In this document: piece after piece, positions 1 to 64,000 of the stretch
Position numbering within the stretch: position 1 is the first letter of the stretch
How the letters are laid out: each line of letters begins with the position of its first letter
IMG/VR virus record: IMGVR_UViG_3300042922_001473
Direction: 5' to 3' (one strand)
DNA from: a virus
Taxonomy: Duplodnaviria > Caudoviricetes
DNA length: 64,000 bases
Program-made: the position numbers and the translations under genes
The notes under the pieces: generated by a model
What the model was told of the DNA's origin: nothing
Seen by the model: the letters and a program-made list of their open reading frames with translations, nothing else
Databases searched by the model: none

Positions 1-275
1 TATTACTTCAAGTGCAGACATATTAGTAATTCTTTTAATAAATATATTTTTTGCTCTCTCTACTTTTTCAATTGGGAGTTCTAATTCCTCAGAAAGAGTG
101 CTATTCTCAGTATTAACAATCAATTCAATGAATAACAGTTTTATTTCTCTACCGTAATTTTCAAACTGTTGTAAGCGTCTTTCATAATCTATTTCTCCGT
201 AATAATCACTCATAATCACCTCATAAACTCTTATATTTAAGTTTTTCACAATATTTTACTATAACTTTCATTTAA

Positions 276-578
276 CTAATAGTATGGGTATGTATTAGCT
301 TTTATATTACGGAACATTATATATATTAAAGTTAATATTGTGATGCCCAAAAATATTAAAACATTTGGTGTAAAAATACCCATCATAATATCTGTCACAC
401 TACCTTCCCCATTTAAAATATTTACTGGTACAATTAGCAAAAGGTGAAATACAGAAGACATAGCAGGGCTGACAATTATTATATCTATTAATATTCTTAA
501 ATTCAAACAATCTGTAATTACTGTAATCATTATAAATATTAGCATAAAAAATATTGCTAATACAATCATCTCAAACAT
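276..578 (-). CDS. hypothetical membrane protein
   Basis: 100-aa hydrophobic ORF, AGGGGG RBS, follows the YqeY gene. Confidence 0.6.
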   Translation of the reverse strand: MFEMIVLAIFFMLIFIMITVITDCLNLRILIDIIIVSPAMSSVFHLLLIVPVNILNGEGSVTDIMMGIFTPNVLIFLGITILTLIYIMFRNIKANTYPYY

Positions 579-593
579 TGTTGTCCCCCTTAA

Positions 594-1040
594 TTATTTG
601 TTTTGTAATAGACCTTCAACACATTGATTAATTAATTTTCCATCTGCTTTACCCTTAACCTTTGGCATTAAAGCTTTCATTAATTTCCCTTTTTCATTTA
701 TACTTGCGATATTTAATTCTTCTATAGTAGCTTTAATAATACTTGTTATTTCATCTTCTGTAAGTTGTTCAGGTAAATATTCTTTAAGTATTTCAATTTC
801 AAGTTTTGCTTTTTGAAACAAATCAACTCTTCCTTGATTGCTATATAATACAAGACTATCTACTGTTCTTTTTTGCATTTTTAACAACATTTCTTCTATT
901 TTTGAATCTGTAAATTCGCCTTTAACTCTTTTTCCCTCAGTTTCAATTTCTCCTATTACAACCTGTAAAAATTCTTTTTTCTTAGTATCTTTATCTTTCA
1001 TTGCCTGAAACATATCCTTTTTTAATTTTTCTAATAACAT
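594..1040 (-). CDS. GatB/YqeY domain protein
   Basis: L++LK+DM+QAMK+KD N-terminus, YLPEQLTEDEI, GKLMK..MPKVKGKADG C-terminus typical of YqeY. Confidence 0.9.
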   Translation of the reverse strand: MLLEKLKKDMFQAMKDKDTKKKEFLQVVIGEIETEGKRVKGEFTDSKIEEMLLKMQKRTVDSLVLYSNQGRVDLFQKAKLEIEILKEYLPEQLTEDEITSIIKATIEELNIASINEKGKLMKALMPKVKGKADGKLINQCVEGLLQNK

Positions 1041-1069
1041 ACCTTTGTTCTCCCTTTTTATTTTTTTCT

Positions 1070-1396
1070 TTAATATTTATCACAATCTACAACAGTTTTA
1101 GTTTGTGAGATATTTATTTTAACTAATCTGAATTTGGTAACTTCAGCTACATCTCCTAATACTTTTGTCTTTGCTAACTCATTAAGCTTATTACACATAG
1201 TCCTGGCATATTCTTCATCATATATCCCATGTACTCCAATTTCCTGCCAACACTCTCCACATGCAGAATATTCTCCATGCTCATATTCTGGTAAATAATT
1301 TCTATCATGGCATAGTCTCCACCTATCCCATTTACTTTGATATTCTTCTATTTGATAAAATTCATAGTTGCCATCTTTTCTTAACATTCTTACCAT
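1070..1396 (-). CDS. hypothetical protein
   Basis: 108-aa ORF with GGAG RBS. Confidence 0.6.
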   Translation of the reverse strand: MVRMLRKDGNYEFYQIEEYQSKWDRWRLCHDRNYLPEYEHGEYSACGECWQEIGVHGIYDEEYARTMCNKLNELAKTKVLGDVAEVTKFRLVKINISQTKTVVDCDKY

Positions 1397-1410
1397 TATA
1401 CATATATCTC

Positions 1411-1818
1411 CTATTCAAAATCTTCTGGTATTTCACCATGTATTGATACTATTTCATTTTTTTCTTTATCCCATTTAAATAAGCGACTTTTCTCTTTAGA
1501 AATTCCTTTATTTTCTAATGTTTTAAAAAAATCTTTAGTAGTATCTTCTGTTATTGGATTATCAAATATAAATAAGCTTCCACAGCCTTCTTTATCTTCT
1601 ATATACATACTTCCAAATCCGTCATGTACTGTATGAACCCACTTAGGATTACCATCTTCAATTACCACATTACCACTTTTATCTCTTTCCAAACAATGTT
1701 TATCTGTTTTTCCACATACCGTACATGAAATATTTATTTCGCCTGTATGGTAATTGTAGTTATCATAAGTTAATTTTCCACATTGTTTACATTTTTCATA
1801 ATTTAATAAACTTCCCAT
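1411..1818 (-). CDS. hypothetical protein with N-terminal zinc ribbon
   Basis: CKQC...CTVC, AGGAG RBS. Confidence 0.65.
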   Translation of the reverse strand: MGSLLNYEKCKQCGKLTYDNYNYHTGEINISCTVCGKTDKHCLERDKSGNVVIEDGNPKWVHTVHDGFGSMYIEDKEGCGSLFIFDNPITEDTTKDFFKTLENKGISKEKSRLFKWDKEKNEIVSIHGEIPEDFE

Positions 1819-1935
1819 TTTGTTTCTCCTTAAAGTATTTATAGTTTTACACCATTTTTATTAACTCTTTTGATTATATTCATACTTTAGTGGTTTAATT
1901 ATTAAGTTCATTTATAAAGTATCTTCTATGCTACA

Positions 1936-2208
1936 TTAATGAATTATCAAAATTACAACTAAAATATAGAAAAGTAATAAAGAAGAAATTATTATAAAAA
2001 TAGGCAAAATTAAATACTTTAAAAAACATATCATAAATTTAAAAATATTAAGAACTTCACAATTTTGTATATTTGACATTACCTGTGGTTTTGTTAATAC
2101 CTCTTCACTAATTCCTGCAAATCCGTTATCAGCATAAAAGATAGATTTAATTAATTGCGTTTTATTACTGTTTTTATTCCATGCTCTGAATTTAATTTTT
2201 CTACTCAT
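1936..2208 (-). pseudogene. truncated YopX-family gene fused to element-end and flanking sequence
   Basis: MSRKIKFRAW is the YopX N-terminus; after about 33 codons the frame reads through the ISL3-type left end (EEVLTKPQVMSN) into unrelated sequence. Confidence 0.65.
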
Positions 2209-2252
2209 AATCTTTTTCCCTTCTTAAATACCATAACTAATATCGCTAACCT
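2067..2252. mobile_element. ISL3-derived mini-element E1 (186 bp) carrying a yopX 5' fragment
   Basis: left 42 bp match the E3 left end at 37/42; right end ATACCATAACTAATATCGCTAAC matches the E2 right end at 22/23; TSD degenerate. Confidence 0.65.
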
Positions 2253-2584
2253 TAAATTGTTGTATCAGTTAATAGATTAATCATATCTTTCTTGTAAATA
2301 TCTAAAAATTCCGAATAAGCTGTTTTGTATTCCTCTCCAAACTTCTCATACAAAAATTTTCGCCACTTAACATCAGCATAGGTTGAGCTAAAATCATACA
2401 TTATCTCATTTTTCACCGTTTCCCCAAATTTTATTGTAATATATAAATGTTCTTCTTTTTCGTCAAAATATTTACTTATGTGCATTGATGAAACATTTAT
2501 ATAAAAGAATTCATTTAAATCTTCTTTTTTTAGCCTTTCTATAAACATATATTTCTCCTCATTACTTAGAATTTTCTTCTTCAA
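2252..2584 (-). CDS. hypothetical protein
   Basis: 110-aa ORF overlapping the radA 3' end; start uncertain. Confidence 0.55.
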   Translation of the reverse strand: MKKKILSNEEKYMFIERLKKEDLNEFFYINVSSMHISKYFDEKEEHLYITIKFGETVKNEIMYDFSSTYADVKWRKFLYEKFGEEYKTAYSEFLDIYKKDMINLLTDTTI

Positions 2585-3974
2585 TTAGCTCTTTTTTGTT
2601 TCCGAACATTGAGACAATTACATCATTTAGAGTTTTAGCTTCAATAATTTTTATATCCGCATTTAATTTCTCTTTTAAATTCCCTTTTGGTATTACGACT
2701 GAAGCAAATCCCAATCGTGAAAGTTCTTTTACCCTACTTTCGCAATTTGGTATAATTTTAAGTTCTCCCGTAAGACCAACTTCACCTATAAATACTGTAT
2801 TATTTGGTATTGGTTTTTTATAATAACTTGATACCATTGACATAATTACACCAAGATTTACTGCTGGTTCACTAAGTTTTAAGCCACCCGTTACCATGAC
2901 GCTAACGTTTTTATCATAACAAGATAATCCACCTTTTTGACCTAATATCTCAACCAACATTTCTAACAAGTCTCTATTAATTCCAATTCCCCTTCTTGAA
3001 GGAAAACCGAAATATGATTTACTAATAAGACTTTCAATTTCTACTATAAAGTTTCTTGAACCTTCCCTTGTAACAGTTAATGCACTCCCTGAAATTGGAA
3101 TTTCTCTTTGAGTTGCGAAATATTGAGACGGATTATCAATTGGTTCAAGTCCCGTTGCTGTCATAATGAATAATGAAATTTCAGAGGTATCTCCGTACCT
3201 ATTTTTTGAACAGTATCCTTTTCTTAACTGTTCGCCCCTATCCCCTTCTAAATATATAACAGCATCAACAGCGTGTTCGAACACCATTTGACCAGCTAAC
3301 TGTTCGTTTTTATTTTGTTGTGCTATTATTAGAAAACTTCTTGGTCTATTCTTGTTTTTAGCAATTTCTACTATCTTATACGTAGATTCATTAACTTGGG
3401 TTGGACTTCCTGGTCTTGAATTAATTTCTTCAAGATACATTGTCTGAATAGAATCAATTACAATTAAATCTGGATTAATTTCATTAATATACTCTTCGAT
3501 TCTATTCATGCAGGTCTCAGAAATTATCCATAGATTATCATCAATATCTCCACATATCCTGTCAGCTCTACCTTTTATTTGAGTATCACTTTCTTCCCCT
3601 GATACGTATAACACTGTATGACCGCTACGACTAATATTGTTAACTATTTTAATAGCAATAGAGCTTTTCCCAGCTCCTGGCTGTGCTGTAAGTACATTAA
3701 CAGAATCTTTAACAATACCTCCCCCTAACATTCTATCAAACTCATTTATTCCTGTTTTTATTCTGTTAGTTTGACTAACCGATATTGTTTTTAACCTAAC
3801 TGGTTTAGTACCACTTGAAAGACCTTTTCTTCCTGCCATTGCAGTTGGAGCTTTACTTTCAATGTTTTCTTCCATTAATGTATTCCATTCATTACATTGA
3901 GGGCATTTACCCATCCACTTAATTTCTACATGACCACAATTACTACATCTATGTTGAGTTTTATTTTTTGCCAC
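2562..3974 (-). CDS. radA: DNA repair protein RadA/Sms
   Basis: C4 zinc finger, Walker A QPGAGKS, YVSGEES, VIDSIQT, KNRYG, Lon-like C-terminus; GTG start after GGAGG. Confidence 0.95.
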   Translation of the reverse strand: MAKNKTQHRCSNCGHVEIKWMGKCPQCNEWNTLMEENIESKAPTAMAGRKGLSSGTKPVRLKTISVSQTNRIKTGINEFDRMLGGGIVKDSVNVLTAQPGAGKSSIAIKIVNNISRSGHTVLYVSGEESDTQIKGRADRICGDIDDNLWIISETCMNRIEEYINEINPDLIVIDSIQTMYLEEINSRPGSPTQVNESTYKIVEIAKNKNRPRSFLIIAQQNKNEQLAGQMVFEHAVDAVIYLEGDRGEQLRKGYCSKNRYGDTSEISLFIMTATGLEPIDNPSQYFATQREIPISGSALTVTREGSRNFIVEIESLISKSYFGFPSRRGIGINRDLLEMLVEILGQKGGLSCYDKNVSVMVTGGLKLSEPAVNLGVIMSMVSSYYKKPIPNNTVFIGEVGLTGELKIIPNCESRVKELSRLGFASVVIPKGNLKEKLNADIKIIEAKTLNDVIVSMFGNKKELIEEENSK

Positions 3975-4154
3975 TATGTACCTCCAATTACTTATAAAAT
4001 TCATTAAAATATATTTCTTTATAAATATTATATCATATTAAATATAATTTGTAAATTGTAATTTACACATTTAAAATATTTGCACTTATTTAAATGTTTT
4101 AAAGAAAAAAATAAAAAAGACTAAATTTCTTTAGTCCTTTAAATTTCATGCTTA

Positions 4155-4325
4155 TTATCCAGCTAATAATCTATTAAAAATATATTTAATTAGACCACCT
4201 AATACTTCAAAAAATCCTTCTAATAATAATGCTCCTCTATAGCCATTATCATTAATAAAGAAATATCTTAATAACATTATTAAAGTAGAAATAACAAATA
4301 CTTTTACCCATAAACTTTTAAACAT
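4155..4325 (-). CDS. small membrane protein (56 aa)
   Basis: not in ORF track; AGGTGG RBS, hydrophobic, followed by a terminator hairpin. Confidence 0.5.
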   Translation of the reverse strand: MFKSLWVKVFVISTLIMLLRYFFINDNGYRGALLLEGFFEVLGGLIKYIFNRLLAG

Positions 4326-4344
4326 ATTTTACCACCTTTTAATA

Positions 4345-4977
4345 TTAAAATTTTGAAATATGCTTTGCTATTTCATAGCTATCTTGTGCAACAGTAAATA
4401 ATCCATTAATTGAAACATCAACAATGTAATCTTTTTTACTATTATTGTCATTGAAATTAAGTTTAATGAATCCATTTTCAGTTATTAAGTCAACAATAGT
4501 CCCAAACATTAATTCATTTTCTTCTAAATAATCAATAGCCTCTGCTGAGATTTCTAAACTTTCATATTTAGAAATTATTGCAAATTTACCTGGTATAAAT
4601 TCCTCTCTTTTTTGATTCATTTTATAATAATCCCAATCAAAAGTACCATCTTCTTTCATTCTTCCATATTTATAATATGGCGAACATTTTCTCATATATG
4701 CACTTTCAATTGTACCTCCAAGAACTGATTGTGAAAATCCATAGCAATTACAATTTACTGCATTGTCACAAGTAGGAGCTAATTCACAACTTCCACAACA
4801 CCTATCATCTTTATAGATTGAACATAATGGTTCGCCTTCTTTAGTTCTCCACTCTGGTAATTTATATCTATTTCTTGTTTCTGCACTATGACACGTAAGA
4901 ATGGTTTTTCGTCTTAAACCGTTTTTTTCATCATATCTATCTACAATCCTTCTTAAAGTATTAATAACAATTTTCAT
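4345..4977 (-). CDS. hypothetical Cys-rich protein
   Basis: C..CCGSC...C..CNC cluster, AGGAGG RBS. Confidence 0.65.
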   Translation of the reverse strand: MKIVINTLRRIVDRYDEKNGLRRKTILTCHSAETRNRYKLPEWRTKEGEPLCSIYKDDRCCGSCELAPTCDNAVNCNCYGFSQSVLGGTIESAYMRKCSPYYKYGRMKEDGTFDWDYYKMNQKREEFIPGKFAIISKYESLEISAEAIDYLEENELMFGTIVDLITENGFIKLNFNDNNSKKDYIVDVSINGLFTVAQDSYEIAKHISKF

Positions 4978-5256
4978 AATTGTCCTCCTATGTAATTTAA
5001 ATAAACTATTTTCCTATATTTTTATATAAACATATTTCATTATATTTTATTTATTATTCATATATAACACTTCTTATTTTCAAATATATATCACTGATAC
5101 AGTTCATATCGGTTAAAAAACAAAAAAATATCGGCATAAAAAGTTTAATAATAATATTGTAGGTAAAAAAATTAAATTTAATTTCTAAGTATATAATATA
5201 TAAAATATAAAAACAAGGCGTTATATTTTTTAATAAAATTAAAAGGAGTATTTATA

Positions 5257-5700
5257 ATGTCAGTATTAGAAAAAGGGTTTTTAAATAATGCTAAAGGAAT
5301 TAAGATAGATGATTGGGTTGACCAGTTCAAAACAATGAATTTAGATATGAAAAAGTTAAAAGAACATTACGAAAGTTTAAGCGAAGATAAAAAAACAGAG
5401 TGGATAGAAAAATCTATCAAAAAAAATGGTGGCGTAAGGGTTCAACTTGAAGATTGGAGCGATGATTATCCTAATGTTCATGCTTATGCAGATGTAGTTG
5501 GTACATATCCAATATCAAAAAAAAGTTTATTTAAAGGTGGACTTGAATACCCTAAATTAAACCAAAGTTTTAGATGTGCATTAAAATTTCCGTCTACCGA
5601 GGAAGCAAGAGACGCTTTTAATAAACTTGTAAACGGAGAAACAAACATTTTGGATTATGTGACGTATTTCGAGCAAGAGGAACTTGTAGACTGCCTGTAA
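5257..5700 (+). CDS. hypothetical protein
   Basis: AAGGAG RBS, terminator at about 5710-5738. Confidence 0.7.
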   Translation: MSVLEKGFLNNAKGIKIDDWVDQFKTMNLDMKKLKEHYESLSEDKKTEWIEKSIKKNGGVRVQLEDWSDDYPNVHAYADVVGTYPISKKSLFKGGLEYPKLNQSFRCALKFPSTEEARDAFNKLVNGETNILDYVTYFEQEELVDCL

Positions 5701-5900
5701 AACATATAGAACGCAACCAAAAGCGAGTTGCGTTTTTTAATATCACAAACTATTACGTATATATTTAATTCAATTTGGTGAAAATATCCTAATATTAATA
5801 TATGAACCAAAAACATATAATTCGATTTAGTATATTTATGAAATAAAATATGATGATATTAGGAGTGTATCATATGTTGATAAAAATTTCATAGTTTCAT

Positions 5901-5935
5901 AAAAAAGATACTGCAGGTTATGCAGTATCTTTTTT
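5901..5935. terminator. intrinsic terminator
   Basis: AAAAAGATACTGCA-ggtta-TGCAGTATCTTTTT hairpin at the end of the radical SAM gene. Confidence 0.7.
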
Positions 5936-6986
5936 ATATTGCTTGTTGTACATTTATATGGTCAAAATCTGTATTTATATAATACTCTATTTCTTCTCGA
6001 TTCCAACTTAAAGACAATTCGCTATTTACTAATATTTTTAGATTGTTAATTTTATTTTCCTTTTTTATTTTTTCTCTTGCCATGCCATGTTGATTATAAT
6101 TAAATATAATAGGTGTAGATAATAAAAGCATTGAGTATTCTACAAAACCAAGAGTTTCCTTATTTCGTATAATTGGATAACTTGAAAAATAATTTTCTAC
6201 TGTGTGCCACAGACAATCATAATCTTCATTAGACAAAACATGTTCTCTGTTAAACTCTGTAACTGCATTAATAGTACTAAATGTATCTGTTTTCAATAAA
6301 GGACTAAATTTTATACTATCGCAATAGTCTTTAATTTGATTATAGAAACACAAGATATCATTAAGATTATCATTATTACCTTTAAAACAATTGTTATTTA
6401 TTCTTATGGATACATTCCCTTCATCTGCTATTTTCTTAAATGTTTTCAAATGTTCTAAACTTAAATACGTATTACTTCCTGATACGTACTTCTGTTTATC
6501 TTCATCTAAAGACATAACAGAAATATTCATATGTGTAATACCTGATGACATTAATTTTTTACAATAATCCATGTCTTTGCTCATTCTGTGACCATTTGTA
6601 GTAATACAGATTTTATTTAAATTAAATTGTTTTAAATACTCTATTATCTCAAAAAGTCCATCATATATTGTTGGTTCACCCCCAACTAATAAAACCTCTT
6701 TTACCCCCATATGCTCTATAGCATACTTTATTTTTTGTTTATGCTTATTTATATTACATATTTCTTTTTTATGAACTAATTGTGAAATACAAAACTTACA
6801 TTGTGCATTACAGTAGTCATTAAGCACTATGTCAAGATAAGGGTATGTGCTTAGTAAAAATTTCTTGCCTTTATTATTAAATTCCTCATAATCTACTTTT
6901 CTACATATTTCATATTGGCTAAATTTTGCATTTTGTTTTTCATCAACCATTCTTGATAAATTAAATATTTTCATAATTTCCTCCAA
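5934..6986 (-). CDS. radical SAM protein (MoaA-like)
   Basis: CNAQCKFC (CxxxCxxC), GGEPT, ITTNG motifs. Confidence 0.9.
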   Translation of the reverse strand: MEEIMKIFNLSRMVDEKQNAKFSQYEICRKVDYEEFNNKGKKFLLSTYPYLDIVLNDYCNAQCKFCISQLVHKKEICNINKHKQKIKYAIEHMGVKEVLLVGGEPTIYDGLFEIIEYLKQFNLNKICITTNGHRMSKDMDYCKKLMSSGITHMNISVMSLDEDKQKYVSGSNTYLSLEHLKTFKKIADEGNVSIRINNNCFKGNNDNLNDILCFYNQIKDYCDSIKFSPLLKTDTFSTINAVTEFNREHVLSNEDYDCLWHTVENYFSSYPIIRNKETLGFVEYSMLLLSTPIIFNYNQHGMAREKIKKENKINNLKILVNSELSLSWNREEIEYYINTDFDHINVQQAI

Positions 6987-7119
6987 TAAACTAAATTAAA
7001 AATTTCCCTTAATTATATAAATATATAGTATTATATACGAGCAATCTCACATTTATTTTATTAAATAATATAGAGATTTGATTATTATTTTGTTATAATA
7101 GATTGAGAGGGGTGGTTTA

Positions 7120-7836
7120 TTGAAAAATTTATTTGACATGATAATTGACAACAAGCAAATTGAATTAAGAGACATAACTACAATTGATGATTATATAAAA
7201 ATTATTTGTAGCAATAATTTAAAATCTATTCAAGGCTATAATATAGTTAATAAATTTCCATTTAATGATGATTTCTCAAATATATATTATACATATTTAA
7301 TAAATTATTTTTCATTGTATAAAGAAGATATATGTAATTATATATTAAAGCAAAATCATTCTGAACAAATATTTGAATCCGAAATAGTAATGCCAGATAA
7401 TGAATCTTATATAAGATATTTATTTCCAGTAAAAAATGCGAAAGAGCTTATTTCTAAAAATAAAATACCTGCTAAAAAAATGTTAACGAGTGAACTTTAT
7501 GAATTTTCAAAAATTGCTGACATAACTAATAAAAAATCTAACAACAATAGTCCTGTTGTATTATTAGAATATCCATATGCTTATCCTGGATTTTTTGTAA
7601 TTGACGGTAATCATAGAGTTTATAAAGCAATATGTAATAATATTAAAGAATTAGAAGTTTATTTAATGCCTTCAAATGGGTTATACTTATTATCATTATC
7701 TCAGTTTTTTAACCTTTTGTATCAAGTTCATTCAAATTTAAGTGAAATAATGCTATATATGCGAGGATTTATTTCTATAAATACATTAAAAGCTAATTAT
7801 AATCAAATTTCTACAGAATCGTTTAAAGTGACATAG
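7120..7836 (+). CDS. ParB/sulfiredoxin-like domain protein
   Basis: PVVL...VIDGNHRVYKA motif. Confidence 0.55.
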   Translation: MKNLFDMIIDNKQIELRDITTIDDYIKIICSNNLKSIQGYNIVNKFPFNDDFSNIYYTYLINYFSLYKEDICNYILKQNHSEQIFESEIVMPDNESYIRYLFPVKNAKELISKNKIPAKKMLTSELYEFSKIADITNKKSNNNSPVVLLEYPYAYPGFFVIDGNHRVYKAICNNIKELEVYLMPSNGLYLLSLSQFFNLLYQVHSNLSEIMLYMRGFISINTLKANYNQISTESFKVT

Positions 7837-7960
7837 TGCCATAATACAACAACTTCTAATTTTGAAAAACAAAAATCACATTCAGATTGTTTACTTAGTG
7901 AATTATTTCGATATAGCAATCAAAAAAATACACCCACTTAAAAGGTGTATTTTTAAATTA

Positions 7961-8437
7961 TTATTCTACTTCTGCTTCAATATCTTCAAATTTTCCATCA
8001 AATTTTACATAAACAACTGGTGTAGGAACTTTATCTCCTTCAAGTCCTACTACTATATCCGCAACTGTTTCTCCGAAATATTTGCTAAGAACATTCATTG
8101 CTACTTCACTATCACTATTAAATGACTCAACTTCAATATCTAATTCTTCTTCATTATCGAAGTTTACCCAATACCCGTCATGTCCATCAAAATCAAATGT
8201 AAATATTTCACCAAATTTATCAGCGTGTATTGTATATAGCTCTTCAAAAGATATTGTCACAATGAAGTCTTTATCAAATGAAAAACGCTCACAATGGTCT
8301 GTCATAGAAGTAATTTCAAATTCATTGTTAAATTCTTCAGCACTAATAATTCTATCTCTATTTTCACTATCTTTGTCACTATTCCCTATGTGTACAGAAA
8401 CAGTCCCGTTAGCTAATGCAGAAGCCACTCCTGTCAT
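7961..8437 (-). CDS. acidic hypothetical protein
   Basis: 158 aa; an upstream 36-aa ORF (start 8544) overlaps it by ATGA, so this may be one frameshifted gene. Confidence 0.6.
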   Translation of the reverse strand: MTGVASALANGTVSVHIGNSDKDSENRDRIISAEEFNNEFEITSMTDHCERFSFDKDFIVTISFEELYTIHADKFGEIFTFDFDGHDGYWVNFDNEEELDIEVESFNSDSEVAMNVLSKYFGETVADIVVGLEGDKVPTPVVYVKFDGKFEDIEAEVE

Positions 8438-8884
8438 ATTGTAAGTTTTTCATTTACAAAAATCCAGTTATAACATTCATTTTTTTTCTTATTTTCTGTC
8501 ATTGCGAAAGTTTCAGCCTTTATTAAAATCTCATAATTGTTCATAATTTACCTGCCTTATTATTTTTTTAGTAAATAAAGTTAGTCAGATTTGAAATCCT
8601 TATTTATAAACTTTATTTATTTTATTTATATTTTCTTTAAACTATTACTTTCTTAATTCAATATATATAATAAGGAGATTAAAGCTAAATAATATTAAAA
8701 GCACAAGATTTGCTGTCTTGTGCTTTTAACTAATTATTTAATTCATACATTAATAATAATATAATATCCAATCATGACTTAATTGATTTACTAATTTTTA
8801 ATAATATCAGCTATTGTTAAATCTAATCTTCATCAATTACTTCTCTTTAGCAATTACTTTTATGGACTTTTCTTTTCCCTTTTT

Positions 8885-9121
8885 TTATATTATCTTAATT
8901 TCATCCTCTCCATATACAACACCTAATGTACTACCATTCTCCCAATTAATAAATATAGTACCGATATCATCAATGTGACTTACTATACCTTTTAATCCTG
9001 GTGGCATTTTTCGATAAGCATCTTCCATTTTAACTAATTCGACTTTTGTACCTTTGGGATATTTTGTTTTTAGCATATTTAAAATATTTTTTCTTTCCTT
9101 GTCCTTCATTAATAAATCCAT
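8885..9121 (-). CDS. DUF4314 family protein
   Basis: YPKGTKVELVKMED...G.V..IDDIGTI...WENGSTLGVVYGED. Confidence 0.85.
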   Translation of the reverse strand: MDLLMKDKERKNILNMLKTKYPKGTKVELVKMEDAYRKMPPGLKGIVSHIDDIGTIFINWENGSTLGVVYGEDEIKII

Positions 9122-9469
9122 ATTATCCTCCTATATATTTAATTCTATTCGAATTAACTTTTTTCTAAATTTCTTTATTATATGCAACTTCTAATCATAG
9201 CATAAATGTTATTTAAGTTATAGTAAAGAATTTTTCATATAGATAGAGTTTTTATATATGAATTTAAAAAAATAAAAAATAGACAGCATTTACTGTCTAT
9301 TACCCCTAATATTTAGCTTCACTACGTCACCAAAACTAATTAATATTTATCTTCCCTTTTTGTATTATAGGTTAGAAAAACATGTAATTCAACGTTTTTA
9401 TTGCTTTATTGCCCATTCGGTCTTTTTCATTGTTCGAGTGGTAAATTTATTTATTAGTATATTTTTTTA

Positions 9470-10042
9470 TTAGTTTGAACTGTATAATTTATACTCAAAA
9501 AGGTTTTCTATGCTTATATATTTTACTGTTCCATACTGAAACCATAACTTTACACATAAATAAAAGTCGATACTACTTCCAAATGAGTTTAGCAAAACTA
9601 TAATAAAAGATATTTGATTCAAACTATAGAATCTAATTCCTAATATAGTAAACAATAAATTAACTAAAATGTATGGGGCAATAAGTATTATTGTAATTTG
9701 ATTTTTAGAATATATTACTTCTCTATTAGATTGAAAAGTTATCAAAGCACCGTCTTTATATACAAATTTAATATTAGCTTTGCCATTCCCATATATGTTA
9801 AATAAATAAGCATGAATTGATTCATGGATTATTAAATGTATTATTAATAGAGTTATACACATAACAACATTAAATATTAATCTTTCAGGAATATACATAA
9901 GTCCCTTTAATGGTATTATTGTTATGTATCCTAAATAAGCAAGCAAAACAGGTATTATACTTAAAATTAATACCTGCTTTTTATTTATATCATCTTTTCC
10001 AATTGTTGTTACTTTTAGATTTTTAAAGTTGGAGTTTTTCAT
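9470..10042 (-). CDS. DUF3267 family membrane zinc metalloprotease
   Basis: TM helices, HESIH (HExxH), LIAP, N..GS..D. Confidence 0.75.
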   Translation of the reverse strand: MKNSNFKNLKVTTIGKDDINKKQVLILSIIPVLLAYLGYITIIPLKGLMYIPERLIFNVVMCITLLIIHLIIHESIHAYLFNIYGNGKANIKFVYKDGALITFQSNREVIYSKNQITIILIAPYILVNLLFTILGIRFYSLNQISFIIVLLNSFGSSIDFYLCVKLWFQYGTVKYISIENLFEYKLYSSN

Positions 10043-10304
10043 AAATTGTTTTTACCTTTCCATAGAAAAATATTATATCTTTTTATTGTATTCTAAACAA
10101 TAACAGTGCCCAATAAGTTGATGCGTTTTACAGAAGCGAAGCAGGAGGCTTTAAATTAAGCTATAATCCTTTGTTTTAATTCCACAGAAGAATCTCTTTA
10201 TCGTTTTTATTGGTGCGTAAAATACTACTTTCCTTGTCCCATTAAAACTTGTAATAGAATTTTATATATTAAATATATGGATAACTACTGTTGCGATTAT
10301 TATA

Positions 10305-12260
10305 TTATACACATGAATCTATAACAAATAATCCATCACTTAATTCATCAAGAAATAAAGAAGTTGATAATGATTTGTACATTTGTGTCATAAATCCAAT
10401 ATCAGACATATGCAAATACTTCCTTGCTCTTGTCACTCCTACATAAAACAATCTTCTCTCCTCTTTTAAGTCTTCTGGTAATATAGACCTGCTACTTGGG
10501 AATACTTCATCATTTAGATATGGCATAAAGACACAATCCCATTCCAAACCTTTTGCTTTATGGATAGTTGAAATAACAACCTTATTATCGTCTTCTTCTT
10601 CACTTTCATTTACTTCTTGTTCATCAAGTATCATTTCGCTTAAAAATAATGTTAAATCTTCATATTGTTTAGATATGCTAACTAAATATTCAATATCTTT
10701 CATTCTATCTGAATAATCTTCTTCCGTTCTTTTTAAATAATCATCATAGAATTTAAAAAGAATAGTAGATAACATTGCGTGAATATCAGTTTTATTAGCA
10801 TAAATATCTCTTAATAATTCAACCACCATATTAAATCCTGGTATAGCTCTACTTGTCAATTTAACTTTGTTAATATCTAAAGAGTTTATATCATAATCAC
10901 TACTTTTATAATGATTAAATATTTTCTCAATTGTCTTTTCCCCTAATCCATCAAACATTCCAAACATTCTAAGAAATGCACTTTCGTCTTGTGGGTTTTC
11001 AATAAAAGTAAGGAAACTTAATAAATCTTTTATATGTTTTCTTTCAAAAAATGAAAATCCAGATAATAATTTATACGGTATAGCGTATTTTCTAAATGTT
11101 TTTTCGAGTATTCTTGTAAGGTAATTTGCCCTTATAAGAATGGCAATATCTTTATATGTCATACCATCCTTTATATGAGATTTTATTTTTTTTACAATGT
11201 ACTCAGCTTGTTCAATATCATCAAAAGCTTTAAAAAAAGTAGGTTTATTTTTAGCTTTTAAATACGGTGTTATTTTTGTTTTGTTTATACTACAAATATA
11301 ATTGCGATTTATTGAGTCTTCTGCAAGTTTTAATATGTATGCATCTGAACGATAATTATAGGTAATATTAAATTTTTGATTATTCTTAAAGTTTCTATGA
11401 AAATCTTCAATATAACTAACATTAGAGCCTCTCCATGAATAAATCGCCTGATTAGGGTCTCCAACAGCAAACAAAGTATGATTTCCTTTATTTAATAGAC
11501 AAAGTATTTCATATTGCAAGTGGTTCGTATCTTGAAATTCATCACAAAGAACATATTTAAATTGAGAGTTGATTCTTTTTCTAATATTATCAATTAACAA
11601 TATTTCTTTAAAGTTTACAAGCAAATCATCAAAATCCATTGCGTTTGAATCTTTTTTCTTTTTCTTATATTCCTCAATTATTTCTTCAATACCTGACATT
11701 ACTTCTTTAGTAAAATTTCTTTCATCTCTATTTAATTGGTCATACGATTTATCAAGATTTATAGCACTTGAATAAAAAGCATAAATTATTTTTGTTTCAG
11801 GAAATTCACTTTTTTTAATTGAGTGTTCTTTTAAATATTTATTTCTACACTCTGTAATAAGAGATTTTGCATCATCAGGAGTTAAAATCGAATAATTTCT
11901 TCCAAACCCAATAACTTGTGCATATTTTCTTAAAAACAATCCTGCAATATGATGAAATGTTCCAGCCAACACTCCTACTTTTTCTTTTTGAAGAAGTTCT
12001 TTTACTCTCTCTATCATTTCATTGCCAGCTTTTTTTGTAAAAGTAAGAAGCATAATGTTATTTTCTTGTACCCCTTTTGATATTAATTGAGCTACTCTAT
12101 GTGTTAATACTCTTGTTTTTCCTGAACCTGCACCTGCATTTACACATGTGTCGCTATCTTCTGCCAAAACAGCTTCTACTTGGTCATCGTCTAAATTATT
12201 GGTCAATTTATATATATCAATCCTATTATTTTCATTTAGAATGCTTTTATCTGTTGACAT
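10305..12260 (-). CDS. UvrD/PcrA-like SF1 DNA helicase
   Basis: AGAGSGKT, TFT.KA, DEFQD, VGDPNQAIY, NYRS, STIHKAKGLEW, EERRLFYVGVTRA. Confidence 0.95.
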   Translation of the reverse strand: MSTDKSILNENNRIDIYKLTNNLDDDQVEAVLAEDSDTCVNAGAGSGKTRVLTHRVAQLISKGVQENNIMLLTFTKKAGNEMIERVKELLQKEKVGVLAGTFHHIAGLFLRKYAQVIGFGRNYSILTPDDAKSLITECRNKYLKEHSIKKSEFPETKIIYAFYSSAINLDKSYDQLNRDERNFTKEVMSGIEEIIEEYKKKKKDSNAMDFDDLLVNFKEILLIDNIRKRINSQFKYVLCDEFQDTNHLQYEILCLLNKGNHTLFAVGDPNQAIYSWRGSNVSYIEDFHRNFKNNQKFNITYNYRSDAYILKLAEDSINRNYICSINKTKITPYLKAKNKPTFFKAFDDIEQAEYIVKKIKSHIKDGMTYKDIAILIRANYLTRILEKTFRKYAIPYKLLSGFSFFERKHIKDLLSFLTFIENPQDESAFLRMFGMFDGLGEKTIEKIFNHYKSSDYDINSLDINKVKLTSRAIPGFNMVVELLRDIYANKTDIHAMLSTILFKFYDDYLKRTEEDYSDRMKDIEYLVSISKQYEDLTLFLSEMILDEQEVNESEEEDDNKVVISTIHKAKGLEWDCVFMPYLNDEVFPSSRSILPEDLKEERRLFYVGVTRARKYLHMSDIGFMTQMYKSLSTSLFLDELSDGLFVIDSCV

Positions 12261-12311
12261 GTTACCCTCCCCTGATTTTTATATTGTTTATATTTAATTA
12301 TATATTATATG

Positions 12312-12325
12312 TTGACTATAATCAA
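12312..12325. promoter_or_regulatory. palindromic operator overlapping the -35 of the uvrD promoter
   Basis: TTGACTATAATCAA; minus-strand TTGATT-N17-TATAAT. Confidence 0.55.
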
Positions 12326-12393
12326 CTGTTATTTTACTAAATAAAAAACCCGATTAACATATTAAATGTAATTCGGGTCTTTTTATTCTGTTT

Positions 12394-12564
12394 TTAATTT
12401 ATTTCTTTATGGTGTAATTTAGTATAGCCATTGTCATTTGTCACAGCATATACATAGACATCTTTATCATATGTTTCAGTTGTAATAACTTTAGTTACTT
12501 CACCTGTCTCTTTAACGATAATTTCATCGTTATTATGCAATTTTTTAGCATTTTTATAATCCAT
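12394..12564 (-). CDS. small hypothetical protein (56 aa)
   Basis: not in ORF track; AAGGAG RBS, MDYKNAKKLH... Confidence 0.55.
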   Translation of the reverse strand: MDYKNAKKLHNNDEIIVKETGEVTKVITTETYDKDVYVYAVTNDNGYTKLHHKEIN

Positions 12565-12591
12565 AATTATCTCCTTTTTTATATTACCCTA

Positions 12592-12972
12592 TTAGAGTTT
12601 TAATGATTTGATAAAATCTATTTGTTCCTTACTCCATGTATTGTATATTTCTTCAACATCACCTGTCTCAAATAGGTTTTTGTTTGTTTCCTCCATGGTA
12701 ATAACCCACTCAGACAGTGCTTCATCAACTGAATTATAGAGTCTATATCCTTTATCTTTATTGAATTCTTTAACAGTACTGTCAGCACAAATTTCATATT
12801 TATACTCATAATATTCTAATACCTCTTTTAATAAATCTACCTTATTCATAGTTATCTCCTTAAAATTATTTCTTGTTATATGATACAAAGGATTTATGTT
12901 TTTGTTATTACTATCAATTTCTTTTTGTATTAAAGTCTCAATTTCAGTTTGTGACAAATCACTAAATGTCAT
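12592..12972 (-). CDS. hypothetical protein
   Basis: ORF; internal AAGGAG-ATG at 12849 may be the true start. Confidence 0.55.
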   Translation of the reverse strand: MTFSDLSQTEIETLIQKEIDSNNKNINPLYHITRNNFKEITMNKVDLLKEVLEYYEYKYEICADSTVKEFNKDKGYRLYNSVDEALSEWVITMEETNKNLFETGDVEEIYNTWSKEQIDFIKSLKL

Positions 12973-13082
12973 TGTCCCATAATAAACACCATCATTATAA
13001 AATATATCGTATCTTTTTTTAATTTTAATTCACTCCTTACTAATTTTATTAGAAATCTAATACCTTGTTTGTATATTTCTTT

Positions 13083-13670
13083 TTAAACCTGCTCTATAAG
13101 TGCTTCAATAAAATCTTTAGCTCTTGATAATGCATATTTTCTGTCTAATGGTTCATCATCATAGCAAATTGTAAATACCTTATCAATTTCCTTTGGAACT
13201 CTATACGCAATACCATCTTTCGGTTTCCAAAATGTAACCCAGTATTCGTAATTATTATACCCATCTGTATTTTTTCTGTACTCAATGCAGTCTGAAATTT
13301 TAACAGCATGACACATTCCAATACCAAAAAAATTATCTTTTGTTAATTGACCTGTAGCATAATAATTATCAACAGCTTTTTCTGGTCCAAAACATGTAGT
13401 ATAATTATAAGTCAATTCTTTTTCCATATCATTAATATAACTTCTATTTTCAAGTTCTTTTAAATTCCTTCGGCATCCATAAAACATTGTCCAATTTTTA
13501 GGGTGGTCTAATTCAGGATTTGAAATCATAATGGGTATATCCTGGTCTCCATTTTTTCTTATTTCAATCCATGCATTTTTGCCTGCATCAATAGCTGATA
13601 ATAGTCCTACCATTGCCTCTGTATAATCCTCTGTAGCCTTTGTCCAAGCAGTATTAATATTATTTTTCAT
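13083..13670 (-). CDS. hypothetical protein
   Basis: 195 aa, AAGGAG RBS. Confidence 0.7.
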   Translation of the reverse strand: MKNNINTAWTKATEDYTEAMVGLLSAIDAGKNAWIEIRKNGDQDIPIMISNPELDHPKNWTMFYGCRRNLKELENRSYINDMEKELTYNYTTCFGPEKAVDNYYATGQLTKDNFFGIGMCHAVKISDCIEYRKNTDGYNNYEYWVTFWKPKDGIAYRVPKEIDKVFTICYDDEPLDRKYALSRAKDFIEALIEQV

Positions 13671-13918
13671 ATATAAAATCTCCTTTTAAATTTAATTATG
13701 CATTTACTGTTTTTTATGTTTTCTTTATTATAGTTAAATTTTGAATGATAAATAACTAAACACCTTTCTCCAAAATCGAGTAACTAATTATGCCTATAAG
13801 AAAAAATGTATGAATTACCAATATTGTGTTATCCATAAATGGTTTTCATTAATTAATACTTTGAAGAATATAATAATAAAAATTAAAGAAATAGGAATTT
13901 ATATAAAATTATTAAAAC

Positions 13919-14122
13919 ATGATAAAGACGGAGGCTAAAATGTTTGATGAATCAAAGTGTAATAATTGTTGGTGCAAAAATTGTAATTATGACTATGGAT
14001 TAGATGTAAGTGAATTCTCTTGCTTATGTAAAAACAGAGCAGATAGAGGTTGTTTTAGATGCAAAGAGAATAATGTAAATAATGTTGTAAATCAGAATAA
14101 AAACTGTGTACAGCGAGCTTAA
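13919..14122 (+). CDS. small Cys-rich protein
   Basis: CNNCWCKNC...CLC...CFRC; GGAGG before internal ATG; terminator follows. Confidence 0.55.
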   Translation: MIKTEAKMFDESKCNNCWCKNCNYDYGLDVSEFSCLCKNRADRGCFRCKENNVNNVVNQNKNCVQRA

Positions 14123-14159
14123 AAAAAGAGAAAGTGAAAATTCACCTTCTCTTTTTTTG

Positions 14160-16856
14160 TTATGCAGTTTGTTTTACATAATCAATTCTTTGTATGCCTT
14201 CAAGTTCTGTAACAAAACCCATACAACTATTTACTTTTCTTCCTCCACCATACGAGCTATAAGTTATATATAATTCACTTTTAGCCCTGGTGATTGAAAC
14301 GAATAATAATCTTCTTTCTTCGTCACGTTCTTTATCTCTAATTTGAGTTCCTGTATACTTGTATTTATTTATTGTATTAATTACAACATCAAATTCTTTA
14401 CCTTTTGAGCTATGAGCTGTCGTTAATACGACTGCTTTAAATTTAATATTGTTTACTTCTAAAGTTTTTTCATCTTTGTATAAAGCAAACTTTATCAAAT
14501 AGTTTATCAAACTATCGAATGATTTAAACTCTTTATCTCTTAATACCTTTGTGAACTCAGCCACAGCTTTATCTTTAGTAGCAATTGAAGCAATTGTTTT
14601 AAAGAAAAACTCTATCTTTTGTGCATCGGTAGTTAAAGCATAAAAAGTTTTTACGAAATTGTTTCTGTAATGACCTACAAAATCTTTTAATTCTAATGAA
14701 CTCATTTCTTTTATCGTATCATTTTTAAACATTAATAAATATTCTAAAAGATTAAGTTCTAACTCTGGATTATTTAAGAAGTTTGCAAAGGACAATATTA
14801 CTTGAATATTTTTATTATTAAGCAACAATTGTGTTACATCCATAACAGCAGGAATGTTTTTAGCGTCAAATATGTTTTTTATCTCAAGAAGTTCCTTCTT
14901 AGTTCTTGCAATTATTGCAATCTCTTCTGCTTTAACCCCTTGGTCTAATTTTTCTTTAACAATTTCAGCTATATTTTCATATTCTTCCTTCTTTTCAAAG
15001 TAATGAATCAACTTAGGAAGTTTTCCTGATGCTTTTCTACTTATCAAATCCTTATCTACTCTGTTTTTATTCTTTTGATTTAGCAAGTTTGCAGTTCTTA
15101 TGATTTCAGGTGTTGACCTAAAATTATCTACAAGGTTTATATCTTTAGCACTTTTGAAAAACTCATTAAAGTTTAATATAAACTCTTGAGACACATTTCT
15201 AAAACTAAATATTGATTGACTATCATCTCCAACTACCATTAAAGATTGAAATTTTCCTTGCTTTACAAGTAAGGTTATAATCTGCAACTGATTGTAGTCG
15301 GTATCCTGAAATTCATCTACCATTATATGCTCAACAGTGTATTTGCGTAAAGTTTCAGGGTAAGCTCTAAATATCTGCAAAGTATAGTTGATTTGGTCTT
15401 GATATTGAAGAAGTGAATTTTCTATCAGGTCTTCATTAAATATTTGATATAAATTCCAAACACCTTCAGCTACTATAACTGTACAATTAACATCCTTAGC
15501 AAATTCTTCGTAATTTAAGTAGTTATTAGCTTTGATTTTGTCAAAGTAACTATCTACAAGAACTACTGCACCTTTTGCATATGGTAAATTCATTAAAGGA
15601 TTTTTATAATCAAGTCCCTGTATTTTGGGATAACTTTCAAGCAATTGGAAAATAATATCATATCTTTCTACCTTTTCAGCTAATAGTGGTTTACTTTCAA
15701 ATCCAAGTTTCTCAAACTCTTCACTTATTATTCTCTCACCAAAACTATTGAATGTAAATATATTCATTTTATCCACATCAATATGCTCTAATTTAAAGTG
15801 TTTTAACCAATAAGAAACTTTTTCTTTGATTTCAACTGCACCCTTATTTGAGAATGTAATAAGTAAAATATTTTCAGGTTTTGTTCCTTTTTTAAATAAA
15901 TTTACAACTCTTAATGCCAATACAGATGTCTTCCCTGCACCAGCTCCTGCATTAATTCTTACGATACCACAATCAAACTGAACTGCTTTTTTCTGGTCTT
16001 CTGTAAGATGAATTGTTCCGTTAGGTGACTTTTCAATAACTTCTACAATATCTAATTCTGTTTCTGTCTTTTCTTCATAATAACAAATTTTTGAAAAACT
16101 ACATTTTTCGCAATTAGATTCATCACAAGTTTTTTCTGAATTAAAAGAAAGCTTTCTATTAAGTATTTCAAATATTTTGTTATCAATATACTTAATATAC
16201 GCTTCGTCTTCGTCAACTTCATTAACAAAATGATAATTAATTATGTTATAACCTTTTTTAAATTCAAATAGCTCTTGAAACTCCCTTGAATTATCTCCTT
16301 TACTCTGTAAGTGATAATAACTTGCTGTTACAGGTTTGTCTTTATATAATTCTTCACCTAATTTTTGAAGCATGTAAAGCTCAATGCTATATTTGGGATT
16401 AGTTTCATACTTTTGTCCTCTGTAAGATAATTTAGGTTCACCTTTTTTATATTTAACCACTTCAATTGTTCCTTTGTTTTCAAATATAATATCTGCTGAT
16501 ACTGTAATTTCATTTCCTTGATATTGTACAGCTTTTGTAATATTTTTCATTAAAACCTTTCGATTAAATAATTGTTCATATTCAAAATATCTTACAAGTT
16601 GTTTAGTCAAAAGTTCAATTTCAGCAATTTTTTCGTCTTTAGAAACGAACATGCTTTCATCAACAAGCTTTTCTAATGAAGCAGGTATTGTAGTTAAATC
16701 ACCATTTTTAATATCAAAATCTCTAATAAAATTTTTAATTACTATAGAGAGTTCATAATGTTTGTTTTTAAGAGATTTTAAATTTACGCCTTCTAAAAAA
16801 CCTCTAACTTTACATTTATCAATGCTCACTATATCCTTTAATTTTGCTTGTACCAT
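14160..16856 (-). CDS. UvrD-like helicase with N-terminal degenerate PD-(D/E)XK (Cas4/AddB-like) domain
   Basis: AGAGAGKT, DEFQD, VGDDSQSIF, NFRS, TAHSSKGKEF, EERRLLFVSITRA; N-terminal ADII...VVKYKKG...C....CEKCSFSKIC. Confidence 0.85.
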   Translation of the reverse strand: MVQAKLKDIVSIDKCKVRGFLEGVNLKSLKNKHYELSIVIKNFIRDFDIKNGDLTTIPASLEKLVDESMFVSKDEKIAEIELLTKQLVRYFEYEQLFNRKVLMKNITKAVQYQGNEITVSADIIFENKGTIEVVKYKKGEPKLSYRGQKYETNPKYSIELYMLQKLGEELYKDKPVTASYYHLQSKGDNSREFQELFEFKKGYNIINYHFVNEVDEDEAYIKYIDNKIFEILNRKLSFNSEKTCDESNCEKCSFSKICYYEEKTETELDIVEVIEKSPNGTIHLTEDQKKAVQFDCGIVRINAGAGAGKTSVLALRVVNLFKKGTKPENILLITFSNKGAVEIKEKVSYWLKHFKLEHIDVDKMNIFTFNSFGERIISEEFEKLGFESKPLLAEKVERYDIIFQLLESYPKIQGLDYKNPLMNLPYAKGAVVLVDSYFDKIKANNYLNYEEFAKDVNCTVIVAEGVWNLYQIFNEDLIENSLLQYQDQINYTLQIFRAYPETLRKYTVEHIMVDEFQDTDYNQLQIITLLVKQGKFQSLMVVGDDSQSIFSFRNVSQEFILNFNEFFKSAKDINLVDNFRSTPEIIRTANLLNQKNKNRVDKDLISRKASGKLPKLIHYFEKKEEYENIAEIVKEKLDQGVKAEEIAIIARTKKELLEIKNIFDAKNIPAVMDVTQLLLNNKNIQVILSFANFLNNPELELNLLEYLLMFKNDTIKEMSSLELKDFVGHYRNNFVKTFYALTTDAQKIEFFFKTIASIATKDKAVAEFTKVLRDKEFKSFDSLINYLIKFALYKDEKTLEVNNIKFKAVVLTTAHSSKGKEFDVVINTINKYKYTGTQIRDKERDEERRLLFVSITRAKSELYITYSSYGGGRKVNSCMGFVTELEGIQRIDYVKQTA

Positions 16857-17035
16857 TTTGGCACTTCCTTTCACTATGTATTTTTTAAAAATCCTGTTTT
16901 ATATAAAATCTTTATATTATACTTTAAATAGCCTTCAATTATAAATAATAAGAATTATATCTGTTCAGTTATATTTGTATTAATCTGTCATTTTTTATTT
17001 ATATGGACTATAGTGTTTACATTATAACCGTATTG

Positions 17036-17049
17036 TTGTTTATAGTCAA
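17036..17049. promoter_or_regulatory. palindromic operator overlapping the -35 of the second helicase promoter
   Basis: TTGTTTATAGTCAA; minus-strand TTGACT-N17-TATAAT. Confidence 0.5.
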
Positions 17050-17103
17050 TAGAGTAAAACTAAAAAAAGAAAAGCTGTTAACTTTTCTCTGTATTATATT
17101 CCT

Positions 17104-17325
17104 TTAATCTAATTCTTTAAAATACCCTTTATCAATGAAATCATAATAGTCCCATATAGGAATTTTAGAGCAATAATAATGGTCATCATACATTGAAACT
17201 GTTGATTCATTTTTTACAACTTCATACACTTCACTTTCTGTCCAGGTATATTCTGTAATTTTTTCATCAGTTGGATAGTCTATGCTTCTACCAAAATCAC
17301 ATAACGCCTCAATTTTAATTATCAC
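17104..17325 (-). CDS. hypothetical protein
   Basis: GGAGGAG RBS, GTG start. Confidence 0.6.
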   Translation of the reverse strand: MIIKIEALCDFGRSIDYPTDEKITEYTWTESEVYEVVKNESTVSMYDDHYYCSKIPIWDYYDFIDKGYFKELD

Positions 17326-17351
17326 TTAATCATCTCCTCCCTATATAATTA

Positions 17352-18422
17352 TTACCACCTCATACCAATTTCGTTTAGCAACTTAATTCGTTCTTGATTT
17401 AGTTTGTTTTTTTTGTAGTACTTCCTTTGTGTGTGAATCCATTCACCTAAATGAATATCATTTATTCTATATTTATTAGAAATTAATAAATTCTTATGTT
17501 CTTTATAATATTGTTTAGCTAATTCATAATTGTACCCCCATGGATTTACAGTTCGATGGTATGTGTTACGACAACTCCATATCATATTAATGCTTTCTAA
17601 TTTTTCTTTTTGTTCTTTAGATAATTTATTTTTTTTGAATGCTTGTCTTTGTTTTTGAACCCAATATCCTAACTTTTCATCATTTTTAATATAAGAAATT
17701 GGTATTAACAAATCTCCATGTTCTTTGTAATACTCTATAGCTAATTCGTAATATTCCATCCATGATAATTCTTCCTCATACCATGAAATTCCTATGGATT
17801 CCAATTTTTTAATTTTTTCAGTAGTTAAAAGCTTATTCTCGAAGTAATTTTTTTGTTGTCGAATCCAACTACCTAAATCTATATTATTAATTTTATACTT
17901 TGTTGGAACATTTAAATGACCGTTCTTTTTATAAAATTGTTCAGCTAATTCATACTTTTCATTCCATAAACTTTCATTTCGCTTCCAGACAACCCCAATT
18001 GATTCTAATTTTTTTATTTGGTCTACTATTAATAAATTTTTTTTATAATATACTGTCTGATTTAATAACCAGTTCCCTAAATTATCATTATTGATTTTAT
18101 AATTACGAGGGATAAGTAAATTTTTATGTTCATTGTAATATTCTTTAGCTAACCCAAAATTTTCATCCCATGTTTTAACAACTCTAACTCCTGAAGTATT
18201 TCGCAAATTCCATTTAACGCCTATATTTTCTAATTTTTTAATTTGTTCATTATTTAATGTATTTTTCTTATAAAATTGTTTCTGATTATAAAGCCAAATA
18301 CCTAATTTTATGTTGTCAACTACATATTTAGTAGGAATTAATAAATCACCATGCTCTTTATAATATTGTTCAGCTAATTCATAATAGTCATTCCAAGTTC
18401 TTCTTACAGATTCTTTGCTCAA
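17352..18422 (-). CDS. stand-alone helicase-associated (HA) domain repeat protein
   Basis: five repeats of W...YELA..YY..HG.L.IP..Y.....LG.W...Q......L...I..LE.IG..W. Confidence 0.85.
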   Translation of the reverse strand: MSKESVRRTWNDYYELAEQYYKEHGDLLIPTKYVVDNIKLGIWLYNQKQFYKKNTLNNEQIKKLENIGVKWNLRNTSGVRVVKTWDENFGLAKEYYNEHKNLLIPRNYKINNDNLGNWLLNQTVYYKKNLLIVDQIKKLESIGVVWKRNESLWNEKYELAEQFYKKNGHLNVPTKYKINNIDLGSWIRQQKNYFENKLLTTEKIKKLESIGISWYEEELSWMEYYELAIEYYKEHGDLLIPISYIKNDEKLGYWVQKQRQAFKKNKLSKEQKEKLESINMIWSCRNTYHRTVNPWGYNYELAKQYYKEHKNLLISNKYRINDIHLGEWIHTQRKYYKKNKLNQERIKLLNEIGMRW

Positions 18423-18937
18423 ATTGCACTCCTTTTCTAAATATAATTTGGTTAACTATAATTTATCATTAATATTTAAAAATGTTTTTCAAAATCCGTT
18501 CTACCCTGTCTTATATATAACAATCTTTTACAATCAAGTGAAATTTTTTATTGATATATGAATATAATATTTTAATTAAATAAAAAAGGTTTTTTAAAAA
18601 TAATCTAATAAGGAGAAATATATGAAAAAAACTTATAAAATCGCTTTAAATGCAAATATTTCGCATAATAATGAGGATGATACTGTAGGAGTTTGTAGTA
18701 GCTATTCTGAAGGTAAATGTTTAGATAAACCTGAAAAATATTGTGATGGCTGTGCCTCAGAATATGGGAACGAATATTGAAAAAAGCAATAAAAATAGCA
18801 GTGATTAAATCAGTGCTATTTTTATATTATCTTGTAGTTTTTTAATTATATAAATACTGTTCTAATTGTTTAAAACAATCTTCGGTATTATCTGTAACAT
18901 TAGTTATGTTGTTATTGTGTACTATATATCCATTTTC

Positions 18938-19192
18938 TTAAATTAATTCACCTAAATTAATCCATGGTTTTTTATATTCTTCAATAGCTTCAATAGGTAG
19001 GCTATGAAGTTCTGTAGCACCTTCCCTTAACGAAGTAACCCCAAGCAATTCAACTTTACTATTTATATTGTTATAAACAATATAAATTTGCTTATATATA
19101 TCTCTTTTTATATTTTTATTTAAATTTTCTAAATTTTTTATTTTTAATAATATTTGATATTGAGGGTATTGGGTTGTTATTATTTTTTCCAC
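18938..19192 (-). CDS. hypothetical protein (paralog of 20967..21236)
   Basis: shared YN....K.ELLGV...E...L...W...G.L. Confidence 0.6.
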   Translation of the reverse strand: MEKIITTQYPQYQILLKIKNLENLNKNIKRDIYKQIYIVYNNINSKVELLGVTSLREGATELHSLPIEAIEEYKKPWINLGELI

Positions 19193-19252
19193 TTTAATCT
19201 CCTAAATTTAGTATAATCATATTTTATCTAAATAAACATTATATACCTTTTT

Positions 19253-19295
19253 AACAAAGAGTAGTGTGGTATTTAATACCACACTACTCTTTGTT
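19253..19295. terminator. intrinsic terminator / perfect palindrome
   Basis: AACAAAGAGTAGTGTGGTATT-T-AATACCACACTACTCTTTGTT. Confidence 0.7.
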
Positions 19296-19317
19296 TTTAT
19301 TTAAAGAAATTTTTACA

Positions 19318-19842
19318 TCAATCTAATAAAAGATGATTTAGTAATTCAATATTCCTTGGCATTTCTAACATAATATAGTCTGCTCCATTAGGATTATCTT
19401 CTGTTACAGTATACTTTGTTTTGTCAACATTGTAATTAAGAAAATACGAATTTTCTTTTCCACTATATATAGTAATATCGTGTTTTTTAAGATTTCCTTC
19501 AATCTTTTCTTTTTCATCATCGTCTAAGCTTTCAAAATATTCCAAAAACTTACGTGCTACTGTTGTAAACATTGTATTTTCTAATGAACTTAATTTTACA
19601 CTTAGATTCCAGCTATTTTGATTTAATTTTAGTATATTGTACTCACTGCTTAATTTTTCAAGCTTTGTCATATATAAGCTAAACTCTTTATCCAGAAGTT
19701 CTTTTTCTTTGTCATAACTATTCATTTGATTAGCTATACTTTTAAGTTCAGTTTCAAGTTCTTTCATTGTCTTATTAATTGTTAAACTTATTTTTTCCTT
19801 ATCATAATTCATATTAATAACCTGCCTCTCGTTCTTTCCCAA
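19318..19842 (-). CDS. coiled-coil hypothetical protein
   Basis: ORF coupled to the CYTH gene; true start probably ATG at 19812. Confidence 0.6.
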   Translation of the reverse strand: MGKNERQVINMNYDKEKISLTINKTMKELETELKSIANQMNSYDKEKELLDKEFSLYMTKLEKLSSEYNILKLNQNSWNLSVKLSSLENTMFTTVARKFLEYFESLDDDEKEKIEGNLKKHDITIYSGKENSYFLNYNVDKTKYTVTEDNPNGADYIMLEMPRNIELLNHLLLD

Positions 19843-20498
19843 TAATTAGCCATTTTATAATCATTATCATAAGTAACTTCTTTCCCAAACCAGTCAGGAG
19901 CAATAAATTCATTTGCTTCATTTGTAAAATCAAATTCTATTTCACCATATCTAAATTCTGTGTCTTTTCCTATATCTGTTACTCCTAAAGATAATTTATA
20001 ACCATTAATGTCATAAATGTAGAAATGTTTTTTAACAAAATCTTCTTCTTTAATATTTCCAATAATCATCAATTGTTCGAATTCTTCCTTAGTTATTTCT
20101 TTCTGCACTTCAATACGTTGTATAGTTCCTTTACCTTTAATACAAAGCTTGTAGGATATATTTCCGTCATAAACATTTTGCTTACTTCTTATCCTTATTT
20201 CTGGATTAACGCTTAAATATGCTTGATTATAGAAATATTCTCCTAATTCTTTAGTACCTTCAGGAGCTTTTTCTGAATTGAATAACCATTTCCTTTCTAT
20301 TTCTTTATGTGAAATTTGTTCTGCCGACGCTATCTGACCACTATACAGTTTAATTAGAGGTATTAAAGCTTCAGAATCTTCAAAGCTTACTACTGTTGCT
20401 AATTCTTTATCTTTTGCAAATACAATTGAATTGTTTTCGGCAATTCTTAAGAAGTAATCATTATTGCTATTAATTATTATATATTGAGCCTTTTTCAT
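19809..20498 (-). CDS. CYTH / triphosphate tunnel metalloenzyme
   Basis: EIERKW, QAYL, IRIR, GEIEF, PDWFGKEVT.D..YKM. Confidence 0.85.
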   Translation of the reverse strand: MKKAQYIIINSNNDYFLRIAENNSIVFAKDKELATVVSFEDSEALIPLIKLYSGQIASAEQISHKEIERKWLFNSEKAPEGTKELGEYFYNQAYLSVNPEIRIRSKQNVYDGNISYKLCIKGKGTIQRIEVQKEITKEEFEQLMIIGNIKEEDFVKKHFYIYDINGYKLSLGVTDIGKDTEFRYGEIEFDFTNEANEFIAPDWFGKEVTYDNDYKMANYWERTRGRLLI

Positions 20499-20551
20499 AA
20501 TATCTATCCTTTTTTTATTAGATTTATAGAGTTATTTAAATAACACCATGT

Positions 20552-20950
20552 TTATTTAATTGCTTGCATAAGATTATTGTATTCATTTTGAATTGATTTT
20601 AAAGATACAATAATACATTCGTTTGGAGCATTATCCCAGAATATTATTGACCATGAAACCCAAGTGCCTACTTCTCCACCTGCTATAGTTAAAGAGCCTC
20701 TATGTACTACATATCTTAAATAAAACTTAAGGGCTTCTAAATCTTCTTCGGTTTCTATATGCCACCATTCTCCATAATCCATAAAATCTGACTGTACTTT
20801 TCGTATATCTTTAATTTTTTCATTTGCTTCTAATTTATCTTCATATTCAATACATTCACGAGAAGAATCAAATTCTATTCCATCTTTTGCAATGTATTTA
20901 GTAACTTCTTCGTTTTTAATCACTTCTATAATTGATATTTTCTTTTCCAA
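20552..20950 (-). CDS. hypothetical phage-type protein
   Basis: YIAKDG.EF....EC..YE motif common in phage accessory ORFs. Confidence 0.65.
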   Translation of the reverse strand: MEKKISIIEVIKNEEVTKYIAKDGIEFDSSRECIEYEDKLEANEKIKDIRKVQSDFMDYGEWWHIETEEDLEALKFYLRYVVHRGSLTIAGGEVGTWVSWSIIFWDNAPNECIIVSLKSIQNEYNNLMQAIK

Positions 20951-20966
20951 AATATAATTCCCCCTA

Positions 20967-21236
20967 TTAATCTAAACTGCCCACATAAAACCATGAACAC
21001 TCTAATGATTCATCATCTTCAAAAGATAAACGGTAAAGTTCCAAATCCGATTTAAATGAACCTTCTCTTCTAACTCCAAGAAGTTCAAGTTTATTTGTTT
21101 CAGTATTATAAGAAATAAAAACTGCACTGTAATTGTCAACATTAATATTTTTATTTAAAACCCTAAAATCATCTACTTTAATTACTTTTATATAATTTGA
21201 GTATTTATAACTGATTTTATTTTCCATATCTAACAA
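20967..21236 (-). CDS. hypothetical protein (paralog of 18938..19192)
   Basis: AAGGAG RBS; shared motif. Confidence 0.6.
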   Translation of the reverse strand: MLDMENKISYKYSNYIKVIKVDDFRVLNKNINVDNYSAVFISYNTETNKLELLGVRREGSFKSDLELYRLSFEDDESLECSWFYVGSLD

Positions 21237-21256
21237 TCTCCTTATTCTATTTGTTT

Positions 21257-21667
21257 TTATTTTGCGTAATAAATCAAATCTGGCTCAACTCCAATTATTG
21301 AATAACTGCAATTACTAATAGCGTCATTCCCATAATATTTGGGCACGAAAATTCTCCAACCTTCATATATACTCCCGTCTATATCCAAGTTTTCTATTTC
21401 TTGTAGTCTCAACTTTGCTTGTTCAGATTCACGAATATAATCCCATGCAATTTGAGTTGCCATATCCAGGGATATTTTGAATGGATATCGTGTAAACCCG
21501 TTATAATTATCTTCGTTTTTAGGCATCCATGCAAATATTAGCCTATTTTCATCATATTTGAATCCACTAATTTCATAATCGGATAACTTCAAAGCACATT
21601 CTATTGCTGTTTTAAGGTCTTCTTTTGTTTTCCCATTTATTTCAAATTTCTGTTCACTACTAAACAT
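21257..21667 (-). CDS. hypothetical phage-type protein
   Basis: GGGAGG RBS; DIDGS...GWR...Y.K. Confidence 0.65.
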   Translation of the reverse strand: MFSSEQKFEINGKTKEDLKTAIECALKLSDYEISGFKYDENRLIFAWMPKNEDNYNGFTRYPFKISLDMATQIAWDYIRESEQAKLRLQEIENLDIDGSIYEGWRIFVPKYYGNDAISNCSYSIIGVEPDLIYYAK

Positions 21668-21690
21668 TATGTATCCTCCCTTTGTTTGTT

Positions 21691-21906
21691 TTAATCTAAT
21701 ATTTCAATATTAATCTTTACTTTTTTACCATTAATTGTATTAGGAATATTTTTAAATTCTAATATTTCATCTATTGCTAATGAGATGCTGGAAGAATAAT
21801 GTTTATCTTCAAGAATAATATTCTTATCATTTTCTTCAACTAAAAAGCCCCAGAGATTATTTGCTTTATCAATTAAAATCTGTTTACCTATTAACTCGAT
21901 TCTCAT
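21691..21906 (-). CDS. hypothetical protein
   Basis: AGGAG RBS. Confidence 0.6.
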   Translation of the reverse strand: MRIELIGKQILIDKANNLWGFLVEENDKNIILEDKHYSSSISLAIDEILEFKNIPNTINGKKVKINIEILD

Positions 21907-21922
21907 ATATAATACTCCTACT

Positions 21923-22201
21923 TTATTTTTTTAGATTTTTTTCTATGAAAGCTTTATCATATTCTTTATCTCCAGGTTCAAGTATTTTGATTTCTCCTAA
22001 TTTTAAAGAAATATAATTTTCTCTTGCACCTCCAAATTCATCATTCATTTGGATATCTACTGTTTCGGCAATACCATTTATATTTTTTTTATGAAATAAG
22101 CCTTTAGCAGTTCGTATTGTATGTCCATAATGTTCTTTACCTTCTAAGTAATCACCATATTTAATTTGTTTAATATCTTCTATAGTTTTTAAAATTTTCA
22201 T
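21923..22201 (-). CDS. hypothetical protein
   Basis: GGAG RBS; TTGACG-N17-TATAAT promoter upstream. Confidence 0.6.
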   Translation of the reverse strand: MKILKTIEDIKQIKYGDYLEGKEHYGHTIRTAKGLFHKKNINGIAETVDIQMNDEFGGARENYISLKLGEIKILEPGDKEYDKAFIEKNLKK

Positions 22202-22438
22202 GAATTAATCTCCAATTCGGTTTTTATATTTACTGTTTTTATTTATTATTATACCATATTTCTCGTATTTCGTCAATTTTAATTTACTTTATAGGTCTTT
22301 TTTGCCAATATCAATTTATTACAATTTGTATAAATAGTAAATATAAAAATTTCATCATATAATATTATATATTTTATTAAAACAGGAGTTTATTTTAATA
22401 AACAAATTAATTACATAAAAATCGAAAGGAAACTTAAA

Positions 22439-22891
22439 ATGAATACAATGGCAGAAGCATTAAGTAAAGCAAATATTAAGGCGAATGATTTTGAAGATAG
22501 AAAAATTGATGAAAAATCAATTAAACTGGACATGGAAATAGAATTTCTGGAAAAGTGGTGTAAATTACTTCAAAGAAATGCATCCGAAAAGGAAAAACAT
22601 AATTTTGTTATAAACCATGGTTTTGTATCAGTTAAACAATTTTCGTTATATATGGCATGTATGGATGACGTACATAATTTAAAAGAAAAATTGGAAGATA
22701 TTCGAAATGATATTTCAAATTATGAGATAGCAAGAAGAGAAAAAGAAATTGCTAAAAAAATGTCAATGGCTGAACAGATTAAAGATGAACTCTATTATAG
22801 GTTTGTGCTAAGAACCCTTGGACAACAGGATATTACCCCCTATGGTGAAAATATTTTAAAAAGAAAAATGCATTATAAAAAAGCAGAGTAA
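22439..22891 (+). CDS. hypothetical protein
   Basis: 150 aa, AAGGA RBS, terminator at about 22932-22962. Confidence 0.65.
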   Translation: MNTMAEALSKANIKANDFEDRKIDEKSIKLDMEIEFLEKWCKLLQRNASEKEKHNFVINHGFVSVKQFSLYMACMDDVHNLKEKLEDIRNDISNYEIARREKEIAKKMSMAEQIKDELYYRFVLRTLGQQDITPYGENILKRKMHYKKAE

Positions 22892-23196
22892 TTGAGGTAC
22901 AAACTCAACAAATTTTGTTATAATCACAAGTAAAAGACTATGATTCTTATAGTCTTTTTTTTGCTAATATTGCTATATTTCTTGTCATTTTATTAGAAAT
23001 TCAATAAAAATGACAAGAATATTTTCGCTATTAATAATTTTATTAACATTGTGAAAACCGTTGTGATTTTGCATGTGATTCTGATGTTATTTTCTAAATA
23101 ATTTATGTATAATATAGAGTAATTTATAATTGAGGGGTTCATTAATTAATGAACATACTGAGAATATTATATTCAAACTAAAGGAGGAATAAAGAA

Positions 23197-23370
23197 ATGT
23201 CTAAATGTAAATTAGTTCTTGATATTAATGAGGAAGAAGTTATAGCCGATTCATTAGAGGATGAAAATTGGCAAACTGGGGATAGATTAGTTCATGAAGA
23301 CACAGTTTTTCTTATTTTAGATTTCATAATTATTAATAATGTAAAAATTTACAGAGTGAAAATTAAGTAA
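23197..23370 (+). CDS. small hypothetical protein (57 aa)
   Basis: AAGGAGG RBS; not in ORF track. Confidence 0.55.
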   Translation: MSKCKLVLDINEEEVIADSLEDENWQTGDRLVHEDTVFLILDFIIINNVKIYRVKIK

Positions 23371-23739
23371 ATTAAATTTGTAAATCAGCGTTTTAGCATG
23401 TAATTTTATGTGTGAATTTTAAATGGACAACAACTTGTTAAAATAAAAAAGCATAAGGTTTAACATAACGTGTTCATTTTTGAGGTGCAAAAAGTAAAAT
23501 AGCATTAAATTTCACAGTAAAAATCGCAGACAATTTCACATCTGCGATTTTTCTTTATTTATCTATGCTTTCAGCCGTTTTTAAATTAAAAAATAATAAA
23601 AATCACAGGCATTTTCGCAATAGATTTCACGATGCGAATAAACTTATTATCGTTGTGATTTCCTATGTGATTTAGTATGTGATTTTTATCAAAAATGCAG
23701 AGGACAAACGTACTGTCCCCTGCTAAAGTTTATTTTAAT

Positions 23740-23919
23740 CTACTTATACTTTCTAAAATATGTTGTAATTTTCTGCCCATTTAAAGGTGACTTATTCCAT
23801 TCAACTTCACGATTAAATCCGAACTTCTCAAAGCACTCACTAAAAGTCATATTGAAATGTTCTTGAACTATCTTACTTTCAATCCATTCATTTCTATCCC
23901 ATGCTTCTTTATCAAACAT
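23740..23919 (-). CDS. small hypothetical protein (59 aa)
   Basis: AAGGAG RBS, MFDKEAWDRNEW...; not in ORF track. Confidence 0.55.
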   Translation of the reverse strand: MFDKEAWDRNEWIESKIVQEHFNMTFSECFEKFGFNREVEWNKSPLNGQKITTYFRKYK

Positions 23920-23948
23920 TTATTTCACTCCTTTAAATTTAATTTATT

Positions 23949-24075
23949 CCTGCCAAAATGTTCAAAATAGAACTACATTGTTTTGATTTGCATTATATCA
24001 TATGCATCAATTATTTACTTATAATGTATAACGAAAATTGATGTGAAAACCGTTGTGAATTTTGTGGTGCTTTTG
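23949..24075 (-). repeat. about 127-bp leader/promoter module, inverted copy at 61871..61997
   Basis: shared cctg..aa.atgttc...at.gaactacatt...tatgcatcaattattt..ttataatgt...ttgatgt.aaaacc..tgtgaa.ttt. Confidence 0.75.
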
Positions 24076-24200
24076 TCAAAATATTGATTTAAAACACAAG
24101 CAAATTCACAGCCGAATTAACAATGAATAGCAGAAGAAAAGACTCACTCAAAAAACATAATTTTGAGTGAGTCTTTTACATATCATTTTTGTTATGTAAA

Positions 24201-24458
24201 TCAAATTATTGATTTATTCGGTTTTAATAATTTTGAATATCTTAATAACCATACTTTTGCAGATTCTGCACTACTTTTAGTTAATTGATTGTTTTTTTCG
24301 TTATTTTTATAAAGATTAACTTCGTGTTGTATGTGATAGTAAATATCCGAAAAGGTTTTTTCATTATCATTATTTCTAATTCTAAATGCTTTTATTCTTC
24401 TTGCCTGTTTTAACGCTTGTTTTTCTTTTTCTGTTAATATCATTTTTTTACCCTCCAA
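24201..24458 (-). CDS. hypothetical protein
   Basis: GGAGG before the internal ATG (MILTEK). Confidence 0.55.
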   Translation of the reverse strand: MEGKKMILTEKEKQALKQARRIKAFRIRNNDNEKTFSDIYYHIQHEVNLYKNNEKNNQLTKSSAESAKVWLLRYSKLLKPNKSII

Positions 24459-24837
24459 TATTTATCAATGTTATATTTGATGCATATTTTACTTAAAGTG
24501 TCTATCAGAGACTCCTTATCTAAGTTTTTATATTATATACTTTGTGTAATTGTATCATAACAATAGATATAATTCACATGCAAATTCACAAGATAATTCA
24601 CAGCGTTAATATATTTATTAACAGTGCGATTTTGTATGTGAATTATACTTGAGTTCATAACATAATACTTCTATAAGCATTGCAATATAAAGAAATCACA
24701 AGCTTTTTTATACCTGTGATTTCTTGTGTAAATTCAGTTAATATTTTCGTTGATACACTCCAAAACAAAACCCGTTAGGTTTATCACCTTATGCTTTTTT
24801 ATTTTTTAGTTTATTTTGCTTACATTCTAAAGACTGT

Positions 24838-25920
24838 TTAATCATTGTATCTATATCTATCTACTGTCATTTCATTTATTAGCATTATTAAATTTTTAGC
24901 CTTATCTGTATCTATATCATCTCTTAAAGACGAATTATCAAAGGCATAATTCATTTCTTTAACTAAGTCTTCATAAAATTTAAAAATATCCGTAATAGCA
25001 TATTTTTCGCTTCTAATATCAGTTAAAAATTCAAAATCACCAGATTCTTTTCTGGATGTAATAATACCTTTCCCATATAATATTTCAGTACACATTTTAA
25101 TCAATTTGATTATATACATAGAGGGTTTAAACAAATCATCTTCATTTTTCTTTTCATTTTTCTTTTTATTCCCTATTTTATTATATCTATTTACAACACA
25201 ATTAGCTGAACTTAACAAAGCTTCTAAATCTTTTAAAGGATACTTAGTAAAATTTGCATCAACAAATACTTCATTTTGAATGTCATCCCGTAATGATTTA
25301 TCAATATATAGCTTAATATCTTCACCTATTTTAAGTTTTTGGCTTGCTTTATTCATTGTGTCTTTTAATGTTTTCATTACAGATTCAAGCATTCTTTCTT
25401 CTTTGGCAAATTGCGATATATTGTTCTTATTAAGAGCTTTTTGAATCAGGTGAAACTGACTTTCTGCATATTTTCCAAAAGTGAAAATAACCTTTTTAGT
25501 TAAAAATATGTCGATATTGTCTCTTAATAGCTTACTTTCTGGCGTTTCTAAAAAAATTTTCTCATTTGAAACACCCATCAAATCAAGTATAGTTGGATTA
25601 GCATTGTACAGTAACTCTGCATATTTGTTGAAATAGTAGATAGTTGTATCTGTTTCAACATCTACCACTTGTTCTTTTTGATTGTCTTTAAGAAAAAGTA
25701 AATTTGACTTAGGATTAAAACTAATTCCTCGAAAATCTACATCGGAAGGTTTTTCTCCATCTCTTAATTCAATCTTATTCGTATCGTAGGCATAGCTACC
25801 ACCTAAGCACAAATACATTAAGCCTAAAGGAAAATTTTCTTTATCTCTTAAAAAATCATAATCAGACGTTATTAATAAATCCTCAAATTCTTTTCTTGTT
25901 TTAAATATTTTATCTATCAT
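24838..25920 (-). CDS. DNA polymerase beta superfamily nucleotidyltransferase
   Basis: GGSYAY.TN...SDVDFRG, NANP..LD signature. Confidence 0.85.
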   Translation of the reverse strand: MIDKIFKTRKEFEDLLITSDYDFLRDKENFPLGLMYLCLGGSYAYDTNKIELRDGEKPSDVDFRGISFNPKSNLLFLKDNQKEQVVDVETDTTIYYFNKYAELLYNANPTILDLMGVSNEKIFLETPESKLLRDNIDIFLTKKVIFTFGKYAESQFHLIQKALNKNNISQFAKEERMLESVMKTLKDTMNKASQKLKIGEDIKLYIDKSLRDDIQNEVFVDANFTKYPLKDLEALLSSANCVVNRYNKIGNKKKNEKKNEDDLFKPSMYIIKLIKMCTEILYGKGIITSRKESGDFEFLTDIRSEKYAITDIFKFYEDLVKEMNYAFDNSSLRDDIDTDKAKNLIMLINEMTVDRYRYND

Positions 25921-25937
25921 AATTGATATGTCTCCCT

Positions 25938-26855
25938 TTATTTAATTCCTGGTAATTTATATATAGTTACTGGGTAATCGTTAAATACCTTTTTTATTAT
26001 AGTAAGAACTTCATTCCAATCTCCACCTGCTAATCCACATCCTAACTGATATGGTAGTCCAACAGATAAATTATTAGCCATAGCATATTCCTTTAATGAA
26101 ACCAGGCTTTTATTTAAAGCAATCATTCTTTCTTCTTTACTATCGGGAGAACCCTTACCTACTCCTATACCTATTTGACCAAATAAATTAGCAATATACT
26201 TTTTACTATTTACTTCTGTCTCTACTATCTGGCATTGTCCAAATAAAAGATTAGGGCTTATGCTTTTACATAATTTTTGATATTCGAAAAATACATGTGG
26301 GTATGTATTTCTTATCTGTAAAGCCAATCCTGCACCCATTAATCCAAGACCGTTTGTTTGATGACCTTTAATATCAGCATTAGCTTTTAATAAATCCCCT
26401 ACTTCCTCTTTTACATAATCTTGTTTGCTTAATAACTTTATAAACTCATTACACTCTTTCATTAAAGAAACTCTTCCCTCTTTAACATATTTTTTTATCA
26501 CATTAGCTTGTGAGTTTATGCTTTTACCACTAAACATATCTTTAAAGTCGTCAAACTCTGAAGCATATTTAACAAGAGAAGGCATTGAATCAAGATACTT
26601 TGCCCATAATAACGCATAAAAACTTGAAAGATATTTAGTTTCAAATTTTATATCATTAACAACAAAACAAACTGGCGTTTTCCCCTTGGAATCTTTCCAT
26701 GTTAAAGGCACGATAATATTTCCATTACTATCTTTAAATCTTTTAGATAATTGATAATGATTTTCTATACTATCAAATTTATCAAACACTTTAACTTTAG
26801 CGTAAAATGCTGAAAATCTTTTATCACCTTTGCTTGAACATTCTAAAGTTTTCAT
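25938..26855 (-). CDS. NADAR-like domain fused to DarG/TARG1-type macrodomain
   Basis: N-terminal LECSSKGDKRFSAF...SIENHYQ..K; C-terminal GDLL..GHQTN..GLMGAGLA...YIANLFGQ...LGCGLAGGDW. Confidence 0.8.
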   Translation of the reverse strand: MKTLECSSKGDKRFSAFYAKVKVFDKFDSIENHYQLSKRFKDSNGNIIVPLTWKDSKGKTPVCFVVNDIKFETKYLSSFYALLWAKYLDSMPSLVKYASEFDDFKDMFSGKSINSQANVIKKYVKEGRVSLMKECNEFIKLLSKQDYVKEEVGDLLKANADIKGHQTNGLGLMGAGLALQIRNTYPHVFFEYQKLCKSISPNLLFGQCQIVETEVNSKKYIANLFGQIGIGVGKGSPDSKEERMIALNKSLVSLKEYAMANNLSVGLPYQLGCGLAGGDWNEVLTIIKKVFNDYPVTIYKLPGIK

Positions 26856-26999
26856 TTTATCCTCCTTATATAAATGTTATTTACCTTTTTTATATTTTTT
26901 ATATTATAGTTTGCAAGTCTTAAAAAAATAAGCAGAATCATTAAAGACTCTGCTTGTATATTATATTCACATATGGTATAAGAATTTAATTATTGAAAG

Positions 27000-27182
27000 T
27001 TAAAACACCTGTATATCTATAACTCCTTTTTTTGATGCTCCAATGCTTCTTACTTTCATTTCTAATATCTTTATTGGTATATTATTCTTGTCTCCTTTGT
27101 AAATATCTTCAAACTCTTCATTATTTGTTTTATATATAATTATTTTATCAAATATTATGTCAATTAACTCTTCAACTTTCAT
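27000..27182 (-). CDS. hypothetical protein
   Basis: 60 aa, GAGG RBS. Confidence 0.55.
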   Translation of the reverse strand: MKVEELIDIIFDKIIIYKTNNEEFEDIYKGDKNNIPIKILEMKVRSIGASKKGVIDIQVF

Positions 27183-27200
27183 GTATTTGCCTCATAATAC

Positions 27201-27512
27201 TTAAATTTCTCTTTCCATTTTACTCATTAATAATATAGTGATATTGTTTTCAATAATATCTTTAGGTATTATTCCAAATTTAACTTCTTCATGATTTTCA
27301 CTATCATATTTTCTTGCTATAAGCTTAATTTCTTCATTACTTGAAAGTAGTTTTGCTATTTCGGAAGAATATATGGAAATATTACAATCTAATTTTACTT
27401 TGATTTCTTTAATCATATCTTTTATATCGAATTCAGATATTCCATTAAATTCCGAATCATTTAATGTGTAAACAATATCTTTTGGCTTGCTTTCATTTGT
27501 ATTTAATTCCAA
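27201..27512 (-). CDS. hypothetical protein
   Basis: TTG start after GGAGG. Confidence 0.55.
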   Translation of the reverse strand: MELNTNESKPKDIVYTLNDSEFNGISEFDIKDMIKEIKVKLDCNISIYSSEIAKLLSSNEEIKLIARKYDSENHEEVKFGIIPKDIIENNITILLMSKMEREI

Positions 27513-27528
27513 TTTAATTATCCTCCGT

Positions 27529-27792
27529 TTATTGTGGTTCAGCTTTACAAAAAAAATAAATTTCATCATCACTTACATCTGAAAATGTAGCATTATACCT
27601 TCTGGCAGTGAATATCCAAGAATCGGAAAAATCTACTCCATGTCTTTTCATTGACTCTTTTAAATCCATTATCGCCTCATTCTTTGCGTCTTTGCAGAAT
27701 CCAAATATTCTTTTAGTGCATTTCACAACATTTCCATGTTGGTTTTCTACAATAATCAGACCGCCATAAAGTCTATCCATTCCCATAATCAC
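27529..27792 (-). CDS. hypothetical protein
   Basis: GAGGT RBS. Confidence 0.55.
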   Translation of the reverse strand: MIMGMDRLYGGLIIVENQHGNVVKCTKRIFGFCKDAKNEAIMDLKESMKRHGVDFSDSWIFTARRYNATFSDVSDDEIYFFCKAEPQ

Positions 27793-27848
27793 CTACCTCA
27801 TTAAATATTAATTTGATGTCACAACTAAATTCTAATGTCCGTTTTTTA

Positions 27849-28130
27849 TCAATCATTTATTTCATTAATTCTACTCGTTCTTCTTATTCTTTCATTATTC
27901 TTATTCGCCTCATTGCTTTGATTAATTTTAATAATTTCAAATTCTTCTCTACTATAATCATTTTTTATATTATTATCATGATTTAATATAGCTTTAGAGT
28001 GTTTAAAAGAATAATTAAATAATACCCTCAATATCTTATATGTAATCTTCATTAAAGAATTAAATAATGAACAAAATATTATTGTAATAGTTGCAAATAT
28101 ATTTCCTAATATAAATCCAAATCCAAACAT
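27849..28130 (-). CDS. hypothetical membrane protein
   Basis: AGGAGG RBS, N-terminal TM segment. Confidence 0.6.
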   Translation of the reverse strand: MFGFGFILGNIFATITIIFCSLFNSLMKITYKILRVLFNYSFKHSKAILNHDNNIKNDYSREEFEIIKINQSNEANKNNERIRRTSRINEIND

Positions 28131-28208
28131 ATTTTAACCTCCTACTTCTCTATATTCTTATAATATCATTTTTTAAGTAATTTGTCAATTATATTTTACA
28201 TTTTAGAT

Positions 28209-28236
28209 TTACAAATTATTTTTATTGTGGTATAAT
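28209..28236 (+). promoter_or_regulatory. sigmaA-type promoter with extended -10
   Basis: TTTACA...TGTGGTATAAT; similar promoters at about 4030, 22250, 34685, 40555, 52390, 56600 (minus strand). Confidence 0.6.
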
Positions 28237-28276
28237 ATAATTACAGAAATTAATTTAGTTATTATTAGGAGACTTT

Positions 28277-29668
28277 ATGAACATTCAAGATGTATTTAAA
28301 AATGCAAAAGCACAAATTAGCTTTAATGAATTAATTAAAATAGATAAAGACAATTACGATTCAGTAGTAGATATATTCCCTGGTCTTGGCAATCTTACTT
28401 ATGAAGAAATAAAACAAAGTTTTGATAATCAGAAGCTTAACCCAGACAATATATATTATTGTTTAAATTCAATATATCCATTTTGGTATATAGAAGGTCA
28501 TTGTCAAATTTCAATACATTTGTCTAAAGGTGATATTGAAGATATTTTCGAATTTTTGAAGATTAAGGAAACTTTAGATGTAAGAAATAAATTTTTACAG
28601 GAATATTGGGAGAAAAAAGAATATCTCAGCTATTTTTCTCTTGTAACACCACAATTTAATTTTGCTTTATTTCAAGAAAAGATAAATGAACTCCCCAATA
28701 ATATGCTATATGATATTTTTCTAATGCTTTACACAAGTAGTGATTATGGATTTAAAGATATTCCAGAAAACATCATTAGAAAAATATTTCAAAGTAAATT
28801 AGATAGAAATATGTTAACTAATGAAATGTTAATTAATAATTTGCCTCTTGATGAAAATGGTAATGTTATAATCTATAGAGGTATGGCAAGCGAATCATCC
28901 CCCATAGATAAAGCATTTTCGTGGACAACAAATATAAATACTGCCATTACCTTTGCAGTTAGATTTAGTACCGAAAAGTCAGTAATATACAAAGCCACAG
29001 TATCAATTAACAATATAATTGATTATATTGAAGAACCTGAAAGTGAAGTTTTAGTATTTCCTGAGCACATTATTTCTCCTCAAATTATTAATTCATACTC
29101 ATTAAAAGACTTAATAGATAGTAAAGAATTCGATAAGTACTTAGAATTTTGGAAGTACAAAAATTATACTATAACAAATAGCCCTGAATTATACGCTAAT
29201 GAACCTCATGGAATACTTCATGCCAAAAGAGTTACCTTCCTAACAGTAATATATAGCTATTTCATGAAATTAGACTACGCTGATATGAATATACTTGCTT
29301 GTGCAGGAGCTTGGCATGATATAGGAAGAAATAATGATAGAGATGATAATATACATGGTAGAAAAAGTGTAAGCAAAATAAAAAACTTAAAATTAGATAA
29401 AAATATGGAATTGGATAAAAAAGATAAAAGCATTTTATATGCCATTATATTAAATCACTGCATAGACGATAATATTGGTATCAAAAGCATTTTAGATGAT
29501 AAAAATATCATTGATAAAGAAAAAGCTGTTAGCTTATATAAGATATTTAAAGACTGTGATGCTCTTGATAGAATTAGGATAAAAGACCTTGATTTAAAGT
29601 ATCTAAGAAATGATATATCAAATAAATTAATAATAGTAGCTGGCCAATTATATCAAACAATGAAGTAA
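28277..29668 (+). CDS. ADP-ribosyltransferase-like domain fused to HD phosphohydrolase
   Basis: IYRG...FSWTT...ESEVLV (R-S-E); HGILHAKRV...WHDIGR...HG...NH...DCDALDR. Confidence 0.7.
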   Translation: MNIQDVFKNAKAQISFNELIKIDKDNYDSVVDIFPGLGNLTYEEIKQSFDNQKLNPDNIYYCLNSIYPFWYIEGHCQISIHLSKGDIEDIFEFLKIKETLDVRNKFLQEYWEKKEYLSYFSLVTPQFNFALFQEKINELPNNMLYDIFLMLYTSSDYGFKDIPENIIRKIFQSKLDRNMLTNEMLINNLPLDENGNVIIYRGMASESSPIDKAFSWTTNINTAITFAVRFSTEKSVIYKATVSINNIIDYIEEPESEVLVFPEHIISPQIINSYSLKDLIDSKEFDKYLEFWKYKNYTITNSPELYANEPHGILHAKRVTFLTVIYSYFMKLDYADMNILACAGAWHDIGRNNDRDDNIHGRKSVSKIKNLKLDKNMELDKKDKSILYAIILNHCIDDNIGIKSILDDKNIIDKEKAVSLYKIFKDCDALDRIRIKDLDLKYLRNDISNKLIIVAGQLYQTMK

Positions 29669-29751
29669 ATAAAAAGCAACTTATGTAAAACATAAGTTGC
29701 TTTTTTAATATATTGCAAGTTTTAAATGTTGGTCGATTTATTTTAGTATCT

Positions 29752-29934
29752 TTAATCTTTTTCAATAACAATATATGCTTGTGTTCTGGAATCGCTTTTT
29801 ACCACATTAAATGCAACTATATGCTTGACTTTCCACCCTTCTTCCAAATATTTATTTACTTCGTTTAAACCGTCGTTTACCCTTGAACTTGATACTTCTT
29901 CACTTCTAACCCATATAACTTTTTCCATTATCAC
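29752..29934 (-). CDS. hypothetical protein
   Basis: 60 aa, VNKYLEEGWKV. Confidence 0.55.
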   Translation of the reverse strand: MIMEKVIWVRSEEVSSSRVNDGLNEVNKYLEEGWKVKHIVAFNVVKSDSRTQAYIVIEKD

Positions 29935-29970
29935 CCATCCTTTTACATAATTTTATCACAATACGAATTA

Positions 29971-30783
29971 TCATACCATAACTTCTTCTGATACTTTATA
30001 AATTTCAATTATATCACTTTTAGGAACTTTACAATAATTGTCAATCAATGGTTCATTACCTTCGTAATGTTCATAATTTCTATCGTTTAATAAATTCTTA
30101 CTTAAAATATAGTAATCGCCTTTATCATAATATATATTATCTAATGGATTTTCAAATCTATCATCCCATGTATTTGTTATTCGAATTATATTCCCATCAA
30201 CAAACTTCATATACCAATTATGTAATATATGCTTATATGTTCTTTTTTCTGATTTAATTAAAATATTATAAGATGCCAAATACTTCTCTGTTTTTCCATA
30301 ATATAAAAGATATAAGCCATCGCAATAATTAACCCATTCTTCGTTTGTACCAAACTTAGGTAGCCAATAACATTCTATTTCTGGTTTATATTCATTAATT
30401 TCACCTGTCAATGAATACTTTAAATACATTTTAAGTATCGCTCTTGATTTATCAGCACAACACGAATTTCCTTCTCTTAATACACATAAATTTCTAATAT
30501 TTTGTTCTAAAAAATTATAATTCAAATAGATAAAATTAGGTTTATTTGTATCTTTTATTTCTAATGAAGGTAAATCATGTATCCCATTTGCAAGAGAGTT
30601 CAGTCCCCTATTAAATTTACTTATAATCATACTATTAAAACTCTCTGGATTGGAAAAATTATATCCAGAGTTTTTTAAGCTTTCCAAAGAATCCATAATT
30701 AGTCTTCCGAATTTTTCATTATCTTCTTTAATAATAGAATCAAACATACCTTTAATACATTCTTCTAATTTTTCTTTATTCAA
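29971..30783 (-). CDS. hypothetical protein
   Basis: TTG start after GAGGGGG, coupled to the upstream gene. Confidence 0.65.
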   Translation of the reverse strand: MNKEKLEECIKGMFDSIIKEDNEKFGRLIMDSLESLKNSGYNFSNPESFNSMIISKFNRGLNSLANGIHDLPSLEIKDTNKPNFIYLNYNFLEQNIRNLCVLREGNSCCADKSRAILKMYLKYSLTGEINEYKPEIECYWLPKFGTNEEWVNYCDGLYLLYYGKTEKYLASYNILIKSEKRTYKHILHNWYMKFVDGNIIRITNTWDDRFENPLDNIYYDKGDYYILSKNLLNDRNYEHYEGNEPLIDNYCKVPKSDIIEIYKVSEEVMV

Positions 30784-30784
30784 T

Positions 30785-31132
30785 CTAATCCCCCTCTTTA
30801 TTACTTTTATTCTTTTCATACATTTTATTTTCAATATCCCGTTGTTCGTCAAGATAATTTCTGCCTGGAACAATTTCGAAGTATTCCTCAAGTTGAGATT
30901 CATTAATAACTAAAACCTCAAATCCATGTGGAGCTTCTCCGAATTCTTCCCCATATGGATGTGTTTGTAATGGTTGCATCACAAACATATCTATATTCTT
31001 AGAATCTATACTGTGACCAAAGTCGGTACATATCCAATCACTATCTTGATGCATATATGTAATTGCATTAATTTGGTCATTTGCTTTTTCTTTTTTTACC
31101 TTATATACGGTTGTCCACTTTTTGCATTCCAC
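30785..31132 (-). CDS. hypothetical protein
   Basis: AGGAGG RBS. Confidence 0.65.
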   Translation of the reverse strand: MECKKWTTVYKVKKEKANDQINAITYMHQDSDWICTDFGHSIDSKNIDMFVMQPLQTHPYGEEFGEAPHGFEVLVINESQLEEYFEIVPGRNYLDEQRDIENKMYEKNKSNKEGD

Positions 31133-31227
31133 ACTTCTTTCCTCCTACAACAATTTATTATTTATCTATATTTTTAAGTGAGAACATCTGAATATGTAAG
31201 AAATTCCCCATACTTATTATCTATTTA

Positions 31228-31500
31228 TTACTTTATTAATGCTTTATCTAATATGTCAAAATTAAATAGTTTATCATCTTCAATATTAACAGCATACATT
31301 TTTCCACCACATAATTTTAGCATTGGTCGACCAGTTTTTTTACATTTAAAAAGTTTTGCAGGCATTCTTCTAACAATACCTTCGCCACAATCATATCCGC
31401 CCCCAACATATGTAGTTGTTTCATTTTTATAGAACCCGTAATTCACGTCTGTAACAATATAAATTACATCACCACTTTTATTTTTAAAAATTATATTCAT
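31228..31500 (-). CDS. hypothetical protein
   Basis: AAGGA RBS. Confidence 0.55.
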   Translation of the reverse strand: MNIIFKNKSGDVIYIVTDVNYGFYKNETTTYVGGGYDCGEGIVRRMPAKLFKCKKTGRPMLKLCGGKMYAVNIEDDKLFNFDILDKALIK

Positions 31501-31527
31501 TTAATTATCATCCTTAGCTCTTATTTT

Positions 31528-31869
31528 TCAATCTACATATTCCCAATCACTGTATTTTGATAAATCCAACTTTCCAGTTTCATATATTTCTTTAATCATT
31601 GAATTACATGTATCTTTATCTATATTCGGGAAAACTAATATCTGTTCATCTTTATCCATTATGCATAATCCCTCTGTTAAAGATACTTCTTCACTATTTT
31701 CTGAAAATCTTTCAGTTATGGAACTAAATATTGAAAAACTTTCTTCTTTTTCAATTTCTACTTCTTCACCCTCTGGAAGTTCTTCATATAAATCATTAGT
31801 ATAAGCTATATAATTTATTTCATTTACCAGATAACCGTCTATTTCTGAATCATAATATATTATTCTCAA
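31528..31869 (-). CDS. acidic hypothetical protein
   Basis: GGAGAGG RBS. Confidence 0.6.
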   Translation of the reverse strand: MRIIYYDSEIDGYLVNEINYIAYTNDLYEELPEGEEVEIEKEESFSIFSSITERFSENSEEVSLTEGLCIMDKDEQILVFPNIDKDTCNSMIKEIYETGKLDLSKYSDWEYVD

Positions 31870-32078
31870 CTAAAATCCTCCTCCGTTTTGTTATTTATAC
31901 AAATATTCTGTTCTTACTTCTGTTTTTCCACAATCATTGCATATATAGGTTATTTTAGCTATTTTAGTATTTATATCTTTTACTTTAATATCTTTTTCTT
32001 GTACTGCCATAATTGAAACATTATCGCTATTGCAATCGCATATTATTTTCATATTTTCAACACCTTATTTTTCGTATT

Positions 32079-32576
32079 TTATTTTTTCAATGGATAAACT
32101 TTTTCCATTACTTCTTCATACCAATTAAGAACAGATTGTACTTCGTCTTTAGTTATATCATTGGTAAGTAATGACACTGCAGTTAACCCGTAAGAATAAC
32201 TATCGTCGCCAAATCTTGAAGTTTCGTCTATGCCCTCTATTATTAAGGCAAGTTTTTCATTAAAAATCAAAATATCTAACGTATCACAGTCTTGTGGATG
32301 AACAAACTCATTAAAGGGTTGTAGCGTGTAAAATATTTCTTCACATTCAATTATTGCTTCATTTAATTCATCAGCAAGCTTTGAAGCTTTCCCTGGACTT
32401 TCTACTTTTAATTTATATTTTGTATTTTGAAAAACTTCTAACACCATTTTTGTTATATTGTCATTTATCCCACTAATTGGACTAAATGGTGCATTTTTTT
32501 CTACATTTATTAATCTATTATATCTCTTGACATCTACCCAAAAGCTATGTCTGTTTTGCAAGTATTTTATTTTCAT
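32079..32576 (-). CDS. hypothetical protein
   Basis: AAGGAG RBS. Confidence 0.65.
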   Translation of the reverse strand: MKIKYLQNRHSFWVDVKRYNRLINVEKNAPFSPISGINDNITKMVLEVFQNTKYKLKVESPGKASKLADELNEAIIECEEIFYTLQPFNEFVHPQDCDTLDILIFNEKLALIIEGIDETSRFGDDSYSYGLTAVSLLTNDITKDEVQSVLNWYEEVMEKVYPLKK

Positions 32577-32603
32577 TAATTCTCCTTTATTTTGTTTATT
32601 TTA

Positions 32604-32819
32604 CTATTGTAATGTAATTATTGGCATATTATCAATGCTATCTACGAACATGTTAGCTTTTTTAAGAAAACTCTCTTTACACTCAATTCTATAAAGTGAA
32701 GTGAGTGGTGCAGGATACCTTTTGTAATTTACATTATTGTTATTACAGAGTTCTTCAAAATACTTTTCTTTACCATCTTTAATCCTAACTTTAAATTTAG
32801 AATTTTTCATATACAGCAA
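32604..32819 (-). CDS. hypothetical protein
   Basis: AAGGAGG RBS. Confidence 0.6.
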   Translation of the reverse strand: MLYMKNSKFKVRIKDGKEKYFEELCNNNNVNYKRYPAPLTSLYRIECKESFLKKANMFVDSIDNMPIITLQ

Positions 32820-32837
32820 AATCCTCCTTAATAAATT

Positions 32838-33198
32838 AGGTGTTCGACATTAATTGTGGTATAATCATCCAGAAAGGAGTTGCTCTTTAATGCTTCTCCT
32901 TTTTAATCAGTTTCATATTCATGTAAATTACAAACATTGTTTTTACTTATTCCACTATTATAAAATTCGCTTAATGGGTTTTGACAATTACAATTTTCTG
33001 TGTCTATAACCATATTATTAACCGATATTAATGTTATATTATTACCATTAACTATTCCAGTACCATTCCATACTTTTATATCAATTTTTGATTTGCAACT
33101 ATTACACTTTCTCATTTTCTATCTCCAATAACCACATTTAAATTAAAATCTTATTCTTTATCAAAATCATTCAATACCACAACTAATATCGCTAACTC
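32838..33198. mobile_element. ISL3-derived mini-element E2 (361 bp) with passenger gene
   Basis: left end AGGTGTTCGACATTAATTGTGGTAT, right end (reverse complement) GAGTTAGCGATATTAGTTGTGGTAT; 8-bp TSD AATAAATT at 32830-32837 and 33199-33206. Confidence 0.8.
32903..33115 (-). CDS. Cys-rich passenger protein of E2
   Basis: 70 aa, CNSC...CNC...C; RBS and ATG lie in the conserved right-end block. Confidence 0.55.
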   Translation of the reverse strand: MRKCNSCKSKIDIKVWNGTGIVNGNNITLISVNNMVIDTENCNCQNPLSEFYNSGISKNNVCNLHEYETD

Positions 33199-33261
33199 AA
33201 TAAATTAAAAGCAATCCATACGGTTTATTTCTTAACTATATAGCTTTTAAACAATTAACCA

Positions 33262-33564
33262 TTATTGCTCTTTATTACATTTCTCACAACAAATAGAATT
33301 GTCTTTGATAATGTACTTATCATCTTCTGAAATATAATTACTACATTTACTACACTCAAATATCCAACCATTATCAAGCTGTGCCTGAATTAACTTAGAA
33401 GGTTCATTTTCTAAGTTATCAGCATACTTTGCTCTTTTAATACGAATATCAATATATTTAGTACATTCCATAGCTTCACTTTTATATATAGCATCAATTC
33501 TTCTATCTGCGAATACAATCTCTTGCATATCGCCTTCATTATCTTGAACATGCCATGCTTTCAT
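33262..33564 (-). CDS. hypothetical phage-type zinc-ribbon protein
   Basis: GW.FECSKC...CCEKC; AGGAGG RBS. Confidence 0.65.
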   Translation of the reverse strand: MKAWHVQDNEGDMQEIVFADRRIDAIYKSEAMECTKYIDIRIKRAKYADNLENEPSKLIQAQLDNGWIFECSKCSNYISEDDKYIIKDNSICCEKCNKEQ

Positions 33565-33580
33565 TTAACACCCCTCCTAT

Positions 33581-34348
33581 TTACAGACTTAAAGCTTTAA
33601 GAATTACATTATTCATGTAATCTAATGATATTAATTTATCATCGTCTAACCACTTAACATAACTGTATTCAATATTTTTATGTTCTGACATAAAATCTAA
33701 TAATGCCTTTTTACAAGCCATATGGTCTTCTTTAGAGTAATGTTTATCACTATCTTCTGAAGCAACTTCAAATTTTATATAACATAAAAGTAATTCACCA
33801 AAATCTTTTTCATTCATATACTTATCATCAGCAACCCATTTTTTATTAAATACACCAAAAGTCTTTTCTGTAAGTTCATTTAGTTCAGATTCTTTAGATT
33901 TAAATTCTTCTCTATAATTTTTAAGTGTTTCATTAAATCCTTTAGGTAATAATTCTTTTTTCCCATTTTCATACTTTTTAAATGTATTATTAAAATCGTT
34001 CGAAATGCGTTTAAAATCTCCTAAATTATTAATGCTTATTTCAGTACCATAATAATTTACTACTGAATCGCCAATGTCAGCTTTTTTTAATTTATAATAC
34101 TTTTTAATTTCTTTAAACTTTCCGTCTTTTATTATAAATACATCTTTATTTCCTCTATAATCAAACACACAAAAATTCTCTGGATATTTGTAGTAAAGAG
34201 TTTTTAAAGGAAGTCTATCATTTGTTCCAAAACTAAGAAGACTACCTCCACTATGCACTGTTACAATTTCACCAAAGAAATCTTTATCAAAAATAGGACT
34301 ATAGAATATTTTCACTTGTTCTCCACCAAGATAATCATACATTCCCAT
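33581..34348 (-). CDS. hypothetical protein
   Basis: 255 aa MGMYD..., AAGGAG RBS. Confidence 0.7.
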   Translation of the reverse strand: MGMYDYLGGEQVKIFYSPIFDKDFFGEIVTVHSGGSLLSFGTNDRLPLKTLYYKYPENFCVFDYRGNKDVFIIKDGKFKEIKKYYKLKKADIGDSVVNYYGTEISINNLGDFKRISNDFNNTFKKYENGKKELLPKGFNETLKNYREEFKSKESELNELTEKTFGVFNKKWVADDKYMNEKDFGELLLCYIKFEVASEDSDKHYSKEDHMACKKALLDFMSEHKNIEYSYVKWLDDDKLISLDYMNNVILKALSL

Positions 34349-34386
34349 TAAACATCACTCCTTTTTGCTTTTTTATACCTTAAGTT

Positions 34387-34635
34387 TCATTTAGTAAAAT
34401 CATATCCAAACGAAATATTGAAAATTTCATTGTTATATAAAATATCTTTTATTAATAATCCTACATTTTTTAAAAAATTTAGATTTTCGAATTGAAGTGT
34501 ATAATTATCATGCCATATATCATATATGTTAGATTCTTCGTTATACACATAACCAAAATTCACTTCTTGATATTTATTTTTTAGCTTAGATATAAATATT
34601 TCTATATATTCTTGTTGCTTTAATTTATCTGGCAT
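34387..34635 (-). CDS. hypothetical protein
   Basis: AAGGA RBS, promoter upstream. Confidence 0.55.
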   Translation of the reverse strand: MPDKLKQQEYIEIFISKLKNKYQEVNFGYVYNEESNIYDIWHDNYTLQFENLNFLKNVGLLIKDILYNNEIFNISFGYDFTK

Positions 34636-34796
34636 TTAATTATCCTTTTAATTATATTTATAATTGTTTATTTCCTTTAATCATTATATCACAATAATAT
34701 AATTTTGTAAATTATTTTTTCTTTTATAGCACAAAAATAACCCCTTATATATAAATAAGAGGCTATTTTGTAAATATGCAAACTAATAAGAAATCA

Positions 34797-35024
34797 TTAA
34801 TTTTCCAATTTATCTTTTTCATTATTTTCAAATTTTATTAATTCATTATGAGTGCAATACCCTGCACAAGCAGGACACATTTGTTTTCTATACATAGCTT
34901 TTTCATATTCATTACATGATTCTAAACCCCACAAATCTATTTTCACTAATACTTTATCAGCAAAAGTGTTAATGGATAACCAACTAAATTCATTATTACA
35001 TTTTTGACATTTCTCTTTAATCAT
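34797..35024 (-). CDS. small zinc-ribbon protein
   Basis: CQKC...CPAC. Confidence 0.55.
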   Translation of the reverse strand: MIKEKCQKCNNEFSWLSINTFADKVLVKIDLWGLESCNEYEKAMYRKQMCPACAGYCTHNELIKFENNEKDKLEN

Positions 35025-35272
35025 ACTACTTTGCTCCCTTCAATAAAAATTCTACAATTTATTATACATAAAACATTTTCATATATAACTTTTATTGTAT
35101 TAGAAGCATTATTACTAAGCTAATGTCTCAATTATATTCCCATCTTTATCTTTTACAACTATTGTTGGCAATTATAAGTTTCGGATATTCGACATTACCT
35201 GTGGTTTTCTTCATACCACTTCACCTTTTTTTCATTAATTTGCATTCGACTTTAATTGTGGTATAACCATCC

Positions 35273-35437
35273 TTGAATAATAAAACTACAACTGTTAAAT
35301 CATATTTGCGAACTTTGGCTTTGGACAAGGATGTCTGTACATGCGTTGCAATGGATATTGCAAGTGCTTACGCAAGTGCTGTTAAAGCTATCTTACCTAA
35401 TGCAACAATTGTTATTGATAAGTTTCATGTTATTTAA
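35273..35437 (+). pseudogene. ISL3 family transposase internal fragment
   Basis: translates to ...VKSYLRTL...VAMDIASAYASAVKAILPNATIVIDKFHVI*, the ISL3 DDE signature. Confidence 0.85.
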
Positions 35438-35718
35438 TTAATAGGACTGTTGACAGTGTTCATATTTAAATACGGTTCAGGTAATGTTTGCCATGCTGTT
35501 ACATACCTGTTATAATCTTCTGCTCCATATTTCCAGCCAAATATTTCTGAAAAGAATATTGTTCTTGTCTGAGGTTCATAATCTGCAATTTTAATTGTAC
35601 ATATAAAGCTTCTGTAATTTGGATGTTCTACATCAAACTTTTTACACTCTTCTTCACTTGGCAATCTTTCTTCAACAGGAATCCAACTACCATTTAATTT
35701 TTTTTTAATATCACTCAT
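35434..35718 (-). CDS. DUF551 family protein (E3 passenger)
   Basis: WIPVEERLP...VTAWQTLPEPY. Confidence 0.8.
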   Translation of the reverse strand: MSDIKKKLNGSWIPVEERLPSEEECKKFDVEHPNYRSFICTIKIADYEPQTRTIFFSEIFGWKYGAEDYNRYVTAWQTLPEPYLNMNTVNSPIN

Positions 35719-36009
35719 TTTCTACCTCCAATACCACAATTTTAATTTAAATTTTATTATTTATAAAAACCATTCGATACCAAACATAATGTCGCTAACC
35801 CTAAGTTTCCTGCTCAACTATATATTCTCCACTCATAATCTTTTCATAAATATTTTCTAATATTTAAAAATTTACAACCCCAATTCCATCGTAATCATTC
35901 AATTCGCCCAGTGTAACATAATATACCTTTTCACCAGTAAATTTAAGTATTTCTTCTTTAGCTATTTTCTATTAAAATTATAATATATATTTCCCATATC
36001 AATATCCAC

Positions 36010-36762
36010 TTAACTTATTAGCTTTTGATTATAACAATTTTCTAAATCAGTATATGGGATATTGAATTCTATTCTTAAGGAAAACCCATTATAGTCATTC
36101 TTTCTTCCTGAAAATTTATAAATTACTGCATTAGGAAAATCGGACAACAAAAGTTCTTGAAATCTTTTTTTATTATTATCAGTATCTAATAGTTCAGATT
36201 TAAATTGAGCATTATGAATATCCCAACCATCATCTGTCTTTTGTTTTGTTCCATTATTATTTTTAAATACTTTAAAAATTTCTTTATCAGCTAAATGTGC
36301 TTCCTTTTCCATGCTCATATCAGAAGATAAATCTGCAATTATTCCATATGCTGAATAAGATACGGAAGCATAATGCCATCCTTCACTTTCATACCACGCT
36401 CTTAAAATATTTTCATATCTATTTATTGCCCCAGTAACTGCTTCTGGAGAGACTCCTTTTCCAAGCAAATCAATTAATCTTCGTATTTCTATGTTCTTTT
36501 CACGTATTTCAACATGTCTTTTTTCCTTTTCATTTAAAAGAATAGAATCATATCCTACCATTTTTGACAAATCTGAATGAAAGCCCTCATTTAATCCAAG
36601 ATTTGTCCATACATTAGTTTTATTTACAATGTCCCCTTCAACTAAATCTCTAAAAAAGAACATATTTGACAACATTTCATTTATTTTCTTTATAACCTTT
36701 TTCTTATCTTCAAAAGATAATGAAAGAAGCGTATCATCTCTAAATATTTCTAATTTACTCAT
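36010..36762 (-). CDS. hypothetical protein
   Basis: AGGAG RBS, 250 aa. Confidence 0.7.
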   Translation of the reverse strand: MSKLEIFRDDTLLSLSFEDKKKVIKKINEMLSNMFFFRDLVEGDIVNKTNVWTNLGLNEGFHSDLSKMVGYDSILLNEKEKRHVEIREKNIEIRRLIDLLGKGVSPEAVTGAINRYENILRAWYESEGWHYASVSYSAYGIIADLSSDMSMEKEAHLADKEIFKVFKNNNGTKQKTDDGWDIHNAQFKSELLDTDNNKKRFQELLLSDFPNAVIYKFSGRKNDYNGFSLRIEFNIPYTDLENCYNQKLIS

Positions 36763-36918
36763 ACTATTCACTCCTAATTCTATAATCTATGGTCAACAAC
36801 TTCATTTGTCATACATAAAATAGCAAGTCATGCCACGTTTAAAACCTTTCGCCATTTGTTAAAGCGTTTTAAAGCCTCTAAGCAATGAAGTAATTCGCTA
36901 TAATGTAATGACTTTTTT
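36760..36918 (-). repeat. decayed duplicate of the pnkp 3' end plus downstream RBS/ATG (other copy 37614..37778)
   Basis: long identical stretch ctataatctatggtcaacaacttcatttgtcatacataaaatag, plus substitutions and a roughly 7-bp deletion. Confidence 0.9.
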
Positions 36919-36929
36919 GTTTAAAATCA

Positions 36930-37616
36930 TTAATTTGTTCCTTCATTTTCAACACTTGTTTGACAACTAATTAATGTTGCCTGAATAGAGTCTATAACAC
37001 TACAAATCGAATATTTAAGAAGAAAGTATAAATTACTATATTCAGGATATTTGTCTTTTGCTTTTCTGATAAGTGGTAAAATATATTCGTAAGTTTCATC
37101 AATATATGATTGTAATTTCTCATTACTAAATACACCTGCCATTGAAGATACGTTATGACATCTATCAATACATTTTACTATAATTACTCTCTTATCATCT
37201 AACATTGAATTATAGTATCGTTTTTTTGCTTCTTCTTTTGTTTCTCCATCTAAAACTTCAAATGTAAGTTTTTTAACCCCAAGTTTAATATCATCATTAA
37301 CAGGAAAGTCACTTATAGGCGTATTGCAATCCTCTGCCACATCATGAAGCATAATCATTGCAATTATTGAGTCATCTTTTATGCCCATTGATACAGCATA
37401 AGATGCCATAGTTAATGGATGTATAAAATATGGTGTTCCATCTTTTCTTTTTTGGTCTTTATGCTTATCTCTTGCATATGAAAGAGCTTTTAAAGTTTCT
37501 GTCATACCTGCACCCATTGCAAAACCTTTATTATAAGTATAAAGTTTATAAACATCAAATAATTTATTTCCCATATGTTCCAATTCTACTCTTTTTTTAA
37601 TTGCATTTGTTGTCAT
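36930..37616 (-). CDS. RelA/SpoT-type HD hydrolase (Mesh1 / small alarmone hydrolase-like)
   Basis: H..QKRKDGTPYFIHP, LHDVAED, KCIDRCHN. Confidence 0.85.
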   Translation of the reverse strand: MTTNAIKKRVELEHMGNKLFDVYKLYTYNKGFAMGAGMTETLKALSYARDKHKDQKRKDGTPYFIHPLTMASYAVSMGIKDDSIIAMIMLHDVAEDCNTPISDFPVNDDIKLGVKKLTFEVLDGETKEEAKKRYYNSMLDDKRVIIVKCIDRCHNVSSMAGVFSNEKLQSYIDETYEYILPLIRKAKDKYPEYSNLYFLLKYSICSVIDSIQATLISCQTSVENEGTN

Positions 37617-37633
37617 ATTATTCACTCCTCACT

Positions 37634-38872
37634 CTATAATCTATGGTCAACAACTTCATTTGTCATACATAAAATAGTAAGTATATACTCATGCCACGTT
37701 TGAAAATCTTCACCATTTGAAAATCGTTTTAAAGCCTCTACGCCAAGAAGCAATTCCCTATAATGTAATGACCTTTTTCTGCTTAAGCTTCTATTTTTTA
37801 ATTTTGCTATTACTGTAGGGTTGTCATAGTTAATTCCATATATAATCCTTAAATAATCCTTACCCCTTACTTTCATCATAGGAAGGATTAATTCACCCTG
37901 GTCATTATGTTCGAGAAAATATTCTGTCTTTAATATAAATCCCTCATACCCTTTAGAAGTTAATTCATCCCAAAATTTTATTGAATTACTTATGCTTTCT
38001 TCTTTGGTAAGGTCTATAAGCACATATGGTGTTTTAATAAATAAGTTATCTTCATTTTCAGCAAACATATTAAAGTGATTTAAGTGCCATTCATGCTCTT
38101 TGTCAAAAAATGTTTTTCCTTCATGTGCTAATAAATGAAAAGGTGCAATTTTTATATTTTCAATATTTGTATCCCAGCAATAGTTCTCTAATTGTTGTTT
38201 ATATTTATTTATGTTTGTAAGATTATTTTCTACTTCTTTAAGCATTTCTTCTTTAATTATAGGAGTATCTTTTAAGTTTTCATATAATTTAGTGTTTAAA
38301 GCTAATGCACTATCAAGTACAGGTAGATATTGATTAAAAAGTAATCCTTCACCTTTAGCATTCCATGGAAGAATTTCAGCGTCTATTATTACAAACCCAG
38401 TATCAAACCTATTAAAATAATCAATACTATTTAAAATAGCTTTAATCCTTAATGATATAGTTTCATTTTCTTTTTCATTGAAGAATTTCTTGCCTGTTCT
38501 TGAATAGATAATTACTTCTTCTTGTTGGTTAGTAAACTCTATTGCTTTTTCTTTATCTTTAAAAACAATAATAGTGCTTCTGCTTCCCATATGTTTTAAT
38601 TCAGCAATTAATCTTTTAGCTCCAAGAGATTTATATTCTTCAATTGCCTCTATAGGATGTTCAAGAAAATCTATATTTTTAGAAGTTCTGCATGGGCTAA
38701 TTGTTGGTGGAATATATGGTAATACATTCGTAGGCATTAACCTAAAACTTATTTCATCAAGTGCTGATTGCACATTTTTAGGGTGTATATTTATTTCTCT
38801 ATTATCAACTGCTATGTTAAACCCATTTATATATTTAGCTATATCAACAGCTTTAAATCTATTATTTAACAT
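37634..38872 (-). CDS. bacterial Pnkp C-terminal RNA ligase (adenylyltransferase) domain only
   Basis: YIPPTISP, EHP, KHMGSR, DAEILPWNAK, APFHLLA, EGFILK, KVRGKDYLRIIYG; no kinase or phosphatase domains. Confidence 0.9.
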   Translation of the reverse strand: MLNNRFKAVDIAKYINGFNIAVDNREINIHPKNVQSALDEISFRLMPTNVLPYIPPTISPCRTSKNIDFLEHPIEAIEEYKSLGAKRLIAELKHMGSRSTIIVFKDKEKAIEFTNQQEEVIIYSRTGKKFFNEKENETISLRIKAILNSIDYFNRFDTGFVIIDAEILPWNAKGEGLLFNQYLPVLDSALALNTKLYENLKDTPIIKEEMLKEVENNLTNINKYKQQLENYCWDTNIENIKIAPFHLLAHEGKTFFDKEHEWHLNHFNMFAENEDNLFIKTPYVLIDLTKEESISNSIKFWDELTSKGYEGFILKTEYFLEHNDQGELILPMMKVRGKDYLRIIYGINYDNPTVIAKLKNRSLSRKRSLHYRELLLGVEALKRFSNGEDFQTWHEYILTILCMTNEVVDHRL

Positions 38873-38898
38873 TATTTATCCTCCAAATACCTGATATT

Positions 38899-40443
38899 TT
38901 ATATATTTAACTTTGTAAATACTGCCATCATAGTCGGTTGTATATCATCAATAACCTTTCCGAAAGAAGAAACCTTATAGTCATATCCATAAGTTTTACT
39001 AATATTTTCACAGAAACTCATGAATTCATTTTTAGTAAATTCAAATCTATGGTCATAATGTCTTAACCTATTAGAACTATTAAAGAATTTGTTAAATTCT
39101 ATATTTGGTGTTGAAATTATTAAGTTCTTTGGTTCAAGATACATTACATTGTCAATAATTCCTGGTATTCTTTCAAGTTCATTATGCTCAATTACTTCAC
39201 AAAGAACTATTGTATCAAATCCCTTTAATCTTGAATCTCTATAATACAGAGAGCTTTGCAATAGTGTTATGTTGTTAAATTTATTACCCCTAAATCTATT
39301 CTTAGCTTTATAGATTATATCAGCATTAGAATCAACACCTGTAATTTCTAAATTTTCATATACTAATTTATCAATCAAATTTCCTTCGCCACAACCAAAA
39401 TCCAGAACTTTTTTGCATTTTGTTTCTAAAATTGCTTCTTTTACCTTAATTAATCTTAAAGTATTTAACTTTAATCCATTTTCTCCATATCCTTTATCTA
39501 CAACTTCTTCTATTTCTATCTCGTTATTAATTTGATTTATTTGTTTATTTTTCTCCTCTATTTCATTTAATAGCTCTGTTGCATAAGTAGAATATGACAA
39601 ATATCTTTGAGTAATTACTTTTCTCATTGAATGAGTATCAAGCCAGCCTTCAGTATATCTTTTAAATTTTTCTAAATCCTGTTTTTCTGGTTTAAAATGC
39701 CTGAAATTATCTATTGCGGTAATAGTTACAATGAGTTCTCTTAATATATCTCTCACCTTTCCTGTTTTCTCTAATTTGATAAAACAAATTTCTTTTCTTC
39801 TTGAAGTAAAAGAAACAGGTTCATTAAATTCTTCTATCGCAACTTTATACCCAAGTTCTTCATACATCTTTATTATATTTTCATTAGTTAGTTTTGGTTT
39901 AAATGGTCCTACTTCTAATTGAATATCATACTCATTTTCATAGATGTCGCCTTCTTTATTCAATGAAGTGTTTAATACATTCATTATTTCTTTTTGAAAT
40001 ACCGAAGTAGCAAGATACTCTTTTTCGTTTACATATCCATTGAAATCTTTAGCAAATGCTAATGTATCTGGTAATGAGTACAAAACTGCCTCAACCTCAG
40101 TTTCAGTATATTTTTTATAAAAGAAAAATGTATCAATTATCTCTCCTACTTTTTTTCTTATTAATTCACCATTTGACGTGATATATTTTACCTGCGTGTT
40201 CTCATTTATTACTTCAAGTTTTTCATTAATAACTCTATCTTTTTTTAATAATTTAATTAAATCCTTTGATAATGTCTTTATATTTAATGAGACCTCTCCA
40301 TTTTTTAATAAGTCTTTTATTTTATAATCTACATCTACAGCTACAGCTCTTTCACTATTCACAAATACTTTGTTAGGATTTTTACCATATACGTAACTTA
40401 ATAAATTCGCATTATTACCCTTTGCGTTTATCTTTAAAAACAT
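38899..40443 (-). CDS. hen1: Hen1 RNA 3'-terminal 2'-O-methyltransferase
   Basis: N-terminal LSY...KNP, YVNEKEY; C-terminal VLDFGCGEG, EVIEH, STPN.EFN, RHYDHRFEFT. Confidence 0.9.
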   Translation of the reverse strand: MFLKINAKGNNANLLSYVYGKNPNKVFVNSERAVAVDVDYKIKDLLKNGEVSLNIKTLSKDLIKLLKKDRVINEKLEVINENTQVKYITSNGELIRKKVGEIIDTFFFYKKYTETEVEAVLYSLPDTLAFAKDFNGYVNEKEYLATSVFQKEIMNVLNTSLNKEGDIYENEYDIQLEVGPFKPKLTNENIIKMYEELGYKVAIEEFNEPVSFTSRRKEICFIKLEKTGKVRDILRELIVTITAIDNFRHFKPEKQDLEKFKRYTEGWLDTHSMRKVITQRYLSYSTYATELLNEIEEKNKQINQINNEIEIEEVVDKGYGENGLKLNTLRLIKVKEAILETKCKKVLDFGCGEGNLIDKLVYENLEITGVDSNADIIYKAKNRFRGNKFNNITLLQSSLYYRDSRLKGFDTIVLCEVIEHNELERIPGIIDNVMYLEPKNLIISTPNIEFNKFFNSSNRLRHYDHRFEFTKNEFMSFCENISKTYGYDYKVSSFGKVIDDIQPTMMAVFTKLNI

Positions 40444-40480
40444 AATTTCCTCCTGTTTATTGTCATTATAATAATCTTTG

Positions 40481-40494
40481 TTGACTTTAGTCTG
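40481..40494. promoter_or_regulatory. palindromic operator upstream of hen1
   Basis: TTGACTTTAGTCTG, with TATAAT downstream on the minus strand. Confidence 0.55.
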
Positions 40495-40682
40495 TTTCGA
40501 TATTATAATAATTTTATAGACTATTAAAATTTATGTAACTTCTATTAATTCCATTATATCATAATTATTTCTTTTTGTCAATTTTACTTTACATTAGAGT
40601 AATATAAATATCTGATAATTACATATAATATATAAATTTATATATTAGGTTCATAACAAATGACAATTAGAAGGAGTATTTT

Positions 40683-40880
40683 ATGAAATCAATAGTGGAA
40701 AAATTTAAAAAGAAATCAACTCAAAGCAAAACTAATAATGAAGAATCAGTTAGACATTTCTCAATGAAGGAATTAGAAGAACTTGAATACATTATGGAAT
40801 GTAAAGAAGATGGATTCATTGTACCAGAAAAGCCTGAGAAAAAGAGTTTGTTTTCAAAAATAAGGACATTGTTTAATTAA
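40683..40880 (+). CDS. small protein with C-terminal amphipathic helix
   Basis: AAGGAG RBS; KKSLFSKIRTLF. Confidence 0.6.
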   Translation: MKSIVEKFKKKSTQSKTNNEESVRHFSMKELEELEYIMECKEDGFIVPEKPEKKSLFSKIRTLFN

Positions 40881-40909
40881 AAAATTTACGAATACAAAAG
40901 GAGATAATC

Positions 40910-41686
40910 ATGGAAAACAATCAAAAGGAACTAATCATGGAAAAAAATAAAAAGGAACTAACACCTACAGAGTACTTTGATAATGTAAAAGGTAGAAAGC
41001 AACAAATAACAGATGAAGAATTGTTATCAATTTATGATAATTGTTTAACTCTTGCTAAAAAGTATACAACTACTGGACAAGTATCAGGACTTCGTAAATT
41101 AATGTTTCATTTAGAGACTATTGAAAAAGAAAGAAACATAGTTAAGATGGGTATTAATACTTTTGTCTACAGAGACGATATTGAAGAGTATATTGATAAT
41201 ATTGCCAATAATGCTGTTAAAATTATTGAGTTAGAGAATTACGAAAGAGAAATTCCTGATGAAATAGTTGAAATAATTGAAAAGGTCAAAGATGAATTTA
41301 CTCAGCTTTATGTTCTTTATACAGATTATACTGGTAAGGAAGAAAAAAGAGTTGAGAAAATAAGAAGGGATAAAGACCCTATACTATTCGGCACATTCAG
41401 AGATGAAAAAAGCAGAACATTAATTGATAGGTTTTATTTCTTAGGCGATTGGATTGACGAATACTGTGATTTGACGCTTGATAAAATGGTGACTGAAATT
41501 AAGAAGAAAAAAGGTAAAGATGTTACCAGAACAATCAGCACTCCAACAACAATTGAGGAATTAAAACAACAATTAGAAACTTTGGAAAGAAAAAATGGGA
41601 AAAATGATGTTTTCGTTATTAATAATAACAGTCCTAAAAAAACAGGTTTCTTTAGCAAAATAAGAACATTTTTAGGAGATAAATAA
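40910..41686 (+). CDS. conserved phage-type hypothetical protein
   Basis: LENYEREIP, YTDYT, DPILFG, FYFLGDWIDEYCDLTL; KKTGFFSKIRTFL tail. Confidence 0.75.
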   Translation: MENNQKELIMEKNKKELTPTEYFDNVKGRKQQITDEELLSIYDNCLTLAKKYTTTGQVSGLRKLMFHLETIEKERNIVKMGINTFVYRDDIEEYIDNIANNAVKIIELENYEREIPDEIVEIIEKVKDEFTQLYVLYTDYTGKEEKRVEKIRRDKDPILFGTFRDEKSRTLIDRFYFLGDWIDEYCDLTLDKMVTEIKKKKGKDVTRTISTPTTIEELKQQLETLERKNGKNDVFVINNNSPKKTGFFSKIRTFLGDK

Positions 41687-41734
41687 TGGATGATATTATG
41701 GAAATAAAAATAGGACAAATAAGAAGTATATAGG

Positions 41735-41953
41735 ATGGGACATATGAAAAAATTAATTATTCCGTTGTTAATTGCGATTATATTTGTATGTATCATTGGT
41801 TTTTTTGCTTTAGCTGAACAAACATATTTTATGAAAGAACAAATGCAAAGTGAAATTAATGTACAACAAGAAGAAATAAATGAACTCAAATCAACTATTG
41901 AACAACAAGACAAAATAATTGAAGAATTTAAGGGAATTATTATTAGATATTAA
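41735..41953 (+). CDS. membrane-anchored coiled-coil protein
   Basis: N-terminal TM segment. Confidence 0.55.
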   Translation: MGHMKKLIIPLLIAIIFVCIIGFFALAEQTYFMKEQMQSEINVQQEEINELKSTIEQQDKIIEEFKGIIIRY

Positions 41954-42038
41954 TACTTTTAGTTTTAGTAAGACTTCACTTCCTCTTAAGTTAATCATAT
42001 TAAAAATAGAGGAAATATAAGGTTTTAGGAGGTAAATA

Positions 42039-42422
42039 GTGAAAAGCAATATTGACTTAACAGAAAGTAGACACTTTCAAAAAGATACAAGAGATTCAAA
42101 AATAGCTTCATTAAATAAGATTTCTTCTGATTTTTTAGTTAATAGAATTAAACTTATTCAATTAAACAAGACATTCCCATGGGATTTTAAAAGAAAAAAA
42201 CTAAGTGAGGAAGCTAATATTGAATTATTTCTTACTGGTAGCAAAGAAGACCGTTTATACAAGAAAAACTGTATTGATTATGACATTGGTACTCAGTGCG
42301 AATGTTGTGGCTTTGATTTTAGAAAAAAACTATGGTTAAATGATAGCTCAAGACTATGCCCAAAATGTATGAATTATCTTGAAAATAGTATGAGAAAAAG
42401 TAACAGTATATTTAATATATAA
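42039..42422 (+). CDS. hypothetical zinc-ribbon protein
   Basis: CECCG...LCPKC; AGGAGG RBS. Confidence 0.6.
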   Translation: MKSNIDLTESRHFQKDTRDSKIASLNKISSDFLVNRIKLIQLNKTFPWDFKRKKLSEEANIELFLTGSKEDRLYKKNCIDYDIGTQCECCGFDFRKKLWLNDSSRLCPKCMNYLENSMRKSNSIFNI

Positions 42423-42687
42423 GAATAGTGAGGATATTGAAATGGAAGAAAAAAGAGAAAATACTGTATTGGATTTGTTAATGCTTTTGCATAACACAAA
42501 ATTAGAAGCACCAATTAAGGTTAGATTAAATGATAAGCTTTATGATATTTCGGCAGTAAGTAAAAAAAATATGATGGTATTTATTGATGCTGAAGAAATT
42601 AAAAAATAACAAAAAGCAGGTAATTTCTTACTGTTGAGTATTGATAAAAAAGTGCTATAAAATAGAATTTATGGAAGGATTGATATT

Positions 42688-42966
42688 ATGTGTGGAATAA
42701 TTAAGGAAGTTACGATAAAAATTGATTGGACTAAATATGTATCAGAAACGATTGATACTCAAAATTATTTAAATAACATTGTGGAATTTTTTAATTCTAA
42801 TGATGTTAAAGAAGTTATATTTTTTAACATAGGTACTTATTCTAAATTAGTTTCATTAATTACTGATTTAAAGTCATTAGCAGAAAAGGGAAATGTTTAT
42901 GTAGAAAAGGATTCTGTAATATACAGACCATCTCTTAACCCCCTATCTTTTAAAACATGGTTTTAA
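42688..42966 (+). CDS. hypothetical protein
   Basis: GAAGGA RBS. Confidence 0.5.
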   Translation: MCGIIKEVTIKIDWTKYVSETIDTQNYLNNIVEFFNSNDVKEVIFFNIGTYSKLVSLITDLKSLAEKGNVYVEKDSVIYRPSLNPLSFKTWF

Positions 42967-43076
42967 ATAAACTCAACAATAACTTAAAAAGTCGTTTGAA
43001 TTGTGAATTATAGTGTAAAACAAATATTGATAAAAATTAAAAGAAGCAGGTAAATTCCTGCTTTTTTATTTACAAA

Positions 43077-44078
43077 TTAATGTTTTGTATTAAAATCGTT
43101 TTTATTAAACCTTCCAGGATAAGCTGTATTAATAGCTTCATAAGGAGAATAATTATATACTTTGGCAAGCATACCAGACAAACCATTATTCATAAAAGTT
43201 TGTTTTCTTAGTTTTAAGATAACTTCTTCATTAGACCATTTAAGTTTACATTCTATTAACCATTTAGTTGCATTTATAGCATTTCCTTTTGTCCAATATT
43301 TTTTGGGAACAGAACATAATTCCCAAGGCTTAAATAAGTTTGGATAAGCAGTATTTAAACAATCATATGTAGAACCTTTAAATAGCTTATCAAGCATACC
43401 AACCAATCCATACTTTTCAAATGTTTCTTTTTTTATTTCAATATTTTTATTACTAAACCAATCAAGCTTCACTTCTAAAAGCCATTTTGTAGAATTAATC
43501 CCATTTTCCATTGTCCAATATTTTAACGGAACATTGCCTAATTCCCAAGGTTCAAACATTTTAGGATATGCGGTATTTATCGCTTGATATGGAGAGCTAT
43601 CAAATAAAAGTTGCAACATACCCCCTAATTTATATTTGACAAATATACTAACAGTAGGTTTAATTTTTTCATTAGAATTAAACCAATTAAGTTTTTCTTC
43701 CATAAGCCATTTAGTTGCCTCTATTCCATTCTCTAAAATCCAATAATTCTTAGGAACGACTGATACTTCCCATATTTTAAATCTACCTGGATATGCTGTA
43801 TTTATAGCTTCATATAAGGAATTATTATAAACATATTTAATCATTTCTTCTAATCCATATTTATTAAAAAGACTAAATTTTGTGTTGTTAATAATTTCTT
43901 CATCTGACCAATTTAATATATCTTCATATAAAGCTTTTATTATTTTGACAGAATGTTCTTTACTTTTTTTCTTAATCCAAAAGGATTTAGATATTCTGTG
44001 TAACTTTAAATATTTAATTTCTTTAAAAAATTCAGTTATAGGTAATTCATATATATCTTCATTAAAGATATTCTTCAT
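43077..44078 (-). CDS. DUF4046-like repeat protein
   Basis: about four repeats of VP..YW..EN.I.ATKWL.E.KL.W...F.KYGL.GML...F..S.Y..INTAYP..F.PWE. Confidence 0.75.
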   Translation of the reverse strand: MKNIFNEDIYELPITEFFKEIKYLKLHRISKSFWIKKKSKEHSVKIIKALYEDILNWSDEEIINNTKFSLFNKYGLEEMIKYVYNNSLYEAINTAYPGRFKIWEVSVVPKNYWILENGIEATKWLMEEKLNWFNSNEKIKPTVSIFVKYKLGGMLQLLFDSSPYQAINTAYPKMFEPWELGNVPLKYWTMENGINSTKWLLEVKLDWFSNKNIEIKKETFEKYGLVGMLDKLFKGSTYDCLNTAYPNLFKPWELCSVPKKYWTKGNAINATKWLIECKLKWSNEEVILKLRKQTFMNNGLSGMLAKVYNYSPYEAINTAYPGRFNKNDFNTKH

Positions 44079-44193
44079 GTTACCCTCCTAATTTACCATT
44101 ATATATATAATAGTACAATCTGACAAAAAAAGCAAGGTTTCCCCTGCTATTTCACTATTTTAATATTCTATAGTATTAAACTATATAGAATCG

Positions 44194-45357
44194 CTATAAT
44201 CTTTCGGTAGTAAGTGCTATCCCATTGATTATCACACTGTCATCTATTTCGATTAATAAACATTTTCTACCACGCTTATCCAATACTTGCTTTATTGAAC
44301 CTAAATCTTTAGGACTAATTGAAATATTCGCTTTATCACTATTAATATTAATTGACTTTGAATGATAGTTTGGAATTATATTTGAAGCTTTAAATTTGTA
44401 ACTACTTCCTGCTATATCATTAAATATTTTAGATAAGTCTTCGGTATCTTTTATTCCACTTTCAACTAACACTTTTTCTATATCTGGGATTCCTAACTTT
44501 AATGGTTCGCTGTTGTCATTAGCGTCATTGTATTCCATTTTGTTATTTATTTGTTCATATACTTGTTGCATTGTATCAGGTGACATTTTCTCTTTCACTA
44601 ATGAACTTAAAATGTTTTCAAATTTTTCTTTTTCTTCTCTTGCTGTAAGAGTGTTTACACAGGATAGTATGTTTTCCACAAAATTCTCATTCTTTCTATC
44701 AGCTTTCGAGGTATAATAAATGACCTTATTTGCGTCTGCAGAGTTATCATTAAATGTTGGATACATAAATCCGTCTAAAGGTGAACTAATATTTATAATT
44801 GTGTCAAATCCAGAAGTTGCTTTAAATGTTTGAGTTTTGTGGTCAAATTTTAATGCTTTTTTAGCCATATCAATTTTATTTAGACTGCACATTATGAAAT
44901 CAAATTTATATACATTATCATCATTTCCAGATTCATCGTCTTTATTGTATTCTATTGGTTTTAGATATTCGGCTTTAATAAAATTAATAACAATATCTGT
45001 TTCCCAGTTAAAATTACCAGCTATTTTTTCAACTACTTTATCTGCATTTGCTTTAAAATCGTCAGATTTTTGAGTTTTTAATATATTATGTAGCATAGTT
45101 TGGTTATCATTGTTTCCGCTATTAATAAATTCAAGTTCGAAAACCTTCGAATCAAGTGTACCTGTTAATAGCTTCTTAAAATTCTTATAGTAAAGCTCCT
45201 GCTCTGTTTCCCCTAATCTATCAAACATATTGTTTTCAGTATGTACTATTTCCTTATTGTCACATTTAAGATATACATTATAGATTTGTTTAATATTTAA
45301 TAGTAAGTTATCAGGTTTAAATTCTTTCTTTATAGCAGATATGTCTTTTTTATTCAT
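44194..45357 (-). CDS. DUF4317 family protein
   Basis: MNKKDISAIKKEFK, FKKLLTG, GFMYPTFND, GRKCLLIEID...INGI. Confidence 0.85.
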   Translation of the reverse strand: MNKKDISAIKKEFKPDNLLLNIKQIYNVYLKCDNKEIVHTENNMFDRLGETEQELYYKNFKKLLTGTLDSKVFELEFINSGNNDNQTMLHNILKTQKSDDFKANADKVVEKIAGNFNWETDIVINFIKAEYLKPIEYNKDDESGNDDNVYKFDFIMCSLNKIDMAKKALKFDHKTQTFKATSGFDTIINISSPLDGFMYPTFNDNSADANKVIYYTSKADRKNENFVENILSCVNTLTAREEKEKFENILSSLVKEKMSPDTMQQVYEQINNKMEYNDANDNSEPLKLGIPDIEKVLVESGIKDTEDLSKIFNDIAGSSYKFKASNIIPNYHSKSININSDKANISISPKDLGSIKQVLDKRGRKCLLIEIDDSVIINGIALTTERL

Positions 45358-45401
45358 TATAATTCCTCCGTTTATGTATTAAATACATTATATCATCGTT
45401 G

Positions 45402-45415
45402 TTGACTTTAGTCAA
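45402..45415. promoter_or_regulatory. palindromic operator overlapping the -35 of the DUF4317 promoter
   Basis: TTGACTTTAGTCAA; minus-strand TTGACT-N17-TATAAT. Confidence 0.65.
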
Positions 45416-45537
45416 TGAAGAAATCAAAATTTTATATTATTCTGTGTTACACCAGATTTATTTAAAATTTACTAATTTTATATAATTTAATATATATTTT
45501 AACAACTTATAAATTTATAAAGAAAGGAGAAATTATA

Positions 45538-45960
45538 TTGACCGATTTATATACACTTGGAACAATTTATCTACTTTTGCTTTGTCTTTTAATAGTTGCA
45601 GGATACATGTATATCAAAACACTATTTTATATGCCTGGTGAAAGCTTATTGATTAGTAAAAAAATGATTAATCAAAAATGCTTATATATGTATTTTTTAT
45701 TAATTATTATAATCTTATGTCTTAATGTTTTTGTTGATGAATCAACTAAGCATATTGAAAAAGCTAATGAATATCGAGGTAAATATGTAGGATTGTTGGA
45801 TAAGCAAATAAATTTATTAGATGAATATATCGAATTACAAAACAAATATTTAATATTATTAGATAAATACGATGATACACTAATAGAATATGAAAATCTT
45901 TTGGACAAGCATGAAATATTGCAAAACGATTATCTTATATTATTAGAAAAAATAAAATGA
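45538..45960 (+). CDS. membrane protein with coiled-coil tail
   Basis: two TM segments, heptad L..Y..L repeats, AAGGAG RBS. Confidence 0.6.
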   Translation: MTDLYTLGTIYLLLLCLLIVAGYMYIKTLFYMPGESLLISKKMINQKCLYMYFLLIIIILCLNVFVDESTKHIEKANEYRGKYVGLLDKQINLLDEYIELQNKYLILLDKYDDTLIEYENLLDKHEILQNDYLILLEKIK

Positions 45961-46027
45961 AAGAATCATTCAAGAGTCTTTAATAAAAACAAAACAGCAT
46001 TAATTTAATGCTGTTTTTAATATTTTA

Positions 46028-46588
46028 TCACAAAAGGAAAGAATATTGTAATAATATTTCTTTTAAATCTTTGATGTTTCTGAATTGTTGTAGATATTCA
46101 AATCCATAAAATCCCGTTTTAACATTCCGAGCCTTTAACTGTGAACTTAATATTAAATCATCATCACTATATTTTTTCATTACTTCAATAGAAGCTATTC
46201 CAAGAAGATACAAATAATCTCCGTCTTTAACTAAAATAATTTCTGGTTTTGTTGGACTTTTATGAACAATTGGGAATTTACCAAATTCTACAGTTTTTAC
46301 TCCAATATTTAATCCAATAGAATTTAAATCAGTCAAATTATAACAGTTTGAATTTCCAATAGACCAATCAAAAAACTTAATATCTAAAAATTTTTCTACA
46401 GCTAATTCTCCACTAATACCTGTTATCCAACGCTTCAACTCAGAACCATTGTCTATTCTATAAATATATTCTTTTTCTATGATAATTTTTTTCGCAAACT
46501 TATAAATTTTTTCTTTAGTTTCATTTGTGATTTTTAATCTTACATACTTTTGTTTTGATTCTTTAAAATATTTAATAAACTTTTTCAA
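46028..46588 (-). CDS. putative PD-(D/E)XK nuclease-fold protein
   Basis: GELAV...TDL...IGVKT. Confidence 0.5.
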   Translation of the reverse strand: MKKFIKYFKESKQKYVRLKITNETKEKIYKFAKKIIIEKEYIYRIDNGSELKRWITGISGELAVEKFLDIKFFDWSIGNSNCYNLTDLNSIGLNIGVKTVEFGKFPIVHKSPTKPEIILVKDGDYLYLLGIASIEVMKKYSDDDLILSSQLKARNVKTGFYGFEYLQQFRNIKDLKEILLQYSFLL

Positions 46589-46608
46589 ACAATACCCTCC
46601 TCAAAACA

Positions 46609-46622
46609 TTGACTTTAGTCAA
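46609..46622. promoter_or_regulatory. palindromic operator
   Basis: CATTGACTTTAGTCAATG just upstream of the RBS of 46028..46588. Confidence 0.6.
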
Positions 46623-46955
46623 TGATAGAGTTAAGGGTTATTAATTAATAGATTAAAACTGTTTTATATCGTTTAATATTAAAAATAACAAAATAATAAA
46701 ACTTTGAAGTTTGTTAATAGTCTAAATTTATTATTAAGTTATTTTTACTTGATAATTTAACTTACATATGAATATAATTAAGTATTCAAGATAAAAAAGT
46801 ATGCTTATATGCTATTTTTTTAAGGAAGGACATGACCAGTAAGAACTTTAAACAGTAAAAACATTGATATTAGAGAGACTTAGACAAGAGAGAAAATTAA
46901 ATTTAGAGAAAACTTTACTTAGGAAAACTTATGAGAGATTACGGAGGACAAGAAA

Positions 46956-47165
46956 ATGGTAGGCGTTGGTGTTGGATTAAAATTATCAATAATATTTGCA
47001 GGACTTGTAATAATGTTAGCTATTAGTTTTATAGGAATGGCTATAAACAAAATAATGAAGAATGCAGAAGTTGATGAAAAAGTTCTTATAAAAATAAACA
47101 TGCGTGTAGGATTTATAACCATTCTATCACTTTTATTTTATATAATAGTGTGCATAGTTTTATAG
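46956..47165 (+). CDS. small membrane protein
   Basis: GGAGG RBS, two TM segments. Confidence 0.55.
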   Translation: MVGVGVGLKLSIIFAGLVIMLAISFIGMAINKIMKNAEVDEKVLIKINMRVGFITILSLLFYIIVCIVL

Positions 47166-47323
47166 GAGCTTGGTATGAGACAAAGACAATTAAATATGAA
47201 AAAGGATACTGGTCGTTATCCTCAAAAACTTGATTTTTTAAATACATATTAAGTTAGGGGGATAATGCATAAGGCATATTCCTCTTTTTAATTTGTAATT
47301 CCCAGTTACAAAAAATAAGAAAG

Positions 47324-47920
47324 GTGGTATGCTTTATGGGAAAGAACAGTAATGAAAATAAAACAAACAAGGTAATACAAACAAATGAAGCATCTAAAAA
47401 AGAAGTTTCATTAAATAAAGCAGTTGATGAAAAGGAGATTAAACCCGAAGTACTTAATAAAGAAGTAAATAAGGAACTCGATAAAGAAGTTGTTGACAAG
47501 TTTGGCAATGCTAAAAAAATGGCTACTAATAAAATATACGATTTTTTAGCATTATTATTTAAAAATAAAGTACAAGTTTTTTTTATGACAATTGTATTAA
47601 TTTCATTCACAATTGCTACTATAGCAGGGTTTAAAACTATATTTGGTGTCTTCTCTCCCAAAGAAGATAATAAAAATGTAGATAATACACAGTATGTTAT
47701 TGAACAAATCATAAAAACAACTGAAGAAAAATGTGAACTTGAAAAACAAATAATCATTCAACAGTATGAACATGAAAAAGAAATCACATTGATTAATTCT
47801 GAACATGATAATGAAATAAAATTACTTAATTCTGAACATGATAAGGAAAAATTACAATATGAAATTGAAGTACTAAGATTAAAAGATTTACTTATTAAGG
47901 CTGAAAATAAACCTGATTAA
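47324..47920 (+). CDS. membrane-anchored coiled-coil protein
   Basis: central TM segment; NSEHD repeats. Confidence 0.65.
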   Translation: MVCFMGKNSNENKTNKVIQTNEASKKEVSLNKAVDEKEIKPEVLNKEVNKELDKEVVDKFGNAKKMATNKIYDFLALLFKNKVQVFFMTIVLISFTIATIAGFKTIFGVFSPKEDNKNVDNTQYVIEQIIKTTEEKCELEKQIIIQQYEHEKEITLINSEHDNEIKLLNSEHDKEKLQYEIEVLRLKDLLIKAENKPD

Positions 47921-48187
47921 TAAAGGTTAATATAGAATTTTCCCATAGGGGGATATGGAAGGTGGATGGAATGAAAGAAGATTCTATAAAAAAATAAAAA
48001 GCATATATTTAAAAGAATATATGCTTTTTATTTTTTGTCTAAATGTATTATTAATGGTTAATTTTAGTAAATAAATATTTTTTTAATTTTTACTAATATT
48101 TATTTAACAATAACCGATAAATAAAAGGTAGTAAGATAAATGAAACTAAAAGGGTGGGGGTAATAATTGTGAAAAGGAATATATCTA

Positions 48188-48631
48188 ATGGGAATAGATT
48201 ATAGATTTGAAACACAACGGAAGGTTGATAATTTGGGAAGGATTATTATTCCTTCAAATTATTTAAACTTTCTTAAAATAAATATTGGCAATAAAATTAT
48301 TTCTTACATTGATAAAAACGGAAATCTTGTTTTAAAAAAAGAAAAGCAAAAATGTATTTTTTGTGATTCTGAAATTTCTTTAAGTAAGATTAGTGATATT
48401 CATGTATGTCCAAAATGCTATACATTGAATAATCGTAAACTGATAGTTAATAATAGATATTCAATAACCATTATTCAGGAAGCGTACAGATGTTTAATTC
48501 ATAAAAAACTAAGAGAAACCTTAAATATTAGTTCTAATGATTATGTCTCAATAGGTTTAATAGAAGATAAACTTGTGATAAAAAAAAGTAAGCAGTTTTC
48601 CCTGCTTACAAATCAAATAAACATTGGTTGA
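48188..48631 (+). CDS. AbrB-family regulator with tandem AbrB domains and zinc ribbon
   Basis: RKVDNLGRIIIP, CIFC...VCPKC, second I.KKLRETLNI..D domain. Confidence 0.8.
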   Translation: MGIDYRFETQRKVDNLGRIIIPSNYLNFLKINIGNKIISYIDKNGNLVLKKEKQKCIFCDSEISLSKISDIHVCPKCYTLNNRKLIVNNRYSITIIQEAYRCLIHKKLRETLNISSNDYVSIGLIEDKLVIKKSKQFSLLTNQINIG

Positions 48632-48927
48632 TGTATTGTGCTATTTAATGGATTAATAAAAAAATGAGTATCTAAGCAATTCGAAATATCTACATTTACA
48701 TAAAAATCATCATTAGTCTGGTCTTTAATGTTTAAATAAAAATTCGAATCAGAAGTATATAAATTATTATTTGAAATATTATTGCCAGCGTACATTATCG
48801 GATTGTTAATAGGTAAATCATAATAAATTACATTTTTATCATTAACTTTATTATAATAAAAACAAGCTAAGAACAAAATTAATGCAACTATAATTAATAT
48901 GACAACTTTTAACCTTCTTTTTTTCAT
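48613..48927 (-). CDS. secreted or membrane hypothetical protein
   Basis: signal-peptide-like N-terminus. Confidence 0.5.
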   Translation of the reverse strand: MKKRRLKVVILIIVALILFLACFYYNKVNDKNVIYYDLPINNPIMYAGNNISNNNLYTSDSNFYLNIKDQTNDDFYVNVDISNCLDTHFFINPLNSTIHQPMFI

Positions 48928-49483
48928 TTATTTTACCTACTTTCATATTTGATGCTTAATTATCTCAAAAATAAATTTTAATTTAAATAGATAATTAGTC
49001 CTATACTGTTTTATGCGTAAAACAAATAATTTATTAGGAATTAATAAATAAAAAAGCAGTTATAATAACTGCCTTTTTTGACGGATAATGTTTGTGTGTT
49101 TTTGAGGAACAAAATCAAAAGTATATATATTTGTAAAATAAATAGCATTTAAATATATACAAATGAAATAATATAATATCCCATTCCTAAACCAACAACG
49201 ATAGAAAATAAGTCCAGAATTACATCAATAATCCTCTCTTGAACCCATTCTTTTTTTCTAAAGTTTTCTTTTATAGAAGATATTTTATCCTTTAATACTT
49301 TCACACTAACACATCCTTTATTATTCTGATATAGTTTTATTAGCAACGGTATTACTTTTTATATAATAAGTATATACTTTATTCATATATTATTAACTTA
49401 TATGAATTTTAAAGTTATATACTTATTATATATCATATATGCAATAAATACATAAACTATAATTATAGTTTATAAGTACTTCT

Positions 49484-50479
49484 CTATGCGATTTTTTTAC
49501 TCTTAATTAAGTAATCATTATTTATCACTTTCATTGATAAGTTAGAACATAATATTTCGCTATAACAAGGTATCATTGGAATTATAACTATGCCCTCTCT
49601 TTGATGATTTGAGCTTTCGTAAACACCTTTAGCAAGTTCTAACAATTCTTCTAATGTGAATTCAAATGTAACATTCAGCTTCATAGGCACATGCTTTAAC
49701 CCATACTTTTTACAGAAATCAATTAATTCTTCAGGGCTTAGATATGACTGAGTATCATTATTAAATATTCTAAACACGAATAATTCATTTTCTTTTAATC
49801 CTAACTTATTTTTCATTATCCCAGGACCTGCTATTTCTCCTTGTATAGAATAATTCCCTGCCTTTTTCAATATTTCAATAATATTATATTTCTTTTCCAT
49901 TTTCCAGTAAACACTATTTTCGTCTTTCAATAAGCTATGTGTATGACTGCATACATGGTAATCATCATTATTCTTTATGTAAGAAGCTGAATACCCGTCT
50001 ATTTTTGTTGTAATTGCTACTTTTTTACCCATAAATTCATCTATAAGTTTTGGGAATGATTGTACTCTTTCTTCACCTGTTTTACTTACTATAGTTGGGT
50101 GATAACCTCTTGATACGCCTATCATTTCTTCTGGAAATTCATCCTCATATTTTTCAACACCAAGCAACTCAGTTACATCTTTTCCTTCAAAAATCTCTGT
50201 ACTTGTTGGAAGAATATCGGTTGTCCAGCATAACCCTTGTGATAACTGCCCACGAAGTCTAAGAGTTTTTAATCTGTAATTATTGATTGCCATATATTCA
50301 AATTCAGGTATTTTAGGTAATATACTATCTATTTCAAAGTATATACATAAATCCCCTTCTTTAAATTGTCCTTTCTTTACTACACATTTCCAACCTAATA
50401 TTGTAGCTATATCTAATGTATCAGCATTAAAATGTGGTACAAGTTTTGTAATTTTCTGAATAGATGCTAACTTTCGCAT
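49484..50479 (-). CDS. RNA ligase, DRB0094/Rnl5 family
   Basis: MRKLASIQKI, GWKCVVK, YFEIDS, LRGQLSQG, KIDG (motif I), QGEIAGPGI, REGIV, KVINNDYL. Confidence 0.9.
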   Translation of the reverse strand: MRKLASIQKITKLVPHFNADTLDIATILGWKCVVKKGQFKEGDLCIYFEIDSILPKIPEFEYMAINNYRLKTLRLRGQLSQGLCWTTDILPTSTEIFEGKDVTELLGVEKYEDEFPEEMIGVSRGYHPTIVSKTGEERVQSFPKLIDEFMGKKVAITTKIDGYSASYIKNNDDYHVCSHTHSLLKDENSVYWKMEKKYNIIEILKKAGNYSIQGEIAGPGIMKNKLGLKENELFVFRIFNNDTQSYLSPEELIDFCKKYGLKHVPMKLNVTFEFTLEELLELAKGVYESSNHQREGIVIIPMIPCYSEILCSNLSMKVINNDYLIKSKKIA

Positions 50480-50587
50480 TAAAATCCCCTCTTTCTTCCT
50501 AACTTTTATAATATTTTTAACTTATCTTCGGAACTTTTTATTTTTTTTTTAAATTCATTTTAGTTATATCTTGTTTAGTGTATTAAT

Positions 50588-50803
50588 TTATAAGAGCTTA
50601 CCTAATAACTCATGTTTTCCAAATGTTAATTTGTCAGAATTAAATTTACTTGCAAAATTAATATCCGTCTCTGAATACTTGCAACAAGCATCTCTAAAAC
50701 TAAATCCACTTGATACGCCTATCTTTATTTCATTATTATCCGTTTGGTAATATATTTCAAATTCCAATTTATTTTTTTCACTTGCCATAAGTTTACCTAC
50801 CAT
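50588..50803 (-). CDS. hypothetical protein
   Basis: 71-aa ORF. Confidence 0.5.
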   Translation of the reverse strand: MVGKLMASEKNKLEFEIYYQTDNNEIKIGVSSGFSFRDACCKYSETDINFASKFNSDKLTFGKHELLGKLL

Positions 50804-50836
50804 TTGCTATTTATTTATTACAAAAAAATACTGTTT

Positions 50837-51346
50837 CTATCCAATACTTCCTATATAACAATAACTAAAGTCACCCTCACTTAAATCCTCTAACTCAAGC
50901 TCAAGTTCTTTATCAATTCCATATAGTTCACCGTTATCGTCATAAACTTCCACTATGTCATCATAATCCCGTACTGCTAAATAAGTGTTTCCTTTAGTAA
51001 AGTTCTCTAATGTATCAGTATTACATTCAATTACTGTCTGTTTTGGATATTTTTTTGCACAATACATTTCAAGTGAAGTATTTAAACTATGTGCAACTCT
51101 TTCTAAATCATTTTTAGTATAATCTTTATATATGTCAAATGTTTTTCCGTTTATAGTAAGCCAATCAAGATTATCTGTAATTTTTAATATTCCATCTTCT
51201 CTTTCTGCCTTTAATTTATAAAGTATAAGGTCATGTATATCCCTTCTTTGCATAGCAAGCCCCATAACCTCGTTACCTTTTGCATGAGTTGTTTCATATA
51301 TGTTCTCGATATATTCTTTACATAATTCTTTTAAATTAGTACCCAT
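50837..51346 (-). CDS. hypothetical protein
   Basis: AAGGA RBS. Confidence 0.65.
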   Translation of the reverse strand: MGTNLKELCKEYIENIYETTHAKGNEVMGLAMQRRDIHDLILYKLKAEREDGILKITDNLDWLTINGKTFDIYKDYTKNDLERVAHSLNTSLEMYCAKKYPKQTVIECNTDTLENFTKGNTYLAVRDYDDIVEVYDDNGELYGIDKELELELEDLSEGDFSYCYIGSIG

Positions 51347-51455
51347 ATTTAATCCTTCCTTATAAGTTTTTATATACTTCTTTAGAGTTTTTGTAATTCT
51401 TTAAAATGTTGAAACCTGAATGTTGTCACATTATATAAACCATACTATCTAACAC

Positions 51456-51734
51456 CTACAACTCTACTTTTTCTGAACTAACATTACATGAATATATAAT
51501 TTTTTCTATCTCATAATGATTAAAATAAAATCCATTATCATCATAGCCTTCTTTATCTTTCTTTCCACCTTCTGGATATGGCACAGAATAATAATCCCAT
51601 GCTCTCATTGTTCCCCAGTTTATTATTCTCCTTGATACAATAAGATACATAAGCGTAGCATCTTTATGTTCAACTTCTACTATCGAACCTACATTTAATA
51701 GAACTTCACCTAATACTTTTCTATTTTCTAACAT
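51456..51734 (-). CDS. DUF4176-like protein
   Basis: LLNVGSIV...IVSR...WDYYSVPYPEG...YFNH.EIEKI; frame stays open upstream to an AGGAGG near 51880. Confidence 0.7.
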   Translation of the reverse strand: MLENRKVLGEVLLNVGSIVEVEHKDATLMYLIVSRRIINWGTMRAWDYYSVPYPEGGKKDKEGYDDNGFYFNHYEIEKIIYSCNVSSEKVEL

Positions 51735-51935
51735 GCCTATACTATTGGACAGCCATTCCTTAGAACAATCTGCACCATATAATAAGCAATTTATATTACA
51801 TCCTGATTCATCAGCTTTGCAGATATCTTTTCTTATAATGCTTTTTAATTTTTCAAAATCTGTTTTAATAATTAAATCCTCCTATTATTAAGATTTTATT
51901 TACTAAGATTTATAGGCTCAACATAATATCGCAAA

Positions 51936-52298
51936 TTAACTTATTTTACTAATAAATTCAGCAATCAAAAGAAGTTTTTCAGGAGATATGTTTGAGTTTT
52001 TAGCAAAAGTTACAACATTTAAATATTTAAAGTTATCTTTATATTCCAACATTTCAACGTCTAAATTAATATTTCTTCCAACTAAACAATCCAGCGAAAT
52101 ATTGAAATAATCTGCTACTTTTACTAACTTATCTATTGATGGGCAATTACTAACCCATCGTCTGATGGAATTGTTACTTAAGCCAACATTTCTTTCTAAT
52201 TCAGCGAAAGTTAAATTTCTTGTTTCACATAACTGTGTTATATTTTCCACTAACCTAACTAACATATAATTGCACCTCAACTTTATTTGTCGTTGCAA
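51936..52298 (-). CDS. XRE-family HTH transcriptional regulator
   Basis: AELERNVGLSN.SIRRW...PSIDKLVKVADYFNISLD.LVGR; start probably at MLVRL. Confidence 0.85.
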   Translation of the reverse strand: MQRQIKLRCNYMLVRLVENITQLCETRNLTFAELERNVGLSNNSIRRWVSNCPSIDKLVKVADYFNISLDCLVGRNINLDVEMLEYKDNFKYLNVVTFAKNSNISPEKLLLIAEFISKIS

Positions 52299-52470
52299 TA
52301 AATACTACACATAAATTTAAAATTCATGTATCATTGAATCTATTATTGCATTTTCATGAAAATTATGTTATTCTATTTATATAATATATTATACCACATT
52401 TTGTATTGTTTGTAAATTAAAATTTACTAAATATATAATATTTTAACTTAATTTTTTTAAGGAGACTAAT

Positions 52471-53160
52471 ATGATAAACCTATCAAAAGAATCAATTGAA
52501 TATATTAACAAATACTTTCCATTAATTAAAGTACGAGAAGATAAAATTTTGATAAAAAGTGGAACTTATATGACAATTCCCTCAAAACTTTACCCATTAA
52601 CTAATCAAAAAACTATAAAGTTGTTCTGTTACGCTAATACAGAAGAAATTGAAGACGAAAAAATACAAGAGATATATGATGTAATAAATATAAAAGTAGG
52701 TAGTTGTTATACCAATTCTCTAAATGTATTTAAAGCTCTTGTGTCTAATAATATTTCTGATGTTAAAACCTATGTAGGTTGGGTTATAATTGATGAAGTG
52801 CCAATACATCATTGTTGGACAGTATACAAAGATATTCATGTTATAGATGGTAGCGTTGAAAAAACTGTTTATTTAACTCATAAATATATTATAGAAAACA
52901 ATATAACTGACATTAATGAGCAACGTAAGATACATGCTAAAGTAATTATTGAAAATAAAAAGAAGAATAATCATATGGTAAAAACCTTTGGGCAAGTAAG
53001 TCCTTTATGTTTTTATGTAGGAACTGAAGAGTATCCAATTAAAGGTGCAAACATATATAGTGAGTTAATAAAGAAATATCCTGACCATCCTTCATATAAA
53101 TCAGCAGGAATGAATCCAAATGGAGCTTCCACTCTACAAAAAATGGTGCTTGATAAATAG
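52471..53160 (+). CDS. papain/transglutaminase-like fold protein
   Basis: GSCYTNS...HHCW...VIDGS, possible C-H-D triad. Confidence 0.5.
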   Translation: MINLSKESIEYINKYFPLIKVREDKILIKSGTYMTIPSKLYPLTNQKTIKLFCYANTEEIEDEKIQEIYDVINIKVGSCYTNSLNVFKALVSNNISDVKTYVGWVIIDEVPIHHCWTVYKDIHVIDGSVEKTVYLTHKYIIENNITDINEQRKIHAKVIIENKKKNNHMVKTFGQVSPLCFYVGTEEYPIKGANIYSELIKKYPDHPSYKSAGMNPNGASTLQKMVLDK

Positions 53161-53272
53161 ATAATGGTATAAAATTTTAACTGTGTAATAGTGAAGCATT
53201 AAATATAAAAAAGAATGTGTTAAATTAAAATTTAATTTCTAAAGTAGTATGTGAAAGAGAGGAACTTTATTA

Positions 53273-53473
53273 TTGAAATATATAATTTATGCAATATTTA
53301 TTGCCTGTATTGTTGGATATTTAGTAAGCTTTGCATTAGCAGAAGATAATGCAAGCAAGGAAAGTGTTAAGCAAACGCCTGTTGATATTATAAAAATGGT
53401 TGTAAGTGTACTTGTTGCTTTAATAGTAGTTGTTTTAATTGCTGTCAAGTTATATTTATTTTTCATTAACTAA
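53273..53473 (+). CDS. small membrane protein
   Basis: two TM segments. Confidence 0.55.
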   Translation: MKYIIYAIFIACIVGYLVSFALAEDNASKESVKQTPVDIIKMVVSVLVALIVVVLIAVKLYLFFIN

Positions 53474-53609
53474 ACTAAAATTTAACTATATAACATTCCA
53501 TATACCAATAAATAAAATAGTAATAAGTAATCACTCCAATTTTAGCAGAATATAATATATTTGAACAAAAAATAAGGTATTTGACAATATTATATGAGGA
53601 GTAAATTAA

Positions 53610-54230
53610 TTGAAAAAAGGTATACTAAATGACAACTTCCCTGTTATTAGTTTTGACAAGTTGTATCATGTTGGAAATATGAACAAAGAAGATAAGAAGT
53701 TAAATAGTTTAGAAGGTGAAGGATTATCAGTATCGCTATATCCTGACGAATGGAAAGACATTGCTTCTTTATCTGGCAATCTATTTTCTTTAATCAAAGC
53801 AAATAATTATTTTTTAGATTTTCACGAGCTTAATGACGAACAAAAGAGTATTATGATTAAATGGGGTTTAGAAAATAACTATATTAAGAATTGCAAGATT
53901 TACAAAGTTTCATTTTATAGTGGTGATTTGGATATGAATGTTTCATGTAACTTTGTAAATTATGAGGAAGCTCTTACAGAAGTTTGCAATGAAGAGGATA
54001 TAGAGATATTAGACGGTTATATAGCAACTGATAAAATGATTGAAAGAACCTTAAATGAATGCGAACCATCAATTTGTATAGATTTATTATCAACCATATA
54101 TGTAGAAGATGTTCTAAAAATTGATGGTGTTTACTGGGAAGATATTTTAGATACGTCTATCTTATCTGCTCCAAGAGGAGTTATTAATTTATCTCAAATA
54201 AAAAATTGGGACATTAAAAAAATCAATTAA
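53610..54230 (+). CDS. hypothetical protein, possible ART-like fold
   Basis: LYHVG...EGEGLSVS..P..W; GAGGAG RBS. Confidence 0.6.
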   Translation: MKKGILNDNFPVISFDKLYHVGNMNKEDKKLNSLEGEGLSVSLYPDEWKDIASLSGNLFSLIKANNYFLDFHELNDEQKSIMIKWGLENNYIKNCKIYKVSFYSGDLDMNVSCNFVNYEEALTEVCNEEDIEILDGYIATDKMIERTLNECEPSICIDLLSTIYVEDVLKIDGVYWEDILDTSILSAPRGVINLSQIKNWDIKKIN

Positions 54231-54337
54231 TTTAAAACAATAGTATTTCAAGCAAAACAGTAGATTAGCTACTGTTTTTGTTTTATTATGGAAAAATTCA
54301 TATTGCTAAATTATTATATAAATGATATAATCTATTT

Positions 54338-54351
54338 CGAACAAATGTTCG
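54338..54351. promoter_or_regulatory. LexA (Firmicutes SOS) box
   Basis: CGAACAAATGTTCG fits CGAACRNRYGTTYG; just downstream of TTGCTA-N17-TATAAT. Confidence 0.7.
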
Positions 54352-54382
54352 GAAAATACATAAGGGAAGAAGGGGATATTTA

Positions 54383-55126
54383 TTGAAATGGGTAAAAAAT
54401 ATAGACTGTAACATAAGACATGAAATAGAAAGATTTGTTAGGAGAATAAAAAATATAAATGTTCCAACCGATAAATTATCTGAATATATTGAGAATAAAT
54501 ATTCAGGCATTATATTGGGGATAGGAAGTACTTGCTATGTTTTTGATATAAAGGGTTACGCAATTAAATATATACACTCCGAAGCTAAAAATAACTTATT
54601 TGGTGACAATATATATCCACATCAATCAAATGTATGCATTAACTATAAACAAGATTCTGATATTCTATTAGCTATGGGTAAAAAAACATATTTGCCTGTA
54701 CTTTATGGCTATGAACGCAATATAATAGTTATGGAAAAAGTTACTGGTAATACACTCGAAGATTTAATATATAGAGAAAAATTAGAGGTAGAAACTCTGA
54801 AAGAAATTGGAAATAAAATTATTTATATATTCACTGAATTTATCAATAAAGGAATATTACCTACGGATGTATTCTTTGATAACATATATATTTGTAATAA
54901 TAACGAAGTAAAAATCCTTGATTTTAACAGGTTCGTAAAGATTAATGAAATAAAGAATAGATACCTGTTTATAGACTTCAAAAAACCTCCTGAGCAATTA
55001 GCAAAAGAATACTGGTATAAGTTAGCCATGTTTGAAATGTCTGAATATTCTTTATATTTATTTGGTATATTATCTCCTGAATATTACAGAAAATCATGTT
55101 CCCTGGCATCTGCATTAATAGTTTAA
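54383..55126 (+). CDS. protein kinase-like (RIO/Bud32-type) protein
   Basis: LGIGSTCYVF, AIK, IVMEKV.G, TDVFFDN, KILDF. Confidence 0.75.
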   Translation: MKWVKNIDCNIRHEIERFVRRIKNINVPTDKLSEYIENKYSGIILGIGSTCYVFDIKGYAIKYIHSEAKNNLFGDNIYPHQSNVCINYKQDSDILLAMGKKTYLPVLYGYERNIIVMEKVTGNTLEDLIYREKLEVETLKEIGNKIIYIFTEFINKGILPTDVFFDNIYICNNNEVKILDFNRFVKINEIKNRYLFIDFKKPPEQLAKEYWYKLAMFEMSEYSLYLFGILSPEYYRKSCSLASALIV

Positions 55127-55436
55127 AAATAAAAAGAAGCTGTCCGTCTATTACTAATAGCTTCTTTTTATATTATGTTTCTATAATTTTATAACTGCTC
55201 ATTATTTTTTAATATATTCTTATTAGCAAATCCTTTAATACTACATTATTATATTCAGTTATGCTCTCTTATTTTGCTTCAATTTTTAAACTTTTGCAGA
55301 TTCATTTTCTGCATCAATAATCCCATCCTATAAACCATTTTATTTTAATTTTTTTACAAATTCTCGTAAAATCTAAAACTTTTATTATTTTAACATATAA
55401 AGTTCTGAACTTTCTATTATTTTAAATGATTTTTTA

Positions 55437-56051
55437 TTACTTCATACCTTTATCTTTATCGTTTATATAAGAAGTATAATCTATATTAGAATATACTACT
55501 AAAAAACCAAATAATTTTGGATAATAAAAATAATCTACTTCATAATTACTTTTATCTATATTTTCTTCTTTTTCATTCATTTGTTCTAATTGTGTTAGTT
55601 CTACTTTCCTTAAGAAATCTTCCACTTCATCCTCTATATTATCTACCGTAAAAGGAACATAATTATCTTTAAAGGAATATGTTTTATACTTTTTAAAATA
55701 CATTTCATTGATAAATGCATTGTTTTTTTTATGATACTTTAAATAAACTACTGATTGTCCTATGGTTAATGCATTATTATCTTCTCCTAATAACTTATTG
55801 TACATACTTTCATCCCAAGTAAAATCAAGACTGCTATTATTAGGATTAGTAAAATGTATTCTATAAACAGGCTCTTTTCCATTTTCTTTTAATTTACTTA
55901 TGATTTCTGCCTTATATAAAACTTCTTCAGAAGTAAAAATTGCATAACTCACATCAGATTTATCGTAAGTAGGTGTTTCATTTTTATTACTACAGCCACT
56001 TAGTATAATACTTACTGCCATTATAAAAATATTTAATAATTTTTTCTTCAT
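55437..56051 (-). CDS. lipoprotein
   Basis: MKKK-hydrophobic-LSGC lipobox. Confidence 0.75.
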   Translation of the reverse strand: MKKKLLNIFIMAVSIILSGCSNKNETPTYDKSDVSYAIFTSEEVLYKAEIISKLKENGKEPVYRIHFTNPNNSSLDFTWDESMYNKLLGEDNNALTIGQSVVYLKYHKKNNAFINEMYFKKYKTYSFKDNYVPFTVDNIEDEVEDFLRKVELTQLEQMNEKEENIDKSNYEVDYFYYPKLFGFLVVYSNIDYTSYINDKDKGMK

Positions 56052-56145
56052 AAAAATTTATATTTCCTCCTCTTATATTAAATTATTTCCAAACCATTTT
56101 CAGCTTATAAACCACGAATTAATAGAATTATTCAAAACAGTAAGG

Positions 56146-56502
56146 TTATATATATTCACCTCTTATATGTCCACTTATAACTCCTGCTTCTTGCATTTCT
56201 TCCATTATATTCTCAACCTTTTCTTTCACTAAAGATGCTATCTTATGAGTAGGACTATTTTCTAATATACTCTGGTAATCATATGGCTGTAAAAAATCTT
56301 CATCTAAAACCGATATATCTAAATCTGTTACATCGTTTTTATTGATAGATATGTAAAAACATATATCATGTCCTAACCCTCTATTTAAACTCCAATAGTT
56401 TTTATTAATATTATGAAAACCTATCTTTTTCATTTCTTCTTCACTTAATTCATGGGCTTTAATACATACATTTACTCCATGTTTATTAGTTTTTATTTCC
56501 AT
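56146..56502 (-). CDS. hypothetical phage-type protein
   Basis: VLDEDFLQPYDYQ; GGGGA RBS. Confidence 0.65.
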   Translation of the reverse strand: MEIKTNKHGVNVCIKAHELSEEEMKKIGFHNINKNYWSLNRGLGHDICFYISINKNDVTDLDISVLDEDFLQPYDYQSILENSPTHKIASLVKEKVENIMEEMQEAGVISGHIRGEYI

Positions 56503-56815
56503 TTACATTCCCCTTATTTACATATTCGGTTTTGCTTCTATTACCTCATTATTATATAAATATTGCCAGTTCAACTAATTTTTATTTTATGTATAATATA
56601 TTATACCACAGTATATATTTTTTGTAAATTATATTTTATATATTTAAGATATTACGATATACTTTGTTAATTATTTAAAAAGCTATAAAATAAAAACAGC
56701 ATTCTCTAAAAACTAAGAATACTGCTTTTACGTTTCTATTTGATTTTTAACAGTTATCTCTGCTATGAGCATGAGTTTTATGTCTTCATCCCGACTTTAT
56801 CATTAATTTACTATA

Positions 56816-57178
56816 TTAGGCAATTAATAATTTTAAATTTTCTATTTCTTCTCTCATTACATTTTCTTCAGAGCTTAAAATGTTAAGAATTTTATTACCA
56901 GTTAATGAATAGGACATTCCATAATTAATTATAGTACATATATCTTCATACGTTAAAGATTTATATTCATTAAATTCTTCATTAAATTCAACATATACAT
57001 AATCTTCTTTAAAATATGACATTTTATCTATCAGGCTATTATAATATGCCTTAACATCTTCAGCTTCTCCAAACTTCATAAGACTGCCATTTTTATCTAT
57101 CAAAATAGCAGGTTTTCTAATTATGATTCCATCATTTGTGAATAAATCACCAAACTTGTCATTTACTTTTAACTTCAT
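56816..57178 (-). CDS. hypothetical protein
   Basis: GAGGTG RBS. Confidence 0.65.
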   Translation of the reverse strand: MKLKVNDKFGDLFTNDGIIIRKPAILIDKNGSLMKFGEAEDVKAYYNSLIDKMSYFKEDYVYVEFNEEFNEYKSLTYEDICTIINYGMSYSLTGNKILNILSSEENVMREEIENLKLLIA

Positions 57179-57188
57179 ATTTCACCTC

Positions 57189-57959
57189 TTAATTTAATTC
57201 CATATCTAAAGTTTTTACAATTTCTTCTTTGCTGTCATTCTCAGTAGCAGTCCATTCTATTTCACAATAATCATCTTCTTCATAATCAAATATTACACGA
57301 ATCTGGTAATAATAACTTTTATAAATATTACTATACATATACTCTGTTTCAATGGTTGCCCTTTTTTTACTACTATTAGATATTATTTTATATGTTATTA
57401 TATTATTCCCTAATTGATTAGAAATCATCCTATCTACCAATTCTTCAATTTGATTTAAAGGAAACTCTCTTATGGCTTTCTTATTATTAGTCTGACTATG
57501 TTCTTCATTTTTAATTTCTTTAGCCTGTTTGTCCTTTAATCTTTTAATTTCCTTTGAAGCTTCCTTTTTAGTGGCAAATATAACTCTTTTCCCAAAATTT
57601 TTCAGACTGTATTCGATAGGAATATTAAATTTACCCCAGCCACTCTCCCTGTATCCATGAGCTGTAATATTGTCTTCAAAAATCTTTATGCAATTTATTT
57701 TAAAGGATAAAGGTTTTTTATATCTTTCATCAGCAATCCAAACTATATCTCCTACTTTACATGGAAATTCTATAACTGTCTTATCTCCGTTTTTAAGTTC
57801 TGGTGCTGACAATAATAAATCATTTAAATTTGACACAACATCTTCTAACGCATTTCTTATTCCAAAATACATATCAGAATCTTCATAATGTTTTGTATTT
57901 TTATTTTCACTTATCTCTTTTTCATATTTTTTAATAAGTTCTTTTAATTTTTCTTCCAT
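57189..57959 (-). CDS. hypothetical multi-domain phage-type protein
   Basis: FPCKVGD..W...F.TK.EA module. Confidence 0.65.
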   Translation of the reverse strand: MEEKLKELIKKYEKEISENKNTKHYEDSDMYFGIRNALEDVVSNLNDLLLSAPELKNGDKTVIEFPCKVGDIVWIADERYKKPLSFKINCIKIFEDNITAHGYRESGWGKFNIPIEYSLKNFGKRVIFATKKEASKEIKRLKDKQAKEIKNEEHSQTNNKKAIREFPLNQIEELVDRMISNQLGNNIITYKIISNSSKKRATIETEYMYSNIYKSYYYQIRVIFDYEEDDYCEIEWTATENDSKEEIVKTLDMELN

Positions 57960-58307
57960 AATTAAATAATTTCTCCTATTTTTTATTTTATATATTCAGT
58001 TATGTGATAATTTTGCTATTCATTTAAAAATTCGATTACACAAAATATCAAATATATTATGAAAGCAACTACTACATCTCCCCAAATTACCTTAAAAAGT
58101 AATTTTAAAACCTCTAATATTTCATAAAATGTCATTTTTATATTTCAGTTTTTCTCCTGTTCAAATTGTTATATTTAAATAGCTCCTATTTATTATTTTT
58201 ATTATTATATGTATAATACTGAGATTAATAAAGTATCAAAACAATAATTAAGTGAATACCCCCTCTACTTATTAAACCTTAGTAGTTATGAAGGTATTCA
58301 CTTATGA

Positions 58308-59513
58308 TTAAAGTTCATAATTTGAAATTGTATTTCTTGAAGCTCCATAACTTAAATATCCTTCATTAAAACCTACACTATTAAATGTATCAGTAATAAA
58401 TTGTTTAATAGACGAAATTTTTTCTTTTGAATTAGTTATGTATTTTGCTTCATTATTTATCTGGTCTAAGCAAGTTATCGCAAGTTTTGCATTAAAGTTT
58501 AGACTTTTTGCATATTTTAAGTCATTTCGTATGGTTTTTCCAAGTAAATCTATATCAAGTATTCCAAATCTTAATGTTCCTTGATATGGATTTGGCACAT
58601 TTGTCAAATCTATAATCTTTTCATATGGTTTATTTCTTGTTTCAGTCGGGAATGTCCCTACACCATGTCTTGTAAGGTACGCTCTTGTAACATAAATAAT
58701 TTCTATATCTTCTTTTTCAAATCCTATTCTATTTATGAGTTCTACTACATTTTTAATGCCTGTGTTTGAACGGGTGACATATGGGAAATACTCATGTCCC
58801 TGGTCGAGCATTAATCCCTGTGCTCCCTCAAATATAATATTATCAAATTCTTGTAGGATTCCAATGTCTCTCACTTTAATTTTATCCAACATATTGTTAA
58901 TGTCATATATATAATTCTCTATAATTCCTTCGTTATTAAGTAAAGAACAATATCTTTCAGGTACAGAAGATACTCCTAAGTTATAAAATCTATTCATATT
59001 ATATTGTTCTTTGATTATAGCTAACTTTTCTCTTAGTAATTGTTCATTAAATAAATCATTAACAGTTATTTTGAATTTTTCATCTTCTAAACTTCTTGTA
59101 ATCGTCTCATTAAAACCAAGACCACAACTTCCATGTTTTAAATTTCCTCTAAACGCTTCAACAGCTTGATTAATAATCATATCAAAAGGGGTAGTTACAA
59201 TACAATTTTTATCAACATAAACAATAGGGTTTACTCCTAAACTATTTAGGCTATTAATTTCTTTTTCAAAAGTCATTGGATTAACAACGAAGTATTCGCT
59301 AAGATAAGTAGGTTTGCCAGTAAAAGAACCTGCACCAAAATGCCCAAACACATGTCTCTTACCATCAGGAGTTTCTATTGTGTGACCTGCTTGTGCTCCC
59401 CCATTAAAGCGAACAACTATAGCATTTTCTATTCCTGCTGATAAATAATCAGTCATTAACCCCTTTCCTTCATCTCCAAAATTGCTTCCTATGACTACTT
59501 TTATATTTTTCAT
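58308..59513 (-). CDS. adenylosuccinate synthetase-like protein (divergent PurA family)
   Basis: FGDEGKG, RFNGGAQAGHT, FEGAQG, PYVTRS, TRHG, ITCLD; Asp-binding loop altered. Confidence 0.85.
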   Translation of the reverse strand: MKNIKVVIGSNFGDEGKGLMTDYLSAGIENAIVVRFNGGAQAGHTIETPDGKRHVFGHFGAGSFTGKPTYLSEYFVVNPMTFEKEINSLNSLGVNPIVYVDKNCIVTTPFDMIINQAVEAFRGNLKHGSCGLGFNETITRSLEDEKFKITVNDLFNEQLLREKLAIIKEQYNMNRFYNLGVSSVPERYCSLLNNEGIIENYIYDINNMLDKIKVRDIGILQEFDNIIFEGAQGLMLDQGHEYFPYVTRSNTGIKNVVELINRIGFEKEDIEIIYVTRAYLTRHGVGTFPTETRNKPYEKIIDLTNVPNPYQGTLRFGILDIDLLGKTIRNDLKYAKSLNFNAKLAITCLDQINNEAKYITNSKEKISSIKQFITDTFNSVGFNEGYLSYGASRNTISNYEL

Positions 59514-59553
59514 AATTAACCCCCTCTTTTTCTCTTAATAGAAGGAAGTTAGG

Positions 59554-60477
59554 TTAAAACCTAACTATACCTCCTGCAGTATCTATCTTACTTAAAGAAC
59601 TAACCGCTTTTTCCACAACCAATGAAGTTGAACCATCCCAGCTCTTAATAACTTTGTCTGTGTCAGCTCCATTTTCTATTTGTAGTGTAGAAACAATGAC
59701 CTCTGCTAACTTAGTATGGTCAGATAGTCTTATAGCTCTTTGACCTAATAATTCTGTCCAAGCATTTACCACTTGCTCTCCTCTACTTCTAAAATAATTA
59801 CCATTTTCGACCATAATATGATAAACTTCATATTGCCTTGATACCATTGTTAATAATTCTTGTACTTCAATCTTATCAAATTGTGGTTTAATTCCAAATA
59901 CTCTTTCTATATCACAACCTCTTAAATAAGGTGTCGGAAGTTCATCTCCAATAGTAAATAAGTATCCTTTCTTTCCACGCTTTTCAAAACTATCAATTCT
60001 TGTATACATTGAAGCAAAGTACCAAGCTAAAGCATATGATTCATAATTATTTCCTCCACCACCCTTTTCAAGGTAAATTTTAGATAATTGTTCGGCAATA
60101 CGAATATCTGCTTCAAATTGTGTTGCTTGAAGTGGTGCTCTATCTCCTTCCTCTACATCTCCAATACCTAAAAACATGATATGTGGGTCTGTAATCGGTT
60201 TTCTGTTATATACTTCTGTTGCAAGTGTTTTTAATCCATCCCTTGCCATTACATCAAGTACTGAACCCATTGAACCCGTAACATCAAGTGCTACAATAAG
60301 TGGACTTGATAATGGGTTATCTACTGAATCACATGATTCTCTCATTTTAATATCTTTCGGGTTTAAATCTTTATCAATATTTTTTGCAGTATAAATTTCT
60401 TCAACAGTAGCCTTTCCTATTATATTTTTAGTTGCATACCTTACCCAGTCGCTTTCTTTCCATCTTCCTTCACCCAT
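59554..60477 (-). CDS. vWA domain protein
   Basis: LDVTGSM MIDAS, QFE.D, GGGGN..ESY, TIGDE. Confidence 0.85.
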   Translation of the reverse strand: MGEGRWKESDWVRYATKNIIGKATVEEIYTAKNIDKDLNPKDIKMRESCDSVDNPLSSPLIVALDVTGSMGSVLDVMARDGLKTLATEVYNRKPITDPHIMFLGIGDVEEGDRAPLQATQFEADIRIAEQLSKIYLEKGGGGNNYESYALAWYFASMYTRIDSFEKRGKKGYLFTIGDELPTPYLRGCDIERVFGIKPQFDKIEVQELLTMVSRQYEVYHIMVENGNYFRSRGEQVVNAWTELLGQRAIRLSDHTKLAEVIVSTLQIENGADTDKVIKSWDGSTSLVVEKAVSSLSKIDTAGGIVRF

Positions 60478-60483
60478 AATTTA

Positions 60484-61527
60484 TTACCTCCTATTATTTT
60501 TATTATATAATTCTTCTTTATTAACAATCATTTCAATAAATTTTCTTTCTCCAAAGCTTTCTTCTAAGACTTTTCCCCATTTTGAATATTCTTCTAATGC
60601 ACTTTTTGATGATGAAGTACCTCTTAACCAATTCGTTAATGGAAGGGGGATATCATTCATTTGTACTAATTTTGTTCCATTCTTATCCCCTAAAAGCTCT
60701 CTTCCAATCATTCTAACAGATTCTAAATCTGTCAATAAGCTACCATTCTTCTTGTTTTTTATATGTGGAGGCATAATAGTGTAGATTTTTTCTGGCACTC
60801 CTATCATTTTCTCCCCTTGATTTACTGAATACCACCACCCACCTAAAAGAACTCCACTATGATATTTTGGTGATATGAAATATGTTTCTAATGATATTGC
60901 ATTATGAGATATTCCTGAATAATCAAAATAGCATAAAAGATTGTATAAACTACTTAGTATCCATGCCACATGTCGAGGTGAAACTCTTTCATCATAATAA
61001 TTAAAAATATCTTTTAAAAGGAATACATCTGGTGTTTTATCTATAATTAATCCAATTTTATAATCAATTGTTTCAAAAGTCGCTTTTATTTTAGGAAGAT
61101 ACCTCGATATTTCTTTTTCCATATTCTCATTTGCATACTTAAAATCATTGATTGTTCTTTTAGCATTTTCAACTAAATCACTATTTTTCTTGTCTACTAT
61201 AAAAGCTACTGAAGCATCACCTACATACATTGTTCCTAATTCAAAAGAATGAGATTTGTGATACTTTATTTCATTTACATTACCATTTACTCCTGATAGC
61301 TTTATAACTCCTGGTTTTTTATATGTGCCAGTCCTAATCATCTCAACACATTCGTTATAAAGTTTATTAACATTCGCCATTACTTCATTTGATTCTTTTG
61401 AATTGCTATTTAAATCAGGATGCCACTGTTTAGCTAATTGTGAATACTTCAGTTTAATTTCATTTATATTGTCAGAAAATAACTCACCAGCTTCTTTAAT
61501 ATTTAATATTTCACTTGCAGATAACAT
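60484..61527 (-). CDS. J-domain fused to protein-kinase-like (pseudokinase) domain
   Basis: Y..LAKQWHPD; HVAWIL...GISHNAIS...LLGGWWY. Confidence 0.8.
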   Translation of the reverse strand: MLSASEILNIKEAGELFSDNINEIKLKYSQLAKQWHPDLNSNSKESNEVMANVNKLYNECVEMIRTGTYKKPGVIKLSGVNGNVNEIKYHKSHSFELGTMYVGDASVAFIVDKKNSDLVENAKRTINDFKYANENMEKEISRYLPKIKATFETIDYKIGLIIDKTPDVFLLKDIFNYYDERVSPRHVAWILSSLYNLLCYFDYSGISHNAISLETYFISPKYHSGVLLGGWWYSVNQGEKMIGVPEKIYTIMPPHIKNKKNGSLLTDLESVRMIGRELLGDKNGTKLVQMNDIPLPLTNWLRGTSSSKSALEEYSKWGKVLEESFGERKFIEMIVNKEELYNKNNRR

Positions 61528-61551
61528 CTCACTACCTCCTTTCCTGAAATT

Positions 61552-61618
61552 TGATAATATCGTTTTGTTATTATCTATTTGATATTATCATTATAATACT
61601 AATTATATTATATGTCAA
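61552..61618 (-). promoter_or_regulatory. consensus promoter with triple operator
   Basis: TTGACA-N17-TATAAT (61618-61590); TGATAWTATC-like palindromes at 61552, 61566, 61580. Confidence 0.6.
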
Positions 61619-61870
61619 TATAAAATATTCCAAATAATGTTCTATATAGTTTTAATTAATAATTACTTTTCTATGTTAGTGAGTAAAAGTTTATTATGAA
61701 TGTACTTGTTTTGGATTTATAGGGACTTATTTACTATTTAAAGGCTATAATGTTAATATCTCGCATTAGTTGTTAGTGATTTTATGTCCTCTTAAAATAG
61801 TGTTTAAATGGCTTTAAAAACAAAAGAAAATAGAAAAATAACAACGGATTCATTATTGATGCGTAAAACT

Positions 61871-61997
61871 AAAAATCACGTCAAAGTTCACAGTGGTTTT
61901 TACATCAAATTTTGATAAACATTATAAACAAATAATTGATGCATATAATACAATGTGAACCATTATAATGTAGTTCAATAACGAACATCTTAACAGG
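61871..61997 (+). repeat. inverted copy of the 23949..24075 module
   Basis: aligned by eye; includes a 12-bp-period TCAC triad. Confidence 0.75.
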
Positions 61998-62009
61998 TTA
62001 AATTAATAT

Positions 62010-62372
62010 TTGGAGGAAACAAAAATGACAGGAAAAATGATGAATTTTGATGGTGTTCCATTATTTATTCCAAACGATATAAGTATCCAAACAACAGAAT
62101 TTTATATTAGTTACAATGACAGGGATACATCTTTGTATGGTGATGTCACTACTGCTTTAGTGCAAAATAATCCAGTAAAGTTTTTAATATTGAATGGTAA
62201 TCATTCTAAAGAATATAAGGAGATAATATCAAAAGGTGGTGGTTACTCAGATTGTTTGGAATATTTTAAAAACAACCTTGATAAAAAGTCCAAGTTCAGT
62301 GAAAACTGGGATGAAACAATAATAGTTGAAGAAGATGGAAGTCTTCATGTTGTTAAGGATTTCAACAATTAG
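62010..62372 (+). CDS. hypothetical protein
   Basis: GGAGG before ATG 62025; FYISYN..D...YG.VTTALV...F.ILNGNH. Confidence 0.7.
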   Translation: MEETKMTGKMMNFDGVPLFIPNDISIQTTEFYISYNDRDTSLYGDVTTALVQNNPVKFLILNGNHSKEYKEIISKGGGYSDCLEYFKNNLDKKSKFSENWDETIIVEEDGSLHVVKDFNN

Positions 62373-62590
62373 ATAAATTGAAATTTGAACGATTAGCTAA
62401 GAAATAGCAGAGGATAAGAAAATTTATCCTCTGCTATTTCTGTAAAGCTGTTAAATAAAAAAGTAATCGCCATAATCCTTGATTTGTATAGTACAAAAGC
62501 ACATGTAATTTTACATGTGCTTTTGCTTGTGAAAATTTGTGATTTTGCTTTTCTTTTTGCTTTATATTAGAGTTGGGGGGAGAAATATTA

Positions 62591-62971
62591 TTAGTTAATA
62601 TCTCTATTAATTGAATACCCATTTTTATCAAGGCTAAACCCTAATTCTTTAAATTTTTTAATATGTTCTAAAACAAACGCCTTTCCTTTTTCTTCTGCCT
62701 CTTTTTCGGTCTTAAAAACCTTTAAATTCCAATTATTTAAAATCCAACCAAGATTATCTAAAGTTAGAATAATATGTTCTGTTCCCCTGAATCTTGTATG
62801 ACATGATTTGTCCATTCCACAACGACCATCTATCGTTTTGGGAAACAGTTTATCAAATAATTCTTTTTGAAATAAACAAGCATCGCAACAGTTTGTATTA
62901 AATCTATATACCGTTTGTCCTAATTCAACAGGCAATGTGATTTGTTTTTTATCTTCACTTATAAAATTCAT
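62591..62971 (-). CDS. hypothetical phage-type protein
   Basis: LPVELGQTVY...VFKTEKEAE, related to the module in 57189..57959. Confidence 0.65.
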   Translation of the reverse strand: MNFISEDKKQITLPVELGQTVYRFNTNCCDACLFQKELFDKLFPKTIDGRCGMDKSCHTRFRGTEHIILTLDNLGWILNNWNLKVFKTEKEAEEKGKAFVLEHIKKFKELGFSLDKNGYSINRDIN

Positions 62972-63032
62972 TATATACCCCTTCTTTCCTTCTTAATTTC
63001 CTCTGTTAGTAAAAAATAAAATTCATATTTTT

Positions 63033-63278
63033 TTATAAATCTTTATCTAAAGGTACTTCAAATACAATATCTTTGCCATTAGCATCAACTATACATTGTG
63101 CTATTTTTTTTATTAAATTTTCTGTTTTATTACATTCAAATCCAAATCTGCCTAATATTATTTGTTCATTTCCATTTACTGCTATCAATTCCATACAATC
63201 ATTTCTATGATTTGTTTTTAAAGCGTAATTTGTTAAACAACATATTACATCATTATATTGTGATTTAATATATACCAT
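63033..63278 (-). CDS. hypothetical protein
   Basis: AAGGAG RBS. Confidence 0.6.
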   Translation of the reverse strand: MVYIKSQYNDVICCLTNYALKTNHRNDCMELIAVNGNEQIILGRFGFECNKTENLIKKIAQCIVDANGKDIVFEVPLDKDL

Positions 63279-63471
63279 GATTTTTCTCCTTTAGAATATC
63301 AATTTTATTTACTTCTTCAACGCTTTCTACCTCAACTCTGCAACGACCTCTTAATTGTAAATATATTTCATCACATTTTGATTGTGCAATTTCTTTTGCT
63401 TCTTCGATATCTCTTACACTATATACTCCACCTACTTCAGAAACATTAATTACTATTTTATAATCTTTCAC
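63265..63471 (-). CDS. hypothetical protein
   Basis: GGAGG RBS. Confidence 0.6.
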   Translation of the reverse strand: MKDYKIVINVSEVGGVYSVRDIEEAKEIAQSKCDEIYLQLRGRCRVEVESVEEVNKIDILKEKNHGIY

Positions 63472-63533
63472 TGTTATTTTCCTCCATTAAATATAAAGTT
63501 GCCATTTATCATAGAAATTTAATTCCTGCAAGC

Positions 63534-63839
63534 TTACCTTATATCACCTATTATGGTTAAATGTTTAGTATTTATCATTTCTTGGTCAATATCCCAACCA
63601 ACACTACTTCCATGCCTACTTTCAAAGCCTATAAAAACTTTCCCTTTCATATTTATGCCTACCACAACTTCACTGGCTGAACAGCCACGTAAAGTGGCAA
63701 TATGTCCTGTTAATAAAGGCGTACCATTATAATCGTATAATCCAGTAGGGGTATGGTCTGGAATCCACTGAGACGATATACAACAGTTATCTCCCAAATA
63801 AACTAATTCTTTATCAGTATCAAGTTTCATAAATTCCAC
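63534..63839 (-). CDS. YopX-like protein
   Basis: TGLYDYNG..L..GHI...IIGDI. Confidence 0.55.
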   Translation of the reverse strand: MEFMKLDTDKELVYLGDNCCISSQWIPDHTPTGLYDYNGTPLLTGHIATLRGCSASEVVVGINMKGKVFIGFESRHGSSVGWDIDQEMINTKHLTIIGDIR

Positions 63840-64000
63840 CTATTCTTTACCACTTTTCTTTTTAATTTCCTCTGTTATTAAATATGGAGTACCATTTGCC
63901 ATAAATTTAACTCCTGTAACCTTTATAGATTGGTTATTTACTATTACAGTAATATCTTTATTTCTTAAATTTCTTACTGGTTGCTTTCCTAATTTATCAA

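What the first reader, a model, noticed from the sequence alone, without database searches (positions are those of the whole stretch)
35175..35809. Family of ISL3-derived mini-elements, each carrying a different phage-type passenger gene next to the right end
Seen: three elements (E1 2067-2252, E2 32838-33198, E3 35183-35801) share imperfect 25-bp terminal IRs. E3 has a perfect 8-bp TSD (TAAGTTTC) and a 54-codon ISL3 transposase remnant (VAMD...LPNA.IVIDKFHV); E2 has TSD AATAAATT. E2 and E3 share a roughly 90-bp right-end block with an inner IR-like repeat, RBS and start (TTGGAGRTAGAAAATGAG). After that start the cargo is unrelated: a Cys-rich ORF in E2, DUF551 in E3; E1 carries a yopX 5' end next to its right end. 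Cargo always reads inward from the right end, antisense to the transposase. Established: ISL3 elements have GG-initiated IRs and 8-bp TSDs; passenger-carrying IS derivatives (MICs, transporter IS) are known. Inference: a non-autonomous gene-shuttling system whose right end supplies translation signals to interchangeable small genes, which could help build the accessory-gene mosaic.
Basis: partly seen in the sequence, partly recalled or inferred. Interest (0 to 1): 0.85.

Follow-up and report, generated by a model that had tools for sequence, protein, structure and literature searches.

The report
Decayed cargo-carrying ISL3 transposon relics
Three small inserts in this clostridial contig are broken-down remnants of a phage-dwelling branch of the ISL3 jumping-gene family, each carrying a different passenger gene in the same fixed slot; they are real, but a variant of the known passenger-carrying insertion sequence rather than a new kind of system.

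Summary
E1 (2067-2252), E2 (32838-33198) and E3 (35183-35801) share ISL3-type ends far beyond chance. E2 and E3 have perfect 8-bp target duplications. E3 keeps a 54-codon ISL3 transposase remnant.

A full-length relative (L001/L010, 2.5 kb) explains the anatomy. It has an outer left repeat plus an inner copy, a 479-aa transposase, a hairpin, one antisense passenger gene, then an inner right repeat and the right end. E1-E3 are internal-deletion derivatives of such elements.

About 20 relatives carry different passengers in the same slot: PAPS-reductase-like genes, DNA methyltransferases, toxin-antitoxin-like pairs and unknowns. Most have perfect 8-bp duplications. Two elements about 90% identical in backbone (L036, L037) carry unrelated cargo. 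All 12 insertion contexts examined in the nearer clade lie among phage or prophage genes.

I found no evidence that the mini-elements themselves move: each is single-copy, the ends are diverged, and the window has no transposase.

Passenger-carrying ISL3 elements (ISPst2/ISPpu12 type) and transposase-less cassettes are known, and this scan has noted similar ISL3 cargo elements on other DNA. Verdict: a new variant of a known kind, of moderate interest.

The parts
35175..35182 (.). E3 target-site duplication, left copy (TAAGTTTC)
   Evidence: 8/8 identical to 35802-35809
35183..35207 (+). E3 outer left inverted repeat
   Evidence: 35182-35277 is 93.75% identical to the left end of full-length element L010
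35245..35270 (+). E3 inner left repeat (second copy of the end motif; carries TGTGGTATAAC where full-length relatives have TGTGGTATAAT just upstream of the transposase RBS)
   Evidence: inner copy about 56 nt inside the outer one in all full-length relatives
35276..35475 (+). E3 ISL3 transposase remnant (codons about 187-252 of a 479-aa protein; in-frame stop at 35435-35437)
   Evidence: PF01610 E 1.3e-12; tblastn 79% to L010 transposase residues 187-241 and 239-252; 84.7% nt over 190 nt
35434..35718 (-). E3 passenger ORF, DUF551 (94 aa); the last ~12 codons are antisense of the transposase remnant, so the native 3' end is deleted
   Evidence: paralog in L107 is 89.7% identical over window 35470-35740
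35731..35742 (-). E3 inner right repeat AAATTGTGGTAT, followed by GGAGG RBS and ATG
   Evidence: same motif at the same distance from the right end in at least 15 relatives
35777..35801 (-). E3 outer right inverted repeat
35802..35809 (.). E3 target-site duplication, right copy
32830..32837 (.). E2 target-site duplication, left copy (AATAAATT)
32838..32872 (+). E2 left end: outer and inner left repeats collapsed into one hybrid copy, with TGTGGTATAAT
   Evidence: alignment A4; 32843-32882 matches L010 element positions 64-104
32871..32904 (+). E2 hairpin plus T-run, homologous to the hairpin that follows the transposase stop in L010; the whole transposase gene is deleted between the tnp RBS and this hairpin
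   Evidence: 32875-32901 matches L010 element 1540-1566, 89%; -14.5 kcal/mol, z -4.6
32903..33115 (-). E2 passenger ORF, 70-aa Cys-rich protein, no family
   Evidence: only 2 small homologues; one in a phage-like contig without IS ends
33128..33139 (-). E2 inner right repeat (AAATGTGGTTAT variant), followed by GGAGA RBS and ATG
33174..33198 (-). E2 outer right inverted repeat
33199..33206 (.). E2 target-site duplication, right copy
2067..2108 (+). E1 outer left end block (87% identical to E3, 90% to L010)
   Evidence: (D13)
2109..2208 (-). E1 passenger fragment: 33 codons of a YopX-like N-terminus fused to the left end block
   Evidence: phrog_98 link; not confirmed by Pfam or BLASTP
2224..2252 (-). 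E1 right end with outer and inner right repeats collapsed (spacer lost)

Best explanation
E1, E2 and E3 are three separate, internally deleted remnants of a passenger-carrying branch of the ISL3 insertion-sequence family.

The intact element is 2.2-3.3 kb and is built as follows: an outer left inverted repeat; a second inner copy about 56 nt in, which carries a TGTGGTATAAT extended -10 just upstream of the transposase RBS; a ~475-aa DDE transposase; a short hairpin or spacer; a cargo slot holding one to four genes that read antisense to the transposase; an inner right repeat AAATTGTGGTAT directly upstream of the cargo RBS; about 37 nt of spacer; and the outer right inverted repeat. Insertion makes 8-bp target duplications.

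Shown: the cargo differs between elements whose backbones are about 90% identical, so the slot content is replaced while the ends and transposase are kept.

Inferred: replacement happens by illegitimate or short-homology recombination at the RBS/start side and at the transposase-3' side, with selection keeping the ends intact.

In the window, each insertion then decayed by deletions between short repeats. E2 lost the whole transposase gene (from the tnp RBS to the hairpin GGAG) and merged its two left repeats. E3 lost the 5' and 3' parts of the transposase gene and the cargo 3' end. E1 kept only the two ends and 33 cargo codons. What remains are small accessory genes co-oriented with the host element's genes.

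E2 and E3 still have both ends, so they could in principle be mobilised in trans, but nothing here shows that they are.
For: 1. Full-length relative. L001/L010 matches E3 in three blocks: left end 93.75% over 96 nt, transposase 84.7% over 190 nt, right end 83.75% over 80 nt. It also matches E2 and E1 at the ends and the hairpin.
2. Transposase identity. The remnant hits PF01610 at E 1.3e-12. The full-length protein scores 268 bits on NF033550 against a cutoff of 180.
3. Target duplications. 8/8 in E2 and E3, and in 11 of 15 full-length relatives.
4. Cargo slot. 340-2000 bp lie between the transposase stop and the right end in 14 relatives. The gene nearest the right end is antisense in every relative with a called cargo ORF.
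5. Cargo diversity. PAPS_reduct, C5 and other DNA methyltransferases, NUDIX, HEPN plus nucleotidyltransferase, acetyltransferase, and unknowns.
6. Cargo swap. L036 and L037 are 90% identical over the left end and transposase and 92% over the last 79 nt, with unrelated cargo between them: PAPS_reduct against a phrog_757 methyltransferase. L112 and L113 share 34 nt past the transposase stop and then diverge. On the transposase tree, cargo types interleave.
7. Mobility of full-length elements. The P0022 element sits at three or more sites and the P0063 element at five or more.
8. Deletion junctions in E1-E3 (alignments A3 and A4).
9. A fourth relic in the same MAG. A DUF551 paralog is preceded by a collapsed right end and has no left end.
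Against: The rest of the genome (a 534,699-bp contig in one assembly) could not be searched, so an intact transposase or further copies of the mini-elements may exist.

No empty-site allele was found.

L010 itself, L117 and L042 lack a clean duplication.

The mechanism of cargo replacement is inferred, not shown.

The promoter proposed inside the right end is not above chance in this AT-rich DNA.
Confidence: 0.8

Rival explanations
1. The mini-elements are themselves an active non-autonomous system (MIC/MITE-like). They would be mobilised in trans by a transposase encoded elsewhere and so shuttle small genes.
For: E2 and E3 keep both terminal repeats and perfect 8-bp duplications. E2 is a tidy unit of ends, complete ORF and hairpin. 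Transposase-less IS-end cassettes are a known kind. An earlier scan note (e1-5324380, not checked here) reports an ISL3-ended cassette polymorphic in a phage.
Against: Each mini-element is single-copy in 64 kb and the three differ by 13-19% even in their ends. E3 carries a useless transposase fragment and a truncated cargo, and E1 carries only 33 cargo codons and has no clean duplication, which looks like decay in place. The window has no transposase. The duplications cannot discriminate, because the deletions are internal.
Confidence: 0.15
2. Cargo replacement is an active, element-encoded process. The subterminal inner repeats would serve as alternative transposase sites that define the borders of a cassette slot, rather than cargo turning over by passive recombination.
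For: The right border of divergence falls immediately after the inner right repeat in all compared pairs, and that repeat sits at a fixed distance from the end. The left border lies within a few codons, or about 34 nt, of the transposase stop. Cassettes are almost ORF-precise.
Against: The distance from the inner repeat to the RBS and start varies from 0 to about 200 nt (L012, L027, L032, L034). Left borders differ between subgroups. Sharp borders are also what selection for intact ends and transposase would leave. No cassette-side recombination site was seen.
Confidence: 0.1
3. The shared blocks are not transposon ends but repeated regulatory cassettes of the host element (promoter plus RBS) upstream of small genes.
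For: The host element has its own family of promoter-like repeats ending in TGTGGTATAAT (families D3, D6, D9, D10). The blocks lie upstream of co-oriented genes.
Against: There is a transposase remnant, inverted ends, 8-bp duplications, and full-length homologues with the same ends in unrelated phage contigs.
Confidence: 0.02

Closest known systems
ISPst2 / ISPpu12 group of the ISL3 family (passenger-carrying 'transporter' IS)
   Same: ISL3 DDE transposase, 8-bp duplication, passenger genes inside the ends. The ISPst2 ends given in PMC6305408 Table 3 (GGGTATCCGGAATTTCTGGTTGAT / GGGTATACGGATTTAATGGTTGAT, 2,985 bp, 2 passenger genes) closely resemble the GGGTAT.CGGAATTA..TGTGGT ends found here.
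   Different: Those elements are from Pseudomonas and Arthrobacter plasmids and chromosomes, with a regulator plus a permease or metal genes. Here the nearer clade sits in phage or prophage gene blocks of Clostridia-type metagenomes. It mostly carries one antisense gene, often for DNA modification. The window copies have lost the transposase. Sequence-level relatedness to ISPst2 was not tested, because no sequence was held.
Mobile insertion cassettes (MICs) and MITEs: IS ends without a transposase, with or without passenger genes
   Same: E2 (361 bp) and E3 (619 bp) are IS ends enclosing a small gene with no working transposase. E1 (186 bp) is MITE-sized.
   Different: MICs and MITEs are defined by mobilisation in trans and usually occur in several copies. 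Here each element is single-copy, diverged and partly truncated, and no transposition of the mini form was seen. The definition of MICs rests on my own knowledge.
Phage morons (own knowledge): a gene with its own promoter and terminator inserted between two phage genes
   Same: E2 is a co-oriented small gene followed by a hairpin, inserted in an intergenic site of a tightly packed one-strand gene array.
   Different: Here the insertion mechanism is visible as IS ends plus a duplication. The promoter is only inferred.
Mycobacteriophage mobile elements MPME1/2
   Same: Small transposon-like elements that are present or absent between related phage genomes (PMC5356059 abstract). That they carry short inverted repeats and one small ORF is my own knowledge, not read here.
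   Different: A different family. MPMEs are not described as carrying exchangeable cargo, and no ISL3 relation is known.
ISEc53 (ISL3 family with a ClbS-like passenger)
   Same: An ISL3 element with a single passenger gene, as reported in earlier scan notes.
   Different: It has a fixed cargo, an enterobacterial chromosomal setting and targeting of LexA operators. None of this was tested here.

Membership tests
ISL3 family insertion sequences | DDE transposase of the ISL3 type (PF01610 / NF033550) | tested here: met
   The E3 remnant hits PF01610 at E 1.3e-12 and NF033550 at 1.1e-12. The full-length relative L010 scores 268 bits on NF033550 against a cutoff of 180. E1 and E2 have no transposase sequence and are assigned through their ends and hairpin.
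ISL3 family insertion sequences | Imperfect terminal inverted repeats starting GG | tested here: met
   E3 17/25 (GGATATTCGAC... / GGGTTAGCGAC...), E2 18/25, E1 13/25. Relatives match at 16-22 of 26, apart from L034 (13/26), whose right end is uncertain.
ISL3 family insertion sequences | 8-bp target-site duplication | tested here: met
   E2 and E3 are 8/8, and 11 of 15 full-length relatives are 8/8. E1 is only 5/8.
Transporter IS (IS with passenger genes) | Genes unrelated to transposition lie between the terminal repeats and move with the element | tested here: met
   In the relatives, cargo lies inside ends that are bounded by perfect duplications. The same transposase-plus-cargo unit is found at several sites (P0022 at 3 or more, P0063 at 5 or more).
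Mobile insertion cassette / MITE | IS ends without a functional transposase | tested here: met
   E1 and E2 have no transposase sequence, and E3 has a 54-codon fragment with a stop.
Mobile insertion cassette / MITE | Mobilised in trans: several copies, or presence/absence polymorphism of the mini form | tested here: inconclusive
   There is one copy of each in the 64-kb window. All assemblies that carry the neighbouring gene also carry E2.

The most novel reading that the evidence does not exclude
A branch of the ISL3 family has specialised in living inside phage genomes as a shuttle for single accessory genes. It keeps a fixed antisense cargo slot bordered by a subterminal repeat. It lies in phage genomes with its cargo co-oriented with the neighbouring phage genes. 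It swaps cargo at nearly ORF-precise borders; the cargo is often DNA-modification or anti-restriction genes such as methyltransferases and PAPS-reductase-like enzymes, and here DUF551, YopX-like and Cys-rich genes. When the transposase decays, it leaves ordinary-looking 'morons'. This would give a concrete mechanism for part of the accessory-gene mosaic of phages.
Probability: 0.45. Interest if true: 0.6.

Novelty: new variant of a known kind. Interest (0 to 1): 0.45.

Why it matters
Insertion sequences are thought to be rare and poorly tolerated in phage genomes, and how small accessory genes ('morons') arrive between phage genes is mostly unexplained.

In the nearer clade, all 12 insertion contexts examined were phage or prophage gene blocks. 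Each element brings a different passenger gene in the same slot. The window shows the end state, where the transposase is gone and the passenger stays as a small gene in line with its neighbours.

If the pattern holds in a larger survey, it gives a traceable route by which methyltransferases, PAPS-reductase-like enzymes and small unknown genes spread between phages. It also gives a simple sequence signature (end motif plus inner repeat) for finding such arrivals.

For this window alone the elements are relics with no evident activity.

Tried and rejected
- Whole-genome search: no genome is held for the window, and the MAG behind L107 is not held.
- Relatives of the host element for empty-site alleles: no DNA match in the phage collection. 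There was no relative of the 255-aa neighbour in viral contigs. The other assemblies that carry the neighbouring 100-aa gene all carry E2, and one Logan contig simply ends inside the E3 cargo.
- Consensus promoter scan: 28 sites against 28.4 expected, so the TTTATA-17-TAAAAT site in the E3 right end is no evidence.
- Terminator scan: found nothing, although the E2 hairpin folds well.
- YopX identity of E1 by Pfam and by BLASTP against a YopX protein: no hit. Only the indirect phrog_98 link remains.
- Exact-pattern scans of viral contigs for the ends: only L001 was a true element, and the other left-motif hits were chance matches in coding DNA.
- Search with the 53-aa transposase fragment for longer proteins: it returned one distant hit and missed even L010, so it says nothing about a cognate transposase.
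- P0131, the best homologue of the E2 cargo, is not on record for context.
- Survey of 399 scored Clostridia species genomes (401 searched, 2 not scored): only the Sedimentibacter MAG already known had a close transposase at E <= 1e-100.
- Literature searches: no paper describes a phage-resident ISL3 clade with variable cargo. This is absence from the held library only.

Full report
**Observation**

I read the three stretches and confirmed the shared ends. The left-end motif TTCGACATTAMYTGTGGT occurs four times in the window against 0.10 expected: once each in E1 and E2 and twice in E3. The right-end motif occurs three times against 0.01 expected.

- E3 (35183-35801, 619 bp) is flanked by TAAGTTTC on both sides.
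- E2 (32838-33198, 361 bp) is flanked by AATAAATT on both sides.
- With the window's base composition, a perfect 8-bp repeat at fixed positions has a chance of about 8e-5.
- E1 (2067-2252, 186 bp) has flanks that match only 5/8 as direct repeats.
- The + strand ORF at 35273-35437 is an ISL3 transposase fragment: PF01610 at E 1.3e-12, profile positions 35-87 of 240, and NF033550 at 1.1e-12.
- The E3 minus-strand ORF is DUF551, just above Pfam's cutoff, with phrog_15198 at 5e-13. The E2 ORF is a 70-aa Cys-rich protein with no family.
- The E1 ORF starts with 33 codons that hit phrog_98 at E 8e-4. A genuine PF09643 YopX protein from a related locus hits the same PHROG at 2e-29. Pfam and BLASTP do not confirm YopX directly.

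**What the elements derive from**

An exact-pattern scan of viral contigs found one true relative, L001 (the same DNA as L010, and identical to L011 in a Sedimentibacter MAG). It is a full-length element of about 2.48 kb built in this order:

- an outer left repeat;
- a second inner copy of the same motif about 56 nt further in, ending in TGTGGTATAAT just before the transposase RBS;
- a 479-aa ISL3 transposase, scoring 268 bits on NF033550 against a cutoff of 180;
- a hairpin directly after the stop codon;
- a 274-aa PAPS-reductase-domain gene on the opposite strand (PF01507, E 1.7e-22);
- an inner right repeat AAATTGTGGTAT just upstream of that gene's RBS;
- the outer right repeat.

BLASTN maps the window elements onto this plan:

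- E3 matches the left end (93.75% over 96 nt, including both left repeats), transposase codons about 187-248 (84.7% over 190 nt), and the right end (about 84% over 77-80 nt).
- E2 matches the inner left repeat, the post-transposase hairpin (32875-32901) and the right end.
- E1 matches only the outer left block and the outer right repeat.

The alignments show how each arose.

- **E2.** The two left repeats have merged into one hybrid copy. The whole transposase gene is missing between the AAAGGAG of its RBS and the GGAG of the hairpin.
- **E3.** The 5' third and the 3' half of the transposase gene are gone. The second deletion also removed the last codons of the DUF551 gene, whose ORF now ends in antisense transposase sequence. 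This is seen by comparison with the paralog in L107.
- **E1.** The outer and inner right repeats have merged, and the cargo is cut after 33 codons.

The window has no intact transposase and no further copies.

**The wider family**

The L010 transposase has 549 homologues at E <= 1e-30. From metagenome, viral and assembly contigs I collected about 20 elements with at least 50% identical transposases.

- They share ends of the form GGGTAT.CGGAATTA..TGTGGT, the duplicated left motif, and the inner right repeat at a fixed distance from the right end.
- Eleven of 15 elements with both ends have perfect 8-bp duplications.
- All have 340-2000 bp between the transposase stop and the right end. That space is filled with one to four genes, and the gene next to the right end is antisense to the transposase wherever a cargo ORF could be called.

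Cargo found:

- PAPS-reductase-like genes of at least three unrelated types;
- C5 and other DNA methyltransferases;
- a methyltransferase plus NUDIX pair;
- a HEPN plus nucleotidyltransferase pair;
- an acetyltransferase-containing set;
- a YhgA-like gene;
- a four-gene set with DUF1963 and DUF6985;
- several unknowns.

Identical transposase-plus-cargo units occur at several sites: P0022 at three or more, including between portal and large terminase genes, and P0063 at five or more. The full-length elements therefore move with their cargo.

**Cargo replacement**

L036 and L037 are 90% identical over the left end and transposase and 92% identical over the last 79 nt. In between they carry unrelated genes: PAPS_reduct against a phrog_757 DNA methyltransferase. 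Divergence starts a few codons before the transposase stop and ends right after the inner right repeat.

L112 (C5 methyltransferase) and L113 (PAPS-reductase-like) share 34 nt past the transposase stop, including a hairpin, and then diverge.

On a transposase tree, cargo types interleave. The tree has two well-supported clades, one with PAPS and methyltransferase cargo and one with toxin-antitoxin-like and other cargo.

The replaced unit is thus close to one ORF with its RBS. I infer recombination at short homologies with selection for intact ends. I could not test an active role for the inner repeats.

**Translation signals**

Across the clade, the sequence after the inner repeat is cargo-specific. 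A Shine-Dalgarno-like GGAGG lies anywhere from 2 to about 22 nt downstream, and further in L012 and L027.

Only E2, E3 and the L107 DUF551 paralog share GGTATTGGAGRTAGAA.

A promoter inside the right end is possible: a -10-like TATAAA overlaps the start of the inner repeat in several elements. The consensus scan is at chance level in this AT-rich DNA.

The E2 hairpin folds at -14.5 kcal/mol (z -4.6) on the transposase strand and is followed by a T-run.

**Setting**

The window belongs to a Clostridiaceae MAG, GCA_029256485.1. The contig is 99 kb there and 534,699 bp in another assembly. GC content is 26%, and the genes lie almost all on the minus strand. They include Pnkp/Hen1 RNA repair, RNA ligase, UvrD-like helicases and RadA. 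I could not tell whether the contig is a phage, a plasmid or part of a chromosome.

All three cargo ORFs are co-oriented with the neighbouring genes, and the transposase remnant is opposed to them.

A fourth relic lies on another contig of the same MAG. It is a DUF551 paralog, 89.7% identical in DNA, preceded by a collapsed right end and with no left end.

In the clade nearest to E3, all 12 insertion contexts I examined are phage or prophage gene blocks. Neighbours include YopX, RusA, Lar, Dam, Rad52, ERF, Gam, portal, terminase, DnaB, integrase, endolysin and phage methyltransferases. In the closest relatives the cargo runs with the phage genes. Flank orientation is mixed in more distant members.

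The transposase is rare in sampled Clostridia species genomes: 1 of 399 scored at E <= 1e-100.

A homologue of the E2 cargo sits in a phage-like contig without IS ends. The cargo genes are therefore ordinary phage-type genes.

**Comparison with what is known**

Passenger-carrying ISL3 elements are established. ISPst2 is 2,985 bp with two passenger genes, and its ends are very like those here (PMC6305408). From my own knowledge, ISPpu12 is another example, and transposase-less IS-end cassettes (MICs) and MITEs are also known.

Earlier notes of this scan report ISL3 cargo elements on other DNA. They include a relic with a toxin-antitoxin cargo, a clade with many cargos at one position, and an ISL3-ended anti-CRISPR cassette in a marine phage. 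These are unchecked leads, but they show the theme is not new to the scan.

What is less familiar is the combination seen here:

- residence in phage genomes;
- a single antisense slot bordered by a subterminal repeat;
- frequent cargo turnover;
- decay into moron-like genes.

I found no paper describing it in the held library.

**Verdict**

The gene-shuttling lineage is real, but the window elements are best read as relics rather than an active non-autonomous system, and the built-in RBS-ATG is not general.
- Novelty: a new variant of a known kind.
- Interest: moderate.

Noticed in passing
L107:9960-10260 (same MAG, contig JAQSXU010000001.1): A DUF551 paralog (83% aa, 89.7% nt to the E3 cargo) is preceded by GGGTTAACAGCATTATGGTATTGGAGG. 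This looks like a right end with outer and inner repeats merged, and there is no left end. It is a fourth relic of the same IS lineage in this genome.
   Followed up: partly
window 36759-36939 and 37613-37799: Two blocks (70 nt at 94%, 79 nt at 78%) are repeated about 855 nt apart. They cover the 5' ends and leaders of two adjacent minus-strand genes (36010-36771, unknown; 36930-37625, HD_4 RelA/SpoT-like hydrolase), which both start MN.M.
   Followed up: no
window 4022-4064, 22248-22294, 28160-28206, 34683-34720, 40553-40599, 52383-52434, 56595-56637: A family of promoter-like repeats reads TTTACA-N17-TGTGGTATAAT on the minus strand. The inner left repeat of the IS carries the same extended -10, TGTGGTATAAT.
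   Followed up: no
window 37634-40443, 49484-50479, 10305-16874: The window holds a Pnkp-ligase / Hen1 RNA-repair pair, a separate RNA ligase with a PHA02142 OB fold, and two UvrD-like helicases, one of which has a PD-(D/E)XK domain. This is a dense nucleic-acid repair repertoire on one strand.
   Followed up: no
window 17352-18422: A 356-aa ORF is made of five tandem 'helicase associated' HA domains (PF03457, E 8e-88), seen in DNA as five repeats of about 204-225 nt.
   Followed up: no
L122:2900-3230: A 65-aa homologue of the E2 cargo (52%) in a phage-like contig is flanked by direct repeats TAGTCCGTTGTTTG, with a related copy further upstream, and has no IS ends. This may be a different intergenic repeat system.
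   Followed up: no
L123-L130: A related ISL3 element (transposase P0063, 506 aa) carries four antisense passenger genes (88 aa, 203 aa, DUF6985, DUF1963). It is found at five or more sites, including next to a Cas12a gene, an IS200-type Y1 transposase, and a GH-E toxin / Imm33 pair.
   Followed up: partly
window 2059-2066 and 2253-2260: The E1 flanks ACAATTTT and TAAATTGT match 7/8 as an inverted repeat but only 5/8 as a direct repeat. This may be a decayed duplication of a near-palindromic target, or chance in AT-rich DNA.
   Followed up: no
L036:6430-7362, L012:7827-9242, L113:6500-7756, L114:8654-9425: In four of the phage-resident relatives, a phage DNA methyltransferase or ParB-methyltransferase gene lies beyond the right end: immediately adjacent in L036 and L113, 1.3-2.3 kb away in L012 and L114. 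This may be a preferred neighbourhood or a source of cargo.
   Followed up: no

Follow-up and report, generated by a model that had tools for sequence, protein, structure and literature searches.

The three-gene set at positions 58308-61527 of the window, the 64,000-nucleotide stretch of viral DNA analysed here, raises the question of what an enzyme resembling adenylosuccinate synthetase (PurA) does in the company of a vWA-fold protein and a J-domain pseudokinase. No published description of the function of this module was found in the literature. We therefore asked what each of the three proteins is likely to be, how consistently their genes travel together, and which genes surround them in other genomes.

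Operon organization and predicted signals

The element that hosts the trio is very AT-rich and phage-like. All three open reading frames lie on the minus strand, separated by gaps of 6 and 40 nt, and together they form a real operon (Table 1). A preliminary description of this locus had reported a tight trio, and both its coordinates and its gaps were confirmed; likewise, every motif that it quoted was found, comprising GDEGKG, AGHT, EGAQG, GSCGLG, TRHG and TNVPNPYQG in the PurA-like protein, and HPD, HNA and GGW in the pseudokinase. The operon had also been credited with its own promoter and terminator, and predictions for both agree, through a perfect sigma-70 consensus match approximately 60 nt 5' of the gene 1 ATG and a stable hairpin behind the last gene. 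Promoter-like hits as a whole are no more numerous in this AT-rich DNA than in shuffled sequences, so that the weight falls on the perfect match itself. The leader carries, downstream of the -10 box and ahead of the Shine-Dalgarno sequence, an inverted repeat that is present in a single copy in the window and was matched in 0 of 100 shuffles; the leader RNA has a predicted fold of -11.5 kcal/mol (z = -3.2). None of 200 shuffles yielded a hairpin as stable as the terminator-like one, which, because of its long loop, was left uncalled by a consensus terminator scan 3' of the last gene.

Table 1. Features of the trio locus and the basis for each (window coordinates).
Feature	Position	Strand	Basis or description
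Sigma-70-type promoter, predicted	61590..61618	-	TTGACA-17-TATAAT, 12/12 consensus match
5' leader inverted repeat, candidate operator or leader hairpin	61553..61589	-	9-nt arms, 19-nt spacer
Gene 1 (P0001), J-domain pseudokinase	60484..61527	-	ORF, 347 aa
J domain (residues 1-65 of P0001)	61333..61527	-	HPD motif; Pfam DnaJ
Kinase-fold domain, degenerate (residues 66-347 of P0001)	60484..61332	-	AF2 and Foldseek
Gene 2, vWA-fold protein with MIDAS	59554..60477	-	ORF, 307 aa; AF2, Foldseek, PHROG 2971
Gene 3 (P0003), PurA-family paralogue with rebuilt substrate loops	58308..59513	-	ORF, 401 aa; Pfam Adenylsucc_synt
Terminator-like hairpin	58249..58304	-	-22 kcal/mol, z = -4.3, then U-rich tail

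Conservation and distribution of the trio

A neighbourhood survey was seeded with the vWA gene and covered 160 loci, 80 bacterial and 80 viral. The PurA-like gene was present in 156 of these, nearly always directly downstream of the vWA gene, and three of the four loci without it are cut by the locus end. The J-kinase gene was found in 114/160 loci, and the complete trio in 69 of the 80 bacterial and 42 of the 80 viral loci. The joint conservation of the three genes is far beyond chance, and bears out the expectation that they are conserved together. The choice of query mattered, as a first viral scan with a single PurA-like sequence recovered 2 loci and an alignment of vWA proteins performed far better. 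Among cultured phages, records of the vWA and PurA-like genes run in parallel (200 and 201 for phages of Mycobacterium, 10 and 10 for Rhizobium, 6 and 6 for Vibrio), and gp251-253 of mycobacteriophage Colt are the same trio. About 220 cultured phages carry the module, among them the cluster C mycobacteriophages that are in wide use, and it is spread through many bacteria of several phyla as well as large phages.

A PurA-fold enzyme with rebuilt substrate loops

Pfam places the product of gene 3 (P0003) in Adenylsucc_synt (PF00709; E = 4e-52), the protein belongs to PHROG 1211, labelled PurZ-type, and the database name of its relatives is 'adenylosuccinate synthetase'. All three assignments would suit an ordinary adenylosuccinate synthetase, or a PurZ enzyme for 2-aminoadenine DNA. 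The curated models argue against both, with P0003 scoring 156 bits against a cut-off of 402 and 139 against 396 for the PurA equivalogs NF002223 and TIGR00184, respectively, and 52 bits against 300 for PurZ (NF038379). PurZ has Ser in place of the P-loop Asp, whereas P0003 keeps that Asp. Furthermore, in 4/4 trio-bearing genomes checked a canonical PurA (Pfam 596-636 bits) exists alongside the paralogue (127-178 bits), and purB, datZ, mazZ and dpoZ were absent from the called neighbours within 10 kb of the trio. Given these curated scores, the coexisting normal purA and the family-wide exchange of the aspartate and IMP loops recorded in the motif table below, canonical PurA and PurZ were ruled out, leaving this reading a negligible probability. 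The preliminary description was accordingly right that P0003 is not PurZ, and right to call it a rebuilt PurA homolog.

The motif table was drawn up by aligning 152 PurA-like relatives to a canonical Clostridium PurA; a separate alignment was made to E. coli PurA structures. Retained among the relatives are GDEGKG (148), the catalytic His (148), the Gln of EGAQG (all 152) and the guanine-specifying Asp (138), as is the C-terminal S-x-G-x-x-R of the family. Changed are N38, which is Q in 147; TRVG, which has become TRHG (H in 151); GTTG, which has become GSCG (S in 146, C in 140); and TKxD, which reads T(C/H)xD. In place of the TTGRxR loop the family has T-N-x-x-N-x-(F/Y/W)-Q-G-x-L-R, which makes the loop longer than in PurA. 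In P0003 itself the aspartate loop reads TNVPNPYQGTLR and the IMP loop GSCGLG, the PurA forms G-x-T-T-G-R-x-R-R and G-T-T-G-(R/K)-G being absent. Across the family, the arginines have disappeared from the aspartate pocket, and Asn, Gln and aromatic residues have appeared there. Judged by these motifs, gene 3 encodes a PurA-fold enzyme in which the GTP site and phosphoryl-transfer residues are kept, while the L-aspartate-holding residues have been lost family-wide and the surroundings of the nucleotide 5'-phosphate have been altered. From a catalytic core that is kept and aspartate and IMP loops that are rebuilt throughout the family, it is fair to infer a GTP-dependent ligase that would use a non-aspartate amine, as had been proposed.

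P0003 therefore has its fold, family and core catalytic motifs in common with PurA (EC 6.3.4.4; structures e.g. 1ADE, 1KJX) and, like PurZ, is a phage-carried paralogue with an altered substrate site. Neither PurA nor PurZ has a paired vWA gene, whereas the PurA-like gene almost never occurs without one.

The vWA protein and the J-domain pseudokinase

No Pfam vWA model matched the gene 2 protein significantly. An AF2 model of it (pLDDT 84) matched integrin I domains and the vWA domains of RGLG and NorD in Foldseek searches, and the protein matched PHROG 2971 at 9e-47. The MIDAS is intact, with DVTGS, S147 and D178 invariant across the family alignment. A phmmer search with this protein returned 1656 clusters only, an Atlas search gave 'hypothetical protein' clusters only, and none of its 150 best relatives was a fusion. 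Identity between phyla is 60-75%. At the N-terminus, Met-Gly is near-universal among the 160 loci and the pattern MGxG(R)W..DW..Y is found in 146/160 proteins, as well as in homologues from mycobacteriophages with an identity of only 32%; the C-terminal tail is also conserved. Since the N-terminal segment is conserved and yet modelled at low pLDDT (52-59), it may be regarded as a conserved flexible tail. The vWA protein is better conserved than the PurA-like enzyme, which hints, from sequence comparison, that its role may exceed that of an adaptor.

The gene 1 product (P0001) matches Pfam DnaJ at 28.8 bits, above the cut-off of 27.8, and carries HPD at residues 36-38, a motif present in 111/113 family members. 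The AF2 model of P0001 (pLDDT 94.5) has a helical J-domain part and a bilobal kinase fold; Foldseek matched the model to PKA, VRK1/VRK3 and STK10 at E values of about 1e-6 to 1e-8, and assigned a probability of 1.00 to PKA, VRK1, VRK3, STK10 and DYRK1A. The kinase motifs are eroded. The DFG position reads GGW in 112/113 relatives; the HRD Asp is Ala in P0001, Gly or Ala in 88/113 relatives and Asp in only 18/113; the residue five positions beyond is Thr in P0001, where active kinases have Asn; and no conserved beta-3 Lys is present in the alignment of 113 members. By these residues the kinase domain is catalytically degenerate and not an active-kinase match, and the J domain is, on motif and model, genuine. 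The pseudokinase with a J domain that had been described thus stands, with GGW and HPD near-invariant, DnaJ above its cut-off and a matching model. The top structural match of the model was the J-PKA chimera. This human DNAJB1-PRKACA fusion shares with P0001 the order of domains, the J domain preceding the kinase fold, but is an active kinase arising from a tumour deletion, whereas P0001 is natural, ancient and degenerate.

Association with NAD and ADP-ribose genes

In relatives, the module sits under, or beside, NAD-status genes. In 36 of the 80 bacterial loci the trio has as its direct neighbour a gene for the ADP-ribose-sensing NAD regulator NrtR (a Nudix domain with an NrtR winged helix), which runs with the trio or diverges from it, and the promoter region that it shares with the trio contains 21-bp palindromes such as TTATTTG-N7-CAAATAA, which are putative NrtR operators inferred from the palindromes rather than from a validated profile. 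Many bacterial loci consist of NrtR and the trio only. Clostridium operons have the order NrtR-Prs-PncA-NAMPT-(PARG)-trio; in one Lachnospiraceae locus (L077), the trio is followed by PARG and a gene for a radical-SAM/Nudix/NrtR fusion, and in three others (L073, L075 and L083), DUF4291 separates nrtR from the trio. In phage loci, the vWA/PurA-like pair is often located among such genes, between NMNAT-Nudix and NAMPT. A NAMPT-family gene was found in 14/50 trio-bearing viral records, and 22 of 28 complete trio-bearing phage records are without one; set beside the 5.4% of sequenced phages that carry NARP1 or NARP2 (bioRxiv 10.1101/2024.02.11.579819), any enrichment is soft because large phages are richer in such genes anyway.

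ADP-ribose releases NrtR from DNA, and the same study, Rodionov et al. 2008, listed an NrtR-controlled gene pair, nrtX-nrtY, which was unexplained there (PMC2330246). Trio relatives resemble members of NrtR regulons (PMC2330246) in lying directly beside nrtR with palindromic promoter sites, and recall NARP2 (NAMPT plus NMNAT; bioRxiv 10.1101/2024.02.11.579819) in occurring in strings with prs, pncA, NAMPT and NMNAT-Nudix. Unlike the enzymes of these systems, none of the three trio proteins is a described NAD enzyme, nor is any mentioned in those papers. NARP3, which consists of PnuC and NadR, was also considered and set aside, the trio genes not being mentioned there. Within the 64-kb window, tblastn gave no match to NrtR, NMNAT-Nudix, NAMPT or the family of a 236-residue viral protein described below, and the leader inverted repeat differs in form from the NrtR-type 21-bp palindromes of relatives. 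With no NrtR, NAMPT or NMNAT gene in these 64 kb, the NAD link of this particular operon derives from its relatives.

As a separate observation, the NAD/ADP-ribose linkage is the strongest contextual clue to the module and was absent from the preliminary description.

Proposed function and alternatives

We give about an even chance to the reading in which the operon serves NAD/ADP-ribose-linked nucleotide metabolism as an accessory module, comprising a GTP-dependent ligase and its dedicated partners. The PurA-like enzyme would use GTP to phosphorylate the oxo group of a nucleotide, which may be IMP or a larger nucleotide with a hypoxanthine or oxo group, for example an analogue of ADP-ribose or NAD, and the phosphate would then be displaced by a non-aspartate amine, most simply ammonia or another small neutral amine. 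The vWA protein might use its MIDAS metal and conserved flexible tails to hold the enzyme or its client, while the J-domain pseudokinase would recruit host DnaK (Hsp70) for the assembly, activation or recycling of the complex, a role that may be analogous to that of MoxR ATPases for other vWA adaptors. In bacteria, ADP-ribose could lift NrtR repression, switching on the operon during NAD breakdown; in phages, the module beside NAMPT/NMNAT salvage genes may sustain the pools of adenine nucleotides and NAD during infection. Counting against this reading, an ordinary metabolic enzyme would hardly be expected to depend on a vWA protein and on a co-chaperone of Hsp70.

NAD depletion and its reversal form a central front of phage-bacterium conflict, and here a conserved, unannotated trio shares operons with known genes of NAD salvage and reconstitution, and in bacteria of several phyla is probably controlled by NrtR. 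Once solved, its reaction would probably widen the chemistry of the PurA family in the way that PurZ has, and could account for the dependence of the enzyme on a vWA protein of its own and on a recruiter of Hsp70. Tractable material exists in gp251-253 of the mycobacteriophage and in the operons of Clostridium.

A bolder form of the proposal, which we rate as rather unlikely, is that the trio is a new enzyme machine in which the vWA protein delivers a substrate, possibly its own N-terminal Gly (yielding a protein-nucleotide adduct), and the PurA-fold ligase uses GTP to attach a purine nucleotide to it or to re-aminate one on it, with the Hsp70-recruiting pseudokinase driving the cycle, the whole constituting an unrecognised arm of the NAD-cleavage response in bacteria (under NrtR) and in large phages. 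Closely allied is a protein-directed ligase that would join a purine nucleotide to a protein amine, most obviously the alpha-amine of the invariant N-terminal vWA Gly after Met removal, or to a MIDAS-held client, the J-pseudokinase and DnaK presenting or releasing the product. This would be consistent with the near-universal Met-Gly and conserved motif of the vWA N-terminus, with the flexibility predicted for that tail, with an aspartate pocket that has exchanged arginines for Asn, Gln and aromatics, with chaperone-type partners suggestive of a protein substrate, and with the PARG and ART-like DUF4291 genes that adjoin the trio in some loci. The conserved tail may, however, equally be a docking peptide, fusions were not seen among the 150 best vWA relatives, and protein modification is not known for any PurA-family enzyme; we consider this version quite unlikely.

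Two further readings draw on genomic context. One is a NadE-like amidation on a PurA scaffold, in which the carboxylate of NaMN (or NaAD) would be phosphorylated by GTP and the phosphate replaced by ammonia, giving NMN or NAD. The genes do lie between or after PncA, the NAPRTase/NAMPT-family gene and NMNAT-Nudix, under NrtR; by our own reasoning, the NaMN carboxylate oxygen and IMP O6 are equally many bonds from C1'; and the loss of dicarboxylate-binding residues suits a small nucleophile. However, NadE is already present in 4/4 trio-bearing genomes checked, the purine-reading residues and the catalytic Asp that deprotonates IMP N1 are kept, the vWA and J-domain partners are left without a role, and many bacterial loci hold NrtR and the trio only; this makes the amidation very unlikely. 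A low probability also attaches to an anti-phage defence or other conflict system, the latter raised as a candidate in the preliminary description, in which a vWA or pseudokinase sensor would control an enzyme making a toxic or signalling nucleotide. The patchy distribution of the module, the evident horizontal transfer between bacteria and phages and the nucleotide-modifying chemistry fit such a role, and regulators of the NrtR type likewise stand at the head of operons that are predicted to act in anti-ADP-ribosylation conflict and contain vWA chaperones (PMC9503650). These ARG-centred NrtR/vWA operons are a different system from the trio. At E <= 0.01 none of the three proteins had a match among the PADLOC-DB 2.0 families, on which null known defence systems were rejected, and about 220 cultured phages, lytic or large, carry the module; moreover, its sequences are highly conserved across phyla rather than fast-evolving, as the vWA identities attest, and its bacterial neighbours are NAD salvage genes, with the NAD regulator NrtR, and not defence genes. 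In the sense of a defence system, the conflict-system claim was not supported.

Comparison with other vWA systems

The accessory-module reading has parallels in MoxR AAA+/vWA pairs (CbbQ-CbbO, NorQ-NorD, RavA-ViaA and CoxD-CoxE), in which, as in the trio, a MIDAS vWA gene stands beside an enzyme and a commander of an ATP-driven chaperone; the NorD vWA domain was itself among the structural matches of the trio protein. The latter nevertheless constitutes a distinct family and is without a Pfam model. No AAA+ gene was present in the operon or among recurrent neighbours, and the chaperone link of the trio is a J domain rather than an AAA+ protein, so that the motor would be host Hsp70.

The TerY-P triad of Ter-type stress systems consists of a vWA protein, a Ser/Thr kinase and a PP2C phosphatase, and resembles the trio in having a vWA gene beside a kinase-fold gene, a likeness raised in the preliminary description and matched by no search hit. 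The TerY-P kinase is active, whereas the kinase fold of the trio lacks the catalytic aspartates and bears a J domain. PP2C and Ter genes were absent from the called neighbours and recurrent neighbour clusters, and the suggested Ter-type relation was not supported.

A protein of 236 residues, unnamed by Pfam and Atlas, was also encountered among the viral relatives. Comparison by hhalign gave a probability of 0.1% that it is a J-less form of the kinase. In 16 viral loci, it occupies the place of the J-kinase gene, 5' of the vWA gene.

Architecture of the operon and its host element

The operon encodes a module built around a PurA-fold enzyme in which, judged from its residues, the GTP and phosphotransfer core is intact and the acceptor site rebuilt, together with an obligate vWA/MIDAS partner possessing conserved flexible tails and, often, a J-domain pseudokinase; the module is also tied genomically to NAD-status genes. 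No description of a vWA, PurA-like and J-pseudokinase module was found in the literature searched. The genes for the J-domain/kinase-fold protein (P0001), the vWA-fold protein (P0002) and the PurA-like protein (P0003) are arranged head to tail, and their coordinates reproduce the gaps of 6 nt and 40 nt reported in the preliminary description. All of the motifs quoted there were found in the translations of P0003 (GDEGKG, AGHT, EGAQG, GSCGLG, TRHG, TNVPNPYQG) and P0001 (HPD, HNA, GGW). The operon had also been credited with its own promoter and terminator, and both have counterparts at the level of consensus match and predicted fold: a promoter-type sequence lies approximately 60 nt 5' of the first ATG, and a stable hairpin, succeeded by a U-rich stretch, lies past the last stop codon. 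Promoter-like matches overall were no more frequent in the window than in shuffles, and weight is placed on the 12/12 match only. A simple terminator scan made no call for the hairpin, which was overlooked because its loop is long. An inverted repeat was also identified downstream of the -10 box and ahead of the ribosome-binding site; it has a single copy in the window, was absent from all 100 shuffles, and could represent an operator or a leader hairpin.

Features of the operon, the window and related survey loci (Lxxx:a-b, positions within a survey locus)
Feature	Position	Strand	Basis or remark
P0001 gene, 347 aa	60484-61527	minus	ORF
P0002 gene, 307 aa	59554-60477	minus	ORF
P0003 gene, 401 aa	58308-59513	minus	ORF
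Promoter-type TTGACA-17-TATAAT	61618-61590	minus	12/12 consensus match
Perfect 9-nt inverted repeat, 19-nt spacer (GATAATATC ... GATATTATC)	61553-61589		operon leader; repeat search
Long hairpin, terminator-like	58249-58304	minus	-22 kcal/mol, z = -4.3
Phage-like element, example regions	14160-16874, 10305-12260, 2562-4004, 49484-50479, 24838-25920		
Candidate NrtR operators	L034-L092 intergenic regions, e.g. L041:3448-3468, L082:4517-4539		palindromes in nrtR/trio divergons
ADP-ribose enzymes adjoining the trio	L027:4067-4894; L077:6375-7271; L075:4378-4944		
Radical-SAM/Nudix/NrtR fusion gene	L077:7213-9480		
Family of approximately 236 aa, examples	L170:5288-5998, L155:5252-5983, L148:5065-5973, L130:5151-5807		
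DUF2828/DUF7788/vWA_2 protein, example	L112:8769-10307		
Paenibacillus PurA-like gene	L086:6983-9292		

The window has a G+C content of approximately 26% and is crowded with small ORFs without family matches (ORFans), among which lie genes for two phage-type DNA helicases, a DnaB-like helicase, an RNA ligase, a nucleotidyltransferase and radical-SAM proteins. The largest contig on which trio proteins were found measures 534,699 bp, and Clostridia contain the trio's closest relatives. We tentatively read the window as part of a very large AT-rich phage or phage-like element with a possible clostridial host.

A PurA-like enzyme with an altered acceptor site

P0003 falls within the adenylosuccinate synthetase family (Pfam E = 4e-52) and can be aligned to E. 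coli PurA structures. From an alignment of 152 survey PurA-like sequences to a canonical Clostridium PurA, we identified conservation of GDEGKG (148 of 152), the catalytic His (148 of 152), the Gln of EGAQG (152 of 152), the guanine-specifying Asp (138 of 152) and a C-terminal S-x-G-x-x-R. Other positions are systematically replaced: N38 by Q (147/152), GTTG by GSCG (S in 146/152, C in 140/152), TRVG by TRHG (His in 151/152), TKxD by T(C/H)xD, and the aspartate loop TTGRxR by T-N-x-x-N-x-(F/Y/W)-Q-G-x-L-R, in which only the last arginine is retained. In E. coli PurA, the aspartate is held by the threonines and arginine that this family has lost, and the Thr and Asn altered here contact the IMP 5'-phosphate. 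Taken together with these contacts, the pattern of kept and altered residues suggests that phosphoryl-transfer machinery and GTP specificity look intact, that the second substrate is probably not aspartate, and that the nucleotide itself may likewise be different on the phosphate side. The Paenibacillus member reaches 769 aa because of an intein-like insertion near the N-terminal catalytic region, where Pfam Intein_splicing matches residues 72-387 at 30.2 bits, below the 35.8 cut-off.

The vWA protein and the J-domain pseudokinase

P0002 was assigned no family by Pfam or NCBIfam, and is a member of PHROG 2971 (E = 9e-47), whose function is unknown. Its predicted structure (pLDDT 84) resembles integrin I domains as well as the vWA domains of RGLG and NorD, and its MIDAS residues (DVTGS with D65 and S69, S147, D178) are invariant in the family alignment. 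It is the best conserved protein of the trio, sharing 60-75% identity with relatives in several phyla; an exhaustive phmmer search returned 1656, 1141 and 491 clusters (defined at 50% identity) at E <= 1e-3, 1e-10 and 1e-30, respectively, and the 150 best matches are nearly all single-domain proteins of approximately 300 aa. Although the model shows little order over the first 30 residues, this segment carries a conserved motif: the vWA protein begins Met-Gly in nearly all of the 160 survey loci, 146 of which have MGxG(R)W..DW..Y, and a mycobacteriophage homologue with only 32% identity retains an MGSGAW start.

P0001 combines a J domain, which passes the Pfam DnaJ cut-off of 27.8 with 28.8 bits and includes the HPD tripeptide, with a second domain modelled by AlphaFold at pLDDT 94.5. 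Foldseek placed the model among protein kinases, with a human J-PKA chimera as top match and the pseudokinase VRK3 also among the top matches. Of 113 family members, 111 retain HPD and 112 have GGW in place of DFG; at the position of the HRD aspartate, 88 have Gly or Ala and only 18 Asp, and no conserved lysine was found in the beta-3 strand. P0001 is therefore a genuine J domain joined to a kinase fold that lacks the canonical catalytic residues.

Conservation and carriers of the gene set

Searches seeded with the vWA alignment yielded 80 bacterial and 80 viral loci, in which the trio was scored by HMMs. In 156 of 160 loci the vWA gene is joined by the PurA-like gene, which nearly always lies immediately downstream, and three of the four loci lacking it are truncated at the locus end. 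The neighbourhood check proposed in the preliminary description shows the three genes conserved together, the complete trio being present in 69 bacterial and 42 viral loci and the vWA/PurA-like pair alone in a further 9 and 36, respectively. Carriers include Clostridia, Lachnospiraceae, Geobacter, Geomonas, Competibacteraceae, Massilia, Acidobacteria, Melainabacteria, Roseomonas and Paenibacillus. In cultured phages, 219 records match the vWA protein and 238 the PurA-like protein; the groups in which both occur are almost equal in size, with 200 and 201 for Mycobacterium phages, 10 and 10 for Rhizobium phages, and 6 and 6 for Vibrio phages. In mycobacteriophage Colt the trio comprises gp251 to gp253, annotated respectively as 'serine/threonine kinase', a hypothetical protein and 'PurA-like adenylosuccinate synthetase', with HPD also found in gp251.

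Sixteen viral loci without the J-kinase gene were found to possess a protein family of approximately 236 aa immediately 5' of the vWA gene; this family matches nothing significantly in Pfam, is unrelated to the J-kinase profile, and may stand in for the J-kinase gene functionally. Thirteen viral loci also encode, a few kb past the trio in the downstream direction, a 512-aa protein that combines DUF2828, DUF7788 and vWA_2 domains, and in Vibrio phage phiKT1024 a gene annotated with a TROVE domain lies near the pair.

Association with NAD and ADP-ribose genes

Neighbouring ORFs of all survey loci were clustered and cluster representatives annotated. By far the commonest bacterial neighbour was NrtR, an ADP-ribose-sensing NAD regulator (Nudix domain plus NrtR winged helix), which is adjacent in 36 of 80 loci, either co-directional just upstream of the trio or divergent across 60-180 bp. 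NrtR operators are 21-bp palindromes with a published GT-N7-AC core, and ADP-ribose frees NrtR from DNA (PMC2330246). The divergent nrtR/trio regions carry 21-bp palindromes as candidate NrtR operators, with a second palindrome closer to nrtR, and their core bases are unlike the published core. Competibacteraceae divergons possess TTATTTG-N7-CAAATAA, with related palindromes in Massilia, the sites of these two groups together comprising this sequence and TGTTATT-N4-AATAACA; Acidocella has two copies of a different 23-bp palindrome, CTTAGAC-N9-GTCTAAG.

An unexplained NrtR-regulated pair, nrtX-nrtY, was listed in 2008 for Proteus, Hahella, Streptomyces, Kineococcus and Frankia (PMC2330246, Table 1). 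The layout of four survey loci (L060, L065, L071, L081) is exactly nrtR divergent from the vWA and PurA-like genes, and nrtX-nrtY may therefore be this pair. The NrtR-headed, ARG-centred operon described in a survey of virus NAD and ADP-ribose genes, which sometimes includes a vWA chaperone (PMC9503650), is a different system. Neither that survey, the NARP1/2 preprint and NARP3 paper on phage NAD reconstitution pathways, nor a jumbo-phage survey mentions a PurA-like gene in an NAD setting.

Loci of the Clostridium beijerinckii type are ordered NrtR, Prs-like, PncA, NAMPT and trio, with a microbial-type PARG between NAMPT and the J-kinase gene in some strains. One Lachnospiraceae locus (L077) possesses PARG after the PurA-like gene, and in three others (L073, L075, L083) DUF4291 separates nrtR from the trio; DUF4291 is named 25 times in a Legionella survey of ADP-ribosyltransferase families (PMC12522546). 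Downstream of the L077 trio, a 755-aa fusion combines a radical-SAM/HemN-like domain, Nudix and the NrtR winged helix, an unusual architecture for an NrtR-type regulator.

In several viral loci (L130, L155, L170) the pair lies between NMNAT-Nudix and NAMPT genes. Of 50 viral records with the trio, 14 contain a NAMPT-family gene at any position; among the 28 of them with a completeness of 90% or more, the number is 6. For sequenced phages the reported share with NARP1 or NARP2 is 5.4% (bioRxiv 10.1101/2024.02.11.579819), a rough comparison because such genes are more numerous in large phages. No homologue of NrtR, NAMPT or NMNAT-Nudix was found in the 64-kb window, and the NAD link of its operon would run through homology of the module only.

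Proposed function and alternatives

We suggest that the PurA-like enzyme would use GTP to phosphorylate an oxo group of a nucleotide, which a non-aspartate amine would then substitute. The vWA protein may hold the enzyme or its client, and the J domain may bring in host DnaK as motor, by analogy to MoxR-vWA pairs, in which a vWA protein is likewise matched with a chaperone motor. In bacteria, ADP-ribose would turn the operon on via NrtR; in phages, the module may prop up nucleotide and NAD pools during infection. We consider this general picture of a GTP-dependent non-aspartate ligase with a vWA protein and DnaK recruiter, linked to NrtR and NAD, about evenly poised between right and wrong, and any one particular substrate improbable.

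With vWA proteins so consistently beginning Met-Gly, a protein-directed ligase modifying that N-terminal glycine, or a client protein, is conceivable if unlikely. Amidation of nicotinate nucleotides on the PurA scaffold would fit the NAD neighbourhood, but is weakened by the presence of NadE in 4 of 4 trio-bearing genomes checked, and we regard it as less likely still. A defence role, which the preliminary description had raised as a candidate conflict system, seems similarly doubtful given that the trio has no PADLOC match and that the module is carried by phages and highly conserved. By far the least probable reading is that P0003 is a plain PurA or PurZ: its scores of 156 bits against the curated PurA model (cut-off 402) and 52 bits against the curated PurZ model (cut-off 300) fall far below both thresholds, the latter agreeing with the initial view that it is not PurZ. 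Further, a canonical PurA is encoded besides the PurA-like gene in 4 of 4 trio-bearing bacterial genomes checked, which makes the PurA-like gene an additional paralogue rather than the housekeeping enzyme.
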